From positions 1-53,223 of the IMG/VR virus record IMGVR_UViG_3300024952_000001: DNA of 53,223 nt; one strand, given 5' to 3'. The DNA is from a virus (lineage: Duplodnaviria; Caudoviricetes). Of this stretch, positions 1 to 53,223 are shown one piece after another (the first letter of the stretch is position 1; each line of letters opens with the position of its first letter). Below the pieces are notes generated by a model, which saw nothing but the letters and a program-made list of their open reading frames with translations, was not told where the DNA came from and searched no databases. The translations under genes and the position numbers were made by a program.

Positions 1-127
1 TAACTTGTCCAATGTAATCACGCGACCAGTTGCACTATCACGCTTTGCAATCAATGGCCCCCATTTTTGAACCTGCTTAACATTCTCAAGCGTAATTACA
101 CGAGGCTTTACTTGACCAGCCCAACGA
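1..127. repeat. Terminal direct repeat, copy 1 (assembly overlap of a circular genome)
   Basis: 1-127 is identical to 53097-53223, and the MTase frame reads continuously across the join. Confidence 0.97.
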
Positions 128-459
128 ACAACCACCCATGACAATGCACGGCGCTTTTCATTACGAGGCTGACCGCCTGCAGCTTGGCTATGATGCGTAC
201 AATCTGGACTTGCGTGAAGGTGTCCAACTGGGCGACCATGCACTACTGAATCTGGGCACACTTCAAATACATCTGCTACAAAGTGGCGTGTTTGAGGGTG
301 ATTGGCGCGATGCATACTCAATGCATCGTCATTGTGGTTAATCGCAATATCAGGATGGCGACCTAGTGCCATGTAGATTGCCTTTGACATACCGCCGCCA
401 CCTGCAAACAGGTCAACGATAAGCTCTCTATGTATGTCTAATAATTGTTGTCGTGCCAT
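1..459 (-). CDS. C5 DNA cytosine methyltransferase, N-terminal part (continues into 53096..51813; about 580 aa in total)
   Basis: Hand translation from ATG 459: MARQQLLDIHRELIVDLFAGGGG (motif I)...HASPDCTHHS (motif IV, catalytic Cys)...ITLENV (motif VI); in frame with ORF 51813..53150. Confidence 0.93.
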   Translation of the reverse strand, partial: MARQQLLDIHRELIVDLFAGGGGMSKAIYMALGRHPDIAINHNDDALSMHRANHPQTRHFVADVFEVCPDSVVHGRPVGHLHASPDCTHHSQAAGGQPRNEKRRALSWVVVRWAGQVKPRVITLENVKQVQKWGPLIAKRDSATGRVITLDKL

Positions 460-473
460 TTTTTTATTGCCTC

Positions 474-560
474 TCATATTGCCGTTATTAGGTGCGCTGG
501 CGTGACAAATGGGGCAATAATCCATAAGTCGCTATGCCTAGCTGCCAGCGCGTAAACCAT
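474..560 (-). CDS. Putative 28-aa peptide
   Basis: ATG overlaps the upstream stop (TAATG); MVYALAARHSDLWIIAPFVTPAHLITAI; could instead be a structured RNA segment. Confidence 0.3.
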   Translation of the reverse strand: MVYALAARHSDLWIIAPFVTPAHLITAI

Positions 561-853
561 TAAGCTGCCGCCTTTGTATTGACGATCAGCTGATACTCAA
601 ACAAACCATTACCTTTGTGCTTTTTGTTAACCGTGTGCGAACCAAAGCGCGGCTTGCGCATATGTCTTAACTGCGCTGAAATGCTTGCTTCGTGGTGACC
701 GGTTAATGCCGCGATTTTGCTAAGGGATCTAAACTCACCATCAGCCATTAAATTGAATATGTCGATGTACTGATTGGTTAAGCGTTCGCTATCGCGGTCA
801 TGCTTGTAATCAGCACCGTTGAATCTTGAGGTTTTAGAGATTGAATTAATCAT
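560..853 (-). CDS. Winged-HTH DNA-binding phage protein
   Basis: FRSLSKIAALTGHHEASISAQLRHMRK is HTH-like, followed by a beta-wing; lies in the PR operon. Confidence 0.65.
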   Translation of the reverse strand: MINSISKTSRFNGADYKHDRDSERLTNQYIDIFNLMADGEFRSLSKIAALTGHHEASISAQLRHMRKPRFGSHTVNKKHKGNGLFEYQLIVNTKAAA

Positions 854-856
854 TCC

Positions 857-1114
857 CTATTCCAGCACTGTTGGATTGTCTTGAAGCGCCTTACTAACTA
901 AACTGGCTTCATCAATCTTATGTTCAACAAAAATACCAAGGACGCGATTAACAATGTCAGTGCGAGAAACGTTTTTACCCGATGCTCTAGTTTCTGAAAT
1001 AGCCACCGAATCAATCACGGCCAAAATGTGCCGAGGGGAATTAACACGTAATTCAGCTAGATCTTCACCTGTGCGGCTAACTCTTGAGAATGCAGGTGTT
1101 TCATGTGCTTTCAT
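857..1114 (-). CDS. Small regulator in the CII position, ribbon-helix-helix-like
   Basis: Directly after cro; strand-helix-helix pattern ELRVNSPRHILAVIDSVA...SRTDIVNRVL. Confidence 0.5.
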   Translation of the reverse strand: MKAHETPAFSRVSRTGEDLAELRVNSPRHILAVIDSVAISETRASGKNVSRTDIVNRVLGIFVEHKIDEASLVSKALQDNPTVLE

Positions 1115-1127
1115 TTTTAATACCTTT

Positions 1128-1361
1128 CTAAGCGGCTTTTACCAATTCAGGCCAGTTGTCCTGCCAATCATTGGGGCGAAGGTCTTTGCGAGTAACTTGC
1201 ATGTTGCTGTGCTTCTCAATCAACACGCACAGCGCAGGGCTGAGCAAAGAGCCTTTAGATACGGCTTTTCTTAAATAGCCAATTGATGTTCCGCACTGGG
1301 TTGCAAAAGAATATTTAGCAGGACCAGCAAGGTTGTTAATGTATTTAAGTAATTTATCCAT
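1128..1361 (-). CDS. cro: Cro/YdaS-like transcriptional regulator
   Basis: Divergent from cI; FATQCGTSIGYLRK HTH and the IEKHSNMQVTRKDLRPNDW...WPEL signature. Confidence 0.88.
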   Translation of the reverse strand: MDKLLKYINNLAGPAKYSFATQCGTSIGYLRKAVSKGSLLSPALCVLIEKHSNMQVTRKDLRPNDWQDNWPELVKAA

Positions 1362-1367
1362 GGGGAG

Positions 1368-1396
1368 ATGTTACCCATAGGTAATGTTAATGTCAA
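1368..1396 (-). promoter_or_regulatory. PR-like sigma70 promoter for cro
   Basis: TTGACA (1396-1391), 17-nt spacer, TAACAT (1373-1368); overlaps operators. Confidence 0.75.
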
Positions 1397-1424
1397 TACC
1401 TATGGGTTATTTACTTGCAGGTAA
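1371..1424. promoter_or_regulatory. OR: three 14-bp operators (consensus TTACCyATrGGTAA)
   Basis: ttacccataggtaa 1371-1384, atacctatgggtta 1396-1409, ttacttgcaggtaa 1411-1424; same motif recurs at 4147 and 4172. Confidence 0.88.
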
Positions 1425-1444
1425 TTGTTTGGGAATATCATCAG

Positions 1445-2113
1445 ATGGATAAATACGAAAAAAGACGATTAGCACTTATTAGATTAGTTGCCAAAGTCGG
1501 TGGACAAGCAAAGCTAGCGGATAAGCTTGAAGTAAATCCTAGCTACGTTTCACGCATGCTTTATGAAGAAGGTAAAGCAGCAAAAAAACGTATAGGCGAA
1601 GATATGGTTGAAAAACTGGATCATCTATATGAGGGTTGGTTAGATGATGTTGAAAATAATAAAAAACAAAATGATTTTAATAGTGATGAATTTACTATCA
1701 ACCAATATCACGATGTAAGAGGGGCAATGGGTCAAGGTTTGGTGTTACGTGGGGAATCAGGGCAAATAACAGGGTGGAAAGTTACGCGCGAGTGGTTAAG
1801 TAAAAATGTGCCTGCTAATACAGGAAACAATAACTTGACGATAGTTACCGGCTTTGGTGATTCAATGTGTGGAATGTATAACTCAGGAGATCCGCTGATT
1901 GTTGATGTTGGAGTTAAAACTTTAGAGTTTGACGGCGTTTACTTCTTTAGAGTTGGTGAAGAAGGATTTATCAAAACACTTCAACGAATACCTGGTGAAG
2001 GCATTAGGGTAATCTCTGAAAATAAAAAATACGAAACATGGACCATTACAAAAGAAATGGATTTTGAAGTGCTAGGCCGTGTGCTGAAAGCTTGGGAAAG
2101 CAAAGAATTTTAA
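1445..2113 (+). CDS. cI: CI-like repressor (HTH plus S24 autopeptidase)
   Basis: N-terminal HTH (GQAKLADKLEVNPSYVSRML); GDSM catalytic Ser and FIKTL Lys; ATG 1445 preferred over TTG 1415, which lies inside an operator. Confidence 0.92.
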   Translation: MDKYEKRRLALIRLVAKVGGQAKLADKLEVNPSYVSRMLYEEGKAAKKRIGEDMVEKLDHLYEGWLDDVENNKKQNDFNSDEFTINQYHDVRGAMGQGLVLRGESGQITGWKVTREWLSKNVPANTGNNNLTIVTGFGDSMCGMYNSGDPLIVDVGVKTLEFDGVYFFRVGEEGFIKTLQRIPGEGIRVISENKKYETWTITKEMDFEVLGRVLKAWESKEF

Positions 2114-2293
2114 ATGCCTAATCTGAATAGCAAACACTATATTGCATTAGCTATTTTTCTTTTTACTTTGGCTTGGTGGTTTAGGTATGACACGAATTGC
2201 GGTGGCAATTATGGGGTGGCGTGTGTTTCATATGATAGGTTTACTGGGAAATGGATTATTCCAGTAAAAGAAGCGCAAAATAATTACAGATAG
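2114..2293 (+). CDS. 59-aa single-TM membrane protein (accessory gene downstream of cI)
   Basis: Hand-translated; ATG directly follows the cI stop; MPNLNSKHYIALAIFLFTLAWWFRYDTNCGGNYGVACVSYDRFTGKW... Confidence 0.65.
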   Translation: MPNLNSKHYIALAIFLFTLAWWFRYDTNCGGNYGVACVSYDRFTGKWIIPVKEAQNNYR

Positions 2294-2306
2294 AGGGGGG
2301 GGGTGT

Positions 2307-2696
2307 ATGAAGTTCATTTTAATTTTAGTTACATTGTTGATGATTGGTTGCGCAACCAGCTATCAGAAAAAAGGCATCTCAGGCGGCTACTCAGATGCGC
2401 AGATTGATGAAAACTCTTATCGAGTGACATTTGTAGGCAATGGTTATAGCTCAAAAGACCAAGTAGAAAACATGCTTTTGTATAGATCAGCAGAACTTAC
2501 AAATGAGAAAGGCTACGATTGGTTTAGCGTCAATGAACGCGAAAGCAATGAGCAATCACATGCCAAGTATGGAAAGCTTGGATTAGATTCAACCGCTATT
2601 ATCAAGATGTATAAAGGCGTAAAGCCTGAATCTGCATTTAGGAGCTACTCTGCCAAGTCGGTGATCGAGCATCTCGGAAAATCCATAAATCGCTAA
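2307..2696 (+). CDS. Lipoprotein, CC0125/CC1285-like
   Basis: Lipobox MIGC; ATSYQ..GGYSD..YRVTFVGNG..LLYRSAELT..GYDWF. Confidence 0.75.
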   Translation: MKFILILVTLLMIGCATSYQKKGISGGYSDAQIDENSYRVTFVGNGYSSKDQVENMLLYRSAELTNEKGYDWFSVNERESNEQSHAKYGKLGLDSTAIIKMYKGVKPESAFRSYSAKSVIEHLGKSINR

Positions 2697-2697
2697 A

Positions 2698-2967
2698 ATG
2701 CTATTAAAGTATTTGTTGATATTTCTGCTAACAATCACATCCCTTTCAGCACAAGCAGAATACAGACGCAGCTACAAGGCCAAGAGCCAGTTTAAACAAT
2801 CGCACCCCTGCCCTGCTACTGGACGCAGCAAAGGCTCATGCCCTGGCTACATAATAGACCATGTTCAAGCGCTTGCTTGTGGCGGTGCAGATCATCCAAG
2901 CAATATGCAATGGCAGACTAAAGCTGATGCTAAAGCTAAAGATAAGTGGGAGCGTAGAGGGTGTTAA
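2698..2967 (+). CDS. Secreted HNH-family endonuclease
   Basis: Signal peptide ending AQA; CPATG..CPGYIIDHVQALACGGADHPSNMQW HNH-type motif. Confidence 0.8.
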   Translation: MLLKYLLIFLLTITSLSAQAEYRRSYKAKSQFKQSHPCPATGRSKGSCPGYIIDHVQALACGGADHPSNMQWQTKADAKAKDKWERRGC

Positions 2968-3248
2968 TACTAAGATGAAGCAACCATTAGCAAATTTACT
3001 AGTCACATATGCGTACCAATCAAGGTAATAAATACTATTGATTATTAGTAGTTACTACCTAGTAACTAAGTGCGGTAGTTGGCAGTAATTAAATAATTAT
3101 GTTTAATAAATTAAACGTTTACGTATATCTAGCTATTTACTAAGAGGTAATTATTGTTTACTATACCAATTAATGCTGTTGGCAAAGTTGTCAATAGCTA
3201 TTTTTGTTTTTTATACGTTAGTTATAAGCGTAATTGAGAGGAAGTAAA

Positions 3249-3428
3249 ATGAGTCAAAATATTGAATTTCTTCAGAAGAGAATATTTGATAAAGATTCTC
3301 TAGCGGCCACCAATTTTAAAATGTTCCCTGGCAGTAACAGAGATGTTAGTGCTGAACAATTTGCTGAAGAAATTAATAAGTCTTTATCAAGATTAGAATC
3401 AGGTGATTTTGAGGTTTTAGATATATAA
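3249..3428 (+). CDS. Small hypothetical protein paired with the IrrE-like gene
   Basis: SD GAGGAAG before ATG 3249; AT-rich cassette. Confidence 0.7.
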   Translation: MSQNIEFLQKRIFDKDSLAATNFKMFPGSNRDVSAEQFAEEINKSLSRLESGDFEVLDI

Positions 3429-3443
3429 GAAAATTGTTAAATT

Positions 3444-4016
3444 TTGGAAAAATTTAAAGAGCTATACGAACATTGTCAAAAAATACAAATCCCAGTTAGT
3501 AGAAAAGATATACAACCAAAAGCTCTTTCAATAACAGGAGCAACAAGAATTGCTGCAGTAAAAAGTACTTTAGATACTGATATTATTAGAGGATATTTTT
3601 TATCCGCTAGCAATACCGAGGCAAGACTTGTTCAACAGTTTGGATGTAATGTAATAGTGTTAGCTCGCTCCCTGAATTATTGTTGGGAAAGATTTGTTTT
3701 CACAAAAGAGCTAATGCATCTTTTTGACCTTGATGACGAAAAAACATCAAATACATTAGAGCTAGAAACTTTACTATCTAACTTTGAAATACCTGACACC
3801 AATGGCAGTAAACAATTTAAGTCCGATATTAAGGGGCTTTGGATGGCATTGGCTTGCCTCTGCCCTGAATCGGAAAGACTTAAGTTCAAAGATGGCATTG
3901 AAAAGGGGCACATCGATTACTATGGAATTGCTCTCCAGATAAAAATACCAGAGAAATATGTAAAATATTATTTTACAGATGCATACGAAAGAATAATCAA
4001 GACACTTCTAGCTTAA
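3444..4016 (+). CDS. ImmA/IrrE-like Zn-peptidase-fold protein with KELMH in place of HExxH
   Basis: LNYCWERFVFTKELMH resembles RFTxAHELGH; downstream SDIKGLWMALACLCP resembles ExxAxxFAxxLLxP. Confidence 0.6.
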   Translation: MEKFKELYEHCQKIQIPVSRKDIQPKALSITGATRIAAVKSTLDTDIIRGYFLSASNTEARLVQQFGCNVIVLARSLNYCWERFVFTKELMHLFDLDDEKTSNTLELETLLSNFEIPDTNGSKQFKSDIKGLWMALACLCPESERLKFKDGIEKGHIDYYGIALQIKIPEKYVKYYFTDAYERIIKTLLA

Positions 4017-4022
4017 AACACT

Positions 4023-4045
4023 AACCTGCTTCGGCAGGTTTTTTT
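4023..4045 (+). terminator. Rho-independent terminator
   Basis: aacctgc-ttcg-gcaggtt plus T tract. Confidence 0.9.
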
Positions 4046-4083
4046 ACGCCCATTCAACTGTAAGCCTATAGCTAACAGTTCAC

Positions 4084-4107
4084 AAACCGCTTAAGTGCGG
4101 TTTTTTT
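4084..4107 (+). terminator. Second Rho-independent terminator
   Basis: aaaccgc-ttaagt-gcggttt plus T tract; shares the 16-bp tail ggtttttttacgccca with the first. Confidence 0.85.
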
Positions 4108-4146
4108 ACGCCCAAATTTCCTCACTATAAAAATAATTAAAATAAA

Positions 4147-4188
4147 TTACCTATGGGTATTGACACATACATTACCTATGGGTAATAT
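4147..4188 (+). promoter_or_regulatory. PL promoter with two OL operators
   Basis: TTGACA 4160-4165, 17-nt spacer, TAATAT 4183-4188; operators ttacctatgggtat 4147-4160 and ttacctatgggtaa 4172-4185. Confidence 0.9.
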
Positions 4189-4234
4189 TCACACATCGCA
4201 GCAAAATACCGTTTCGATACTTTCTCCCAGGTTA

Positions 4235-4276
4235 GCGAGTGGGAAATTTTAGGAAGAGTACCACTCGCATTTTTTT
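4235..4276 (+). terminator. Terminator/attenuator-like hairpin in the PL leader
   Basis: gcgagtgg (4235-4242) pairs with ccactcgc (4261-4268), followed by T7; the loop is long. Confidence 0.5.
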
Positions 4277-4278
4277 AG

Positions 4279-4512
4279 GTGAATGAAATGAACATATTGC
4301 AATCAGGTTTAGCGATGCAAGCCATGCAGGTTAAGGCGAAAAAAGTAGCTGTTATCGGCACAGATAAGACCGTGGAAGCTTTCAAATCACAAGGCAAGGT
4401 GTTGGTACATAAGCCAGCCAGTTTAGATGCCTTACGTGCTGAGAAAGAAGCTAAGAAAGCGCGTGAAGCACAGCGCCAGATGATGGCACATACATCGCCA
4501 GAGGCGGCTTAA
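4279..4512 (+). CDS. Hypothetical early protein (first gene of the PL operon)
   Basis: ORF track; SD AGGTG suggests ATG 4288; C-terminal AA. Confidence 0.7.
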   Translation: MNEMNILQSGLAMQAMQVKAKKVAVIGTDKTVEAFKSQGKVLVHKPASLDALRAEKEAKKAREAQRQMMAHTSPEAA

Positions 4513-4514
4513 TC

Positions 4515-4940
4515 ATGACTGAGCATACAAAAGAGCCGTGGTGCGTAGCGGAAAAGACTTCTGTAAGGCTAGACATAGCCTACTTAGTGCGACCTGTTTA
4601 CCACAACAATTATGAATACGGCGCAACTGTAGCTGCTATCAGCGAACGTGACGCTAGGCGCATCGTAGCTTGTGTAAATGCTTGTTCTCGCATTAGTGAT
4701 GAAGAACTGCACGAAGCAGACTTGTGGCAAAGATTTCACTCGCAATCTAATGTGATTGTTAACGTAACTCAACAACGTGATGAATTGCTTGAGGCTTTGA
4801 AAAAAGTACAAAGCTTTATAAGCGAAATTAACAACGCTGGCGGCAAGTATGCAGGTTTGCATGGTGATGTTGTACGTGATTCTTATGCGGAAAACACAGC
4901 GGCCATTGAGGTTATTGAGAGTATTGAAGGTAAGTTTTAA
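4515..4940 (+). CDS. Hypothetical early phage protein
   Basis: Modular phage pattern HTKEPW...DARRIVACVNAC...RDELLEALK. Confidence 0.75.
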   Translation: MTEHTKEPWCVAEKTSVRLDIAYLVRPVYHNNYEYGATVAAISERDARRIVACVNACSRISDEELHEADLWQRFHSQSNVIVNVTQQRDELLEALKKVQSFISEINNAGGKYAGLHGDVVRDSYAENTAAIEVIESIEGKF

Positions 4941-4942
4941 CC

Positions 4943-5125
4943 ATGCCCTCACTAGAGCAATACATCATTGACCAAGACGGCGTTAAGCGTGTGGTGTTTG
5001 AGGAATCTGAAAACAAGCACGCCAACGAGTTTGCAGAGTACCAAGCAGGCTATGAAGCCGCACCAAACAAGCTTGATTACAACATGCAACTGATGAAACA
5101 GATTAGAGCGAGGCATCCACTATGA
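4943..5125 (+). CDS. Hypothetical protein
   Basis: Tightly packed in the operon. Confidence 0.6.
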   Translation: MPSLEQYIIDQDGVKRVVFEESENKHANEFAEYQAGYEAAPNKLDYNMQLMKQIRARHPL

Positions 5126-5322
5126 AAAAACTTTACACAGCCTTATGGGTAGTTATCGGTTCACTAGCCTTCTTTGCCCTACTCGCTCTAGTTGCTTACG
5201 TGGAACAGAAAGCGATTAACGAAGAAAAAGCAAAGTACAAATCAAGCTGGTGCAACGTAGATTTTGGCAGTAGCAAGGCAACGATTGAGTGCAGCAAGGT
5301 TTCAAGACTGGAAAGAGAATGA
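5122..5322 (+). CDS. Small membrane-anchored protein
   Basis: ATGA overlap; N-terminal hydrophobic helix. Confidence 0.65.
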   Translation: MKKLYTALWVVIGSLAFFALLALVAYVEQKAINEEKAKYKSSWCNVDFGSSKATIECSKVSRLERE

Positions 5323-5408
5323 GTTTTACGCAGTATTACAGCTATTGCCGCAGGCATGGAAGCGGAATAGTTAAGAGTTTTTTGAGAGCAATAAAAGTAA
5401 GTATTTAG
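5319..5408 (+). CDS. Putative 29-aa basic peptide
   Basis: ATGA overlap; MSFTQYYSYCRRHGSGIVKSFLRAIKVSI. Confidence 0.4.
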   Translation: MSFTQYYSYCRRHGSGIVKSFLRAIKVSI

Positions 5409-5451
5409 GATTTTCAACTATCGGCATAGTCCCGATTAAGAAAGGTATCAA

Positions 5452-6387
5452 ATGGAAGCATCAACCGCAGTAGTCCAGCAGGACGCGCCAGAGCTTAACG
5501 TGATTCAAAGTGATCGCGCTAACTCAATGGCACTTATCACCAACGATGAAAATATGGCACGAGCTACAGCACTGGCTAAAACAATGGCAAGCAGCAAAGT
5601 AACTGTACCTAAACACTTGCAAGGTAATGAAGGTGATTGTTTAGCCATCATTATTCAAGCGTCAAATTGGGGCATGAACCCTTTTGCAGTAGCCCAGAAA
5701 ACACACTTAGTTAATGGCGTGCTTGGTTATGAGGCGCAGTTAGTAAATGCTGCAGTAACTTCAAGCAATGCGATTTGCAGCCCATTTAGCTATGAATATA
5801 AAGATGAAGTCGGCAGCGGTGCAAGTATGTCGGTTAGCTGCCGAGTTGGTGCAGTACTTCGCGGCCAGAGTGAGATCACTTGGGGCGAGTGGCTTAACAG
5901 TAATTCAGTGACTACTAAAAATAGCCCACTTTGGAAAACCAACGTAAAGCAACAGATGGGCTACTTGCAGGTAAAGAACTGGTCAAGACTTTATACCCCG
6001 TCAGCAATTTTAGGTGTTTACACACCAGATGAAATTGAATTGAACGAGAAGCCAGCACAGACGCGCCCACGTAACGGCGCTGAATATGGCCGCCAAGCTC
6101 AAGAGCAGCAGCAAGGCCGTGTAATTGATGCAGAACAGGAAAGCCGCCGTACCGGCTTGATTACCGCGCTAGAGGCGTTCGCTGCAAAAGGTTCAGCAGC
6201 CTTCTTAACGCAATGGAAATCCATTGGTAAGGCTAACCGCGCAGATGCAGTTCTAGTAGGGGAACAAGAGTACTTGCGTATTTTAGAGATTGCCAAAGAA
6301 GCAGACTTTAACCATGCGCCTACCGTGCAAGATTCATTTGTCAGTGAAATGGACCAGGCAGAAGCGCAGCAACAAGGCCAAGCGTAA
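5452..6387 (+). CDS. recT: RecT-family single-strand annealing protein
   Basis: VPKHLQGNEGDCLAIIIQA..WGMNPFAVAQKTH..LGYEAQLVNA..NSPLWK..ILGVYTPDE. Confidence 0.9.
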   Translation: MEASTAVVQQDAPELNVIQSDRANSMALITNDENMARATALAKTMASSKVTVPKHLQGNEGDCLAIIIQASNWGMNPFAVAQKTHLVNGVLGYEAQLVNAAVTSSNAICSPFSYEYKDEVGSGASMSVSCRVGAVLRGQSEITWGEWLNSNSVTTKNSPLWKTNVKQQMGYLQVKNWSRLYTPSAILGVYTPDEIELNEKPAQTRPRNGAEYGRQAQEQQQGRVIDAEQESRRTGLITALEAFAAKGSAAFLTQWKSIGKANRADAVLVGEQEYLRILEIAKEADFNHAPTVQDSFVSEMDQAEAQQQGQA

Positions 6388-7061
6388 TGTTTGAAAACGA
6401 GAACCTATTAAGCCCAGAGCAGCGTACCCAACAGTGGTATGCAGATCGCGCAGGCAAGTTCACTGGTTCTCGATTTGTTGATTTGTTGGCAGAGGGCACG
6501 AAGGCTTATAGCGATTTAATCAATCAAATCGTAGTAGAGCGATTAACGAATGATTTTATTGATACTGGCATGGATTCTTACGCTCTCAAATGGGGGCGTG
6601 ATACAGAACCTTTTGCAAGAACGGCATACAGCTTTCGCACAGGCAACATTGTGGAACAAGCATCATTTATTAAACACCCGAAATACGGGGATATTACAGG
6701 CGTATCACCAGATGGCCTTGTAGGTAGAAATGGCGGTACAGAGTTTAAGTGTCCTAAAGACCCGAAAATTCACATAGACCGATTCATTAACGGCATGAAC
6801 GAAAAAGAGTTTATGCCGCAGGTTCAAGGCTGTATCTGGGTATGTGGTGCGGATTGGTGGGATTGGGTGAGCTTCGATCCGCGAATGCCAGAACACATGC
6901 GCTTATATATCCAGCGTGTATGGCGTGATGACGATTACATCAACAAGTTAGAGAAAGCAGTATTTGTAGCAGAAGGCAAAGTAAGAGAAAAGCTAGAGAA
7001 GTTCAAGCCAGAACACATCGAAGCACTTTTAGAAAATTACGATCAAAGGAAAACATCATGA
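6387..7061 (+). CDS. YqaJ/lambda-exonuclease family protein
   Basis: W..RAGKFTGS, WG...EP.AR, SPDGLV, EFKCP, QVQG..W; adjacent to recT. Confidence 0.9.
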   Translation: MFENENLLSPEQRTQQWYADRAGKFTGSRFVDLLAEGTKAYSDLINQIVVERLTNDFIDTGMDSYALKWGRDTEPFARTAYSFRTGNIVEQASFIKHPKYGDITGVSPDGLVGRNGGTEFKCPKDPKIHIDRFINGMNEKEFMPQVQGCIWVCGADWWDWVSFDPRMPEHMRLYIQRVWRDDDYINKLEKAVFVAEGKVREKLEKFKPEHIEALLENYDQRKTS

Positions 7062-7255
7062 GTAACTTAATGGGCAATGACTTGTATCTGCGCATTACCA
7101 AGAACAACGGTGAATCACACGTTCAACATCATCGCGTTTGGGATGCTGCAAGATTTACAGAAAGCATGACAAAGCAGCACAGCGAAGCAAAGAACCCTAA
7201 TGATCGTTGCAAAGTTTCAGTTGCAACAAAACAAGATTACCAAAAAGGACACTAG
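7058..7255 (+). CDS. Hypothetical protein
   Basis: ATGA overlap and SD AAGGA. Confidence 0.7.
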   Translation: MSNLMGNDLYLRITKNNGESHVQHHRVWDAARFTESMTKQHSEAKNPNDRCKVSVATKQDYQKGH

Positions 7256-7257
7256 CC

Positions 7258-8550
7258 ATGAACAAGCCATTACAAACAGTAGAAGCCGCCAGCATTGCAA
7301 ATCAAGCACTGGTTACGTTAGACCCAGAAACTTACGCAGCAGCAGTTTACGAACCGTTTAAAGCGCGCCTAGAAACGGCGATTGCAAATAGCACAGGCAT
7401 TGAATACAACATTCAAACTAAAGAAGGCATGGCCGTAGCAAAAGAGCATCGCGCTGTCTTACGTGCTATCCGTATTGATGCAGATAAAGAGCGTGCAGCA
7501 CGTAAAGCGCCAATTACAGCTATCGGCAAATTGCTTGAAAGCAAATATACGGAACTTGAAAGCGCCGTAACTCCTCACGAAGATAAGTTTCACGCTGATA
7601 TTAAAGCCGAAGAAGAGCGCATCGAAACTGAGAAAGCAGCCAAGCTAAAAGCAGAAGAAGATGCAAAAGCCGCTATTCAAAACAAGATTGACGCTATCAA
7701 AAACAAGCCACTGGAAGTTATGAATAAATCAGTGGCCGATATTGAAGAGGCTATCGCGGAATTATCCCCGTTAATTCCTACGCCTGCCGAGTTTGGCGAA
7801 CGCTTTATAGAAGCCGAGTACGCATTAAAAGCTACGCTTGATACGCTTGCATCAATTGTATCTGGCAAGAAGGCGCAAGAGCAGCTGGAAGCCCAGAACC
7901 GCGCATTACAGGCAGAGCAGGAAGCGAGAGAAGCCGAAGCGCAGCTGGCCGCTAAAGAGCAGGCGCGTGTTGATGGTATTAAGGCAAATATTCAGAACAT
8001 TAAGAACTTCATCATCGAAGGCTCTGAGTGTGAAACATCTGCGCAACTAGATAAGTTAATTGTCAACCTGCAAGCAATGGAAATCACAGAGGTTATATTC
8101 GCTGAGTTTCTAGAAGATGCATTAAGCGCTGCGTCTAAAACTTTGCAAGTACTTGATCGCCAGCATGCAGCAATGGTCAACGCCGAGCTAGCAGAATTAG
8201 AAGCTCGTAAAGCCAAAGAAGCCGCTGAAATCAAAGCACGCCAAGAGCTTGAAGCGCAAATCATTGCAGAGGCTAAGAACGATGACGGTGCTGTTGTTGA
8301 CGCGACATTTAACGAATCTGACTTTAACAAAGTTTTTGCTGATGCAATAAAAACTGGAACTGGCGTAATGAGTGTTTCAGTAAATGAGCAAAGTGAAGTT
8401 AAGGCAAATCACATACCTGCAGTACAAGTCGGAAGTGTGCGCCCTACTGCTCAATCAATCATCAACCTAGTAGCAAAGACATACAACGTTGATACAGCTA
8501 CAGCTAATCGCTGGTTGGCTCAATCGTTTGGCGAGTTGAAAGCGGCTTAA
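7258..8550 (+). CDS. Long coiled-coil protein in the recombination module
   Basis: Ala/Glu/Lys-rich heptads; SD AAGGA before ATG 7258. Confidence 0.75.
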   Translation: MNKPLQTVEAASIANQALVTLDPETYAAAVYEPFKARLETAIANSTGIEYNIQTKEGMAVAKEHRAVLRAIRIDADKERAARKAPITAIGKLLESKYTELESAVTPHEDKFHADIKAEEERIETEKAAKLKAEEDAKAAIQNKIDAIKNKPLEVMNKSVADIEEAIAELSPLIPTPAEFGERFIEAEYALKATLDTLASIVSGKKAQEQLEAQNRALQAEQEAREAEAQLAAKEQARVDGIKANIQNIKNFIIEGSECETSAQLDKLIVNLQAMEITEVIFAEFLEDALSAASKTLQVLDRQHAAMVNAELAELEARKAKEAAEIKARQELEAQIIAEAKNDDGAVVDATFNESDFNKVFADAIKTGTGVMSVSVNEQSEVKANHIPAVQVGSVRPTAQSIINLVAKTYNVDTATANRWLAQSFGELKAA

Positions 8551-8580
8551 GAAAACGGCTGGCTCACGTAACGAGCCACC

Positions 8581-8705
8581 ACACGACTTGCTATTACCGA
8601 AATATGAATTAGTAGTGAACTTGATTTGGTACGGAAAAATAACCCAAGCTCGCAACTTGGATGCGCAAAAGTTCGATCAAGGTAACTGGTAGTAGTAAGC
8701 CGTGT
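8581..8705 (+). ncRNA. Candidate structured RNA 1
   Basis: 18-bp closing stem 8581-8598/8688-8705 (2 G-U, 1 mismatch) and an internal 5-bp/7-nt hairpin at 8644-8660. Confidence 0.55.
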
Positions 8706-8715
8706 AGTAAATAAA

Positions 8716-8793
8716 GCGCCTCTAGCTTAATAGGTAAAAGCAATCCGCTCATAACGGATAGATAGATAGGTTCAAATCCTACGAGGCGCACCA
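8716..8793 (+). tRNA. tRNA with CAU anticodon, probably tRNA-Ile2 (lysidine type)
   Basis: GCGCCTC/GAGGCGC acceptor stem, ATCCG-CTCATAA-CGGAT anticodon arm, GGTTCAAATCC T-arm, encoded CCA; C4-G69 and C5-G68 pairs present. Confidence 0.88.
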
Positions 8794-8795
8794 TG

Positions 8796-8875
8796 AATTA
8801 AGCCGACTTTATGATGTGGCGCATCACTAAAGCCAATGCGTAGGCTACCTCTAGTGGGGTTAAGTCGGTTTAATT
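8796..8875 (+). ncRNA. Candidate structured RNA 2 (four-way junction)
   Basis: 14-bp closing stem 8796-8809/8862-8875 enclosing hairpins tgatg/catca, agcc/ggct and acctc/ggggt. Confidence 0.55.
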
Positions 8876-9042
8876 GATGGTGTAGCAGCACTGTTTAGAA
8901 GTGCGAGAAGTGAGGGAACAAGCTCACACAATGAGGCCGAAAGGTTTTGAAGTTCTGCGGTTAGCCACAATTAGGCCAGATGGCTCGTTATCGAGAAGAG
9001 AAGCTAACCGAATGTAGGCGAAAGCTTACCGCACCATCACCA
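8876..9042 (+). ncRNA. Candidate structured RNA 3 (tRNA-like acceptor stem plus ACCA, multi-hairpin)
   Basis: GATGGTG/CACCATC-A-CCA closing stem; five internal helices, two capped by GAAA tetraloops. Confidence 0.6.
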
Positions 9043-9061
9043 ATTTTATGAAAGGTAGATC

Positions 9062-9145
9062 ATGGCAAAACATAAAAATGCAAAAGGCAGTAAACGAAAC
9101 TCAAGGCGTGATCGTGCAGAACAAAAACGGACACCGTGGCTATGA
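9062..9145 (+). CDS. 27-aa Arg/Lys-rich peptide
   Basis: SD AAAGGT; MAKHKNAKGSKRNSRRDRAEQKRTPWL; stop overlaps the next ATG (ATGA). Confidence 0.55.
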   Translation: MAKHKNAKGSKRNSRRDRAEQKRTPWL

Positions 9146-9633
9146 AAAAACAAAAGAAACGCACCAAGGCATTTAACCCTAGCAAACATCGTGTAGTGAT
9201 TAATGCAGTGTATCAAACCGTAAGACTAGCCAAGCCAGTAAGCGATGAAGCAAAGGTTAAGCTAAACGAGCAAATACATGGCGCACTTGAAGCTATTACA
9301 AAGGGCGTAGGCACACCAGAGCACTTTGATGTTTTAGCGTCAACGGTTGATGTTGTTTTCATGATGGCAATGAACCTATTTAACGATGCCTATAAAGATG
9401 AAATAGCCAACGCACGCCAAGCAATGTTTAGGCTTAAAGATAGGTTTCACAAGTTCGGCTCTTTTGGCTTTGACGGTGTAGGTTACAACGCGATTAAAGA
9501 GCTTGTAGCAATTCACGATGAAATGATGAATCACGTAACTGGCGCAGAAGTTTTGCAGTTTATGAATGCCAGGGCAAATGCAATTAAAGGCGGTAATTAT
9601 TACAGAAGTGAAAGTGAAAGGTTGGCGGCATGA
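9142..9633 (+). CDS. Hypothetical phage protein
   Basis: ORF track; basic N-terminus, helical body, C-terminal LAA. Confidence 0.75.
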   Translation: MKKQKKRTKAFNPSKHRVVINAVYQTVRLAKPVSDEAKVKLNEQIHGALEAITKGVGTPEHFDVLASTVDVVFMMAMNLFNDAYKDEIANARQAMFRLKDRFHKFGSFGFDGVGYNAIKELVAIHDEMMNHVTGAEVLQFMNARANAIKGGNYYRSESERLAA

Positions 9634-10055
9634 GTGATTTGATTAGCAGGGAAGCTTTAATGCAAGAGATTGGGAAACGTAGAGCATGTTCACATTCTAT
9701 GACCTTATCTGACGCAGAATTTATAGACCTAATCACCAACGCACCAGCAGTGAGCGATGAGCCTGCGGCTAGGTTTGTATCTAAGCGAGCAACGCCAGAA
9801 GGCACACAAGAATTTTTTGGTCTTATGCTAACAGATAATATTGAACCGTTATCTTTGCTATACACCACCCCACAACAACCTCAATCTGTTGCTGATGCGC
9901 TGGAAGAGGCGGCTAAGGCTATCTCAGAACGAAAACAAAGCACTATTTATTCTGACGAATCAGTTAGCGGCTTGATGTGCTACAACGAAGGTTTAGATGT
10001 AGCAATTCAGATTATCCGCACCCTTATCAAACGTAATGAGGTGAATCATGGATAA
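9630..10055 (+). CDS. Hypothetical modular nin-like protein
   Basis: MSDLISREAL...LYTTPQQP...ALEEAAK modules. Confidence 0.75.
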   Translation: MSDLISREALMQEIGKRRACSHSMTLSDAEFIDLITNAPAVSDEPAARFVSKRATPEGTQEFFGLMLTDNIEPLSLLYTTPQQPQSVADALEEAAKAISERKQSTIYSDESVSGLMCYNEGLDVAIQIIRTLIKRNEVNHG

Positions 10056-10536
10056 AACAATTATTGAAGATGCTAAAGCGGCAGGGTTCATAATTACAGA
10101 AAACGGCACGATATTTAGAAGCGCTAATACTAGCTGTAACAATCTATTAACTAAATTCGCCCAACTCCGCGAAGCTAGGCAATCCAGCCAGAGTGAGCCA
10201 GTAGCCGGATATGTTTCAAAGTTGCCGATTACCAATCCGCAATCAATCAGAGCGGATGACAATGACGTTTTCAAGATTCCTGTTTACGCCGCACCACAAC
10301 AGGCGATACCTAGCGTATGGCAACCGATTGAAACAGCGCCTAAAGATGGCACCGAGATAGATGTTTGGTGTTTTGATTCTGAAAACGAAGGCTATCGGGT
10401 TGCTAATGCTTGGTACTGCAACGCTTTAAATAAATGGCGTAGCTATGGCGATAATGAATTGATTTGGGCAAATATGCCTAGTTATTGGATGCCATTGCCA
10501 GCCTCACCTACCGCACCTATAGAAAGAGATAAATGA
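10048..10536 (+). CDS. DUF551-like modular protein
   Basis: WQPIETAPKDGT...YWMPLP. Confidence 0.75.
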   Translation: MDKTIIEDAKAAGFIITENGTIFRSANTSCNNLLTKFAQLREARQSSQSEPVAGYVSKLPITNPQSIRADDNDVFKIPVYAAPQQAIPSVWQPIETAPKDGTEIDVWCFDSENEGYRVANAWYCNALNKWRSYGDNELIWANMPSYWMPLPASPTAPIERDK

Positions 10537-10700
10537 TGAGTAACTACACTGTAGATTATTCAGAACAGCGAGCCTCATGGTGCATTTTTAAAAACGATAA
10601 GAACGGATTAACAAGAGAATTTATACATGGCGGCTATAACTCAAAATCCGAAGCGGAACTGCATTTGCCGCTAGTTGAAAAGAAAAGGTTTAAATCATGA
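10533..10700 (+). CDS. 55-aa hypothetical protein
   Basis: Hand-translated; fills the gap with ATGA overlaps at both ends. Confidence 0.6.
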   Translation: MMSNYTVDYSEQRASWCIFKNDKNGLTREFIHGGYNSKSEAELHLPLVEKKRFKS

Positions 10701-11020
10701 GTAAAGAACTAATAGAGCAGTTGGCTAAAGATAGTGGTGCTGAAAGTTCAACTTGGCGAAATGGCACAACTTACCATTACTTTACAAGCGAGCAACTAGA
10801 AGCCTTCGCTAAAGCCTACCAAGCCGCCGCGCCTATAGACAATGTAGCGGAAGCGTTAGAAAGAGCGCTTAGTGCACTATCTAATGCTGAATTTTTATTA
10901 CGGAAATATTGCCCTAACCATAATTGGCTAAATGGGTTTATGCGTGATAAGGAATCGGTTCGCGCACTAATCCCAGACACGCAAGCTAGTGCACAGAGTA
11001 ATGCAGAGTGGGTGGAGTGA
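10697..11020 (+). CDS. Hypothetical modular protein
   Basis: ORF track; SD AAGG. Confidence 0.7.
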   Translation: MSKELIEQLAKDSGAESSTWRNGTTYHYFTSEQLEAFAKAYQAAAPIDNVAEALERALSALSNAEFLLRKYCPNHNWLNGFMRDKESVRALIPDTQASAQSNAEWVE

Positions 11021-11340
11021 TGCTTAAGAACCCTATTGATAAATCAGACATAGATTATCCAAGAGATATTTTTATGGAGTTGTTTTTAGGTAGTAGCCCT
11101 TACGCTTTTTATTTATTCCAGTGGGTTGACTATAAAAATGATGCAAAAAGATACAGGCTTAAGTTAAATCACGATGTTAAGTTGTTTGACGGAACAGTAA
11201 TCGAAAATTGCTACCCTAATGCTAATAGTTTTCACGGAAAAGTAAGAGTTAATGATGATGATGTTGAATTTATCCGCATTAGTAAACAGCAATTTGGCAC
11301 TGAATTTAAAGACCCACGCACACCAAAGAAAGGTGAATGA
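11008..11340 (+). CDS. Hypothetical protein (start probably ATG 11020)
   Basis: ORF track; SD GGAG. Confidence 0.7.
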   Translation: MGGVMLKNPIDKSDIDYPRDIFMELFLGSSPYAFYLFQWVDYKNDAKRYRLKLNHDVKLFDGTVIENCYPNANSFHGKVRVNDDDVEFIRISKQQFGTEFKDPRTPKKGE

Positions 11341-11525
11341 TTATGGCTTGGAGAGGACTCACAGTAGAAAGCAAAGATTTCTGTTCTTATGATAAAAAAT
11401 CTTTAAAAGGCAAAATATATTGGTGGTTTGAATATATTTTCAACGCGGCACCTAAGTTTTGGTGGTACACAGTTATTGATAAGCTAAATGTATTCATACA
11501 TAAAATTAGAGATATAGGTGAATGA
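11337..11525 (+). CDS. Hypothetical Trp-rich small protein
   Basis: ATGA overlap. Confidence 0.6.
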   Translation: MIMAWRGLTVESKDFCSYDKKSLKGKIYWWFEYIFNAAPKFWWYTVIDKLNVFIHKIRDIGE

Positions 11526-11851
11526 TTATGAAATGTGCAAATTGTTATGATTCAGTTGCATCAATGCTGGCTGAGAAAATAAATGTTATAGAAGCAATTA
11601 CTAAGACAGCGGAAGAAGCTAGCGCCAGAGCAATTGCTGACCATGCAGAAATCCAAACACTACGCGCCAAAGTAGCATCGGCAGATGTGTTGGTGGAGGC
11701 TTTGACTATGCTACTCACAACTAGAGAATACAAAGAGGTTAACGGTAAAGATTATGTATATGACGCTATGAGGATAACGGCTTGGGATATGGCAGAAAAA
11801 GCCCTAGCCACCTACGACAAACTTAGTGAGGTTAAACATGACACAAAATAA
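11522..11851 (+). CDS. Hypothetical protein
   Basis: ATGA overlap. Confidence 0.7.
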   Translation: MIMKCANCYDSVASMLAEKINVIEAITKTAEEASARAIADHAEIQTLRAKVASADVLVEALTMLLTTREYKEVNGKDYVYDAMRITAWDMAEKALATYDKLSEVKHDTK

Positions 11852-12290
11852 TGAGCACGAGAAGTTAGACGTTAGATATTTTAACGAGAAACTTAGATTA
11901 GTTCTTGAAGGATTGCCGAATTACACAAGAAGCGAACTTGCTAGAGAGTTGCAACGTTTATCAAATACGGCATCACCAATATCGCAGAACGAACAGCAAG
12001 AGGCGGTAGCTTACGCCGATGCATCATTAGTATGTACCATATCAACATACATGATTAAAGAGCTTGAATCTAGGAATGAAAATAACAAGTTCCCTTACCA
12101 TTTGTGGCCTACAAAACTCTACACCTCACCACCTAAGCAAATACCTGAGTGGATTGATGTAAGTTATGAAGAGCGTAGGGTTTTATATAAATCATTAGCA
12201 AAAGGTAACGTTGATAATTTTGCAAATTTATTAAGTGCTAGATTGCGTGAACTAAACACAGCACCAACCAATACTGAGGTGGTGGAATGA
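11826..12290 (+). CDS. Hypothetical modular protein (start probably ATG 11838)
   Basis: SD GAGG; EAVAY...LYTSPP module. Confidence 0.7.
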   Translation: MRLNMTQNNEHEKLDVRYFNEKLRLVLEGLPNYTRSELARELQRLSNTASPISQNEQQEAVAYADASLVCTISTYMIKELESRNENNKFPYHLWPTKLYTSPPKQIPEWIDVSYEERRVLYKSLAKGNVDNFANLLSARLRELNTAPTNTEVVE

Positions 12291-12754
12291 CTAACCAAGT
12301 AAATCAAGCGTTTGAGAAGTGGTATTTAATACATAGTGATGGGTATTCGCACAATGGGTTAAAGAAAGCATGGCAAGCCGCCACCAAATCCAGCGAGAGT
12401 GAAATAAATTCACTTAAGCAACGTGTGGAGGAACTCCAAGCAGATAACTCGCGATTGAGGGATGCTTTGGAGAGAATAGTTAAAGCAGATGACAATGTTT
12501 ACAACTGCGAAGATGATTACCAAGGTGACGTAATAGGTAAATTGTCAGACATTCACTTTAAAGCATATAACAAAGCTCGCAAAGTCCTATCCTCAACCCC
12601 TACGCAATCATTAGCATCGCATGATAATGAGGTGATTGAACGCTGTAAAAACATTGTGGCCAATGACGCACTAGCGATTACGTTTCAAAGCATGGGCGCA
12701 TATAGAAGCGCCATCATCAAACAAATAGGCGAACTGAAAGCCGAGCATGACTAG
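12287..12754 (+). CDS. Hypothetical coiled-coil protein
   Basis: AFEKWY...AWQAA module followed by a coiled coil. Confidence 0.7.
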   Translation: MTNQVNQAFEKWYLIHSDGYSHNGLKKAWQAATKSSESEINSLKQRVEELQADNSRLRDALERIVKADDNVYNCEDDYQGDVIGKLSDIHFKAYNKARKVLSSTPTQSLASHDNEVIERCKNIVANDALAITFQSMGAYRSAIIKQIGELKAEHD

Positions 12755-12899
12755 ATAGTTCTACGTTATATGGCTGGGCGGCACCAAAGAAGCAAAAGGC
12801 TTCTCAGTGGCATCGCAACTGGCAAGCGATTTATTCAAGCAAGGCTTTTAGTCTGAAATTAAAGTTAAGTACAAACAAGAAAAGTTAGAAGGGAAATAG
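12747..12899 (+). pseudogene. Possible 50-codon gene broken by two in-frame TAG codons
   Basis: MTR*FYVIWLGGTKEAKGFSVASQLASDLFKQGF*SEIKVKYKQEKLEGK*; fills the gap before xis. Confidence 0.4.
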
Positions 12900-12901
12900 C
12901 A

Positions 12902-13117
12902 ATGAGTGAGTTTGAAATAGCATTAAAAGCAGTGCAGACTTATGCAGAAATGCACCCAAGGCCGCTACAAGTTACGCAGAAACAAGCAGCGGAGATATTA
13001 GGCATTAGTCAAAATACACTTAGAAAGATTGTATCTCGTGGCGATATTAAGCTGAATAAAATTGGCATGATTTCAATTACTGAGATAGATAATGCCTTAC
13101 TTAGTCGAGCAGCTTAG
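12902..13117 (+). CDS. xis: Excisionase-like HTH protein
   Basis: VTQKQAAEILGISQNTLRKIVSRGDI; adjacent to and convergent with the integrase. Confidence 0.75.
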   Translation: MSEFEIALKAVQTYAEMHPRPLQVTQKQAAEILGISQNTLRKIVSRGDIKLNKIGMISITEIDNALLSRAA

Positions 13118-14072
13118 AAATGTCGCTTGCTTTCGGGTTGTAGTAAGTGAGCGCCATTTTAGTGTCTGACCAGCCAAATATCTTACATAGAGTCAAAGCA
13201 TCAACCTTACGGCTGATCCACGTTGCTGCAGTATGTCTTGCATCGTGAAAAGTAAAGCCTTCTAGCCCGGCTTTATCCCTAGCCTTTCTGAATAGCACAT
13301 CACGCACGGTATCAGTTAAATTAAATACCAGCGCATCATCGTAGCCTCGCATTCGCTCTATCAGCCTGATTGCTTTCTTTGATAACGGCACATTGCGCGG
13401 AATGGTTTTTGTCATCGGCAGAATACAATAATTTGACTTAACATTAACCCAAGTTAAATCACACAACTCACCTGCCCTCATGCCAGTTCTAAGTGCTACT
13501 AAAAAGCATACCGCAACTGACTGTGATTTGTTTTTAATCTCACCTCTGGTTAAACCAAACGCTTTCAGCATTTTCTTAATCTGCCAGCGTGTTATTGTCA
13601 CTTCTCTATGCCTTGGTGCCGGCGGCTTTCGCACATCTTTGAGCGGATTTTCAGAAACCCACTTTAACTCGCGCCTGGCGAACTCAAATATAGATCGCAA
13701 CATACCAAGCTCACGGATAATAGAGCCAGCACTAAGCGTCTGTTTATCGCGCCATTGGCCTATTATTTCGGTAGTACATTTTGACAAAGGCTTATCTATT
13801 GGCAGGGCGCTCTTTAAAAACTTATTGATACGCACCACTTCCCAACGCGATCCGCGCTTTGTGATTGAAACTTCATCACGGTATTTTTCTAATAGATCGC
13901 GCAAGGTATGCTTATCCGATACAGGCAGCTTATCGCTGGCACGTAATTCTGTTTCACGCGCACTTGCCCAAGCGTTAGCTTCACGCATTGTACGGAATGT
14001 TTGGCTGTCTCGTACGCCTTTGACATAGACAAAAGCTCGATAGCCCTTGGCTGATGGCTTAATTGAGGCCAT
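13101..14072 (-). CDS. int: Tyrosine integrase
   Basis: TGMRAGEL, TK, FHDARH, GW and YY catalytic set (R-K-H-R-W-Y). Confidence 0.95.
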   Translation of the reverse strand: MASIKPSAKGYRAFVYVKGVRDSQTFRTMREANAWASARETELRASDKLPVSDKHTLRDLLEKYRDEVSITKRGSRWEVVRINKFLKSALPIDKPLSKCTTEIIGQWRDKQTLSAGSIIRELGMLRSIFEFARRELKWVSENPLKDVRKPPAPRHREVTITRWQIKKMLKAFGLTRGEIKNKSQSVAVCFLVALRTGMRAGELCDLTWVNVKSNYCILPMTKTIPRNVPLSKKAIRLIERMRGYDDALVFNLTDTVRDVLFRKARDKAGLEGFTFHDARHTAATWISRKVDALTLCKIFGWSDTKMALTYYNPKASDISKLLD

Positions 14073-14077
14073 GACTT

Positions 14078-14337
14078 TGTGTGTAATTTATGTGTAATTT
14101 CATTGATATTATATGCGCTTTACAGTTTCAACAAAACGCATTGTAATACAATAAGTGATTGAATTTGATACTATTTGAAAGTTTTGATGTTAAACAATAT
14201 CAGATAAATGTGCTTCTTCTGGGCACCAAATAACAAGCAAATAAGCGGCTTTCAGACCATCTAGTGTAATTTATGTGTAACTAGGTTAAACATAGTATTA
14301 AATCACTACCTTTAACACTTAAAAAACGTTACACACA
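14078..14337. other. attP: core cttcttctgggcacca (14213-14228) flanked by arm-type repeats
   Basis: Core resembles a tRNA T-stem/acceptor 3' end with CCA (tRNA-Leu-like); 17-bp direct repeat gtgtaatttatgtgtaa at 14081 and 14264; inverted ttacacaca at 14329. Confidence 0.8.
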
Positions 14338-14451
14338 TCAAGCTAACTAGAATCGATTATAAACGTAATTGCATTTATATTCAGAACTATTGGATTTAAG
14401 TAATCGATGCAAATAAATACACACGCTCAACCAATGAGCTTATTATATCGC

Positions 14452-14541
14452 ATGGATAAAATATTATTGCTCGCTGGTTGGGTGGTTTTAGCTGGCTGTG
14501 CTTTATTTTCTATTGGGCGACTGCTTCTTTCTTTTTTCTAA
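14452..14541 (+). CDS. Putative 29-aa hydrophobic peptide or mini-lipoprotein
   Basis: MDKILLLAGWVVLAGCALFSIGRLLLSFF with an LAGC lipobox; in-frame upstream ATG at 14407. Confidence 0.35.
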   Translation: MDKILLLAGWVVLAGCALFSIGRLLLSFF

Positions 14542-17500
14542 CCAGCTCGTTTAGTTTTTGCATTTGCTTGGTGATTCGCTCATCAACTGCTTTAACCTCT
14601 GATGCTGGTGCTCCTGCCTCTACCTTGCTTTCTTTAAGTTTGCGAAGGTTGCGTACAATCTTATCTGATTGCTTTGCGTGAGCGATTAACGCAGCCTCTG
14701 GGTTTTCTTTACGATATTCCTGAGTGCCAATATTATCAGCGCGGCGACCTTTAATCTCAGTTTCATGTTTACCTAGCATGCGCAAGTTATTGTAAAACTC
14801 TGAGCTTTGCGCAGCCTGCCCTTTAGCATCGCCATAGAAACGTCCTACAAGCGGTACTTTATAAGGCGGCAATTCTTCACCTGTCAACAAAGCTTCTGCT
14901 GTTGTGCCAGCTTTGCTTAACTCTCTACCCACGCCACCGAAAGCCTGCCCAACAAGGTAATCAATCGCATCGCCTGTTGGGCTAATATTTCCTGCTGTAT
15001 ATTCCGTGCCGCCGGTTAGTTTATTAATAAATCTTGCAATCTCAACATAGCCAGACCAAGTTTTATCTTTAGTCCGTGTAAAGCCTGCAGTTTGCGCGTT
15101 CTGGTTAATATCCTCGCGTGAAATCTGGTTATTCGTCCAATCCTTGTTTTGTGATAAATCATTAACCGGATCAAGTGCCGTTGGAGTAACAATACTCATA
15201 ATGCTACCGTTACCGCCAATCGGGTTAAACACCTCTGCAGACATACTTAATATATGTGTGAATCTGTCGTTAGTTTTCTCAAATCCAGACAAGGCCCATT
15301 CAGTTAAGATGCGGCCTAAATTTGGGATAGCGTTGTAGCCCAATGGCATTGGGATTGTTGCGTAACGTTTGTCGCCTAGCGGTATTATGATATTTCTATC
15401 ACGCACAAACTCTCGCGGCTCTTCATCACCAAAGCCAGCCAGCATTAATGCGACTGCCTGCATCGCACCAAACAGCAAGCCGCCTGCAACAATCTGTTGA
15501 CCACGTTTCCCTGTCAGGGTTTCAGCAATACGTGCGGTACCCTGAACGGATGCATTAAAGAAGGCATATAGCGCGCCTAAGTTCTGCCCCATGTTGCCCT
15601 TGCGGTTAAAGTTAACGCTAATATTTTTAGCTATACTTGCCGCCTGCTGCTTAGTCTGTCCGTTATCAACCGCCACTTTATAAACTGCCAGGCGCACAGA
15701 GTTCTCAAGCGTTTCGTTATAATCAGATAACCAATCAAAGATAGGTTTGATGGTCTTATCTTTAATCATTTCTTCTGGCACTGTTAGCAGTCCATTTGCA
15801 GAAACAACCTTACCTAATTTTGTTTTAGCCCACCAAGTCGGATCAATTGATTTTTGTATGGCTTCGCTACGTTCTGCGGCATTGGCAAACATATCACGGT
15901 AGCCTGTCTTGCCGCCTTCGCGCTGGAACTCTTCCCAGAGTGTGCGCATGGCTTGTGCTTGTTGCTTCTGGGATTGTGTGTAGCTAAAAAACTGTAAAGG
16001 TTTTTTAATTCCGTTGGCCGTTCTAGTGTCGGCATATATGCCGCGCAATGCAGGCGTAAGCAGCTTCAATACACCTTTCTGCTTACCTGCAATCGGCGTT
16101 GTACTTAAGTTCAGTAAAGCGCCTTGCACATCTCGAATGATATTTAATGTGCCAAATATAGGATTGTATTGCGTGTTTACACTGGCAAAGTATCTGGTGA
16201 TAGGCGCAACCCAATCGCGTAGCCAGCCCTCCATCTGATCTACGTCCAGATTTTTCATGCTAGCAGACAGCTGCATAGCACGCTCATTTGATTTATTAAA
16301 TACGACTGAGCGCTCTTCAACCTCACCACGCTTATTAAGAATGCGTGCAACAATTACATTAGGATGGTTTTTGTAAGTAGGGTCTGTGTACTCTTCAACA
16401 AGCCCACTCTCTTTACCAATCATTCTAATACGCGGTGGATTATCTACTTCCCAGAAATCTTCATTTGGATTTGTTTTTGCCAAACCAACTAGCGCAGTAG
16501 CAACGCGATTCTTTTCACCTCTAATAATGTACTGCTCACGTTGTTGAGCAATATTAGCGATAATATCCACGACCTGCTTGCTTGAACCCATCGCACGTTT
16601 GGCCGCGCCGCCTTTCACTGAAAATCCTTGACCTGTACCCATGCCAAAGCCTAAGTCCATTTCATCACGCTTTAATGGTACATAGCTTTTGTATGTATTA
16701 TTCCATGTGGAAATCGTACCGGCTGATTCAAGGCCGTAATCTACTAGCGTTTGGCGTGAGCCTGCATTTATTGCATAAACTCTAGCAGCTAATGCCTCAT
16801 AGTTTGATTTATCTTCTGGTGTTAGAGCTGATAGATAGTCTTTGGCATCCTGAGTTGTTATACCTGAGCCACCATCTTTCATATCTGGATTGACTTTTGC
16901 TATTTGAATATTGCGCTCTTCAGCGTGTCTATTCCATAGATATTGTTGCAAATCATCAATGCTGACTTTACGTGCGCGCATATCTTCAATTAGCGGATTA
17001 AGCTCATTGTCCAAGAAGTCTTTTACACGCTTAGCAGCTCTGCCGTGATACAACTCTTCTTGAAGGTAAGCATCCCAACGATCTGCTAGGTTAACGCCTG
17101 CAGCTTTAATGTTCTGCGTTACGCGCTTAAGGTCAATATTCTTGTCTTGAAGTGTGCGGCGTAGATTTTCAGACCAAGTGCTGTTTTCTAGCGCATCCCA
17201 TTTAGGTGTTAAGCTTGATTGTGATGGGTTAGACGTACTGCGTGAGTAGAATGTACCTTTTAAACTGTCTGCCAGTCCGCGATTCTGTAACTCACGCACA
17301 TACGAACCCAATACTTCACTCCTTCTTTCGCCGCTCTTTTCGCGTAGAAAGGTATTGAAGAGTGCTGCTCTTTTTGCCGTTCGCACTCCTGCGCGATAAG
17401 GATTGCTCTTTTTAGGTTCGTTATCCCCCAATGATCGTGTATTTCCATCATCGTTTCGTGATCCACTTCCGCTATCTGTTCTGGCGTAATAGTCGGAAAC

Positions 17501-20500
17501 AACTCGAGCAAAGTCCTTGTCGGTGAATTGCTCACCGTCAATGGTTGTGAAGCCTTGTGTTGTAGGGTTGAAGATAACATTTTTAAGTTCAGGTATATTG
17601 GTTATTGCACCGTGATAAACAGTATAAATCAGTTCTTTAATGTTGTGTGCATCGTCGCCTTTTTTCCAGTTAATTTTACGCACTGATTCGCCAAAGTCTT
17701 TTGTTTTTTCATCGAATGAATAATACAAATCTGGGTCAGTTTGCGCCACATGCGGCTCAATGTGTTTGGTGGTGCCGTACTTCAACGCGCTTGACAACAT
17801 ATTCTCTGCACGGCGGTAGAATGCCTTATCAGTTAATCCAAGCGGATCACCAATAAACACCTTGTCATTGTTATAGGCATAAGCCGCTGCAAGCGAGTAA
17901 ATTTCATTCCCTTGATTCTCGCCAGACTGTAATCTAGATACGTTTATCCAAACCTCATTGCCTTTTTCATAAATCACCGCAGATCTGTACTTATAATTTG
18001 GCATGAAAACTTCCCACGCTTTTTCGGCACCATCAAGCTTCGTTTGAGATTTACCAAATGGCTCAACACGGAATTGCGTGTTCATATCTTTGGCAATATC
18101 AGCAATATCTTTTGAATCGGAAGGTGCATTTTCAAATAAATCTTCGTTTCTAGCGGTGAACTCAAGCGCTGCGGTCAGGAATGTATCGCCGCTCTCTTTG
18201 GATGGCTCGCGGTTGTTGCGGCTGTAATACATGTTATTGCTTGAGATAAGGCTAACAACATCCTCGCCCTTAGCATAGCGTGATGCCATTGAAACAATAT
18301 CTCTCACATCAACATCCGTCATCTCAACATTGAATACCAGTTTTGCGAATGCCTTGATGCCGTCAATCAAGCGCTGCCATATTGACCTGACAACAGGTGA
18401 CATTTCAACATCTTGGTCGCCACGCTCAGCAATAAAGGCTAAGACTTCGCCAGCCATTGCGGTATCGTCAATATCTGGCTGTGATTCTTTAACATCATCC
18501 CAAATAGCGCGAATGTACTTATTGCCTGCTTTATTTAATGTTTTAACCTGCGTTAGCAATTTAGGGAATAAAGTTTTATCAACTTCATTCAGCATGCTCG
18601 CAACCGACATATGCCCGATTGCCTCATGCGCAAACACTTCTCTTAAGCGCTCCTCACTGTTAATGGCATTGGTATTAATCCATATTTCACCATTTGAATA
18701 CAGCCCTTCCACGTCATTGATTCTTACGCTCAATGCGGCCTGAATGTTTTGTTCGCTAGGCAGTTGAGTGACCAACTCTAAGCGCTCAATTAGTAGTTGT
18801 TCACTTCCGTTAATTTCCTCAATAAGATTTGAAGATATTGGCAATTTAGAATGATGGTCAACTAGCTTTACCTTGGGGATGCCTTTGTGTGACTTCTGCA
18901 GTTCATCGATAATCGACTGTGCTTTATCTTTGTCCATGCCTCGGTATGGGGTGGCATTGGCATTGCTACGGCTAAACATCACCACATTGCCGCTGTCGGT
19001 TTCTTTAGTCTGAATCTCAGAGAATAAGTTATCAAACGCCTCTGCTACTGGCGCAACCTCCTCATCCAACAAATAGGGGAATCTTGAACTATCACGGTTA
19101 AATGAATCCACGCGCACTACGTTTGCAAGGTAGTCATTGTCGTAACCATTCAACTGCATCTTATGGATAACGTAGTTTTCAAATGCTCTCGCGCCAAGCT
19201 CAATAATTCTTGACCAATAGCCATCTGTGCCCTCTTTTACACTGTCAATACTTCTGGCACGTTGCTTCATTGGTGAAGTGTTAAGTGCATCCACCAAGTC
19301 AGCAAATCTAACCTCAACCTCAGGCCTTACGCCTTGAGGATGTTTCGGATCGAGAATCCAATTCTCTTCGCTCCAATACTTGCTATTAGGGCTTTGTTTG
19401 CGATAACGCTCAAGCTCTGCTTTTGTGATTCCTTTATTGCCATAATTTTTATTTATGTATAAAGCTTCTGGCTTGTAAGTAATGTAGTTACCTTCACGGT
19501 AGGCTTGCTGGCTTTTGACCTCTGCCATTGACTTTTCACCACCACGCTTACGTGAAAAGTAATTATCCAAAGCATGGAACCACTCATGAGCTAAAGTACC
19601 AGCACCTTGCGTTTTTGTAAGATTGATAACTAAATTGCCTGGCTCAAAATGCGCGGCAGCACTACCCTTGCCTCGCGCACCGAATGAAAGCCCCAGTGTG
19701 CCTTCTAATGACATTGCTTTAGGCGGTACACCTACTATGTTAGCCAGGTCCATTAAAGCATCGTAGGCGGCGTTTAGCGCACCTTGTCGGTCATTATCTT
19801 TACCGCCCTGCTTTACCCATTCGCCAAATTGAATGCCCCTAAAGCCAAACGTAGTTGCGAACTCTTCTGAGCTTACATCTTTACCTTTGCGATAATCTTC
19901 ACCTGTGCGCGGTCTGTTTTCTTTACCTCGAACATCTGATTCTTTAACATTCAATCGGTCTTTTGTAGCATCCCATGCGGCAACTACTTCATCGTAGTTA
20001 TTGCGTAAAAATTCAAATGCCTCTTTTGAGCTATCAAAGGTCTTAAGCTTGGTGTAGTTTTTATCGCCTTTCTTGTTGATAAAGTAACCGCCTTTTGATG
20101 AGCCACGCACCTCAAACGCCATGCGCTTCTCTTGCTTTTCCTTGCCAAGTTTCTCGTTTACATTATCAATTACATCGGCAACACTTGAGGCTTCGTAGGT
20201 TGTAGTTACGCCATCAACATCAATACGCACCATCGGTTTAATTTGTTTTACACCATCAACGTAACTGTAAGCATTAGGGTACTCTTCAACCTTACCAATG
20301 CGCTTCCATGCGTCACGATCAATCGCCTCAAGCAATGCAACTTTAGATTTAAACTGGCCTAGTTGAGCATCTTTGAGCTTCTGCAACATTAGCTCTGGAT
20401 TTACTTCAAGCGCCTTGCTTACTATCCTGCCTATATCACGAAGTATTTTAACCTTGCCTACCCAAACTTTAAGCGCATAAGGCTTACGTGGTTTAGATGG

Positions 20501-23500
20501 GATTTCCTCTCTGGCTGTCCATGCAATTGCTGCGGCAGTTTTATTCTCGATTAAATTAACATCGGTAATGGGCCATATCTTACTAAGTGGCAATGAGGCT
20601 AGTTCATCATCTGAGTATTCCTTAGCCATTGCGCGCACCATATCTTTACGTGCACCTTCTAGCTTCTCGCCAAAGTCATCTACATTGCCTTTAGGTTTCT
20701 GTGTAGCTGGTTCGCCATAAGCATCAGCCACCTCATCAGCTGTGACTTTACCTTCGCGCACATCCTTGATAGTGTCGAGCTTCTCTTTGCCTCTAACGCC
20801 TGCGGCGGTGAGCGCTTCTGCGGCTTTGGCTACTTCGTTTTGAGGTTTTGTTTCAGATTTAGGCGCTGCAAACAAATCTTGCGCCCCTGCTGCGGCGGCC
20901 TGATCTGCTTCACTGTTTGAACCAGTTAGTGTGAATGTGTCTTGATTGTCATTTCCTGAATTGCGCTTAGCGTCTTTCGCACGCTCGGCATCAGCAACGG
21001 CTTGTTTGGCGGTAGTGTTGTCGCCTAGTAGGTCGGATTTATTATCTTTGCTGTCTGATAATAAAGATTTATCCTGCTCAGCATCCTTGATTGATGCGGT
21101 CTTATTGGCACTTTTGTTATCTACTTCCGCTTGCTGACTGGCGTTAGTTTCTGTTGCTGCTGTACCTCTTTCGCCGCTTCCAGTATCGCCACTCTCGCTG
21201 TCGGGCTTAAAGACCTGAACATCTGCAAACGCTTCTCTTTCGTTTGTTCCTGCAATTTGGAGTTCTGCATTTATTTCATCCTCATTAAAGTTTTTTGCAA
21301 AGTCATCTAAAACATCCTGAGCGGTTGCTTCAACCTCTTGATAGTATTGATTAGCTTTAACCTCTTCTTCTACCGCATACGGCAATACTGATTCACCGTT
21401 TCGGATTTTGTCCGCAAGGTAATCATACGCCTCTGTTGAATCAAAAGCATCATCATTAGCGCCGTTAGATTCAAGGCGCATGTTGTATGGTAGGTAATCG
21501 TCTAAATCACCTGATTCAATCAAGCCCTTGAGTGAACGTGTTGTATTTGATTTGAATACTTGGTTATAACCGCCAGGCGCAAAGCCTTTAACTTCACCGG
21601 TAACATCTCGTTTTTCAGTTAAGGCAATGCCGCCTAAGTCGCGCAGTGTTGCTAGTAGCGTTTTAGGTTTGGCTGGTTTACTTGTTTTTGGTTTTGATGC
21701 TTTGGCTGGTTGTTCAGAAGCTTCTACTGGTAAGGCTTCCGTAACCTTTCCGTTTCCAGATGTAATAGGCTTTGTTTTGAATAAGCGCTCAAACAACTCT
21801 GGGGCATCACGGCCCGCGTAACTTTCTGCACGCTCACGCATAGCATCAAGCACATCTGATTCTTTCCACCCTTGTTCTTTAGAGTAGGCAAGCGCGTTTC
21901 TGATTGTCACGAACTCTGGTGACCCAACAAAATCAGGCTTATCAATATCACGCATTTTTAGCGCAATTGATGAACCTAATGCTTGTGGTGATGTTTCATC
22001 AAAGTTATTAAATGCTTGTGAATATGCATCGATTTTATCTACATCAACACCTTTGAAAGCAGATGATTCGTTTTCGATTTCAGCAGTAGCGTTCTGTTCA
22101 AACCATTTATCAATGGATCTTTGGCTCCATGACTTTGCTTCATTTGCAAGCTTATCGCCTGCATACTTTCTTATAACGGCCAAATCCAAAGCTTTATTCT
22201 TTGCACGCCCCTCTTCTCTTGCTTGCTGTAGCTTATCGTAGCTCATCGTTGAGTAATCAACGTCATCAGACACCTTCACCTGTCCGCTTTTTTCGGACGG
22301 CTCAATTGTTGTAGCACCACTCTCAACGGTTGAACTTGGGAACTCTTTAACATCATTAAGCAACTGAGCAATAGGCGCATTCAAACGGATTACATCAACA
22401 TCGCCACCTTTGTTTAATTTAGATAGCCATTGATGATGGCCGTCTAATACATGGTTATCAGATGAAACCAAGATTGAACGGTCACCGCCTGCATACTTGC
22501 TTGCCTTCTTAACCTTGGCTTCTGAAAACTCTTGCTGCGTTGGTTTAAGTGATGATGCTGATACCGTTTCTTGAGTATGGTCCACGCCTCTAGCATTAAG
22601 AAAGTTAACCATCGCGCCACGGTGCTCTGCTTTCACTTGCGGCATTTCTGAGCGTGGAATGTTTAGCGTGCCAGATTCAGGACTAAATGCAGTCCACTCT
22701 TTGTTAATTTTCTCACCAACATGTACGCCTTTTTCTGTTTCATCGACACGTACCGCTGGTGTGTTTACGGTATCGACATTAGCAATGCCACGTAGCTTCA
22801 ACTCTTCATCAATCTGCGCCTTGACCTTATCATCAGTGGTCATGCTGCGCATCTTCGGCAAGAAGTCGTCTGTGGCTTGGGCGAATGGACGTGATACTGC
22901 ATCTTCGCCATTAAGTATAGCTATTGCATCGTTCCCTTGTATTCCATTTCCATTAAGTTGATCGCTTCCGCTGCCTTGTGCAGATGCTTCGGTAGAGTTA
23001 TCAATTGGTCCTGTATCGCTCCGTCCTGCAAGCTGATTAGGTAAATCTCCCAAGCTTCCTTGAACGTAATTACCTTCTTCTTGAGTGGGGTCTGCAACCA
23101 CATTGGTAACTCCATCATTCGGTAGGTCGCTGACATTTTCGGCCTCTAATAAATCTGCGGCATCAATTGCCTCGTTGTTTACAGGAATAGCAGGCGCAAC
23201 TACTGGCTGCGTTGCCAATGGATCAACTTGTTGTGCTATCTCTGCTGCGCGTGTGAGAGTGCCTAAATTGGCGCGGCGCTCAATCTCTGCATCAATCATT
23301 GGCACATCAGCAGGGGTTAAGGTTTGCGCTGTCTTGCGTAGATTTTGTAAGTTTTTATCTGGCAGCGTTTTGAACTTCTCTGCTTTTTGTTCTGATAGCT
23401 TTGCTTCTGCGGCATCATACTCGGCCTGCTTTTGTGCGGCCAGTGCATCATCGGCAAACTCACCGCCTTGTGAGATAGTTAGTAACTGTCCGTTACTTTC

Positions 23501-24589
23501 CTGTACAGGGGCGTTAGAGGCTGGTGCTAAATCTTCTTTGCCAGGCTCTTTATTCTTACCACTTAATAAAGCAGAAGCACCGCCACCCATTGCAGTGCCA
23601 GATAACAAGCCCATTGCCGCGGCTTCGTCCACGCCTTCTGTTAGTGGTTTATCAAGTGCAATGTTAGATAAAATTTGCTCTTGGATTGATTGCGGCATTT
23701 CCTCGAAAACACCCTCTGACATACCACCTAACACCAGTCGTTTAGCTAGTGACTTTTTAACCTCTTCGGTTACACCGCCAGCAATAACGGTATCAATATC
23801 GGCAATGCTTAGCTTCTGTGCAAGCTTGCCACCAAACACGCTAGTTAACGCAGTCCCCAAGCCTGATGCAACCGACAAGCCAGACTGTTTGCCAGTAAGC
23901 AATCCATCTTTAGTTTGCTGGCGCGTGCCTTCCGCTGCGGAACCTGCACTTATCACACCCTCACCAACTGCACCGGCAATCACTGGATTTGCGCCTAATG
24001 CAACTGCGCCACGGCCTACCACGCCGCCAGCGCCCATCAAAGGTGCTGATTGCGTGACAGCGGAAACGATACTTCTAGGGTTTTGAATGGCAGCAATAGA
24101 CTTATCTATAAATCCATCTGCATCAGACACAGCTTGATTAGCTGCTTTTTGTTCGTCAGAGAACTTTTCTGTTAAGAACTGCTTAGCCTCGTTTGGTTTA
24201 TAGCCAACCTCTTCTAGCGCCTTACCTACACGGCCACCAGTTGGAATGTCTGCTAACCCTACTACGGCTTCTGGAACCGAAATAGCGCCTTGCACTAAAT
24301 CGTTTGCACGATCAAGGCCGAATATACCTGTCTCAACTGTTTTTCTTAAAGCAGCTTTGCCTAAATCTTTAAGGCCAGTTAAGCCCTCTTTATAGACATT
24401 GCTTAACTTGTCGCTTGCGCTTGGCGTGCTAAAACTATCAAACTCAGAGCGTGCTTTTTCTAAATCTTCATCTGGAACATTGGGCTTTACAACAAATTCA
24501 AAGTATTCGTTTCGTGCCGCCTCTTTTTGCGATGCATTTAACTTCTGATACTCTGGGTTGTTGACAACATCATTCCATTTTTTTGCCAT
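14510..24589 (-). CDS. 3359-aa large polyvalent protein, probably an internal virion/ejection protein
   Basis: ParB-like VLDGHHQW; LPD5-like DFGEKLEGARKD; LPD1-like FGFRGIQFGEW...LAHEWFHALD; second zincin FAHEAIGH; LPD38-like C-terminus; last gene of the virion module. Confidence 0.85.
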   Translation of the reverse strand: MAKKWNDVVNNPEYQKLNASQKEAARNEYFEFVVKPNVPDEDLEKARSEFDSFSTPSASDKLSNVYKEGLTGLKDLGKAALRKTVETGIFGLDRANDLVQGAISVPEAVVGLADIPTGGRVGKALEEVGYKPNEAKQFLTEKFSDEQKAANQAVSDADGFIDKSIAAIQNPRSIVSAVTQSAPLMGAGGVVGRGAVALGANPVIAGAVGEGVISAGSAAEGTRQQTKDGLLTGKQSGLSVASGLGTALTSVFGGKLAQKLSIADIDTVIAGGVTEEVKKSLAKRLVLGGMSEGVFEEMPQSIQEQILSNIALDKPLTEGVDEAAAMGLLSGTAMGGGASALLSGKNKEPGKEDLAPASNAPVQESNGQLLTISQGGEFADDALAAQKQAEYDAAEAKLSEQKAEKFKTLPDKNLQNLRKTAQTLTPADVPMIDAEIERRANLGTLTRAAEIAQQVDPLATQPVVAPAIPVNNEAIDAADLLEAENVSDLPNDGVTNVVADPTQEEGNYVQGSLGDLPNQLAGRSDTGPIDNSTEASAQGSGSDQLNGNGIQGNDAIAILNGEDAVSRPFAQATDDFLPKMRSMTTDDKVKAQIDEELKLRGIANVDTVNTPAVRVDETEKGVHVGEKINKEWTAFSPESGTLNIPRSEMPQVKAEHRGAMVNFLNARGVDHTQETVSASSLKPTQQEFSEAKVKKASKYAGGDRSILVSSDNHVLDGHHQWLSKLNKGGDVDVIRLNAPIAQLLNDVKEFPSSTVESGATTIEPSEKSGQVKVSDDVDYSTMSYDKLQQAREEGRAKNKALDLAVIRKYAGDKLANEAKSWSQRSIDKWFEQNATAEIENESSAFKGVDVDKIDAYSQAFNNFDETSPQALGSSIALKMRDIDKPDFVGSPEFVTIRNALAYSKEQGWKESDVLDAMRERAESYAGRDAPELFERLFKTKPITSGNGKVTEALPVEASEQPAKASKPKTSKPAKPKTLLATLRDLGGIALTEKRDVTGEVKGFAPGGYNQVFKSNTTRSLKGLIESGDLDDYLPYNMRLESNGANDDAFDSTEAYDYLADKIRNGESVLPYAVEEEVKANQYYQEVEATAQDVLDDFAKNFNEDEINAELQIAGTNEREAFADVQVFKPDSESGDTGSGERGTAATETNASQQAEVDNKSANKTASIKDAEQDKSLLSDSKDNKSDLLGDNTTAKQAVADAERAKDAKRNSGNDNQDTFTLTGSNSEADQAAAAGAQDLFAAPKSETKPQNEVAKAAEALTAAGVRGKEKLDTIKDVREGKVTADEVADAYGEPATQKPKGNVDDFGEKLEGARKDMVRAMAKEYSDDELASLPLSKIWPITDVNLIENKTAAAIAWTAREEIPSKPRKPYALKVWVGKVKILRDIGRIVSKALEVNPELMLQKLKDAQLGQFKSKVALLEAIDRDAWKRIGKVEEYPNAYSYVDGVKQIKPMVRIDVDGVTTTYEASSVADVIDNVNEKLGKEKQEKRMAFEVRGSSKGGYFINKKGDKNYTKLKTFDSSKEAFEFLRNNYDEVVAAWDATKDRLNVKESDVRGKENRPRTGEDYRKGKDVSSEEFATTFGFRGIQFGEWVKQGGKDNDRQGALNAAYDALMDLANIVGVPPKAMSLEGTLGLSFGARGKGSAAAHFEPGNLVINLTKTQGAGTLAHEWFHALDNYFSRKRGGEKSMAEVKSQQAYREGNYITYKPEALYINKNYGNKGITKAELERYRKQSPNSKYWSEENWILDPKHPQGVRPEVEVRFADLVDALNTSPMKQRARSIDSVKEGTDGYWSRIIELGARAFENYVIHKMQLNGYDNDYLANVVRVDSFNRDSSRFPYLLDEEVAPVAEAFDNLFSEIQTKETDSGNVVMFSRSNANATPYRGMDKDKAQSIIDELQKSHKGIPKVKLVDHHSKLPISSNLIEEINGSEQLLIERLELVTQLPSEQNIQAALSVRINDVEGLYSNGEIWINTNAINSEERLREVFAHEAIGHMSVASMLNEVDKTLFPKLLTQVKTLNKAGNKYIRAIWDDVKESQPDIDDTAMAGEVLAFIAERGDQDVEMSPVVRSIWQRLIDGIKAFAKLVFNVEMTDVDVRDIVSMASRYAKGEDVVSLISSNNMYYSRNNREPSKESGDTFLTAALEFTARNEDLFENAPSDSKDIADIAKDMNTQFRVEPFGKSQTKLDGAEKAWEVFMPNYKYRSAVIYEKGNEVWINVSRLQSGENQGNEIYSLAAAYAYNNDKVFIGDPLGLTDKAFYRRAENMLSSALKYGTTKHIEPHVAQTDPDLYYSFDEKTKDFGESVRKINWKKGDDAHNIKELIYTVYHGAITNIPELKNVIFNPTTQGFTTIDGEQFTDKDFARVVSDYYARTDSGSGSRNDDGNTRSLGDNEPKKSNPYRAGVRTAKRAALFNTFLREKSGERRSEVLGSYVRELQNRGLADSLKGTFYSRSTSNPSQSSLTPKWDALENSTWSENLRRTLQDKNIDLKRVTQNIKAAGVNLADRWDAYLQEELYHGRAAKRVKDFLDNELNPLIEDMRARKVSIDDLQQYLWNRHAEERNIQIAKVNPDMKDGGSGITTQDAKDYLSALTPEDKSNYEALAARVYAINAGSRQTLVDYGLESAGTISTWNNTYKSYVPLKRDEMDLGFGMGTGQGFSVKGGAAKRAMGSSKQVVDIIANIAQQREQYIIRGEKNRVATALVGLAKTNPNEDFWEVDNPPRIRMIGKESGLVEEYTDPTYKNHPNVIVARILNKRGEVEERSVVFNKSNERAMQLSASMKNLDVDQMEGWLRDWVAPITRYFASVNTQYNPIFGTLNIIRDVQGALLNLSTTPIAGKQKGVLKLLTPALRGIYADTRTANGIKKPLQFFSYTQSQKQQAQAMRTLWEEFQREGGKTGYRDMFANAAERSEAIQKSIDPTWWAKTKLGKVVSANGLLTVPEEMIKDKTIKPIFDWLSDYNETLENSVRLAVYKVAVDNGQTKQQAASIAKNISVNFNRKGNMGQNLGALYAFFNASVQGTARIAETLTGKRGQQIVAGGLLFGAMQAVALMLAGFGDEEPREFVRDRNIIIPLGDKRYATIPMPLGYNAIPNLGRILTEWALSGFEKTNDRFTHILSMSAEVFNPIGGNGSIMSIVTPTALDPVNDLSQNKDWTNNQISREDINQNAQTAGFTRTKDKTWSGYVEIARFINKLTGGTEYTAGNISPTGDAIDYLVGQAFGGVGRELSKAGTTAEALLTGEELPPYKVPLVGRFYGDAKGQAAQSSEFYNNLRMLGKHETEIKGRRADNIGTQEYRKENPEAALIAHAKQSDKIVRNLRKLKESKVEAGAPASEVKAVDERITKQMQKLNELVRKKKEAVAQ
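21121..21270 (-). CDS. Candidate nested +1-frame gene (49 aa) inside the giant gene
   Basis: GAGG-N9-ATG; MQNSKLQEQTKEKRLQMFRSLSPTARVAILEAAKEVQQQQKLTPVSKRK; host frame is a disordered linker here. Confidence 0.4.
   Translation of the reverse strand: MQNSKLQEQTKEKRLQMFRSLSPTARVAILEAAKEVQQQQKLTPVSKRK
22921..23136 (-). CDS. Candidate nested +1-frame gene (71 aa) inside the giant gene
   Basis: AGAGG-N6-ATG; globular-looking LPMWLQTPLKKKVITFKEAWEIYL...LPKHLHKAAEAINLMEM; host frame is low-complexity. Confidence 0.5.
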   Translation of the reverse strand: MSATYRMMELPMWLQTPLKKKVITFKEAWEIYLISLQDGAIQDQLITLPKHLHKAAEAINLMEMEYKGTMQ

Positions 24590-24636
24590 GAGATACGATT
24601 CCAGTAGATTGATTTTCTGCTGAAATCGTACTCGTT

Positions 24637-24648
24637 ATAATTGCATTT
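24637..24648 (-). promoter_or_regulatory. AAATGCAATTAT motif, followed after 6 nt by TACGAT, upstream of the giant gene
   Basis: Identical 12-mer also at 39949 and 44062. Confidence 0.6.
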
Positions 24649-26401
24649 ACCGCCAAAGGTCATTGTATGTAGGCTTCTTGGCAGGCTGAGGTTTACCCTT
24701 GCCGTCTAGTCCTTCAACCTTTGTAACCTTGCCAGCATCATCCATGCGGAACATGCCAGATTTGTTGTTAATCATAAAGCCACCAACGCCATCAGATGTT
24801 ACTTTAGCGCTCTTGTCATTCATCTGGTCAAAGATAGCTTGCTGTTCTGGCGTTGCGCTCTTGTACCACATTGCTTCACGTACAGAAGTAGGCAATTTGT
24901 CATTGCCAGCGCCAGATTTTACAATATTGGTTTCTTCTCTGGTTTTTTCAGTATTGGCTATGCTGGCCTCGGTTGCTGCGTTGCTTTGGTTAATGTTGGC
25001 ACGCTTGCCTTGAAGGTCAAGTTTAATGCTTTCCGGCAGGCTTTCAAGCTTAATCTTGCCCTCTTGAATATCCTGATCAAGTTTTCTGAGTTGCCCATCC
25101 GTGAGCTTGTCTTTACGTGATTCTTCACGGTTAAGGCGTGCGGTTTCAATCTTGCGTGCAATACCATTAAGCATCATGGTAGGTGAAGCAAGGTTAGATA
25201 AGTCTTGCGTGATTTGATCTTCAATGCTGCCATCCTTCAAGTCATACACTTTCTCAAATGGCTTGCCAGTGCTTGAATCAACACCAGCTAACCTGGCCTT
25301 GCCGTCAGATGTTGGCTCCACTTTCAAATCGGTGTACGGCAATTCATCATTAGAGTGGCCGTTAGCAAGTGCAAGTAGCGCAGGCAACCCACCCTTACGC
25401 GCCTCAACAATCTTCTGCATGTACTCTTCTGACTTCATTTCAGTAGCCTGTTTAATCATTTGGAACGCTTGCGATTGATACTCTGGTTTGCTGTTCTCGC
25501 TGGTTAAGTAGGTCATGGCGCGATCTTGCATGGTTTGCCACATTGGCTTAGCCTGTGTTTGCGTTTTATCAGCTACGGCTAGGCCGCCATTGCTGCCTTT
25601 GGTGAACACCTCGTTACCAGTTGCGGATAAGCCTTGTTGTGCATAAAAGTTGCTGAAACGCTCTTGCTGCTCTGGTGTGGAGTTAGCCATGAAGTGTTTG
25701 GCTTTATCTAAACTAGTCAGGCCTTGTGCCGCAGGGTTCTTTTCGTCAAACGCCACTTTCCCATCTTTAGCTACTAACTGATCTTTTTCATTCCATGCTG
25801 GCGCATCTGCACTTGCATACTTTGATTCATTTGAGAATGATTGATGATATGGTGTTTTGTAAGTATCTGGAAAATGCATCTGTCCATCATTAGCATTAAC
25901 CTGTGTTCCGTTTTGGCCTTGTGATGCTACATCTTTCCAATAGCCGCGCATGTCATAATCTGCTTTTTCTGACGGATCAAACGGCACATTATTGTCTTTA
26001 ACCCATGAATTAAACTTTGATTCATCTTCGGCAGATAGTGATGTAGTGTAGTTTTTATTGTTTGGGTATTTAACATATTGGCTATTACGGCTTTCTGCAT
26101 CATCTCCACTAAATACTTTCGGCAAAGCCATTGTTAAGCCTTCTGCTGCAATATTAGTTTTATTTTTGTATTCAGGCTTAGAGTTTGCCGCAAGCTCCTC
26201 GTTAAGTCGCTTTTCCTTACGCCGCGCTTCTTGCTTCTCTTCAAAGTCTGCACGCGCACGCTCGTTTTCCTCCATACGGATTTTATCTAGCTCATCCTGA
26301 CGCTTTTTATCTTCCTTCTGCTTTTCACCAGCAAGGTAACCGTTACCAAAGCCAGCGGCAAAGCTAACCAAGCCACCTGCACCTCTATTACCTCTAGCCA
26401 T
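24647..26401 (-). CDS. Putative ejection/internal virion protein (584 aa)
   Basis: Gly-rich N-terminal helix then coiled coil; position in the ejection gene trio. Confidence 0.65.
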   Translation of the reverse strand: MARGNRGAGGLVSFAAGFGNGYLAGEKQKEDKKRQDELDKIRMEENERARADFEEKQEARRKEKRLNEELAANSKPEYKNKTNIAAEGLTMALPKVFSGDDAESRNSQYVKYPNNKNYTTSLSAEDESKFNSWVKDNNVPFDPSEKADYDMRGYWKDVASQGQNGTQVNANDGQMHFPDTYKTPYHQSFSNESKYASADAPAWNEKDQLVAKDGKVAFDEKNPAAQGLTSLDKAKHFMANSTPEQQERFSNFYAQQGLSATGNEVFTKGSNGGLAVADKTQTQAKPMWQTMQDRAMTYLTSENSKPEYQSQAFQMIKQATEMKSEEYMQKIVEARKGGLPALLALANGHSNDELPYTDLKVEPTSDGKARLAGVDSSTGKPFEKVYDLKDGSIEDQITQDLSNLASPTMMLNGIARKIETARLNREESRKDKLTDGQLRKLDQDIQEGKIKLESLPESIKLDLQGKRANINQSNAATEASIANTEKTREETNIVKSGAGNDKLPTSVREAMWYKSATPEQQAIFDQMNDKSAKVTSDGVGGFMINNKSGMFRMDDAGKVTKVEGLDGKGKPQPAKKPTYNDLWR

Positions 26402-28191
26402 TATTTACTGTCCTTTGCTAATTTATCCACTTTTTTAGCCAATGCTTTAGTCGCGGCCATTGTTACGCCTACTGCTGAAATTAAATCTACCATCTTGCCA
26501 TCAGACACTTGCTTGCCTAGGTTTTTGTGTAGATCCTGCGCCATTGCTCCGATGTGCTCTTTATTGTCAATATCCTTGAATTCTGCATCAGTTACCTTGT
26601 TAGGATCATATTTCCATTTAGAGATACCTGTTTTTTTGATACCTTCAAGCGCCTCATCTTCATTGATAGGTTTAATATCTTTTTTCATGCGCTTGTCAGA
26701 GTATTTGGCAAGCGCAGCTCCACCAACCTGCCCTAGCGCACCCCAAACTGCATCACCGCTGCCGCTGTTCGCATAGCCAGTTTGTGCGCCGACCATGCTA
26801 CTTAGGCCGCTTACTGCGGTTTGTTGGCCTTGCATAATTAAGCCGTTTGCTTGGTTGATCCCCTGCATGTATTGGTTGCTAGTCTGGTTTTGGTTGTTAA
26901 CTGCTGAATTACCTGCATTAGTGGCAAGGCTATATGAGCCTTGTGATGCCGCTGGCAAGTTACGGTACAAGCCTGCAACGTCCTGTTTCTTAGCTGTAGC
27001 AATCGCACTATCTTGAATTTTATAGTTACGATCAGCGGTCATGCCTTTTAGCTCTTCACTTACTTGGCCCACACCACGGCCATACATAGTTTGTGTTGCT
27101 GCCTTGCGCGTTTGATTTGCAGCCCCTGCCTGCGCCCCTGCCTGCTGTACTGCTTGTGCATTAGCATTAGTTAGCAACTTGTTAGGCGAGAATCCGTAAC
27201 GAATGCCTTGGCGAATTGCTGAGTTAACGGCATTGGTATAACCTGCGCGAGAATCTGCAACGGCCTGCCCTGCTTCGGCTTCAATGTCATCTGCATAGCG
27301 GTTATAAACCTGCGTATCTGTTTCACCAATACGCCCAGCAAGCTCATTATTCTTGTTAAGTATCTTATCGCGGCCAGCCTGATCTAGTGCGTCCATGCGA
27401 GCTTTGGCCTGCATTGCAAGCTTGGTCGTTAGCGCGTTAGTTTCAGGGGTATCATAAACGCTAGAAACTTCTGCAGCAGGCGTTGTATATTCAAAACTCT
27501 GAGTGCCTTGCTTAAGTTCTGGGCTAGTTTTTACCCATTGATTATTTTCATTAAGAACGTAGTAAGCGTTTTTATCTACAGCATCCCCAAAACTAACAGG
27601 CTGTGCGACCAGTGAATCTATGGTAGCCATGCCCCTTGTGTCTGGCATTGCGGTACCACTTCCGTAAAGTTTTGCACCGGATGGTAGGTCTGAACCTTTC
27701 TTTGCACCATCAGGGATGGCAAAAGATGATGTAGGAATTTCAAAAGACTTTGTTACAGCAGATGCAGCAGCTTTTTCTTGCGCCGCTGTTTTTTGAGTTG
27801 CCGTTTCAGAGGTTCTTAGCGCCTCAATTTGCTCTACCTCTTCCGGAGTAAAGCCCATCGCTTCATAGTAAAGTTGCTGCTCAACAGGTCTAGCGTATTG
27901 CTTCATGTAGTTGAAGTAATCATCGCCTTGCTCTTTGGTCATGTTCATTAAGCCAAGTTGCGCATTGACAACCGGCGTAGTGACAGACATATTCTGATCG
28001 TACTGGCGCTTGTTTTCAGCTAACTGAGCATCGCCTAGTTGCTTACCTAACACCGCTGCTTTATCGGCAGCTGCGGCTAATGCCGTAAAGTCCGGGGCAT
28101 CACCGCCACCCTTGCCGCCATCACCATAAAAGGTGAAAAAATCCGTCACCAAAAGGTGAGGACATAAAAATAATTTGAGCAAGCTAAACAT
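26401..28191 (-). CDS. Putative ejection protein with a C-terminal peptidase S74 chaperone-like domain
   Basis: GGKGGGDAPD N-terminus, Ala/Gln/Gly-rich body, SDKRMKKDI...HIGAMAQDL. Confidence 0.72.
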   Translation of the reverse strand: MFSLLKLFLCPHLLVTDFFTFYGDGGKGGGDAPDFTALAAAADKAAVLGKQLGDAQLAENKRQYDQNMSVTTPVVNAQLGLMNMTKEQGDDYFNYMKQYARPVEQQLYYEAMGFTPEEVEQIEALRTSETATQKTAAQEKAAASAVTKSFEIPTSSFAIPDGAKKGSDLPSGAKLYGSGTAMPDTRGMATIDSLVAQPVSFGDAVDKNAYYVLNENNQWVKTSPELKQGTQSFEYTTPAAEVSSVYDTPETNALTTKLAMQAKARMDALDQAGRDKILNKNNELAGRIGETDTQVYNRYADDIEAEAGQAVADSRAGYTNAVNSAIRQGIRYGFSPNKLLTNANAQAVQQAGAQAGAANQTRKAATQTMYGRGVGQVSEELKGMTADRNYKIQDSAIATAKKQDVAGLYRNLPAASQGSYSLATNAGNSAVNNQNQTSNQYMQGINQANGLIMQGQQTAVSGLSSMVGAQTGYANSGSGDAVWGALGQVGGAALAKYSDKRMKKDIKPINEDEALEGIKKTGISKWKYDPNKVTDAEFKDIDNKEHIGAMAQDLHKNLGKQVSDGKMVDLISAVGVTMAATKALAKKVDKLAKDSK

Positions 28192-28193
28192 TA

Positions 28194-28622
28194 CTACCCC
28201 TTAATCCATCTGCATTCATCACGATGCATTGTCAAAACAACTAGGTCACCATCAGATGCACCGTCTTTAATGCGTGTTGATTCTGTAAAGCCAATATGCT
28301 TAGTAAATTCTATTGAGCGCTGATTGCTTGAAGCTACGACATTGATAATTACCTTGCACTTAGCAACCTTGAAAACATACTCAAAACAAAACTTGAGTAA
28401 CTTTCTACTGCACCAATTCACGGCCTCGCCTGCGCAGTGCATTGAGCATCTAACCTCTGGGCTAAATGCATCAAACGCCACGCCTGCAATTAAATTGCCG
28501 TGCTCATCTTCTACACCAACGGCGTTATAAGTGTTGGCAGGAGCGAAGGGGGACGCTCTGCCTACACGTTTATAAAGCCATTGGTTAACACGCTCTTTAT
28601 CATCAGTTACTAAGCGCCTCAT
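28194..28622 (-). CDS. GNAT-family protein
   Basis: VASSNQRSIEFTKHIGF; conserved position between tail nozzle and ejection genes. Confidence 0.8.
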   Translation of the reverse strand: MRRLVTDDKERVNQWLYKRVGRASPFAPANTYNAVGVEDEHGNLIAGVAFDAFSPEVRCSMHCAGEAVNWCSRKLLKFCFEYVFKVAKCKVIINVVASSNQRSIEFTKHIGFTESTRIKDGASDGDLVVLTMHRDECRWIKG

Positions 28623-28804
28623 TGCAGCCTTTCAATAATTTCATTGATTTTGGCTATTACATCACTACTACTTGCATCTGCATTTAGTGGTTTAATCGGC
28701 TCACCACGCCTACCCATAATGATCTCTAAGCATTCTTTGACAGGCTTGTTAAACCTCTCATTGGCACTGTCTTTTGGTAATGATGGAATGGCAGGCTTAC
28801 GCAT
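28619..28804 (-). CDS. Small virion-associated hypothetical protein
   Basis: Overlaps both neighbours; DVIAKINEIIERLQ. Confidence 0.7.
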   Translation of the reverse strand: MRKPAIPSLPKDSANERFNKPVKECLEIIMGRRGEPIKPLNADASSSDVIAKINEIIERLQ

Positions 28805-30827
28805 TTCTTAATGCATCCATGCTATCGGCTATGCGTATTTCTTTAACTTTGCACTGGCTAAACACCTCTACTGAAAATACATCTGACTTGTAACCGTCTG
28901 GCAACCGGAAAGCTTTGTTGTTTTCGACTACGCGAGAAATCACAATTTCATCTTGATTCTTACGAAGTACAAACGTCACTCGGTTAGCTGGTGGGTTATC
29001 TGGAACTTTCTGTAACGATGTTGCATGCAGTCCATTTTCATTAAATCCATAGAAGTTAATGCTTCCTTTAATGTTTCCAGTAAGCAATAGTGCCGCATTG
29101 GCCGCTTCTGCTGAGGCAATCGCAGCGTTAATTGAGGCTTGTGTAGCAACGTCAATCGCCGCATCAAATTCAATCTTTGCCGCTGCCATATTTGCTGGAG
29201 TAGGTAATACAAAGTCTTTACTACGCCATGACGCATTTAATGGGTACGTGTCTGCACTATCCCATGCCTTAATGCCATCAACATCAGATATAAAAAGCTC
29301 GCTGGTAGATTCATCTGCATACAGTTCATGCGCCTGCACGTCTGCCGTAACTAATAAGTCACCGTCTAATATCAACATTGCACGTGAATCATCCTCACGC
29401 TGATAGCTAATATACAGTCTGCCGTAAGCCGTGGCACTTACCATTGATGCAGGATTGAGTAGTTGCCATTCGTCTTTAGTGTAAAAGCGATCTGACAGCA
29501 GACTAACGCCAGAAGAGCCGGCATAGACAAGTCCATGAGCCGAAGCATAAACAAGCCCATCGCCGTACTCAATCATGCTACGTTTTGATAAGCATGGATA
29601 AAGTGAATTGATTTTTTCCATACTCATTGAAGTCGGGTCAACACCAGAGGCCATATAGGGGATGCCTTTAGTGCCTACTCCTATTTCACTGCCAAATGTG
29701 CCGATTGCTACAATGTCGCTATCAGTGCTCATCTGGTAACCGATAGGCCATGCGTGCGGTTGATAAGGTTCTGAAAGGCACAGTAGGTTACCAACAAAGG
29801 CAATGACTGAACCAGAGGAGTGAACCTTAAACCCTTTCAATCCTACTGGCGGCTGTTCCCATCCACTTGATATTAGTTCGTCACCAAGAATATTGGCATC
29901 TGATATATTGTCATTGAATGAAGTGCCTACATCATCACTTACTAACTGGACGGTACCGGTCAACCCAGTAGAACGGTAAAGTCGGCGCTTCATTCCTGAT
30001 AGGTTGAGGGGTACTGTTCTTGTCCATGTGTCTGCCGTATCTGTTGCGTTGTTGTAGGCGCCGGTTGGCGTGTTTTTAACGGTAAACTTCATCGTCTTGG
30101 CTGTTAAGTTAGCCTCGGTAAGTGTCCATGTTCCATTAACGTTAGTAGCAGTAGTAACGCCTGCAATCGTAACCTGCTCACCTGCTCGATTAAAATGCTG
30201 CGCTGTAGTGGTGATAGTTACATTTTTGCCACTGTACGAGATTGCGCTTATGTCACCGCTATTGATTGGCAACTCCCCTATACCAGTAATCGCCCAAGTA
30301 TCATCAACCTTACCGGTAACCAAGTCAGATACAGGCGCTGGTGCAGATTCTTCACCAAGGTTTGAAAAGTATGTAAATGTGTAAATGCGAGTAGTTGCGG
30401 CACCAACGCCGCCAGATGGCGCAACACTAACCTTTGCGATTGGTGTAGGGATGCCTAGCGCATATTCAGTTGCAGGGTAGTCATTGTTGCCACTAGATAT
30501 AATCTGAGAGTAAGTCGCAATCTTTGGAATGCCATCACCAGACCAAACAAAGCGCGGCTCAACGTCAGACGATAACGGCACGCGCACCGCATCAACATCA
30601 ATCGGCCATGTTAACCAAGCATTCTGGTCTAAATACCATGCTCTAAATATTGATAGTGCTGGTAGTGACTTATTTGGTTCATTGATAAGCTTTGGCGCAC
30701 GCAATGGCACCATGTTGCCGGATTGCAACTTGATGTTATTAGCTACAACAGAATTACTGTCGCCTATAAGGCGTTCACCGGTGCGCGGAATGATGCCGCC
30801 AAATGGCGATATTCTTAGCATAACCAT
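28797..30827 (-). CDS. Tail tubular/nozzle (stabilisation) protein
   Basis: FGGIIPR N-terminus, SEPYQPHAWP, beta-rich, WRSKDF; podovirus gene order. Confidence 0.7.
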   Translation of the reverse strand: MVMLRISPFGGIIPRTGERLIGDSNSVVANNIKLQSGNMVPLRAPKLINEPNKSLPALSIFRAWYLDQNAWLTWPIDVDAVRVPLSSDVEPRFVWSGDGIPKIATYSQIISSGNNDYPATEYALGIPTPIAKVSVAPSGGVGAATTRIYTFTYFSNLGEESAPAPVSDLVTGKVDDTWAITGIGELPINSGDISAISYSGKNVTITTTAQHFNRAGEQVTIAGVTTATNVNGTWTLTEANLTAKTMKFTVKNTPTGAYNNATDTADTWTRTVPLNLSGMKRRLYRSTGLTGTVQLVSDDVGTSFNDNISDANILGDELISSGWEQPPVGLKGFKVHSSGSVIAFVGNLLCLSEPYQPHAWPIGYQMSTDSDIVAIGTFGSEIGVGTKGIPYMASGVDPTSMSMEKINSLYPCLSKRSMIEYGDGLVYASAHGLVYAGSSGVSLLSDRFYTKDEWQLLNPASMVSATAYGRLYISYQREDDSRAMLILDGDLLVTADVQAHELYADESTSELFISDVDGIKAWDSADTYPLNASWRSKDFVLPTPANMAAAKIEFDAAIDVATQASINAAIASAEAANAALLLTGNIKGSINFYGFNENGLHATSLQKVPDNPPANRVTFVLRKNQDEIVISRVVENNKAFRLPDGYKSDVFSVEVFSQCKVKEIRIADSMDALRNA

Positions 30828-31411
30828 TACTGGCTGCCCTCACCGCCGCATTTACGATTGCTACACACACCATCAATCCAACCACGCGCCAGGTTGAAGT
30901 CGGCGGTAGTTACTGCGCACGCTTCTTCGACAATTGATAATCGAGTATCGGCTGCGTCAAGCTTTCGCCTGCAGCTGGCAGATTGCTCGGTATCGCTGGT
31001 AGCTTCGCCTGAGGCACTGCGACTACCTGCTTCGAGCAACATGCGGTCAGCATAAGAAGCAAGCCTAAAATCAGCATTGGTTTTGTTAGCATATAAATTA
31101 CTCACTTTCTTTTGAAGTTGCGACCTATCTACATTTAAAGCGGCAATGGTTGATTTGTGCTTATTGACTTCCAGCGCCACTGCCTTTTGCGTATTGGCTT
31201 CTATGATCTGATTCTTTTGTGCTTGTAGCTCGGCCTCTTGCTTTACCAGAGCAATGTATTCTTTGAAGTCTTGCTTCTCCTGCTCAAACGAGCTTTTGTA
31301 GTGCCAGATAGCTACCAGCATGAGCACCACCAGCACAATGCGCCAGTGCGTGATTAGTAACTGGGATAGGGATTTAAACTTACCTAGTAACCACAAGCCA
31401 AAAGTAATCAT
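30827..31411 (-). CDS. i-spanin (Rz-like)
   Basis: N-terminal TM plus coiled coil, after the endolysin, containing an embedded lipoprotein ORF. Confidence 0.8.
   Translation of the reverse strand: MITFGLWLLGKFKSLSQLLITHWRIVLVVLMLVAIWHYKSSFEQEKQDFKEYIALVKQEAELQAQKNQIIEANTQKAVALEVNKHKSTIAALNVDRSQLQKKVSNLYANKTNADFRLASYADRMLLEAGSRSASGEATSDTEQSASCRRKLDAADTRLSIVEEACAVTTADFNLARGWIDGVCSNRKCGGEGSQ
30910..31092 (-). CDS. o-spanin (Rz1-like), embedded
   Basis: Lipobox LTAC, Pro-rich mature part, nested in an alternate frame of the i-spanin. Confidence 0.8.
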   Translation of the reverse strand: MLTKPMLILGLLLMLTACCSKQVVAVPQAKLPAIPSNLPAAGESLTQPILDYQLSKKRAQ

Positions 31412-31875
31412 TAATCTAACTCCACAAATTCCAACGGATCTAATCTGTTAGCCGTACCTAATCCACACACTTGCTTGGTGCGTATCTCAAAATGCAAGTG
31501 GCCGCCTTTAGCAATAGTTTCCATACCAGCGGCATTGCCGGTGCTGCCAGTTTTGCCAATCCAGCCGCCTGCATTAATCTTGTCGCCTACTTTTACCGCG
31601 ACTAGGCTTAGGTGCGCATAGAATGCATATAGTGGTTTGCCTTCGTGCTCAAATTGAAGCGTGACTGTGTAGCCGTAGCCGTCATGCCCCATGTTTACGC
31701 CAACGATAGTGCCGTCAGCAACCGCAAGTACCATATCGCCCTTGTTGGCTTGTAAATCAATACCCTGGTGCGCACGCTTTGAGCCGTCCGCATTTCTACG
31801 CACTAGCCCAAACTTAGCGCTATTCACACTAGCCAAGCCTGCTGTGCGTAACTTACAAATCTTTAGTGGTTTCAT
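31411..31875 (-). CDS. M23-family peptidase, probable endolysin
   Basis: HQGID, YAHL, GSTG, HLHFE; between holins and spanins. Confidence 0.88.
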   Translation of the reverse strand: MKPLKICKLRTAGLASVNSAKFGLVRRNADGSKRAHQGIDLQANKGDMVLAVADGTIVGVNMGHDGYGYTVTLQFEHEGKPLYAFYAHLSLVAVKVGDKINAGGWIGKTGSTGNAAGMETIAKGGHLHFEIRTKQVCGLGTANRLDPLEFVELD

Positions 31876-32102
31876 TACGCCCTACTTTCTGAATAAACCT
31901 TAAATACAAAACCTTGCAATACTGAGATAGGCGCTGTCACCGCTGCTATAATCAAAGCTACATCCGCACCGGTCTTTTCTGTTGCTGTTGCAAATATTGC
32001 AGCCCATGCGAATGCTTCCCAAGTCATCCAGACGGTCACATAAAGAACAAATGAGCGAACTGAAATAAAGTTCTTTGCATCTGCCCACCTGATGAATTTC
32101 AC
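31875..32102 (-). CDS. Holin-like two-TM protein
   Basis: Two hydrophobic helices; lysis cassette. Confidence 0.65.
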   Translation of the reverse strand: MKFIRWADAKNFISVRSFVLYVTVWMTWEAFAWAAIFATATEKTGADVALIIAAVTAPISVLQGFVFKVYSESRA

Positions 32103-32353
32103 TTGTCAGCCTTTCCATCAAGCTTTGCTTCTATCTTGTCTAGCTTTGCAAATAGCGCAGAACCTAGCTTGTCCATATCGTCACGCTTAACGTAAGTACC
32201 AGCTACTAGCACTTCAATATGCTGCACCTTGTCAGCAAGTAATGAGTCCTGTTTTCTCAACTCATCAATAGATGACTTCAAGTTATTCAAAACCCACCCC
32301 CCTAAAGCACCAACTAAGCCAATAGATATGTTGATAATTGTCTGCGCTTCCAT
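32099..32353 (-). CDS. Single-TM coiled-coil protein (holin/antiholin-like)
   Basis: N-terminal TM; YVKRDD...LDKIEAKLDGKADK. Confidence 0.6.
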   Translation of the reverse strand: MEAQTIINISIGLVGALGGWVLNNLKSSIDELRKQDSLLADKVQHIEVLVAGTYVKRDDMDKLGSALFAKLDKIEAKLDGKADK

Positions 32354-32371
32354 CTACAACCTTTCTTATTT

Positions 32372-32815
32372 TTATTTAACTCTTATCTTTTCAAAATTCA
32401 GCATTAGCAACTGCTGGGGTGTAATCCGGTGATAAAACTTACTATCAAACGGCCGCTGCCCTCCTGCCGCTAAAATACTTGCAACCAATTCAGCGCATGA
32501 CCACTTATCATCTTCTTGCCAGTTACGTTTTAGCCCAATGCCAATCACACCCAACCAATCGTATTGCTTGCCTAGCTGACCAATTGCAAAGGCCTCACTA
32601 GCTGCAATATCACTTACCGGCACATGCATCACGACTGCCTTAGAAGATATAGCCAAACGCTCATTCACTTTATTCAGTACAACGCCATCCCCTGCGATTG
32701 CACCGATAAGCTGCGTGTTATCAAGAATCAAATCAACATGGCTATACTCAGACCAAGTAACAAAACGGATAAGCCAAGAGCCTATGTGATGCCTGCGGCT
32801 GAATAAGAGCTTCAT
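32372..32815 (-). CDS. Permuted papain-like NlpC/P60 (YiiX/YaeF-like) protein
   Basis: SEYSHV, LGKQYD and WSCAELV in His-before-Cys order. Confidence 0.8.
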   Translation of the reverse strand: MKLLFSRRHHIGSWLIRFVTWSEYSHVDLILDNTQLIGAIAGDGVVLNKVNERLAISSKAVVMHVPVSDIAASEAFAIGQLGKQYDWLGVIGIGLKRNWQEDDKWSCAELVASILAAGGQRPFDSKFYHRITPQQLLMLNFEKIRVK

Positions 32816-32819
32816 GGCT

Positions 32820-33335
32820 TTACCAAGTAATTGCCGCTACTTGCTCGGCGGTAGTTGCAGAGGCGAGCTGAGATTTCAAAGATTGGCTTTTTGTAAAGTT
32901 AGCCTGCCCCTGAGCAATCATGCTGTCGTAAAACGCATTCCAAGTTGCAACGTCTTGAATTGGTAGTATGCTGTTATCGACGGCTTTCCATCCACCTACC
33001 CAATTTGGTGGCAACGCTTGTCTTGTCGCAACATGACCATTTATCGCATCAATGTCGCTTCTGCTTAACTGATCGCACGCGAAGAATTTACCAAGGTGCG
33101 AGAATGTTGTTTGATTAGCTGCTAATCTCTCTTTGTTGATTTCATCATTCTTATCAGCTTTAAGATCAGCTAAACTCTTACTTTGCGGCTGAACATTAAC
33201 CACGGTAATGCCATAGCCCAACAAATCAGATTCAGGCATCGCAGATAACCAGCCAATAGGGTAAGACGCGCCTAGCTCGTCCTTGAACCCTGTCTTATCC
33301 GAAATTTCCACTCCGTTTAGAAAAAATCTTTTCAT
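32820..33335 (-). CDS. DUF4376-like tail fibre assembly protein
   Basis: WKAVDNS and C-terminal ATTAEQVAAITW. Confidence 0.75.
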   Translation of the reverse strand: MKRFFLNGVEISDKTGFKDELGASYPIGWLSAMPESDLLGYGITVVNVQPQSKSLADLKADKNDEINKERLAANQTTFSHLGKFFACDQLSRSDIDAINGHVATRQALPPNWVGGWKAVDNSILPIQDVATWNAFYDSMIAQGQANFTKSQSLKSQLASATTAEQVAAITW

Positions 33336-34057
33336 TAAATTACCGCTCCGTTTCTAGTCCCTGTGTTCAACCAAGTAACAAAAGAGTTTCCTGAGATATA
33401 TGCACCGCGCGCACCACCAGCTCCACCAGCGGCACCGCCACAAAATGGGTAAGTAGCCGGACAGCCAATAGGCTCTGTGGAAGTAGCACCACTACCAGCA
33501 GAGCCATTTGAACCATTAACACCAGTAGTACCGCCAGATGCACCAGCAGCACCATTTGCTGTTACGCTGCAAAAGTAGGTATTAGATGTTGTGCCTCCGT
33601 AGGAGCTGCAATAGGAAGCGCCTCCACTCCCAAGTGGTTTATAGGAAGCCCCATTACCGCCATTACCTCCACTACCAGCGTTGATTGTTCCTTGGTTGTC
33701 AATTGTCACTGCGCTAGATGCTAAGAAAGCGTTACCACCATTACCACCAACTCCACTATTGGAGGCTCCACCAGCACCGCCTTTGCCAAGTATTGAACCG
33801 TAATTAATTACCTTAACAATTGAGCCTGTTGGGAACGTAGAACCTGTTTGAAGCGCTGGTGTAGATGTTGAGGTGGATGTAACGGAAATGCCAGAATTGA
33901 TGGTCAGAGTTAAATTGACTGGCGATACACCATCCCATCCAGCAGCTACCGCAAGTGTTCTTATATTAAGATCGGATGCATTTGCTGAAACCACAAGATT
34001 GAGTGTCAGCATCCCTCCAGTAACAAGTTGTGCTATTAAGCCAGCAGGAATTGTCAT
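33335..34057 (-). CDS. Gly-rich tail fibre tip/adhesin
   Basis: Gly-rich GKGGAGG/GGNGG segments and LTLTINSG..INYGSILG pattern, reminiscent of gp38-type adhesins. Confidence 0.65.
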   Translation of the reverse strand: MTIPAGLIAQLVTGGMLTLNLVVSANASDLNIRTLAVAAGWDGVSPVNLTLTINSGISVTSTSTSTPALQTGSTFPTGSIVKVINYGSILGKGGAGGASNSGVGGNGGNAFLASSAVTIDNQGTINAGSGGNGGNGASYKPLGSGGASYCSSYGGTTSNTYFCSVTANGAAGASGGTTGVNGSNGSAGSGATSTEPIGCPATYPFCGGAAGGAGGARGAYISGNSFVTWLNTGTRNGAVI

Positions 34058-35091
34058 TACTTCACATCCTTGGCTGGGCTAATAAAGATACGTGTAGATG
34101 TTTCTACGTAATATGCTAAGTAATCTACTGCATTAGCTGCGGTAGATAGAGATGGAGCTGTACCACTTGTAAATTTGTAATTGGCTGCGTAAGTGAGTAA
34201 CCGGCTGCCTGTTGCATCTTGAGTGACCGCAATAATTCCTGATTGACCAGCCACGGCATTTGTTGGATTTGCTAATTGTCTTGTTGCGCCAACCGCTGAG
34301 GTCATGAGCAATGAAAAATTGTTAGAAAGCGCCAAATTCAAGGCTACTGGTGAAGCATCTGTAAGCGCAGTAACCTTACCTCGCTGTCCAGCATCCCACT
34401 GTTGGGCCACATTTAATTTGGCCGTTAGTGCATCGTATGCCTGTATGGTTGTGCCAATTGCGGCAGTTAATGCAGCGTTTATAGCTGTTGTAGTAGCCGA
34501 AGCAGTGGTGTATATCCCATCAAAGTAAGTCTTAAGCGTTGCCTTTACGTTTGCCCACGTAACTTTTTTGAGTGCATTGGATTGCGCGCTGTCAATAAGC
34601 CCCATCGTGTCCGCATCTACTGGTGTAGCTTTTGCGGTCGCGGCATTGATTGATAACTCTTTGCCGTTTAGCTCAGTTTGCAACTCATCGAGGGCCGCTT
34701 GCACCGTTGTTGCAGTTAGGTTGCCAGAAGGTGTGTTGCTAATAGCAGACGCTGCATGCGCACCGGATGTATCGTCTATATGGTCAAATAACGGTTGAGC
34801 CTCGCCTGCTGTCATTCGTAATTCAACGCTATCAGCTGCCGCCCATGCGCGTGCGGTTGTCCCCTCTTGCCCACGAACAATAGTCATTGAATCAGATGCG
34901 CCAACTCGAGCCGTGACTTTTATTATTTCTCGATTGCCGCTGGCATCTTCAAGAGTTAGTATTGTATGGTTTGGTGCTGTAACTACAGGGAACCTATCCC
35001 CATGCCCTGTTTGCACCGTTAAAGTTGTTGCTACATTGGTAAGTGAACCTGCCAATGTGCTGAATGCGTTATTCTTTGCCTGATATGTCAT
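34057..35091 (-). CDS. Tail fibre protein
   Basis: N-terminal anchor NNAFSTLAG..RGQEGTTARAW; ATTVQAALDEL; C-terminal beta domain. Confidence 0.75.
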   Translation of the reverse strand: MTYQAKNNAFSTLAGSLTNVATTLTVQTGHGDRFPVVTAPNHTILTLEDASGNREIIKVTARVGASDSMTIVRGQEGTTARAWAAADSVELRMTAGEAQPLFDHIDDTSGAHAASAISNTPSGNLTATTVQAALDELQTELNGKELSINAATAKATPVDADTMGLIDSAQSNALKKVTWANVKATLKTYFDGIYTTASATTTAINAALTAAIGTTIQAYDALTAKLNVAQQWDAGQRGKVTALTDASPVALNLALSNNFSLLMTSAVGATRQLANPTNAVAGQSGIIAVTQDATGSRLLTYAANYKFTSGTAPSLSTAANAVDYLAYYVETSTRIFISPAKDVK

Positions 35092-35094
35092 CTG

Positions 35095-35715
35095 TTATGC
35101 CCCTTGCGCACCCTGCGGCGCACTTACTTTTCCACCTAGCTTTTGAACAAATGCCTGGTAATGTGAAACCGCCCTGCCAGAATTGCTATGTTCGTCATCG
35201 CGTGATTCGGAACGGTAAATAACATAGTCAGCTAAAGCAGGCGCTACACTTTCTGGTACTTCGGTTATTGCATCATTCAGTGCGTAGGTCTGTGGATTCC
35301 TGATGTAGATTACTTCTAATAATTGCATATCAGGTGCTTTGGGGTAGATGTAGAAACGTAGCGGATCGCCTGCGAATCTTGTCCAATTTTGCGCTGGTCC
35401 TGCCGTGTCACTAGCCCAATCCGGATTAAATGCAGACATAGCCATCAAATCCATTGGTAAAATCGCCTTGCCGTCTTTAATTCTTATTACCTGTTCAATT
35501 GCCTGAGCGTTTAAAAATGTAATAGCCTGCTCTGTCTGGCCTTCGGTGCAGCTGAAATCGCCAGATGTTTTGAAGTATTGCGGCGCTATGGTTGAGCACT
35601 CTTTCAGTCCGTCATTTACATACCCCAATAACTCAGGGTCGCTAATACGCAAAGATACGGTGTCCTTATCGTTATAAATACTGCGTGCAATGTTAATAAT
35701 GCTTTGCGGTGTCAT
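35095..35715 (-). CDS. Head-tail adaptor/tail tubular protein A-like
   Basis: ELLGYVNDG, FYIYP, ALADYVIYR. Confidence 0.7.
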   Translation of the reverse strand: MTPQSIINIARSIYNDKDTVSLRISDPELLGYVNDGLKECSTIAPQYFKTSGDFSCTEGQTEQAITFLNAQAIEQVIRIKDGKAILPMDLMAMSAFNPDWASDTAGPAQNWTRFAGDPLRFYIYPKAPDMQLLEVIYIRNPQTYALNDAITEVPESVAPALADYVIYRSESRDDEHSNSGRAVSHYQAFVQKLGGKVSAPQGAQGA

Positions 35716-35733
35716 GGTGCATATCCCTTGCTG

Positions 35734-36414
35734 CTAAGTTTGAATAATGTTGATAGGCGTAACGCTTGCTGTATGAGGTCTTGGCGTTAAACTTCCAGAA
35801 AAATCATTTATGGAAATACTGCCTAAATCTGGTCTATTTCTTATGCCGTGTATTCTTACGATTGAAGAAAGCAAGTTGTCGTCAGCGTTAATTGATGCCT
35901 CGGCCACTATTGCTAATGCACCATTACTGGTTAGGCTATCGTCCTGAGCAATAAAGATCAGATCAGCTAAAACAACCAATGCCGCGCTTGATGTAAGCTG
36001 ATTAGCATCTTGCGTGATTGTTAATGTGGCAGAAGTGCCGTTTTCAGCGTCTGATTCAAGCGTGTCGTCTGCTTGAGTGAATGTAACGTCTGCAGCAATG
36101 GGTAATGATGCGTCAGTTACAAGCCCGTCATTCTGCTGTGAATATGCAGCATCAGCAACGATTGGCAGCACTGATTGAGCATCAATGGCGTTGTCATCTT
36201 GCGTGATTGTTAGAGTAGCCTGTATTAATCCGCGCGCATCAGATGAAAGTAAGTTTTCATCCTGATTGGCGGTTAATGTTGCCTGAACACTAACCGCTGT
36301 AGTTGACGTTAATGTATTATCATCTTGTGTTTGCGATAAGTCGGCGCGTATAAAATCTTCACCACCATTAAAGGCGGCAATGTTATAAGCCTGGCTGTTA
36401 TACGCCCATGACAT
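35734..36414 (-). CDS. Virion protein with 8 x 21-aa repeats
   Basis: Repeat unit approximating IxAxLTxTQDDNxLxSxAxLx. Confidence 0.75.
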   Translation of the reverse strand: MSWAYNSQAYNIAAFNGGEDFIRADLSQTQDDNTLTSTTAVSVQATLTANQDENLLSSDARGLIQATLTITQDDNAIDAQSVLPIVADAAYSQQNDGLVTDASLPIAADVTFTQADDTLESDAENGTSATLTITQDANQLTSSAALVVLADLIFIAQDDSLTSNGALAIVAEASINADDNLLSSIVRIHGIRNRPDLGSISINDFSGSLTPRPHTASVTPINIIQT

Positions 36415-36431
36415 TATCCACTAGCGCGTTA

Positions 36432-36830
36432 TTACGCATTACCTGCATTGATGGTAAATGTGTTTACAGTAATTGATTGACCTACTGCAGTATTGGTGTT
36501 GTCAACGGACATATCACCGCCGCCGCCTGTAAGCGTTACAGATCCTTGCACATGGCAAGTTGAGCCTGCTGAGTTTTTAATGCGAAAATGCCCGATTACA
36601 CCAGCGGCTATTCCTGCAACTGTCCATGTGCCAGCTTTCGCTTTAGAGCCTGCAGAAGCTGCCGCCATCCAATCACTAGGTAATGTTATTTCAGCTAACA
36701 AGGTGCCGCTATCTGCTGCGGCACAATTGGCTGGTGCAGCACCACTTCTAAATTGAAGCTTTGCCGACACGCCTGCTGTAGATTCCATTTGGTCTAACTG
36801 GTTATTACGCAAAGTAACTGAATATTGCAT
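36432..36830 (-). CDS. Small beta-rich virion protein
   Basis: Ala/Gly/Thr-rich; GTLLAEITLP, GHFRI; structural module. Confidence 0.65.
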   Translation of the reverse strand: MQYSVTLRNNQLDQMESTAGVSAKLQFRSGAAPANCAAADSGTLLAEITLPSDWMAAASAGSKAKAGTWTVAGIAAGVIGHFRIKNSAGSTCHVQGSVTLTGGGGDMSVDNTNTAVGQSITVNTFTINAGNA

Positions 36831-36842
36831 GTTTGTTTTCCC

Positions 36843-37463
36843 TTAAAATGAATGCATCTTTACGCGCAATGGCTTGGAGCCGCCGCCTTTTGAATAACGT
36901 AAGCTCTCTTTTGCAATAGCTGAATCAAATGTGTTTTTGTAAATGGCCGCCTGTTGCAAGTTAGTCCAAGGTTGATTAGCCTGCATCATCAGAAATGACT
37001 TAGCACCTGCGGCTACTTCTGAGTTGTAGCGTTGATACAAGTCATCTGGCAAAGTGGTTGCAGTTTCTGATGGCCTTGTTTTTATGGTAACGACTAACGC
37101 TTCTGCCGCGTCTGGCGTGCGGATAAGGTGAAGGCTTCTACCACTTAGGTAATAGTAGTAAGGCGTGCCTGTTTCCGTGTCCTCTTCGCTTCGTAGTGCA
37201 TCATGCTGTGATGATGGGTCAAGCTCACGACCATCACGGCGAACTGAAATAACATCATCAGGCTCGGTATCGTCTAGCATTAAAGTGGTTAGGTCATAAC
37301 TAGGCGTGTTAGCAATTGTGTTAAGTGTTACCACCTCTTGCATAATCTTGGTGCGCTTACAAAACTCAATGCCAGCACGTAGGATTGCATCTAATATTTG
37401 AATCTCTGGACACATTGGCACCTCTGGCCGCACGTACTTAGCAAAATTAGCCAATGTCGCCAT
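36843..37463 (-). CDS. Head-tail adaptor-like protein
   Basis: VRPEVPMCP..AGIEFCKRT..GTPYYY..QPWTN. Confidence 0.65.
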   Translation of the reverse strand: MATLANFAKYVRPEVPMCPEIQILDAILRAGIEFCKRTKIMQEVVTLNTIANTPSYDLTTLMLDDTEPDDVISVRRDGRELDPSSQHDALRSEEDTETGTPYYYYLSGRSLHLIRTPDAAEALVVTIKTRPSETATTLPDDLYQRYNSEVAAGAKSFLMMQANQPWTNLQQAAIYKNTFDSAIAKESLRYSKGGGSKPLRVKMHSF

Positions 37464-37465
37464 GA

Positions 37466-38107
37466 TTAAACGCTAGCCTTTGCTGCTGCGATTGCTGCCG
37501 CTAGCTTTTCATTGCCAAACAAGTGAGGGCTTTTAATCTTCAATGCTTTAGCTTCTGCCAGTAATGCATCACGGTTAAGCTCTTTCGTTTCAACTGCTGG
37601 ATTTTGCTCTGTAGCTGGTGCGCTTTCTGTTTCCTGCGCTACCGGCTCGGCTTGCTTGCCGCCTTCCGCTGTTTGCGGCTTTTGGCCTTCATCTGCTGGC
37701 GCTGCGTCAGTAAGTTTTGGAGTACGCAAAAACTCAATTTGAGCATTTAGTTCTGCTTCGCGCTCATCTTCATCTAGCGCATTCCATTCGCTGATAGTCA
37801 TGCCAGTGTACTCAAATGCACCACGCACAATATCGCCTAACGGCAGCTCTATACCTTCGGCAATAGTTACTACTGATGGAAACAATGAACTACCAAGCAG
37901 CACGGTACTTTCTTGGCTTGGGTTAACTTCCTCACCTTCCGGCACGCGATAACCATCTTTAATGCTAAGAAAGCGGTCAATGTGCGACTGGTTAGTTACT
38001 TCGCATAAATGGCGAGGCTCTGTATCAGTAGCGTTAAAGAAGTAGGTCATATCGCCTATTTCTACGGTTGTGCCTGCTTTACGTTTGATGATGGATTCAA
38101 TTTTCAT
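37466..38107 (-). CDS. Hypothetical head-module protein
   Basis: ORF track; SD GAGG. Confidence 0.7.
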   Translation of the reverse strand: MKIESIIKRKAGTTVEIGDMTYFFNATDTEPRHLCEVTNQSHIDRFLSIKDGYRVPEGEEVNPSQESTVLLGSSLFPSVVTIAEGIELPLGDIVRGAFEYTGMTISEWNALDEDEREAELNAQIEFLRTPKLTDAAPADEGQKPQTAEGGKQAEPVAQETESAPATEQNPAVETKELNRDALLAEAKALKIKSPHLFGNEKLAAAIAAAKASV

Positions 38108-38168
38108 TTGAAAACCTCGTAATAATTTTGGGTTGTGTGGGATGTTGGGTTAGTAGAAGGAACACGGC

Positions 38169-38190
38169 AGGACGGCGAACCGCCCTGCTA
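38169..38190 (-). terminator. UUCG-capped GC-rich hairpin after the decoration gene
   Basis: Minus strand gcagggcgg-ttcg-ccgtcctgc; weak U tract. Confidence 0.45.
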
Positions 38191-38209
38191 TATCCCCCAC
38201 CCCAAACTT

Positions 38210-38668
38210 TTATACTGCGCGATAACGCAGTTCTAACTGAACTGAACCTGCTGCGGCTGTTGCGGCACCTGTAGCGATCACAACACCTACAACACGGTCA
38301 TAATCTACTGCTGTAACCGCATCAAGTGCGTCATAAGTGGTCTTTGATGCGTGATGTAGCGCAATACCGCCTGCTTGACCGATGGTTGAACCTGCCAACA
38401 AAGATGTTTCAATCGCCGTTTCAGCAGCATTCAAGATGCCTAGGTTTAGCAAGATAGCTGGCGCACCGTTGCTATCAAGGTCGCTTGCATTAAGCGTGTA
38501 GCCAACTGGAATGCAATCAGCTGGTAATACAGCCAAAGCCAAGATATTGCCTGCAGCATTCTGTGCTGATGTTAATAACACCTTGCCCTTTACAGTCAAG
38601 TCCTCTTGGGCTACTGGACTAGGCGCTGGCAACTTGCCAGAACCATACAGTGAATCAATTTTAGCCAT
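38210..38668 (-). CDS. Capsid decoration/cement protein
   Basis: Directly after the capsid gene; Ala/Gly-rich beta protein, DLDSNGAP. Confidence 0.6.
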   Translation of the reverse strand: MAKIDSLYGSGKLPAPSPVAQEDLTVKGKVLLTSAQNAAGNILALAVLPADCIPVGYTLNASDLDSNGAPAILLNLGILNAAETAIETSLLAGSTIGQAGGIALHHASKTTYDALDAVTAVDYDRVVGVVIATGAATAAAGSVQLELRYRAV

Positions 38669-38704
38669 GCTTTTACTCCTTAAAATTCGTTTTCAAAGTA
38701 ACCG

Positions 38705-38726
38705 CTAGGCCGACTTAACGGCCTAG
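38705..38726 (-). terminator. Hairpin after the major capsid gene
   Basis: ctaggccg-N6-cggcctag inverted repeat. Confidence 0.5.
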
Positions 38727-38734
38727 TCAGTTAA

Positions 38735-39853
38735 TTAGCTTGGGTCAGCTACCGCAGTATCTAAGGCGATTACACCAAAGTCGCGTGAGGTGCCGTCCAC
38801 TGTGAAAGCGGTTTTCTTCACACCAAAGATAGAGCCGGTAGTAATCACAACTTGATTGCCGCGATCTTCCATTTCCTCGTTCCAATCAAAGCGCAAGCCT
38901 GTACCAGCGGAACCGAAGGCAACTACAGCGGCTTGACGGCCTAAGAACAATGCACGCGCTGCCGTTACGTTGTTACCTGCGCCGTAGTCATTGAAGCGGA
39001 TTACATTGCGGTGAGAATGCAGGATCACGTTGTTATACATGCCCAAATTGCCCTTGAATAATGGGTTATTACGACCTTCTGCCGTAGCTGCTGCTTTCTG
39101 AATATCCATCCAGCCACCAGCGCCAGCATCGCGGCGTAAGTCATACTCTTGCCAAGGGTGCATTACGATAACGTAGTGCTCTTCACCATCAATCATCACT
39201 GGTTGAATAGATGGAACGCCACCTGTACCGCCGCCCATCGTTGCAGCACGCGCAACAGTACGGTCAATCAAAGCAAGATCAAGCTTGTCTGCTGAATCAA
39301 TCGTGCCTTTACTGGTTGCGTTGCCGCCATGCAATAAGTGCTTGTCATCTGGCGCAACTAAAGCATTGCCTGCGTAGCCGGCGAAGTCGGTATCTTCAAT
39401 GAAATCATCATTGATACCACGAGCACCAGAAAGGTAAGTGAATAGCGTTTCGTCAAACAAACGTGACCACCATTCAGCTTGACGTGTTTTCGCAATCTTA
39501 CGAATGTCGTGAATCGTGCGCTTGTTACTCATTTTGCCGCCGCCGTTAACGCCGCCGCGGAATTGGTCAATCAAAAGACTATCGGTATAGAACTTCAAGT
39601 CCTCTTCTTTGCCACGCAAGGTTTTGTCGCCACGAACAGGCTTCATCTTGAGTTGCATTACCAGGTCATACGAAATTTTGTCGCCTGAATCTTGCTCAAG
39701 ATCGGTAAGAGTTTGAATAGGTGTTTGTGCATCTTCGCCAACACCCATCATCTTTTTGTTGAAATATGAAGTGCGGCTTACATCAACCGCTAATAATGCC
39801 GAATATTTCTGTACGGCTTTTGGATCGCCAACGCCAACTACTGACTTTGCCAT
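38735..39853 (-). CDS. Major capsid protein, N4-gp56/DUF4043 family
   Basis: GDKISYDL..LRGKEEDLKFYTD..IDQFRGGV..NPLFKGNLGMYNNVILH..GVKKTAF..DFGVIALDT. Confidence 0.9.
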   Translation of the reverse strand: MAKSVVGVGDPKAVQKYSALLAVDVSRTSYFNKKMMGVGEDAQTPIQTLTDLEQDSGDKISYDLVMQLKMKPVRGDKTLRGKEEDLKFYTDSLLIDQFRGGVNGGGKMSNKRTIHDIRKIAKTRQAEWWSRLFDETLFTYLSGARGINDDFIEDTDFAGYAGNALVAPDDKHLLHGGNATSKGTIDSADKLDLALIDRTVARAATMGGGTGGVPSIQPVMIDGEEHYVIVMHPWQEYDLRRDAGAGGWMDIQKAAATAEGRNNPLFKGNLGMYNNVILHSHRNVIRFNDYGAGNNVTAARALFLGRQAAVVAFGSAGTGLRFDWNEEMEDRGNQVVITTGSIFGVKKTAFTVDGTSRDFGVIALDTAVADPS

Positions 39854-39948
39854 AGTGTTACTCCTCTAAAAGTTAAAATTCACTCCGAGGCACTCATGCG
39901 CGTCAGTTTTGTTACGTTCTTGCTATTACAAATGCATTTATACGTCCA

Positions 39949-39960
39949 ATAATTGCATTT
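39949..39960 (-). promoter_or_regulatory. AAATGCAATTAT motif, followed after 6 nt by TATAAA, upstream of the capsid gene
   Basis: Identical 12-mer also at 24637 and 44062. Confidence 0.6.
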
Positions 39961-39963
39961 GCA

Positions 39964-40170
39964 TTAAGGCTTATTCATTGTTAAACCATTTTTAGCGATT
40001 GCCGAAGCGCTGCCGCCAGCCTTACTTACCGCCAAAACAACATCGCTATCTGCTTTAATGTCAAGCCTAGCAATCTGTCCAGACTTCTTAAGAATAGTGA
40101 TCTCAATACGTCCATTATCAAACGTGATTGATTCGCCTACTTTTAAATCTTGCTTTATGGTTTTACTCAA
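39964..40170 (-). CDS. CsrA/RsmA-like protein
   Basis: LKVGESITFDNGRIEITILKKSGQIARLDIKAD follows the CsrA beta-strand pattern but lacks HREE. Confidence 0.6.
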   Translation of the reverse strand: MSKTIKQDLKVGESITFDNGRIEITILKKSGQIARLDIKADSDVVLAVSKAGGSASAIAKNGLTMNKP

Positions 40171-40191
40171 AATAAGCCTTCAATGCTTTTA

Positions 40192-41037
40192 TTAGCTTGT
40201 TAAATAACGTTGCACTTGCTCTGGGTTAAGCTTGGCTACCGCACGTTCCAAGTCCATGCCAGTTAGTTTTTCCAAGTGCGCAAACTCACCGCCATTTTCT
40301 GAATCGGTATCAGCTGCAGGTAGATTGCTTAACGTTTTTGGAATCTTGCTAAGGTCTGGCTTACGGACTGTGCGCTTCTGTTCTGTATTAGAAGCAGTAC
40401 CAAAGCGCTCACGCACAATCTTGTCAGCTTCATTTAAAAAGAATGTGCCTTTTTGATTGACGTATTTAGGGTCATTAGCCAGGTCAATCACCGCGGCATT
40501 AAGTGCGGCCATTACGATTTTGTCTTTGTAGATAGCATTACGTTTATCGCCAAAGAATTGTTCCTGCTCCCACTTCCAGCGCTCATTATCAATATGAGCA
40601 TTTTGCTTAGCGGCATTCTCTGCGCTTGCTTGCTTGATGCGCAGTGCGGTTTCTTCATCAGAAATTTCATCTTTCTTAGCCTCATACTGGTCAAGATCAA
40701 TGTCGCCGTTGTTTAACTGATCACGCAACTCAGCCTTAGCGGCTTTAATGTCAGCCATGCGCTTATCAAAATCATCAACAAACTCAGCCGTTTGTTTTGG
40801 GATAAATGCATCTACGGCCTCGGCTTCATCAGACAAGGCATCGTCTGCGGCATCGTCAGCATTAACATCGTTGCCATCGCCACTTGTGGCATCAGCATCA
40901 TCTTCGGAATCATCATCGCCAGCGACTGCACGCAATGCGTCCGCATCATCCGCGCCGTCATCTTCGCTATCATTAAGCGCAGCCAACTCTTCTGGTGAAA
41001 GCCCTGCTAGTGATTGGTCGTCATCTTCTACTGCCAT
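40192..41037 (-). CDS. Capsid scaffolding protein
   Basis: Very acidic N-terminus plus coiled coil; between portal and capsid. Confidence 0.75.
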   Translation of the reverse strand: MAVEDDDQSLAGLSPEELAALNDSEDDGADDADALRAVAGDDDSEDDADATSGDGNDVNADDAADDALSDEAEAVDAFIPKQTAEFVDDFDKRMADIKAAKAELRDQLNNGDIDLDQYEAKKDEISDEETALRIKQASAENAAKQNAHIDNERWKWEQEQFFGDKRNAIYKDKIVMAALNAAVIDLANDPKYVNQKGTFFLNEADKIVRERFGTASNTEQKRTVRKPDLSKIPKTLSNLPAADTDSENGGEFAHLEKLTGMDLERAVAKLNPEQVQRYLTS

Positions 41038-41086
41038 AATATTTACTCCTGTTTCTTGGGTTGTGGTTGGTAAAACTGGTTACTGC

Positions 41087-41317
41087 TTAATCGTCACTAT
41101 CACCGTCAGGCTCTTTTCTGTCTTTCTTACCAGCAAGGCCGGATGCTTCCATCGCGTCATACTGTTTCTTGGCACAGGCCCGGGCAGCTGCAAAGCGCTT
41201 CGGGTCTTTTTTGATCTTCTCAGCTTCTACCAATGTGCGCATATCTTCCTGCGCCTGCCATTCGTTCATGTTTGAATCTTCTGCAATTTGCACTTTCCCT
41301 GCATTTGTTTTAGCCAT
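41087..41317 (-). CDS. Small head-module protein
   Basis: WQAQEDMRTLVEAEKIKKDPKRFAAA. Confidence 0.7.
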   Translation of the reverse strand: MAKTNAGKVQIAEDSNMNEWQAQEDMRTLVEAEKIKKDPKRFAAARACAKKQYDAMEASGLAGKKDRKEPDGDSDD

Positions 41318-43601
41318 TTCTCACCCCGTCATTTTCGATAGTTTCAATACCTTGATTTACCCCTTGCATGGCACTTTGAGCTGCAGCGCCATTCATTGGG
41401 TCTTGGTCTAATGGTTGTACTGGCGCAACTTCTGCCGCCTGATTGACTGCTGCTTGCTCTTGATTGGTTGGTTTAAAGCCTGCGCCTTTCATGATTTCAT
41501 CAGCTACGGCTGCGGCATTAGGTACCGTTGCAACTACTTGACCTGCTTGTAATGCTGCATACATCGCTTTAATGCGCTCAGTTAATGCCTGTGCATCTAG
41601 CTTGTCAGTTTCAGCAATTAACTTAGATAATTGGTTGCGCATCGTTTCTATTGCCATTTCCTGCTGCATTGATTGCACTTTTGCGGCCTGAGCCTTTGCC
41701 TGTGCTGCTTCTGGCGTTTCTTCTGCTTCTGGATCTGATTGTCCATTGATTGAACGAATGCGATCCACTAACTGCTGCTTATTAGGCAGGTCTGCCATCT
41801 CAATCACTAAATCCAGCAAGTTCAACGCTACTTGTGGGTTCATCTGGGCTAGGCGACCAACAATATCAAACAAGCTTTCAAACATTGCTTGTCTTAAGCT
41901 GCTGCGGTAGTCCTGTTCGCTTACTACAAAATCGGTTTGGAATTGTGTAATGTCATTGATGATGTTGCCTTCTTCATCCGGCACATTGATTTCTTCATAC
42001 TTAGGCTGGCCTTTTTCACCAGTAATTCGCACTACCTTTTGCTCGGTATAAAACTGCTCTACGTTAGATAGTTCGATTTCGCCCACTAACTGCACTGAAT
42101 AGCGTAGGTTGTCAAAAATCTGTGTAGTTGATACGCTGCCCTGCTCTTGGCGTGCTGTAATCGCTACGCCACTATTAGCGTTCGTTTGGCGGCCTAAGTT
42201 CTCTGCTGTGATGCCTGAAACGTTACGAATATGCTGCACGTTTCTGTCCATCAGCTTCAATTGCTCCTCTGCAAGCTGAATATCACGGTTGAATGATAAC
42301 TCTGCACCTTTTTTCTTTACAATTAAGAAGTCCGGACGCGATGCCTCTTCTCGCAATTCATCCCAATCTTCTACCGCACCCTCTTCGGCAATAATGCCGT
42401 TGGCTGAAAGAATCCATAGCGCTTTTGATTGGCGCTTGTTTAAATCATCTTGTGGGTCACGTAAACCACGAATCACGCCATAAGGTGCTTTGTCGCGTCT
42501 GCGGCGATAGCACCACACCGGAACAAATGGGAAACGGTTATGCTCGTAGGGCGATTCACTGTCTGCAACTAATCCACCGTCACAGAAAATAGCGCAGCGC
42601 ACTTGCATTTCCAGCTTGTCATACAAGCTGAATTGATTGCGTAAAGCTTCTATGTGCTCAGGGTTCTCTTTATCAAACACCTGGTTATCAAAGTCACCGC
42701 CGCTAAACTTTCTGACTAACACAGGTACTTTGTACCAGCACTCAGTCATTTTCACGCGCTCTCTGGCATTTAAGCCTTTTGCGCTGCCGTCATACGGCAT
42801 GTATTTGCCAATGCTTGCGGTTGGTTGATAATCAAATCCTGCTTGAGTAACTCGCGCACCAAGGTAATAAGATTCTTCGTCCTCTTCATATCGCTGGTTT
42901 GTGCTAATGCTAGATTTGATAATGTCCGAACGCTCAGGAAAATAAGCCACAGCAATGTCGGCATCAAGCCAGCGGTTACGGAAAATGTAACGCCCATCGC
43001 TCAAATCCATTTCATTAGCGTTGCTGTCATAAAGAACATTGAGCCAATCTTCATTGCGCGTATAAATAAGCTCTTCTGTTGGGTCACCGCGAACGCCTGA
43101 TTCAATCCAGCCAACACCAGCCTTTACTGCTGATTCAAATGCAAAGCTACGGCTAAATGGCGTTTTATTAACGTCTGACAAATACTTAAGCAGCATTGTC
43201 TTAATTTCTGCATCTTTGCGACTGCCTTCGTCTTTACGTCTAGCCAATACTTTATGGTCAATGCGCGTGCGGCGCTCCGTGCCTATAATCCAATCAATGG
43301 TTGGCTTGACCTCATTGAACACCAGTGGTGCTTGTCCGCGCTCCATAAGCACCTGTGCATCTTCAACCGACCATTGCATTGAATCGTAATAATCTTCATC
43401 TAGCGCCATTTGATAGCGGTTAGCAGATTGCAAGCGCATTTCTTGGTCGTACCATTCACGAATCTGGCTTAAGCGCTTTTGGCTGGCCTGATTATCTAGT
43501 GGGTTTTCTGGCTGCTCATCCGGTTCAACTTCACTCGTTACATTGGCGAATGGATCATGCGAACTGCTGCCGCGCACATTGGTAAATCCGTTCTGGCTCA
43601 T
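41310..43601 (-). CDS. Portal protein (P22-like)
   Basis: DEDYYDSMQW, RGQAPLVFNEVKPTI, FPFVP, YGVIRGLRDPQDDLNKR, NSGVAITARQEQG. Confidence 0.92.
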   Translation of the reverse strand: MSQNGFTNVRGSSSHDPFANVTSEVEPDEQPENPLDNQASQKRLSQIREWYDQEMRLQSANRYQMALDEDYYDSMQWSVEDAQVLMERGQAPLVFNEVKPTIDWIIGTERRTRIDHKVLARRKDEGSRKDAEIKTMLLKYLSDVNKTPFSRSFAFESAVKAGVGWIESGVRGDPTEELIYTRNEDWLNVLYDSNANEMDLSDGRYIFRNRWLDADIAVAYFPERSDIIKSSISTNQRYEEDEESYYLGARVTQAGFDYQPTASIGKYMPYDGSAKGLNARERVKMTECWYKVPVLVRKFSGGDFDNQVFDKENPEHIEALRNQFSLYDKLEMQVRCAIFCDGGLVADSESPYEHNRFPFVPVWCYRRRRDKAPYGVIRGLRDPQDDLNKRQSKALWILSANGIIAEEGAVEDWDELREEASRPDFLIVKKKGAELSFNRDIQLAEEQLKLMDRNVQHIRNVSGITAENLGRQTNANSGVAITARQEQGSVSTTQIFDNLRYSVQLVGEIELSNVEQFYTEQKVVRITGEKGQPKYEEINVPDEEGNIINDITQFQTDFVVSEQDYRSSLRQAMFESLFDIVGRLAQMNPQVALNLLDLVIEMADLPNKQQLVDRIRSINGQSDPEAEETPEAAQAKAQAAKVQSMQQEMAIETMRNQLSKLIAETDKLDAQALTERIKAMYAALQAGQVVATVPNAAAVADEIMKGAGFKPTNQEQAAVNQAAEVAPVQPLDQDPMNGAAAQSAMQGVNQGIETIENDGVRNG

Positions 43602-44020
43602 GCCATCTGCCCCATATCAGGCATTGATACCTCTTCGTGCCTAATGGTTTTGCCATCAACCTTGACTAGCATTTCACCAATGGCCTGCTCAACCTTTTGT
43701 TCTTGCGTAGGCTCTGGCGGCATTTCAATCAGGTCTGGTAAGCCTTCAATGATTACGTCTGCGATTTGATGTGCGGAAAACTTAGAAGCCTCAAAGCCCA
43801 TTTGTTTAGCTGCGGCGAAGGATTGGCTAACCAAGTAATTGATGTTTGTGTACTTGAACGCTGCTGATAGGCACAATACAAACGCGCCATTAGTAAGCGT
43901 GCGCTTAACCTTTGGAAATAGAACCATTGCTGGCTCTTCATTTACCCATTGAAACGAGCAAACAATGTCGCCAATCGTTCTGATTTTATAAGCTTTTTCG
44001 CCACCTAGAGTTACAGGCAT
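43598..44020 (-). CDS. Hypothetical protein upstream of the portal
   Basis: SD AGGA before ATG 44020; ATGA overlap with the portal. Confidence 0.75.
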   Translation of the reverse strand: MPVTLGGEKAYKIRTIGDIVCSFQWVNEEPAMVLFPKVKRTLTNGAFVLCLSAAFKYTNINYLVSQSFAAAKQMGFEASKFSAHQIADVIIEGLPDLIEMPPEPTQEQKVEQAIGEMLVKVDGKTIRHEEVSMPDMGQMA

Positions 44021-44061
44021 TTGTGAGAATCCTATGAGAATGTCCACAAATTCTGCCGTAC

Positions 44062-44073
44062 ATAATTGCATTT
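44062..44073 (-). promoter_or_regulatory. AAATGCAATTAT motif, followed after 6 nt by CAGAAT, upstream of the portal operon
   Basis: Identical 12-mer also at 24637 and 39949. Confidence 0.6.
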
Positions 44074-44096
44074 GATTCTAGGTGTATACTTAAACC

Positions 44097-44225
44097 TCTA
44101 GTGCAATGCGTAGGCGATACGCAGCGTGATGACTTAAGCAAAGTGAGAGAGCCTGCCCGTTAGGTTGCATACGTTACCGGAGCCACTTAGGTAATGCCAG
44201 GTTCGCATCTGGCGCACTAGAACCA
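44097..44225 (+). ncRNA. Candidate 129-nt tRNA-like RNA antisense to the late operon
   Basis: TATACT at 44085-44090; TCTAGTGC/GCACTAGA-ACCA; adjacent T-arm-like gccag-GTTCGCAT-ctggc; terminator directly after. Confidence 0.65.
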
Positions 44226-44245
44226 AGAGGCTTCGGCCTCTTTTT
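44225..44245 (+). terminator. Rho-independent terminator for the plus-strand RNA
   Basis: aagaggc-ttcg-gcctctt plus T tract. Confidence 0.85.
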
Positions 44246-45877
44246 CTATGCCGTGCGCCAGTTGCCTGATTTTCTGGCCTTCGGTCTATTTTGGCCAGCA
44301 ACCTTAATCAGACCCAATGCTTTAGCCTGTGCAAACTGTCTAAAGCTGTCTGCGCCCTCGCTGTTAATGTCATGCTTTGGTAACTCGCTCCATCGCTCTT
44401 GTTTCTCATTCCACTGCTTCTTGTAGTTATCCAGCCGAGTAATGCCAAGTGCGCACGATTCTTTATCAATATAAACCTCAGGCATAGCCTCGCGCGTTTG
44501 CTGGATGCCATCTTGAATGTTTGTTATGCGCGGTACAATTTCTATATTTAGAAGTCCTTTATCCTCAAACATTTCTTTGACGCTTTTGTTCTCCTCGCTC
44601 AATCTCTTATGGTCGGCGTCATGCGGCATGAAATGCTTACCCCAAATATAGTTTTTACTTTGAAGAAGCTTAACGTAATGGCCTATCGTTTCTCCATGCC
44701 CTTCTTCGTAATCAATAAATCGATACTCCATGCCAACCATCTGCATAAACCATACAGCACAGCCGTCACCATTGCCAATATCCCAAAAGGTAAACACTGG
44801 CAAATCGAGCTTTGGTATTTTTAGTATGCGGCCTTGCTTACGCATGATAGACATTTGTTTGTGATAGTAATTGCCTTCAATAGATACTTCAAAGGCCTCT
44901 TTAGGCGTACTTGGATATTCCCGATTCATCACTTCCTTTTCCCACGAAAAATCATTTTCTAAAGTCACGACATACCATGCACGCTGTTCTAAATCTATTT
45001 TTGTATTCATGAGCACTTCAATCTCATTAAAATACTCATGCTGCTTGTCAGTTATGTTCACACCATCTGGATTTATTCTGTATTCATCTGCAGCGAACCA
45101 TGGGTAGAAGTGCAATTTAAAATCTTTTCTATTTGCCTCCCTGCCAGCCTCTTCACGCTTTATAGAAGCCTGCACCTTGTCGTGGTAATCACCCTCTTTA
45201 CCTTCTGCAGTACTTTCGATAATGATGATTCCAGTTGTTGGCACAGCAGGGATTGAGCCTGTTTTAACTTCTTTTGCTTTGTCCGGGCTTTTTGCACAAA
45301 TTTTTCCGTACTCTGAAACGTGAAGCCTGTGGATTGTGCCGCCACGTAAAGATGTGGCAACGCGAACGCTTGAGTTATTGTGTGCAAACACAACTTCTGA
45401 CTTGTTTTGTGAGGCTGTTGGGAACATTGCCTTCAAAGATTCAGGCATGTTGTTATAAGCAAACATTACCTTATCTCTGAATATGATCTCAGCATTTTGT
45501 CTATCTTGAGCGATGATGCCGCAACGTGCGTTTGGATTGTATAACGCATGGTCCAGCCAAAGAATTGCAACTAATGTCGTAAACCCAAGCTGGCGAGCTT
45601 TTAGTATTAAGTTTCTATTCCACATGCGCTTCATAAAGCGCAGTTGGTGCCTATTAGGGATAAAAGGCAGCACAGTATCTTCTGTTAGCTGCTCACCGTC
45701 CTCTGACACTTCACCTTTAATGATGATTTTATAAATTTTGCCGGACGTAATCCTCCACCATGGATCCTTTAGGTTTTTAAACAGCTCTTTAATTTCAGAC
45801 TTTTGTTCGTCAGTTAAAGAATCGTCTAGCAATTCATCGTTAATACTAACTGCAGCTTCAATCATCTTGCACATCAA
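44246..45877 (-). CDS. terL: Terminase large subunit
   Basis: Walker A ILKARQLGFTT, LHVSEYG, IESTAEG, nuclease FWDIG; start may be ATG 45865. Confidence 0.95.
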   Translation of the reverse strand: MMCKMIEAAVSINDELLDDSLTDEQKSEIKELFKNLKDPWWRITSGKIYKIIIKGEVSEDGEQLTEDTVLPFIPNRHQLRFMKRMWNRNLILKARQLGFTTLVAILWLDHALYNPNARCGIIAQDRQNAEIIFRDKVMFAYNNMPESLKAMFPTASQNKSEVVFAHNNSSVRVATSLRGGTIHRLHVSEYGKICAKSPDKAKEVKTGSIPAVPTTGIIIIESTAEGKEGDYHDKVQASIKREEAGREANRKDFKLHFYPWFAADEYRINPDGVNITDKQHEYFNEIEVLMNTKIDLEQRAWYVVTLENDFSWEKEVMNREYPSTPKEAFEVSIEGNYYHKQMSIMRKQGRILKIPKLDLPVFTFWDIGNGDGCAVWFMQMVGMEYRFIDYEEGHGETIGHYVKLLQSKNYIWGKHFMPHDADHKRLSEENKSVKEMFEDKGLLNIEIVPRITNIQDGIQQTREAMPEVYIDKESCALGITRLDNYKKQWNEKQERWSELPKHDINSEGADSFRQFAQAKALGLIKVAGQNRPKARKSGNWRTA

Positions 45878-46433
45878 TCATATTTGAACTTGCAATAGGC
45901 AACGATGAACCCATTAGCTGCTGAACAAGCATTAGCATTGGGTTTGTTTTCTGCTTATTGTCCTTCTCATAAGCTCCTAAATGCTTCATGAGCCGGTCAA
46001 GTGCCGCGCCTTTTTCAACAAGCTTCACTTTCTTAAGGTAACCTACAAACACACGGTCTTTCCCTGAGCCTTCGTACTGCTCAAGAACTTCAATGCTTGA
46101 GATTGCTGCGCCTGCTTCTGGCGGCCATTCACTAATAGGCTTTACAGCACCATCATCATCAAGAATCGTGCGAATATCAAAGAAAGCCACATTCATGTTC
46201 TCTAATAGAACGCGCTCAAGGGTTAGCTGCGTCTTTTCAATTACTGGTTTTTTTAACTCCTCTAGCCTCGCTGCAATCTCGCTTCGCTTCAAAAGCATAT
46301 AAGCATTGTTATTTACAGTTTCTGGCTTCATCCTTTCGGTATTAAATGCAGACTTATACGCATCACTAGCATTACCTGTTTCAATGTAGGCGAGGCAGAA
46401 GTTTTCTTGTTTAAGAGTTAGGCCTTTAGCCAT
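45858..46433 (-). CDS. terS: Terminase small subunit
   Basis: LTLKQENFCLAYIETGNASDAYKSAF...KGAALDRLMKHLG. Confidence 0.92.
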   Translation of the reverse strand: MAKGLTLKQENFCLAYIETGNASDAYKSAFNTERMKPETVNNNAYMLLKRSEIAARLEELKKPVIEKTQLTLERVLLENMNVAFFDIRTILDDDGAVKPISEWPPEAGAAISSIEVLEQYEGSGKDRVFVGYLKKVKLVEKGAALDRLMKHLGAYEKDNKQKTNPMLMLVQQLMGSSLPIASSNMIDVQDD

Positions 46434-46654
46434 TACCGACCTCGTTTTACCGCTCTACGCTGAGCACGGTTATTCCGTTGGCGCGTAAAGCCATTGTTGA
46501 TAATTTGCGGATAGGCCTTTGATGGCTGACTTTTCTTATTGTCAGGCCATTGCCATTGATTCAAGCTGTAATCGTTCTCGTACCTTGCCACAGCCATGTT
46601 GGATGACGACAAAATAGAGATAGCAATTAATGCTGTTAGTCGCGGCGATCTCAT
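46433..46654 (-). CDS. Hypothetical protein with a basic C-terminus
   Basis: TAATG overlap with terS; NRAQRRAVKRGR. Confidence 0.6.
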   Translation of the reverse strand: MRSPRLTALIAISILSSSNMAVARYENDYSLNQWQWPDNKKSQPSKAYPQIINNGFTRQRNNRAQRRAVKRGR

Positions 46655-46656
46655 TA

Positions 46657-47037
46657 CTAAGCCCTTAGCTTTAGAAATAGATTTTGAAGGTAAACGCCGC
46701 TATCACTTGGCTCATTCCATGATTGTGCCTTGCGCTCTTCTGGGTCGTGCCTTACGCGAGATATGGGGGCTTGCTTGCCTGTGTATCGGTATAACCACAC
46801 TTTGTACGTTTGCGATGGCTTGCCGTCTGTTGGTGCTGACTTTCTAAACACTGGCTTTTCTGAACGCTCCAAGAAGTTAGCAAGAATCAACCAGGTAACT
46901 GATGCACGCACTGAACGCTCTGGAATAGTTCGCTCTGGCGTACTTAGTGCTGCAGCAATTTGATATGTGTCTAAGTTCCCCTCTGATTGTTTGATGTAAT
47001 CTAGTACGGCTTGGCGGTTTATACAGACTTGGCGCAT
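46657..47037 (-). CDS. Winged-HTH protein, candidate late regulator
   Basis: VLDYIKQSEGNLDTYQIAAAL...SVRASVTWL; positioned just before the packaging genes. Confidence 0.55.
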   Translation of the reverse strand: MRQVCINRQAVLDYIKQSEGNLDTYQIAAALSTPERTIPERSVRASVTWLILANFLERSEKPVFRKSAPTDGKPSQTYKVWLYRYTGKQAPISRVRHDPEERKAQSWNEPSDSGVYLQNLFLKLRA

Positions 47038-47046
47038 TGTTTTCCC

Positions 47047-47088
47047 TTTATTGCTATTGTTTTGTTTTATTGCTTATGCTTTATTGCT
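47047..47088 (-). repeat. Three direct repeats of AGCAATAAA
   Basis: tttattgct at 47047, 47066 and 47080 in a 63-bp intergenic gap. Confidence 0.65.
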
Positions 47089-47100
47089 TGAATCTGCTTA

Positions 47101-47781
47101 CTAAAACATACCCATCGTTGAGCCGATATGCACCTTGCCGGTCCTGCTAGGCACTCTTGGTACATGTTGCATTTTTACTGTCATCACGCCGTTCACATAC
47201 TTTGGCTTATCTTGGGGCTCATCTTTTTTGATGCGCAAATCTTTAACATCTGGCTCTCTTAAACTACCTTGGTCATACAAAGGCTCAACTGTTCTATACA
47301 GCATTAAGCGCTGGCTTTCTTGTCCTGATATTTCTTCAAGGTAGCCTGCATCACGTAAGAATCTAAAGTGAGCGTAAAATGCGTTATCTGATTGCAGGCC
47401 TATTAACAGTCTGACTTCTGCCCCTCTCTTTCCATTAGCGCAAACATCCAAAATCTTCTGCCTAATCTCTGCTGTACTTAAGTTGGTTACTTGGCCTGCT
47501 TTAATGTACTTACTTTTTCTCAGCTCGTTTTTTACGCCTGATAAGCGCTTAACAAAGTTAACCTCACGATCAGTGAGCTCTGTTTTGAGTGATTGATATA
47601 AATTGCACCATCTACCGTTTTTGCTTGTGCCACGCGAAATAGTCATTAATCCTTGCGATACGAATAGATTGCACATTTGATTTAGTTTGATGTAATCAGA
47701 TTGGTGTTCTGATTTATCTTTTGCACCTGATGGCTCTTCAAACATTCTTAGCACTTTTTCATATTTTTGCTTTTCGTTCAT
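47101..47781 (-). CDS. Hypothetical protein with winged-HTH-like segments
   Basis: RQKILDVCANGKRGAEVRLLIGL...FLRDAGYLEE. Confidence 0.6.
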   Translation of the reverse strand: MNEKQKYEKVLRMFEEPSGAKDKSEHQSDYIKLNQMCNLFVSQGLMTISRGTSKNGRWCNLYQSLKTELTDREVNFVKRLSGVKNELRKSKYIKAGQVTNLSTAEIRQKILDVCANGKRGAEVRLLIGLQSDNAFYAHFRFLRDAGYLEEISGQESQRLMLYRTVEPLYDQGSLREPDVKDLRIKKDEPQDKPKYVNGVMTVKMQHVPRVPSRTGKVHIGSTMGMF

Positions 47782-48353
47782 GCTGCTAACCTTTCTTGTT
47801 CCAACTCTTTAATCATTGATTTAAACTTTGCGATCAATTCTTTACATTCATCAATCGTGTACCGATGTATCTCATGGTTGTTTTCTATCGCTTCAAATCT
47901 TTTCATGCCTATTTTTTTTATTAAGCGAGGCCGATAATGAAATGTGTTGCCGCTTAAATGAACATTGCAGTTGTTGCTACATTGCTTGTGTATGTTGTCT
48001 AGGTTAAATCTCAAGTGTGGTGCTGCCTTCACAGTGCGGTAATGCCCTGCATCGTATTTAATGTTTGGGTTGGTCGTTCCGCAGCTAATACACGGCTCGT
48101 AAAAATCTCTTAACTTCACATACTGGTTACAGTAGCGCTCTACAATCTTTAACCACTTTGATAGCGGCCTAATCTCTACAAGCTTCTGCTTAGTTTCTTT
48201 CCGTACTCGCTTGGCCTCACTCGCTTCACGTTTAATTCGTAGATTTTCAGCATGCTTTGCAGCACAACTCCAATCACATACCGATTGCATCTGCTTCTCT
48301 GGCTGAAAGTATTCTTTGCAGGCTTTGCAGCGTTTCTTCTTAGGTGGTTTCAT
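47778..48353 (-). CDS. ninG: NinG/Rap recombination endonuclease
   Basis: CKAC..CDWSC, RD..PCISCG..DAGHYR..LRFNLDNIHKQC..CN.HLSGN. Confidence 0.92.
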   Translation of the reverse strand: MKPPKKKRCKACKEYFQPEKQMQSVCDWSCAAKHAENLRIKREASEAKRVRKETKQKLVEIRPLSKWLKIVERYCNQYVKLRDFYEPCISCGTTNPNIKYDAGHYRTVKAAPHLRFNLDNIHKQCSNNCNVHLSGNTFHYRPRLIKKIGMKRFEAIENNHEIHRYTIDECKELIAKFKSMIKELEQERLAA

Positions 48354-48594
48354 CTTTTACAAACACTTGAGTTATGCGAACAACTTGCACAATCTTTGCT
48401 GTTGAAAGCTCTTTTACGTAAGGGCTGCCTTTGTAGGTGACGTCTGTTGGCTTCTTGCAACAACTAGCGTCAGTGATTCGCGCATTATTATTCTCTGGAT
48501 CAATCCAGCCATAGCTCGTTGCTTTCCCATCTGAATAGTTAACGCCCCACGCTTTGCCGTCTTTCATGACCATTACGCCTTGTTCAATCTTCAT
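48340..48594 (-). CDS. Hypothetical protein
   Basis: Overlaps both neighbours. Confidence 0.7.
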   Translation of the reverse strand: MKIEQGVMVMKDGKAWGVNYSDGKATSYGWIDPENNNARITDASCCKKPTDVTYKGSPYVKELSTAKIVQVVRITQVFVKDETT

Positions 48595-49130
48595 AGAAAC
48601 CCCACCACCTTAGCCATCACATCATCCAACTCTTTGCGGCCTGCGTAGTTGGTGAGCACCTTTTCAAGCACTACCGTTGCTACTGCGCTATAAACCTGCT
48701 CAAACTGCACATCATCCATGCTGGCGAAGCTGATTGATTGCGCTTCTAGCCTCATATTTCCATCAAGGTCAAAGGTCTGATCGTAATAACCTGCCTGAAT
48801 CACTACATCTTTACGGAATCGCTCAAAGCTTTTTGCTACTGGCTGGCCTTTGTACTGTTTGTGTTTGCGCTCTGGGTGCCATGCCTCGAAAGCAAAGTTC
48901 AAAAGCGCAAAGAATTTGCGGTGAAACTTGCCGTTACGTGGGAATATCGCCTCAAAATCTACAATCTCACCTACTTCAAGGTTGTTGATACGCTTCCAAA
49001 ACTTGCGCCATGCTTTGTTATCCTGCTCACTTACACCGCCAAGCACGCTGAATAGGTACTGATATAGCGCCTCTTTGTGCGTTTCTGATAGCTCTACATC
49101 AGCGCGTTTGGTTATGGTGAAGTCGCTCAT
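48591..49130 (-). CDS. DUF1367-family protein
   Basis: RNGKFHRKFFALLNFAFEAW..FERFRK..AGYY..SISFASMD..FEQVY. Confidence 0.85.
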   Translation of the reverse strand: MSDFTITKRADVELSETHKEALYQYLFSVLGGVSEQDNKAWRKFWKRINNLEVGEIVDFEAIFPRNGKFHRKFFALLNFAFEAWHPERKHKQYKGQPVAKSFERFRKDVVIQAGYYDQTFDLDGNMRLEAQSISFASMDDVQFEQVYSAVATVVLEKVLTNYAGRKELDDVMAKVVGFL

Positions 49131-50098
49131 TCGCACAACCCATAAATTGAAGTGCACATAACGGCTTCACCTTGAATATCGCCAACTCTTAACAAGTCAA
49201 ACTGCTTGCCACCTCTACTTGTTTGTGACCACTGCACAACTTTGTCAATTGTTTGCATTGAAGACCATTCATGCTTTTGTTCATCGGTTAAATGAAGCAT
49301 TGATTTGTTTGGCGCTGGGAAGAATGTTGACGCGCCGCGTTTACTAGCCAACTTAACAGCTAATTCCCAATCTTGAATTCGCTCAATAACCTCTGGGAAT
49401 CGTTTGCTTATTTCTAGCAATTCGTCTTTACGGCAGTTAATGCAAGGCATGCACCCAACACGCCCCATCCCCATTTCATACAGTGGGTTGTGTTTTACGT
49501 TGTGCTTTCTGTGCATCGCAAAACAATCTTCTACAGTCCAATCTAAAATTGGTCTGTAATTCCATAGTTCAGCACCATTTTTACCTACAGACTTCAATTC
49601 ATTCTCTGGTAGATTTGCGCGCCTAATTGATTCATCGCGCCTTACACCTTGCCAGCTAATAACATCGTCACCAGCTTCAAGCAGTGGGTTTTGTACTTGA
49701 TTGATAATTGGATTGCGTTTTAACTCTTCTGAGCAAAAAGCGGCTTTACTTGATGGAAACCTGCCTTTCCAAAGGCATAAATCTAAAAATGGGTTACCTG
49801 TTGGGGTCATCGCGTTTGATGCGCGATCAATAGCCTCTTGGCTTACGCCTTTTTCTTTCCATTTGGTTAAAATGTAATCTTTTTTATGTGCAATTTGCTT
49901 TGTAAAGTCAGCCTTAACCACACGTATTGGAAACACGTTGTCCTGTAGATATTTGATGTAGTCATAAGTAATTTGATGCTCATTGCCAGTGTCGGCAAAT
50001 ACAGCTTGCAAGCCTTCTGGCTGGCGCTCTATAGCAAGTAAAAGCAATGCTGTACTATCTTTGCCGCCTGATACGCTAATTATGTTATGTTCGCTCAT
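49127..50098 (-). CDS. PAPS reductase-family (PP-loop) protein
   Basis: SVSGGKDS, FADTGNE, FCSEELK, GVRRDES, RPILDW, NPLY..RVGCMPC. Confidence 0.9.
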   Translation of the reverse strand: MSEHNIISVSGGKDSTALLLLAIERQPEGLQAVFADTGNEHQITYDYIKYLQDNVFPIRVVKADFTKQIAHKKDYILTKWKEKGVSQEAIDRASNAMTPTGNPFLDLCLWKGRFPSSKAAFCSEELKRNPIINQVQNPLLEAGDDVISWQGVRRDESIRRANLPENELKSVGKNGAELWNYRPILDWTVEDCFAMHRKHNVKHNPLYEMGMGRVGCMPCINCRKDELLEISKRFPEVIERIQDWELAVKLASKRGASTFFPAPNKSMLHLTDEQKHEWSSMQTIDKVVQWSQTSRGGKQFDLLRVGDIQGEAVMCTSIYGLCE

Positions 50099-50100
50099 AC

Positions 50101-50307
50101 CTACCACCCTAACTTTGCCGGCTCTTCTACAGCACGCTCTTTTGCCTCAAACTTAGGGCAAGCATTAGCCAGCCAAAAGTCTTTGAAGTTAGCGCGAACA
50201 GGGTTAGGCTCGAAGCGCTTGCAAAACTCACGGTCTGCGCATACGTGTGTGCCTACTGGTGATTGTCCACGGCAATTTTCGTAACTGTTGATTGGTAAAG
50301 GCTTCAT
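50101..50307 (-). CDS. Small Cys-rich protein
   Basis: CRG..VCADREFCKRF..CPKF. Confidence 0.65.
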   Translation of the reverse strand: MKPLPINSYENCRGQSPVGTHVCADREFCKRFEPNPVRANFKDFWLANACPKFEAKERAVEEPAKLGW

Positions 50308-50309
50308 GC

Positions 50310-50615
50310 TTAAGCTAACTCCGTTAATGTTGGTTGATAATCCCAATCAAACGCATCCTTTAGCGATGCCTGCTCTTCCTCAGCAAACAAATAGCTACCC
50401 TCTGGCAATGATTCATGCTCACCGTTAATGTCGTAAAACTTATCGCCAATTTGCGTAAACACATGGCCATCGATAGGCTCATACCAAGCCACTGCTTGTG
50501 GGTATAAATCAGCCAGCATCATGTAAAGCTGAAAGCATTTACCGTTGGTAAACATCACGTCTGCTTGTTTGATGTTTTTGCGCATCGCGTTTAATAAAAT
50601 GATTGGTGTAATCAT
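50310..50615 (-). CDS. Hypothetical protein
   Basis: FTNGKCFQL..HVFTQIGDKFYDING; start ATG 50615. Confidence 0.7.
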   Translation of the reverse strand: MITPIILLNAMRKNIKQADVMFTNGKCFQLYMMLADLYPQAVAWYEPIDGHVFTQIGDKFYDINGEHESLPEGSYLFAEEEQASLKDAFDWDYQPTLTELA

Positions 50616-50617
50616 GG

Positions 50618-50797
50618 TTACTTTTCTTTTGCCTGTTGAATTAACATCTTTCGTTTTTCTACTGCTTTTTCCATTCCAATTACTTTTGCATCCTCTGCCA
50701 TCCACCTATCAAGCATCGCTAGTGCATGTAGGCTGTATGAGTTCTTTAGCCAGCGCACCTTCTCTGAATCAAGGTTGAAGTCGTAAACCCCACTCAA
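50618..50797 (-). CDS. 59-aa hypothetical protein
   Basis: Hand-translated from a TTG overlapping the rep stop; fills the gap: MSGVYDFNLDSEKVRWLKNSYSLHALAMLDRW... Confidence 0.5.
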   Translation of the reverse strand: MSGVYDFNLDSEKVRWLKNSYSLHALAMLDRWMAEDAKVIGMEKAVEKRKMLIQQAKEK

Positions 50798-51813
50798 GCA
50801 GCCTTCCTTCCAAAGTCCTGATTGGCTGCGCGAATCATTTCGTTCGTAATGCCTGCGGCCTCGTAAACACGCTCTTTGAAGTAAGCAAAGTTTTCGTCTT
50901 TAAGCTGAACGATTCCCATCTCTTTTGCTTTAGCCTCAATGCCGGTTACGCTGATGTACCAAGGTTTGGTATTTGATGTGCTTTTGTTTTCACCAACAAA
51001 GATTTCATCTGACCAACGGCCTTGGTTGATGTAAGTCAATGGCGCTGGCTCAAAGCCATCTTGCCATTGCCTAGTGTTTTTCATTTGCGTTACGTGTTGG
51101 ATGATCTGGTCAGCAATCGCGTCTAGCTTCTTGGTTGCCCATTTCTTTTCACAATGATTCTTGGCTACCTTGCGAGGCGTTTTAGGCCATGCATCCCAAA
51201 ATTCTGCAAATCGTGCGGTCGAAGATCGCACAATGGGTTTAATGTTTTTAATATCTGTCTCTGTATCTGTATCCGTCTCTGTATCTGTTGGATGCTGTTT
51301 CTCATGAGACATTTGTGAGACATTAACCCCTTGTCTCATAGGACAACCTTTAACTGTCCTTTGAGACATGAACGTTTCAAAGTCAATTTCATGTTGCGCG
51401 TCATGTGGGTGTCTTTGGTTGTGCTTTCTAATGCGCGCAAGCTCTGTGCGGTGCTCTTGCTTGTACTTAGATTCCAATGCATCTAGCGCTTTTTCAGCAA
51501 TTACAGGGTGATATAGGCGGCCATCAGAGCAAAGCGTCCAGCCTCTAAGCGCACCATCTCTTACCTTCATCCACTCTTTAACCACGCGACCAAAGCCTGC
51601 AAGGTTTGCTAGCACTCTGTCATCATTTGGCAATGAAGCCGCTGGCATCTGGTGCCATGATGCGCACCAAAGCAATACAGCCGCCCAGCAAGCCTCTGGT
51701 GATTCCAATGCGGCTAAATCACTATCGCGCAACCTGACTACATCAAGCGGCATAAATGGAAAATTGCGAAGGTCGCAATCTATTGGGGTTAGTGGTTCAG
51801 GTAAGCTGCTCAT
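50794..51813 (-). CDS. Replication initiator (DUF1376/YdaU-like, lambda O analogue)
   Basis: LPEPLTPIDCDLRNFPFMPLDV..SLPNDDRVLA..DGRLYHPV; FAEFWDAWP..PAPLTYINQGRW. Confidence 0.85.
   Translation of the reverse strand: MSSLPEPLTPIDCDLRNFPFMPLDVVRLRDSDLAALESPEACWAAVLLWCASWHQMPAASLPNDDRVLANLAGFGRVVKEWMKVRDGALRGWTLCSDGRLYHPVIAEKALDALESKYKQEHRTELARIRKHNQRHPHDAQHEIDFETFMSQRTVKGCPMRQGVNVSQMSHEKQHPTDTETDTDTETDIKNIKPIVRSSTARFAEFWDAWPKTPRKVAKNHCEKKWATKKLDAIADQIIQHVTQMKNTRQWQDGFEPAPLTYINQGRWSDEIFVGENKSTSNTKPWYISVTGIEAKAKEMGIVQLKDENFAYFKERVYEAAGITNEMIRAANQDFGRKAA
51238..51368. other. Putative replication origin inside the initiator gene
   Basis: TGAGACA at 51305, 51316, 51362 and inverted at 51332; then a hexamer repeat (TDTETD) and an AT-rich stretch. 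Confidence 0.6.
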
Positions 51814-53223
51814 TACGCGACCAATCTCATCTCATCACCTTCATGGCAAACTGCAACTAACGCAGCGCCCGGATAAGGTGAAACGCTATTGCCAACCATG
51901 CGCACTTGCTCTGCTACGGTAAAAGCACGTCCATCATGGCCATGTGTGAATTTGTAGTCTTTGTCAAAGCCTTGAGCTGAATAAAGTTCTTTAGGCTTGA
52001 GCATGCGCAACTTAATATCAACAATCAGATATGGCATGCCTTGATAGATTACTGTCACCAAGGCCAAGCGGTCTTTAGTTGTAATGGTTGGCACCGGCTC
52101 ATTAACGCTACTCATGTTGTCAGTGCCGTAGTAGCTCATTAAGAAAGCTGATACACGTAAAGCTTTCTCGGTAATAGCTTCTTCATTTATCTCAAGTAGG
52201 CTGGCAGAAACAAGGCCTTGAACAGTTCTTTGTGAAATGATGGTACTTACAGGCTCACGTACATCATGGCCAAGGTTTGGTTGACCGTTGCCAGTGTTGT
52301 TGTATTGAGCAAGAAACGTTGTGACTAATGCATGACGATTCTCTGTAGTGATCGTAGGCAATGAACCTTTTAAGCCTGAGCTTCTATCATTACCAGATTC
52401 TGTTTTGTCACCGTAGTATTGCTGCAGGTGTGCCATTGCCAAAGCTTGACCACCACCGTTTGCAGTAATTGTGCCTAATGGCTCTTGGCTTGATTTAGCA
52501 CCATCGCCCCATCGTTTAGTTTTGCCGCTACCTTCGCCGTGGCCTGCTTGCACCATGATTGGTGTTGCTAAGGCAAATTCACCACCTTTGGCTGTTGTGA
52601 TGGTGTTCAATGGTTGATTAATATCATGAATACCATTTGAGCTGCTTTGTGTTACTTGAACGATGAACGGATCAGCATTATTGATAACGTACTTCATCAT
52701 GCCTTTAGCGATACGGCGCATTGTGGCCTCTGCTAATGGCTTCTTACGGTCAAATATAGATTGAGATTCAATGCTGAAATCAATGTGTTCATGCGCAGCG
52801 CTCCAACGCTTCTGACCGCGCTTAGGATTTTTAAAGTGCGTAGGTGCAGGGAATCTTACTTGCTGCCCATCATTACGCGCATGCATAAATAATCTGTCGC
52901 GCGTAGTGCCTGCACCGTAATCAGCTGCAACAAGGTTTTGGCATTTAACGTCATAGCCCATGTTGTTAAGCATTTTTATAAAACGTTGCCAAGTTTGACC
53001 TGCACGCTTAGGGTCTGGAATTAGATATTGCTTTTCGCGCGGCACAACTTCACCAGGTGAGGCAATGCGGTTAGTAACCTTGCCGTTGGCATCAGTTAAC
53101 TTGTCCAATGTAATCACGCGACCAGTTGCACTATCACGCTTTGCAATCAATGGCCCCCATTTTTGAACCTGCTTAACATTCTCAAGCGTAATTACACGAG
53201 GCTTTACTTGACCAGCCCAACGA
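51813..53223 (-). CDS. C5 DNA cytosine methyltransferase, C-terminal part
   Basis: AADYGAGTTRDRLF (motif VIII), repeated PLxTIT units, RMLKPKEL..QGF, VGNSVSP (motif X). Confidence 0.93.
   Translation of the reverse strand, partial: RWAGQVKPRVITLENVKQVQKWGPLIAKRDSATGRVITLDKLTDANGKVTNRIASPGEVVPREKQYLIPDPKRAGQTWQRFIKMLNNMGYDVKCQNLVAADYGAGTTRDRLFMHARNDGQQVRFPAPTHFKNPKRGQKRWSAAHEHIDFSIESQSIFDRKKPLAEATMRRIAKGMMKYVINNADPFIVQVTQSSSNGIHDINQPLNTITTAKGGEFALATPIMVQAGHGEGSGKTKRWGDGAKSSQEPLGTITANGGGQALAMAHLQQYYGDKTESGNDRSSGLKGSLPTITTENRHALVTTFLAQYNNTGNGQPNLGHDVREPVSTIISQRTVQGLVSASLLEINEEAITEKALRVSAFLMSYYGTDNMSSVNEPVPTITTKDRLALVTVIYQGMPYLIVDIKLRMLKPKELYSAQGFDKDYKFTHGHDGRAFTVAEQVRMVGNSVSPYPGAALVAVCHEGDEMRLVA
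53097..53223. repeat. Terminal direct repeat, copy 2
   Basis: Identical to 1-127. Confidence 0.97.

What the first reader, a model, noticed from the sequence alone, without database searches (positions are those of the whole stretch)
44085..44245. Self-contained tRNA-like RNA gene running antisense between terL and the portal operon
Seen: a complete plus-strand unit inside an otherwise minus-strand late region. TATACT lies 6 nt before an 8-bp stem TCTAGTGC/GCACTAGA ending in ACCA. A T-arm-like hairpin (gccag-GTTCGCAT-ctggc) stacks directly on the stem, other hairpins are present (tgcgta/tacgca, agcct/aggtt, ttacc/ggtaa), and a UUCG terminator follows at once. It shares the 12-mer caatgcgtaggc (44104-44115) with RNA 2 of the early cluster (8834-8845). 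No good -35 element is visible. Inference: an RNA 'moron', possibly expressed in the lysogen and of the same class as the early RNAs.
Basis: partly seen in the sequence, partly recalled or inferred. Interest (0 to 1): 0.75.

Follow-up and report, generated by a model that had tools for sequence, protein, structure and literature searches.

The report
Orphan tRNA-shaped RNA cassette in phage
A temperate phage carries, between its DNA-packaging genes and pointing the opposite way, a small cassette that most likely makes a 129-base RNA with a tRNA-like end; it is strikingly conserved but has no known relatives and its job is unknown.

Summary
The 174-nt terL/157-aa-gene gap (44072-44245) contains a TATACT box and a 129-nt stretch (44097-44225). 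That stretch is closed by a perfect 8-bp stem with an abutting T-arm-like hairpin and ends in ACCA. A UUCG terminator follows.

It is not a tRNA, tmRNA or any Rfam family. The plus strand folds better than the minus strand (z -2.2 against -0.4).

The cassette is an indel. It is present in 2 of 6 junctions of close relatives. The others have a short gap with a minus-strand terminator, or opposite-strand ORFs.

In the only other copy the 5.65-kb contig is 81% identical overall. The longest identical run there (141 nt) is exactly this RNA. All 4 substitutions inside the cassette fall outside the RNA body (p = 0.004).

No diverged homologue was found, so there is no covariation. There is no expression evidence. 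The terminator is ruined in the second copy.

Best reading: an accessory (moron-type), independently transcribed, tRNA-shaped small RNA. It is probably trimmed by tRNA-processing enzymes and its target is unknown.

Its kinship with the early RNAs is weak. One oddity: 25 nt of its first hairpin are identical to a stretch inside a gene of an unrelated siphovirus lineage.

The parts
44072..44245 (.). Whole intergenic cassette between the ATG of the 157-aa gene (44071) and the terL stop codon (44246-44248). It is an indel relative to close relatives.
   Evidence: In one search a DNA contig of run X5 replaces 44076-44245 with 52 other letters.
44085..44090 (+). TATACT, a -10-like hexamer 6 nt before the RNA. 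It is part of the cassette and is absent from relatives that lack the RNA. No -35 element is present.
   Evidence: It is unchanged in the second copy.
44097..44225 (+). Predicted 129-nt RNA body, including the 3' ACCA.
   Evidence: There are 0 differences in the second copy.
44097..44104 (+). 5' strand of the 8-bp closing (acceptor-like) stem.
   Evidence: pair probabilities 0.87-1.0.
44107..44123 (+). Hairpin 1 (6-bp stem, loop GGCGA), in the D-arm position. It lies within the 25-mer 44103-44127 that is identical to a stretch in a siphovirus gene.
44124..44172 (+). Central domain with an ill-defined fold. Candidate hairpins lie at 44132-44144 and 44150-44166. It sits where a tRNA has its anticodon arm.
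   Evidence: low pair probabilities and alternative folds within 1.6 kcal/mol.
44173..44195 (+). Long hairpin (6 + 3 bp), in the position of a class II variable arm.
44196..44213 (+). T-arm-like hairpin GCCAG(G)-UUCG-CA(U)CUGGC, stacked directly on the closing stem.
   Evidence: pair probabilities 0.8-0.99.
44214..44225 (+). 3' strand of the closing stem (44214-44221), followed by ACCA (44222-44225).
44225..44245 (+). UUCG-loop hairpin plus T run, an intrinsic terminator for the + strand. It is destroyed by two substitutions in the second copy.
   Evidence: One search gives -10.6 kcal/mol here against -1.0 in the second copy.

Best explanation
The gap holds an accessory (moron-type) small-RNA gene on the + strand.

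Proposed steps:
1. A weak promoter with a -10 box only starts transcription at or a few bases before 44097.
2. The 129-nt RNA folds into a five-armed, tRNA-shaped molecule. It has an 8-bp acceptor-like stem stacked on a T-arm-like hairpin, a D-arm-like hairpin with GG in its loop, an enlarged central domain where the anticodon arm would be, a long extra arm, and an encoded ACCA end.
3. The stacked stem, hairpin and ACCA form the minihelix that bacterial RNase P and the 3'-trimming and CCA-repair enzymes recognise. So the ends are probably cut and kept like those of a tRNA, which would make the RNA stable.
4. It has no anticodon loop, so it cannot decode. It most likely acts in trans as a tRNA look-alike that occupies or diverts a host or phage factor that handles tRNA acceptor ends. 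That factor could be a tRNA-targeting defence enzyme.

Shown here: the anatomy, the strand preference, the indel status and the conservation. Inferred: transcription, processing and the decoy role. My odds are about 0.6 for a real + strand RNA gene, and about 0.2-0.25 for the decoy role specifically.
For: 1. Conservation. The only other copy sits on a 5,651-nt contig that is 81% identical overall. The longest identical run there is 141 nt (44096-44236) and coincides with the RNA. The next longest runs are 68 and 50 nt. Within the 174-nt cassette all 4 substitutions (44078, 44095, 44237, 44240) lie in the 45 nt outside the RNA body, hypergeometric p = 0.004.

2. Strand. ACCA follows the stem only on the + strand. 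The T run follows the GC hairpin on the + strand only. The fold has four G-U pairs, which would be A-C mismatches on the - strand. The z-score is -2.19 for + against -0.37 for -.

3. Cassette behaviour. The RNA is present in 2 of 6 junctions examined: the window and contig L004/L006/L007/L029. It is absent from L002/L008, L009/L030, L001 and the X5 contig. The TATACT box comes and goes with the RNA. The terL/157-aa junction varies from 57 nt to about 2 kb across 16 relatives where both genes were located. In L001 it holds three opposite-strand ORFs.

4. The same phage encodes CCA in its tRNA-Met. Directly downstream of that tRNA it has a second RNA (8876-9042) with an 8-bp closing stem plus ACCA.

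5. Precedent. RNase P is known to process phage non-tRNA RNAs, namely phage M3 RNA and the C4 antisense RNA (passages of PMC11143913). T4 makes the small RNAs RNAC and RNAD, whose role is unknown (passages of PMC3014915 and PMC9697503).
Against: - No diverged homologue exists, so there is no covariation test of any helix. The two copies are identical.
- There is no transcript evidence (one search is uninformative).
- The promoter is only a 5-of-6 -10 hexamer. It has no -35 and no proper TGn extension, and the promoter scan does not call it.
- The terminator is not conserved: -10.6 kcal/mol here against -1.0 in the second copy.
- The fold z-score is modest and the central 49 nt have no stable fold.
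- The T-like loop departs from the tRNA consensus. No tRNA or other Rfam model matches, even at E <= 10.
- Perfect identity could partly reflect a recent recombination patch rather than selection.
- Nothing computed here points to a particular binding partner.
Confidence: 0.55

Rival explanations
1. Cis-antisense regulator of the late operon, working like lambda OOP RNA. The + strand transcript pairs with the perfectly complementary terL/157-aa intergenic part of the late polycistronic mRNA. That would trigger cleavage or uncouple the portal genes from terL. The tRNA-like end would only stabilise it.
For: - It is a short + strand unit with its own -10 box and terminator inside a - strand operon.
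- It lies 26 nt upstream of the start of the 157-aa gene.
- The phage is temperate, so silencing leaky late transcripts would make sense.
Against: - The complementary target exists only because the cassette is there. Relatives manage without it.
- The RNA does not overlap the ribosome-binding site or start codon.
- It is tightly closed by an 8-bp stem, which disfavours pairing.
- The ACCA and the T-like arm are left unexplained.
Confidence: 0.13
2. The functional molecule is the - strand: a structured spacer in the late mRNA. It could be a processing or stability element, or an insulator between terL and the 157-aa gene.
For: - Relatives without the cassette carry a - strand terminator-like hairpin in the same gap, so the gap does hold late-mRNA signals.
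- A sequence that is structured on one strand is largely structured on the other.
Against: - The - strand fold is no better than shuffles: z = -0.37, with 75 of 200 as good.
- Four G-U pairs become mismatches on that strand.
- The ACCA, the T run and the TATACT box are all + strand features.
Confidence: 0.1
3. A decaying relic with no present function: a tRNA-derived gene or a patch of foreign DNA. Its identity between the two contigs would come from recent recombination.
For: - ARAGORN, with its threshold lowered to 80% and introns allowed, threads 44098-44221 as a 'tRNA-Thr(ggt)' with a 32-nt insert.
- The terminator is already broken in the second copy.
- Only two copies are known.
- A 25-nt patch is shared with an unrelated phage.
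Against: - The same ARAGORN run also yields an obviously spurious call on the other strand. At default settings nothing is found.
- Substitutions inside the cassette avoid the RNA body (p = 0.004). That is not expected of a neutral relic or of a patch that brought its own flanks.
- The block of identity ends where the RNA ends.
Confidence: 0.12
4. Trans-antisense RNA matured by RNase P, working like the C4 RNA of P1/P7. Loops of the RNA would pair with a target mRNA of the same phage.
For: It has a closing stem with an ACCA tail and several hairpin loops. The C4 precursor is an RNase P substrate (PMC11143913 passages). The C4 architecture itself is recalled from memory.
Against: - There is no match to the Rfam C4 model or any other family at E <= 10.
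- The best duplex with 67 translation-initiation regions is matched by 19 of 100 shuffled RNAs.
- The longest complementarity to a late mRNA is a 13-mer inside a coding region, which is chance level.
Confidence: 0.06

Closest known systems
Phage T4 RNAC and RNAD (species 1 and 2 RNAs)
   Same: They are small stable phage RNAs that are not tRNAs, are made alongside phage tRNAs, and have no known role (PMC3014915 and PMC9697503, passages). That they have tRNA-like, CCA-bearing ends is recalled, not checked here.
   Different: The T4 RNAs lie in the tRNA cluster on the same strand as their neighbours. This RNA is a stand-alone cassette on the opposite strand inside the packaging and head operon. 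No sequence relation was tested, because no T4 sequence was fetched.
C4 antisense RNA of phages P1/P7 (the Rfam C4 family; accession recalled as RF01695) and phage phi80 M3 RNA
   Same: They are phage-encoded non-tRNA RNAs whose precursor is cut by host RNase P through a tRNA-like end (PMC11143913, passages).
   Different: This RNA has no Rfam match at E <= 10 and no complementary target was found in the phage. It is 129 nt against about 77 nt for C4 (length recalled).
Class II tRNAs and bacterial tRNA-Sec (8-bp acceptor, 5-bp T stem, 6-bp D stem, long extra arm; layout recalled)
   Same: The arms come in the same order, with an 8-bp acceptor, a 2-nt linker, a 6-bp D-like stem with GG in its loop, a long extra arm, UUCG in the T-like loop, a discriminator A and CCA.
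   Different: It has no anticodon stem-loop; about 49 nt of undefined fold stand in its place. The T-like loop has 8 or 6 nt rather than 7. ARAGORN and Rfam RF00005 both reject it.
Lambda OOP-type short antisense transcripts, and morons of temperate phages
   Same: It is a self-contained unit with its own promoter-like box and terminator, set against the direction of the surrounding operon. It is present in some relatives and absent in others.
   Different: Morons usually encode proteins. OOP has no tRNA-like shape, and its target exists independently of it.
phi29 packaging RNA (pRNA)
   Same: It is a structured phage RNA of similar size associated with portal and packaging ATPase functions. 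Here the gene lies between terL and the portal.
   Different: The resemblance is positional only. This RNA is absent from close relatives that have 82-88% identical neighbouring proteins, so it cannot be an essential motor part. There is no Rfam match.

Membership tests
tRNA (Rfam RF00005; ARAGORN) | Cloverleaf with a 7-nt anticodon loop, recognised by tRNA detectors | tested here: not met
   ARAGORN on the window finds only tRNA-Met at 8716-8793. Rfam at gathering score gives the same. No tRNA match at E <= 10 in 43900-44400. The only threading is sub-threshold and needs a 32-nt 'intron'.
tRNA (Rfam RF00005; ARAGORN) | Acceptor stem stacked on a T arm, then a discriminator and CCA | tested here: met
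   An 8-bp perfect stem, an abutting 5-7-bp hairpin, then A-CCA.
tRNA (Rfam RF00005; ARAGORN) | Canonical 7-nt T loop (TPsiCRANY) | tested here: not met
   The loop is GUUCGCAU (8 nt), or UUCGCA (6 nt) if the G-U pair forms.
tmRNA | tRNA-like domain plus a tag reading frame and pseudoknots | tested here: not met
   ARAGORN finds no tmRNA (default thresholds). There is no Rfam match. At 129 nt it has no tag ORF.
C4 antisense RNA (Rfam C4 family; accession recalled) | Match to the family model | tested here: not met
   All 4227 Rfam families were scanned at E <= 10 over 43900-44400. Five weak matches were returned, none of them to C4.
C4 antisense RNA (Rfam C4 family; accession recalled) | Loops complementary to a target in the same phage | tested here: not met
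   No significant duplex with 67 translation-initiation regions; 19 of 100 shuffles do as well. Only chance-level k-mer matches were found.
Y RNA / YrlA | Match to the family model; Ro-binding stem | tested here: not met
   No Rfam match at E <= 10.
Moron (accessory transcription unit of a temperate phage) | Present or absent among otherwise syntenic close relatives | tested here: met
   Present in 2 of 6 junctions.
Moron (accessory transcription unit of a temperate phage) | Own promoter | tested here: inconclusive
   TATACT lies 6 nt upstream and travels with the cassette. There is no -35, and the promoter scan does not call it.
Moron (accessory transcription unit of a temperate phage) | Own terminator | tested here: inconclusive
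   A clear + strand terminator is present in the window. It is destroyed in the second copy.
RNase P substrate (non-tRNA) | Cleavage by RNase P at the 5' end of the stem | not testable with these tools
   Only the minihelix-plus-RCCA shape is seen. Testing needs an in vitro or in vivo cleavage assay.
Conserved structured RNA family | Compensatory base changes in helices across homologues | not testable with these tools
   Only two copies were found and they are identical.

The most novel reading that the evidence does not exclude
The RNA is a tRNA-scaffolded antisense weapon of a prophage against a competing phage.

- Bases 7-31 of the RNA (44103-44127, hairpin 1 and its flanks) are perfectly complementary over 25 nt to the mRNA of a real coding gene. 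That gene is a 131-aa ORF just after a J-like tail protein in an unrelated siphovirus lineage of similar G+C content.
- In the retrieved members of that lineage the site lies in the longest invariant nucleotide block of the 1-kb region aligned around it. Those members were selected for containing the 22-mer.
- Twelve of the same bases are also displayed in a hairpin loop of the early RNA at 8834-8845.
- Complementary hairpins are how natural antisense RNAs meet their targets.

If this reading is true, it would be RNA-guided superinfection exclusion without CRISPR.
Probability: 0.04. Interest if true: 0.85.

Novelty: new variant of a known kind. Interest (0 to 1): 0.45.

Why it matters
Phages are known to make a few small RNAs with tRNA-like ends, such as T4 RNAC/RNAD, phi80 M3 and P1 C4. 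Most of these still have no assigned function.

This example is unusual in several ways:
- It is not in a tRNA cluster.
- It is a mobile-looking, opposite-strand cassette dropped into the packaging operon of a temperate phage.
- It is kept letter-perfect while its neighbours drift by about 20%.

That makes it a clean candidate for asking what such tRNA look-alikes do. They might act as decoys for tRNA-directed host defences, as processing handles, or as antisense regulators. A single deletion in a lysogen could test it.

Its value is limited because the host is unknown, only two identical copies exist, and nothing yet shows that it is transcribed.

Tried and rejected
**Expression**
- One search for sequencing runs and one laying of 4 runs were done.
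- The RNA-library contigs (X6) lie on 43340-43706 and 45123-45257 only.
- X7 (labelled 'RNA? probably DNA') has no 99%-alike piece on the cassette.
- Both runs are contigs, so a hole proves nothing either way.

**Homologue hunts that found nothing beyond the one identical copy**
- Exact scans of viral contigs used four segments of the RNA.
- One scan of metagenome contigs and one of genome contigs (0 hits) were run.
- Covariance model R1 was run over 16 and then 22 sources and over 5 whole related records.
- blastn against 50,697 phage records gave no match for the 1.1-kb region.
- For the 161-nt cassette it gave only generic matches of at most 30 nt (at most 19% of the query), the listed ones mostly to the terminator end. 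One was inspected and is a terminator after a Vibrio-phage gene.
- The tools warn that records very near the window may be left out.

**Other dead ends**
- The early-cluster block CAATGCGTAGGCTACCTCTAGTG has 0 other viral contigs. The early cluster is absent from 5 related records.
- terL in genome contigs gave only one 39%-identical Burkholderiales MAG. A terL protein search gave no named close relative; the best named hit is a Methylotenera MAG at 60%. The host therefore stays unknown.
- Target search at translation starts was not significant.
- A loose 'stem + hairpin + NCCA' descriptor was not significant.
- attP relic was rejected, because the integrase lies 30 kb away.
- Small protein gene was rejected. 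The gap has no + strand ORF of 40 aa or more, and the only - strand ORFs there are TTG-started frames that overlap the flanking genes.
- CsrA sponge was considered after a CsrA-like gene turned up and rejected, because the RNA has a single GGA.
- Three opposite-strand ORFs in L001 have no Pfam family.
- Hartmann et al. 1995 is not held in the paper library.
- Paper supplements were not consulted.

Full report
**Context.** The window is a complete viral record of 53,223 bp with direct terminal repeats.
- It encodes a CI-like repressor (1415-2113, +), RecT and an exonuclease (+), and a tyrosine integrase (13101-14072, -).
- It also encodes replication, NinB and NinG functions (-). It is therefore a temperate phage.
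- Its large terminase is about 53% identical to those of Bcep22-, F116- and related podoviruses.
- Genes at 954-12754 run on the + strand. Almost everything from 13101 to 53150 runs on the - strand.
- The finding lies in the - block, between terS/terL (45858-46433 and 44246-45877) and a 157-aa gene (43598-44071). That gene is followed by a P22-type portal (41310-43601).

**The observation.**
- TATACT lies at 44085-44090.
- The 8-bp stem is 44097-44104 paired with 44214-44221.
- The abutting T-arm-like hairpin is at 44196-44213.
- ACCA is at 44222-44225.
- Three further hairpins are present.
- A UUCG-loop terminator lies at 44225-44242, and the scan calls it on the + strand only.
- The same scan finds no sigma-70-type promoter here.
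- The minimum-energy fold of 44097-44225 keeps the closing stem, hairpin 1, the long hairpin and the T-like hairpin, with pair probabilities of 0.6-1.0. The central 49 nt have no stable fold.

**What it is not.**
- ARAGORN finds one tRNA in the window, tRNA-Met at 8716-8793.
- Rfam at gathering score finds only that tRNA.
- With permissive filters and E <= 10 over 43900-44400, Rfam returns five matches. The best has E = 0.38. None is to tRNA, tmRNA, C4, Y RNA or any phage RNA. The best one on the + strand is just the terminator hairpin.
- ARAGORN run locally threads 44098-44221 as a 'tRNA-Thr' with a 32-nt insert. That needs the threshold lowered to 80% and introns allowed, and the same run makes a spurious call on the other strand.
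- So the element has the order of arms of a class II tRNA but is not a tRNA by any detector.

**Which strand.**
- The + strand folds to -44.8 kcal/mol (z = -2.19; 3 of 200 shuffles as good). The - strand folds to -37.1 kcal/mol (z = -0.37; 75 of 200).
- The difference comes from four G-U pairs.
- The ACCA after the stem, the T run after the GC hairpin, and the TAnnnT hexamer at the right distance are all + strand features.

**The cassette is an indel.**
- In contig IMGVR_UViG_3300037389_000006 (loci L004/L006/L007/L029) the same cassette sits in the same gap.
- In two other contigs the 157-aa and portal proteins are 82-88% identical. There the gap is about 55 nt and holds a - strand terminator-like hairpin instead.
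- A wastewater DNA contig replaces 44076-44245 with 52 other letters.
- In L001 (terL 70% identical) the gap is 1.35 kb and carries three ORFs on the strand opposite to terL. None has a Pfam family.
- Across 16 relatives where both genes could be located, the terL-to-157-aa distance ranges from 57 nt to about 2 kb.
- The junction is therefore a hot spot for accessory cargo. The TATACT box belongs to the cargo.

**Conservation.**
- The second contig aligns to 39141-44794 at 81% identity.
- The longest run without a difference is 141 nt, at 44096-44236. This is the RNA plus the first half of the terminator. The next longest runs are 68 and 50 nt.
- Within the 174-nt cassette there are four substitutions. 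All four lie in the 45 nt outside the RNA body. The chance of that is 0.004.
- Two of them destroy the terminator hairpin of the second copy: -1.0 against -10.6 kcal/mol. So the terminator is not a conserved part. In that phage the 3' end would have to be made by processing.

**Search for relatives.**
- Exact scans of the viral collection with four segments of the RNA found only the second copy. The one exception is described in the next section.
- A genome-collection scan with the T-arm 22-mer found nothing.
- Covariance model R1, built from the two identical copies, finds no paralogue in the window.
- R1 also finds no homologue in 37 further loci or in 5 whole related records.
- Hence no covariation test is possible.
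- Public runs gave no usable expression evidence.

**Relation to the early RNAs.**
- Directly after tRNA-Met lie a stem-closed domain (8796-8875) and a 167-nt RNA (8876-9042). The latter also has an 8-bp closing stem, a hairpin next to its 3' strand, and ACCA. The 253-nt stretch has z = -4.15.
- R1 does not match it.
- The late 44094-44115 consists of the blocks ACCTCTAGTG and CAATGCGTAGGC. The early 8834-8856 has the same two blocks in the reverse order, with one base between them.
- One 12-mer alone is at chance level, because an unrelated 13-mer match exists at 37141. By my estimate, two adjacent blocks together occur by chance about 1 time in 1,000.
- So some shared ancestry or exchange of a short piece is likely. 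'Same class' rests only on the common design.

**An unexpected match.**
- The hairpin-1 22-mer also occurs in four other viral contigs (L019-L022) and two further metagenome contigs (L025, L026).
- The identity is 25 of 25 nt (44103-44127), and nothing else is shared.
- Those contigs belong to a siphovirus with a J-like tail protein.
- The match lies inside a 131-aa ORF on the opposite strand. That ORF is truly coding: 12, 3 and 38 variable columns at codon positions 1, 2 and 3.
- So the late RNA would be antisense to that mRNA.
- Among the six sequences, the 25-mer lies in the longest invariant block (50 nt) of the 1-kb region aligned around it. This is biased, because the sequences were retrieved through the 22-mer.
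- My rough estimate of a chance 22-mer hit that extends to 25 nt, given four probes, is 0.003-0.02. It assumes a collection of the order of 1e11 bases, a size no call confirmed. I treat the match as real but unexplained.

**Mechanism.**
- The most economical reading is an accessory small-RNA gene on the + strand.
- Its coaxial stem, hairpin and ACCA are the shape that RNase P and the 3' end-trimming and CCA enzymes recognise.
- Phage RNAs matured this way are known: the M3 RNA and the C4 RNA (PMC11143913, passages). T4 RNAC and RNAD are small phage RNAs of unknown role from the tRNA region (PMC3014915 and PMC9697503, passages).
- Lacking an anticodon arm, the RNA cannot decode. A role as a tRNA look-alike that binds a tRNA-handling factor is my preferred guess, but it is inference only.
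- Target searches within the phage were negative. That lowers a C4-like model.
- A cis-antisense effect on the late mRNA and a - strand role remain possible but fit fewer features.

**Earlier notes of this scan (unchecked AI notes).** They describe several other phage RNAs with an acceptor-like stem and ACCA. One of them lies after a terminase gene. They suggest the design recurs in phages. I could not compare sequences, and I do not count them as evidence.

**Verdict.**
- This is a real, well-delimited, strongly conserved, orphan element. It is most likely a tRNA-shaped accessory RNA.
- It is a new variant of a known but poorly understood kind.
- Interest is moderate. It would rise sharply if the RNA proves to be expressed in lysogens and to affect other phages or tRNA-directed defences.

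Noticed in passing
window 8716-9042 (+): tRNA-Met (8716-8793, CCA encoded) is followed without a spacer by a stem-closed multi-hairpin domain (8796-8875). After that comes a 167-nt RNA (8876-9042) with an 8-bp closing stem, a GAAA-loop hairpin next to the 3' strand, and ACCA. The 253-nt stretch folds with z = -4.15. There is no Rfam family, and nothing similar in 5 related records.
   Followed up: partly
window 44094-44115 and 8834-8856: Two blocks (ACCTCTAGTG and CAATGCGTAGGC) are shared between the late and the early RNA, but in permuted order. The exact early version occurs in no other viral contig. The meaning is unknown.
   Followed up: partly
window 44103-44127; L019-L022, L025, L026: There is a 25-nt perfect identity with the opposite strand of a 131-aa coding ORF that follows a J-like tail gene in an unrelated siphovirus lineage. 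The match lies within that lineage's longest invariant block of 50 nt.
   Followed up: partly
window 39964-40170 (-): A 68-aa ORF sits between the 281-aa gene and the major capsid gene. It resembles CsrA, the RNA-binding global regulator (Pfam PF02599, E = 6e-5, 23.3 bits, below the 27-bit cut-off). Its start region (40151-40218) is the second-longest identical run (68 nt) between the window and the related contig.
   Followed up: partly
L001 4617-5968: At the same terL/157-aa junction, a relative carries three ORFs (117, 92 and 146 aa) on the strand opposite to terL. None has a Pfam family. This looks like a protein-coding moron cassette at the same hot spot.
   Followed up: partly
L006 about 5083-5103 (equivalent to window 44225-44245): In the second copy, two C-to-A changes abolish the terminator hairpin that follows the RNA (-1.0 against -10.6 kcal/mol).
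   Followed up: yes
window 14510-24589 (-): A single 3,359-aa ORF lies next to the integrase. It was not analysed.
   Followed up: no
window 49127-50107 (-): A PAPS-reductase-like gene (phrog_424, E = 6.5e-74) lies in the replication and Nin region.
   Followed up: no
window 44028-44077: The first 44 nt of the 157-aa gene and the 6 nt upstream are identical in the second copy. They are nearly so in the two RNA-less relatives, whose other parts differ by about 20%. This may be a conserved translation-start element.
   Followed up: no
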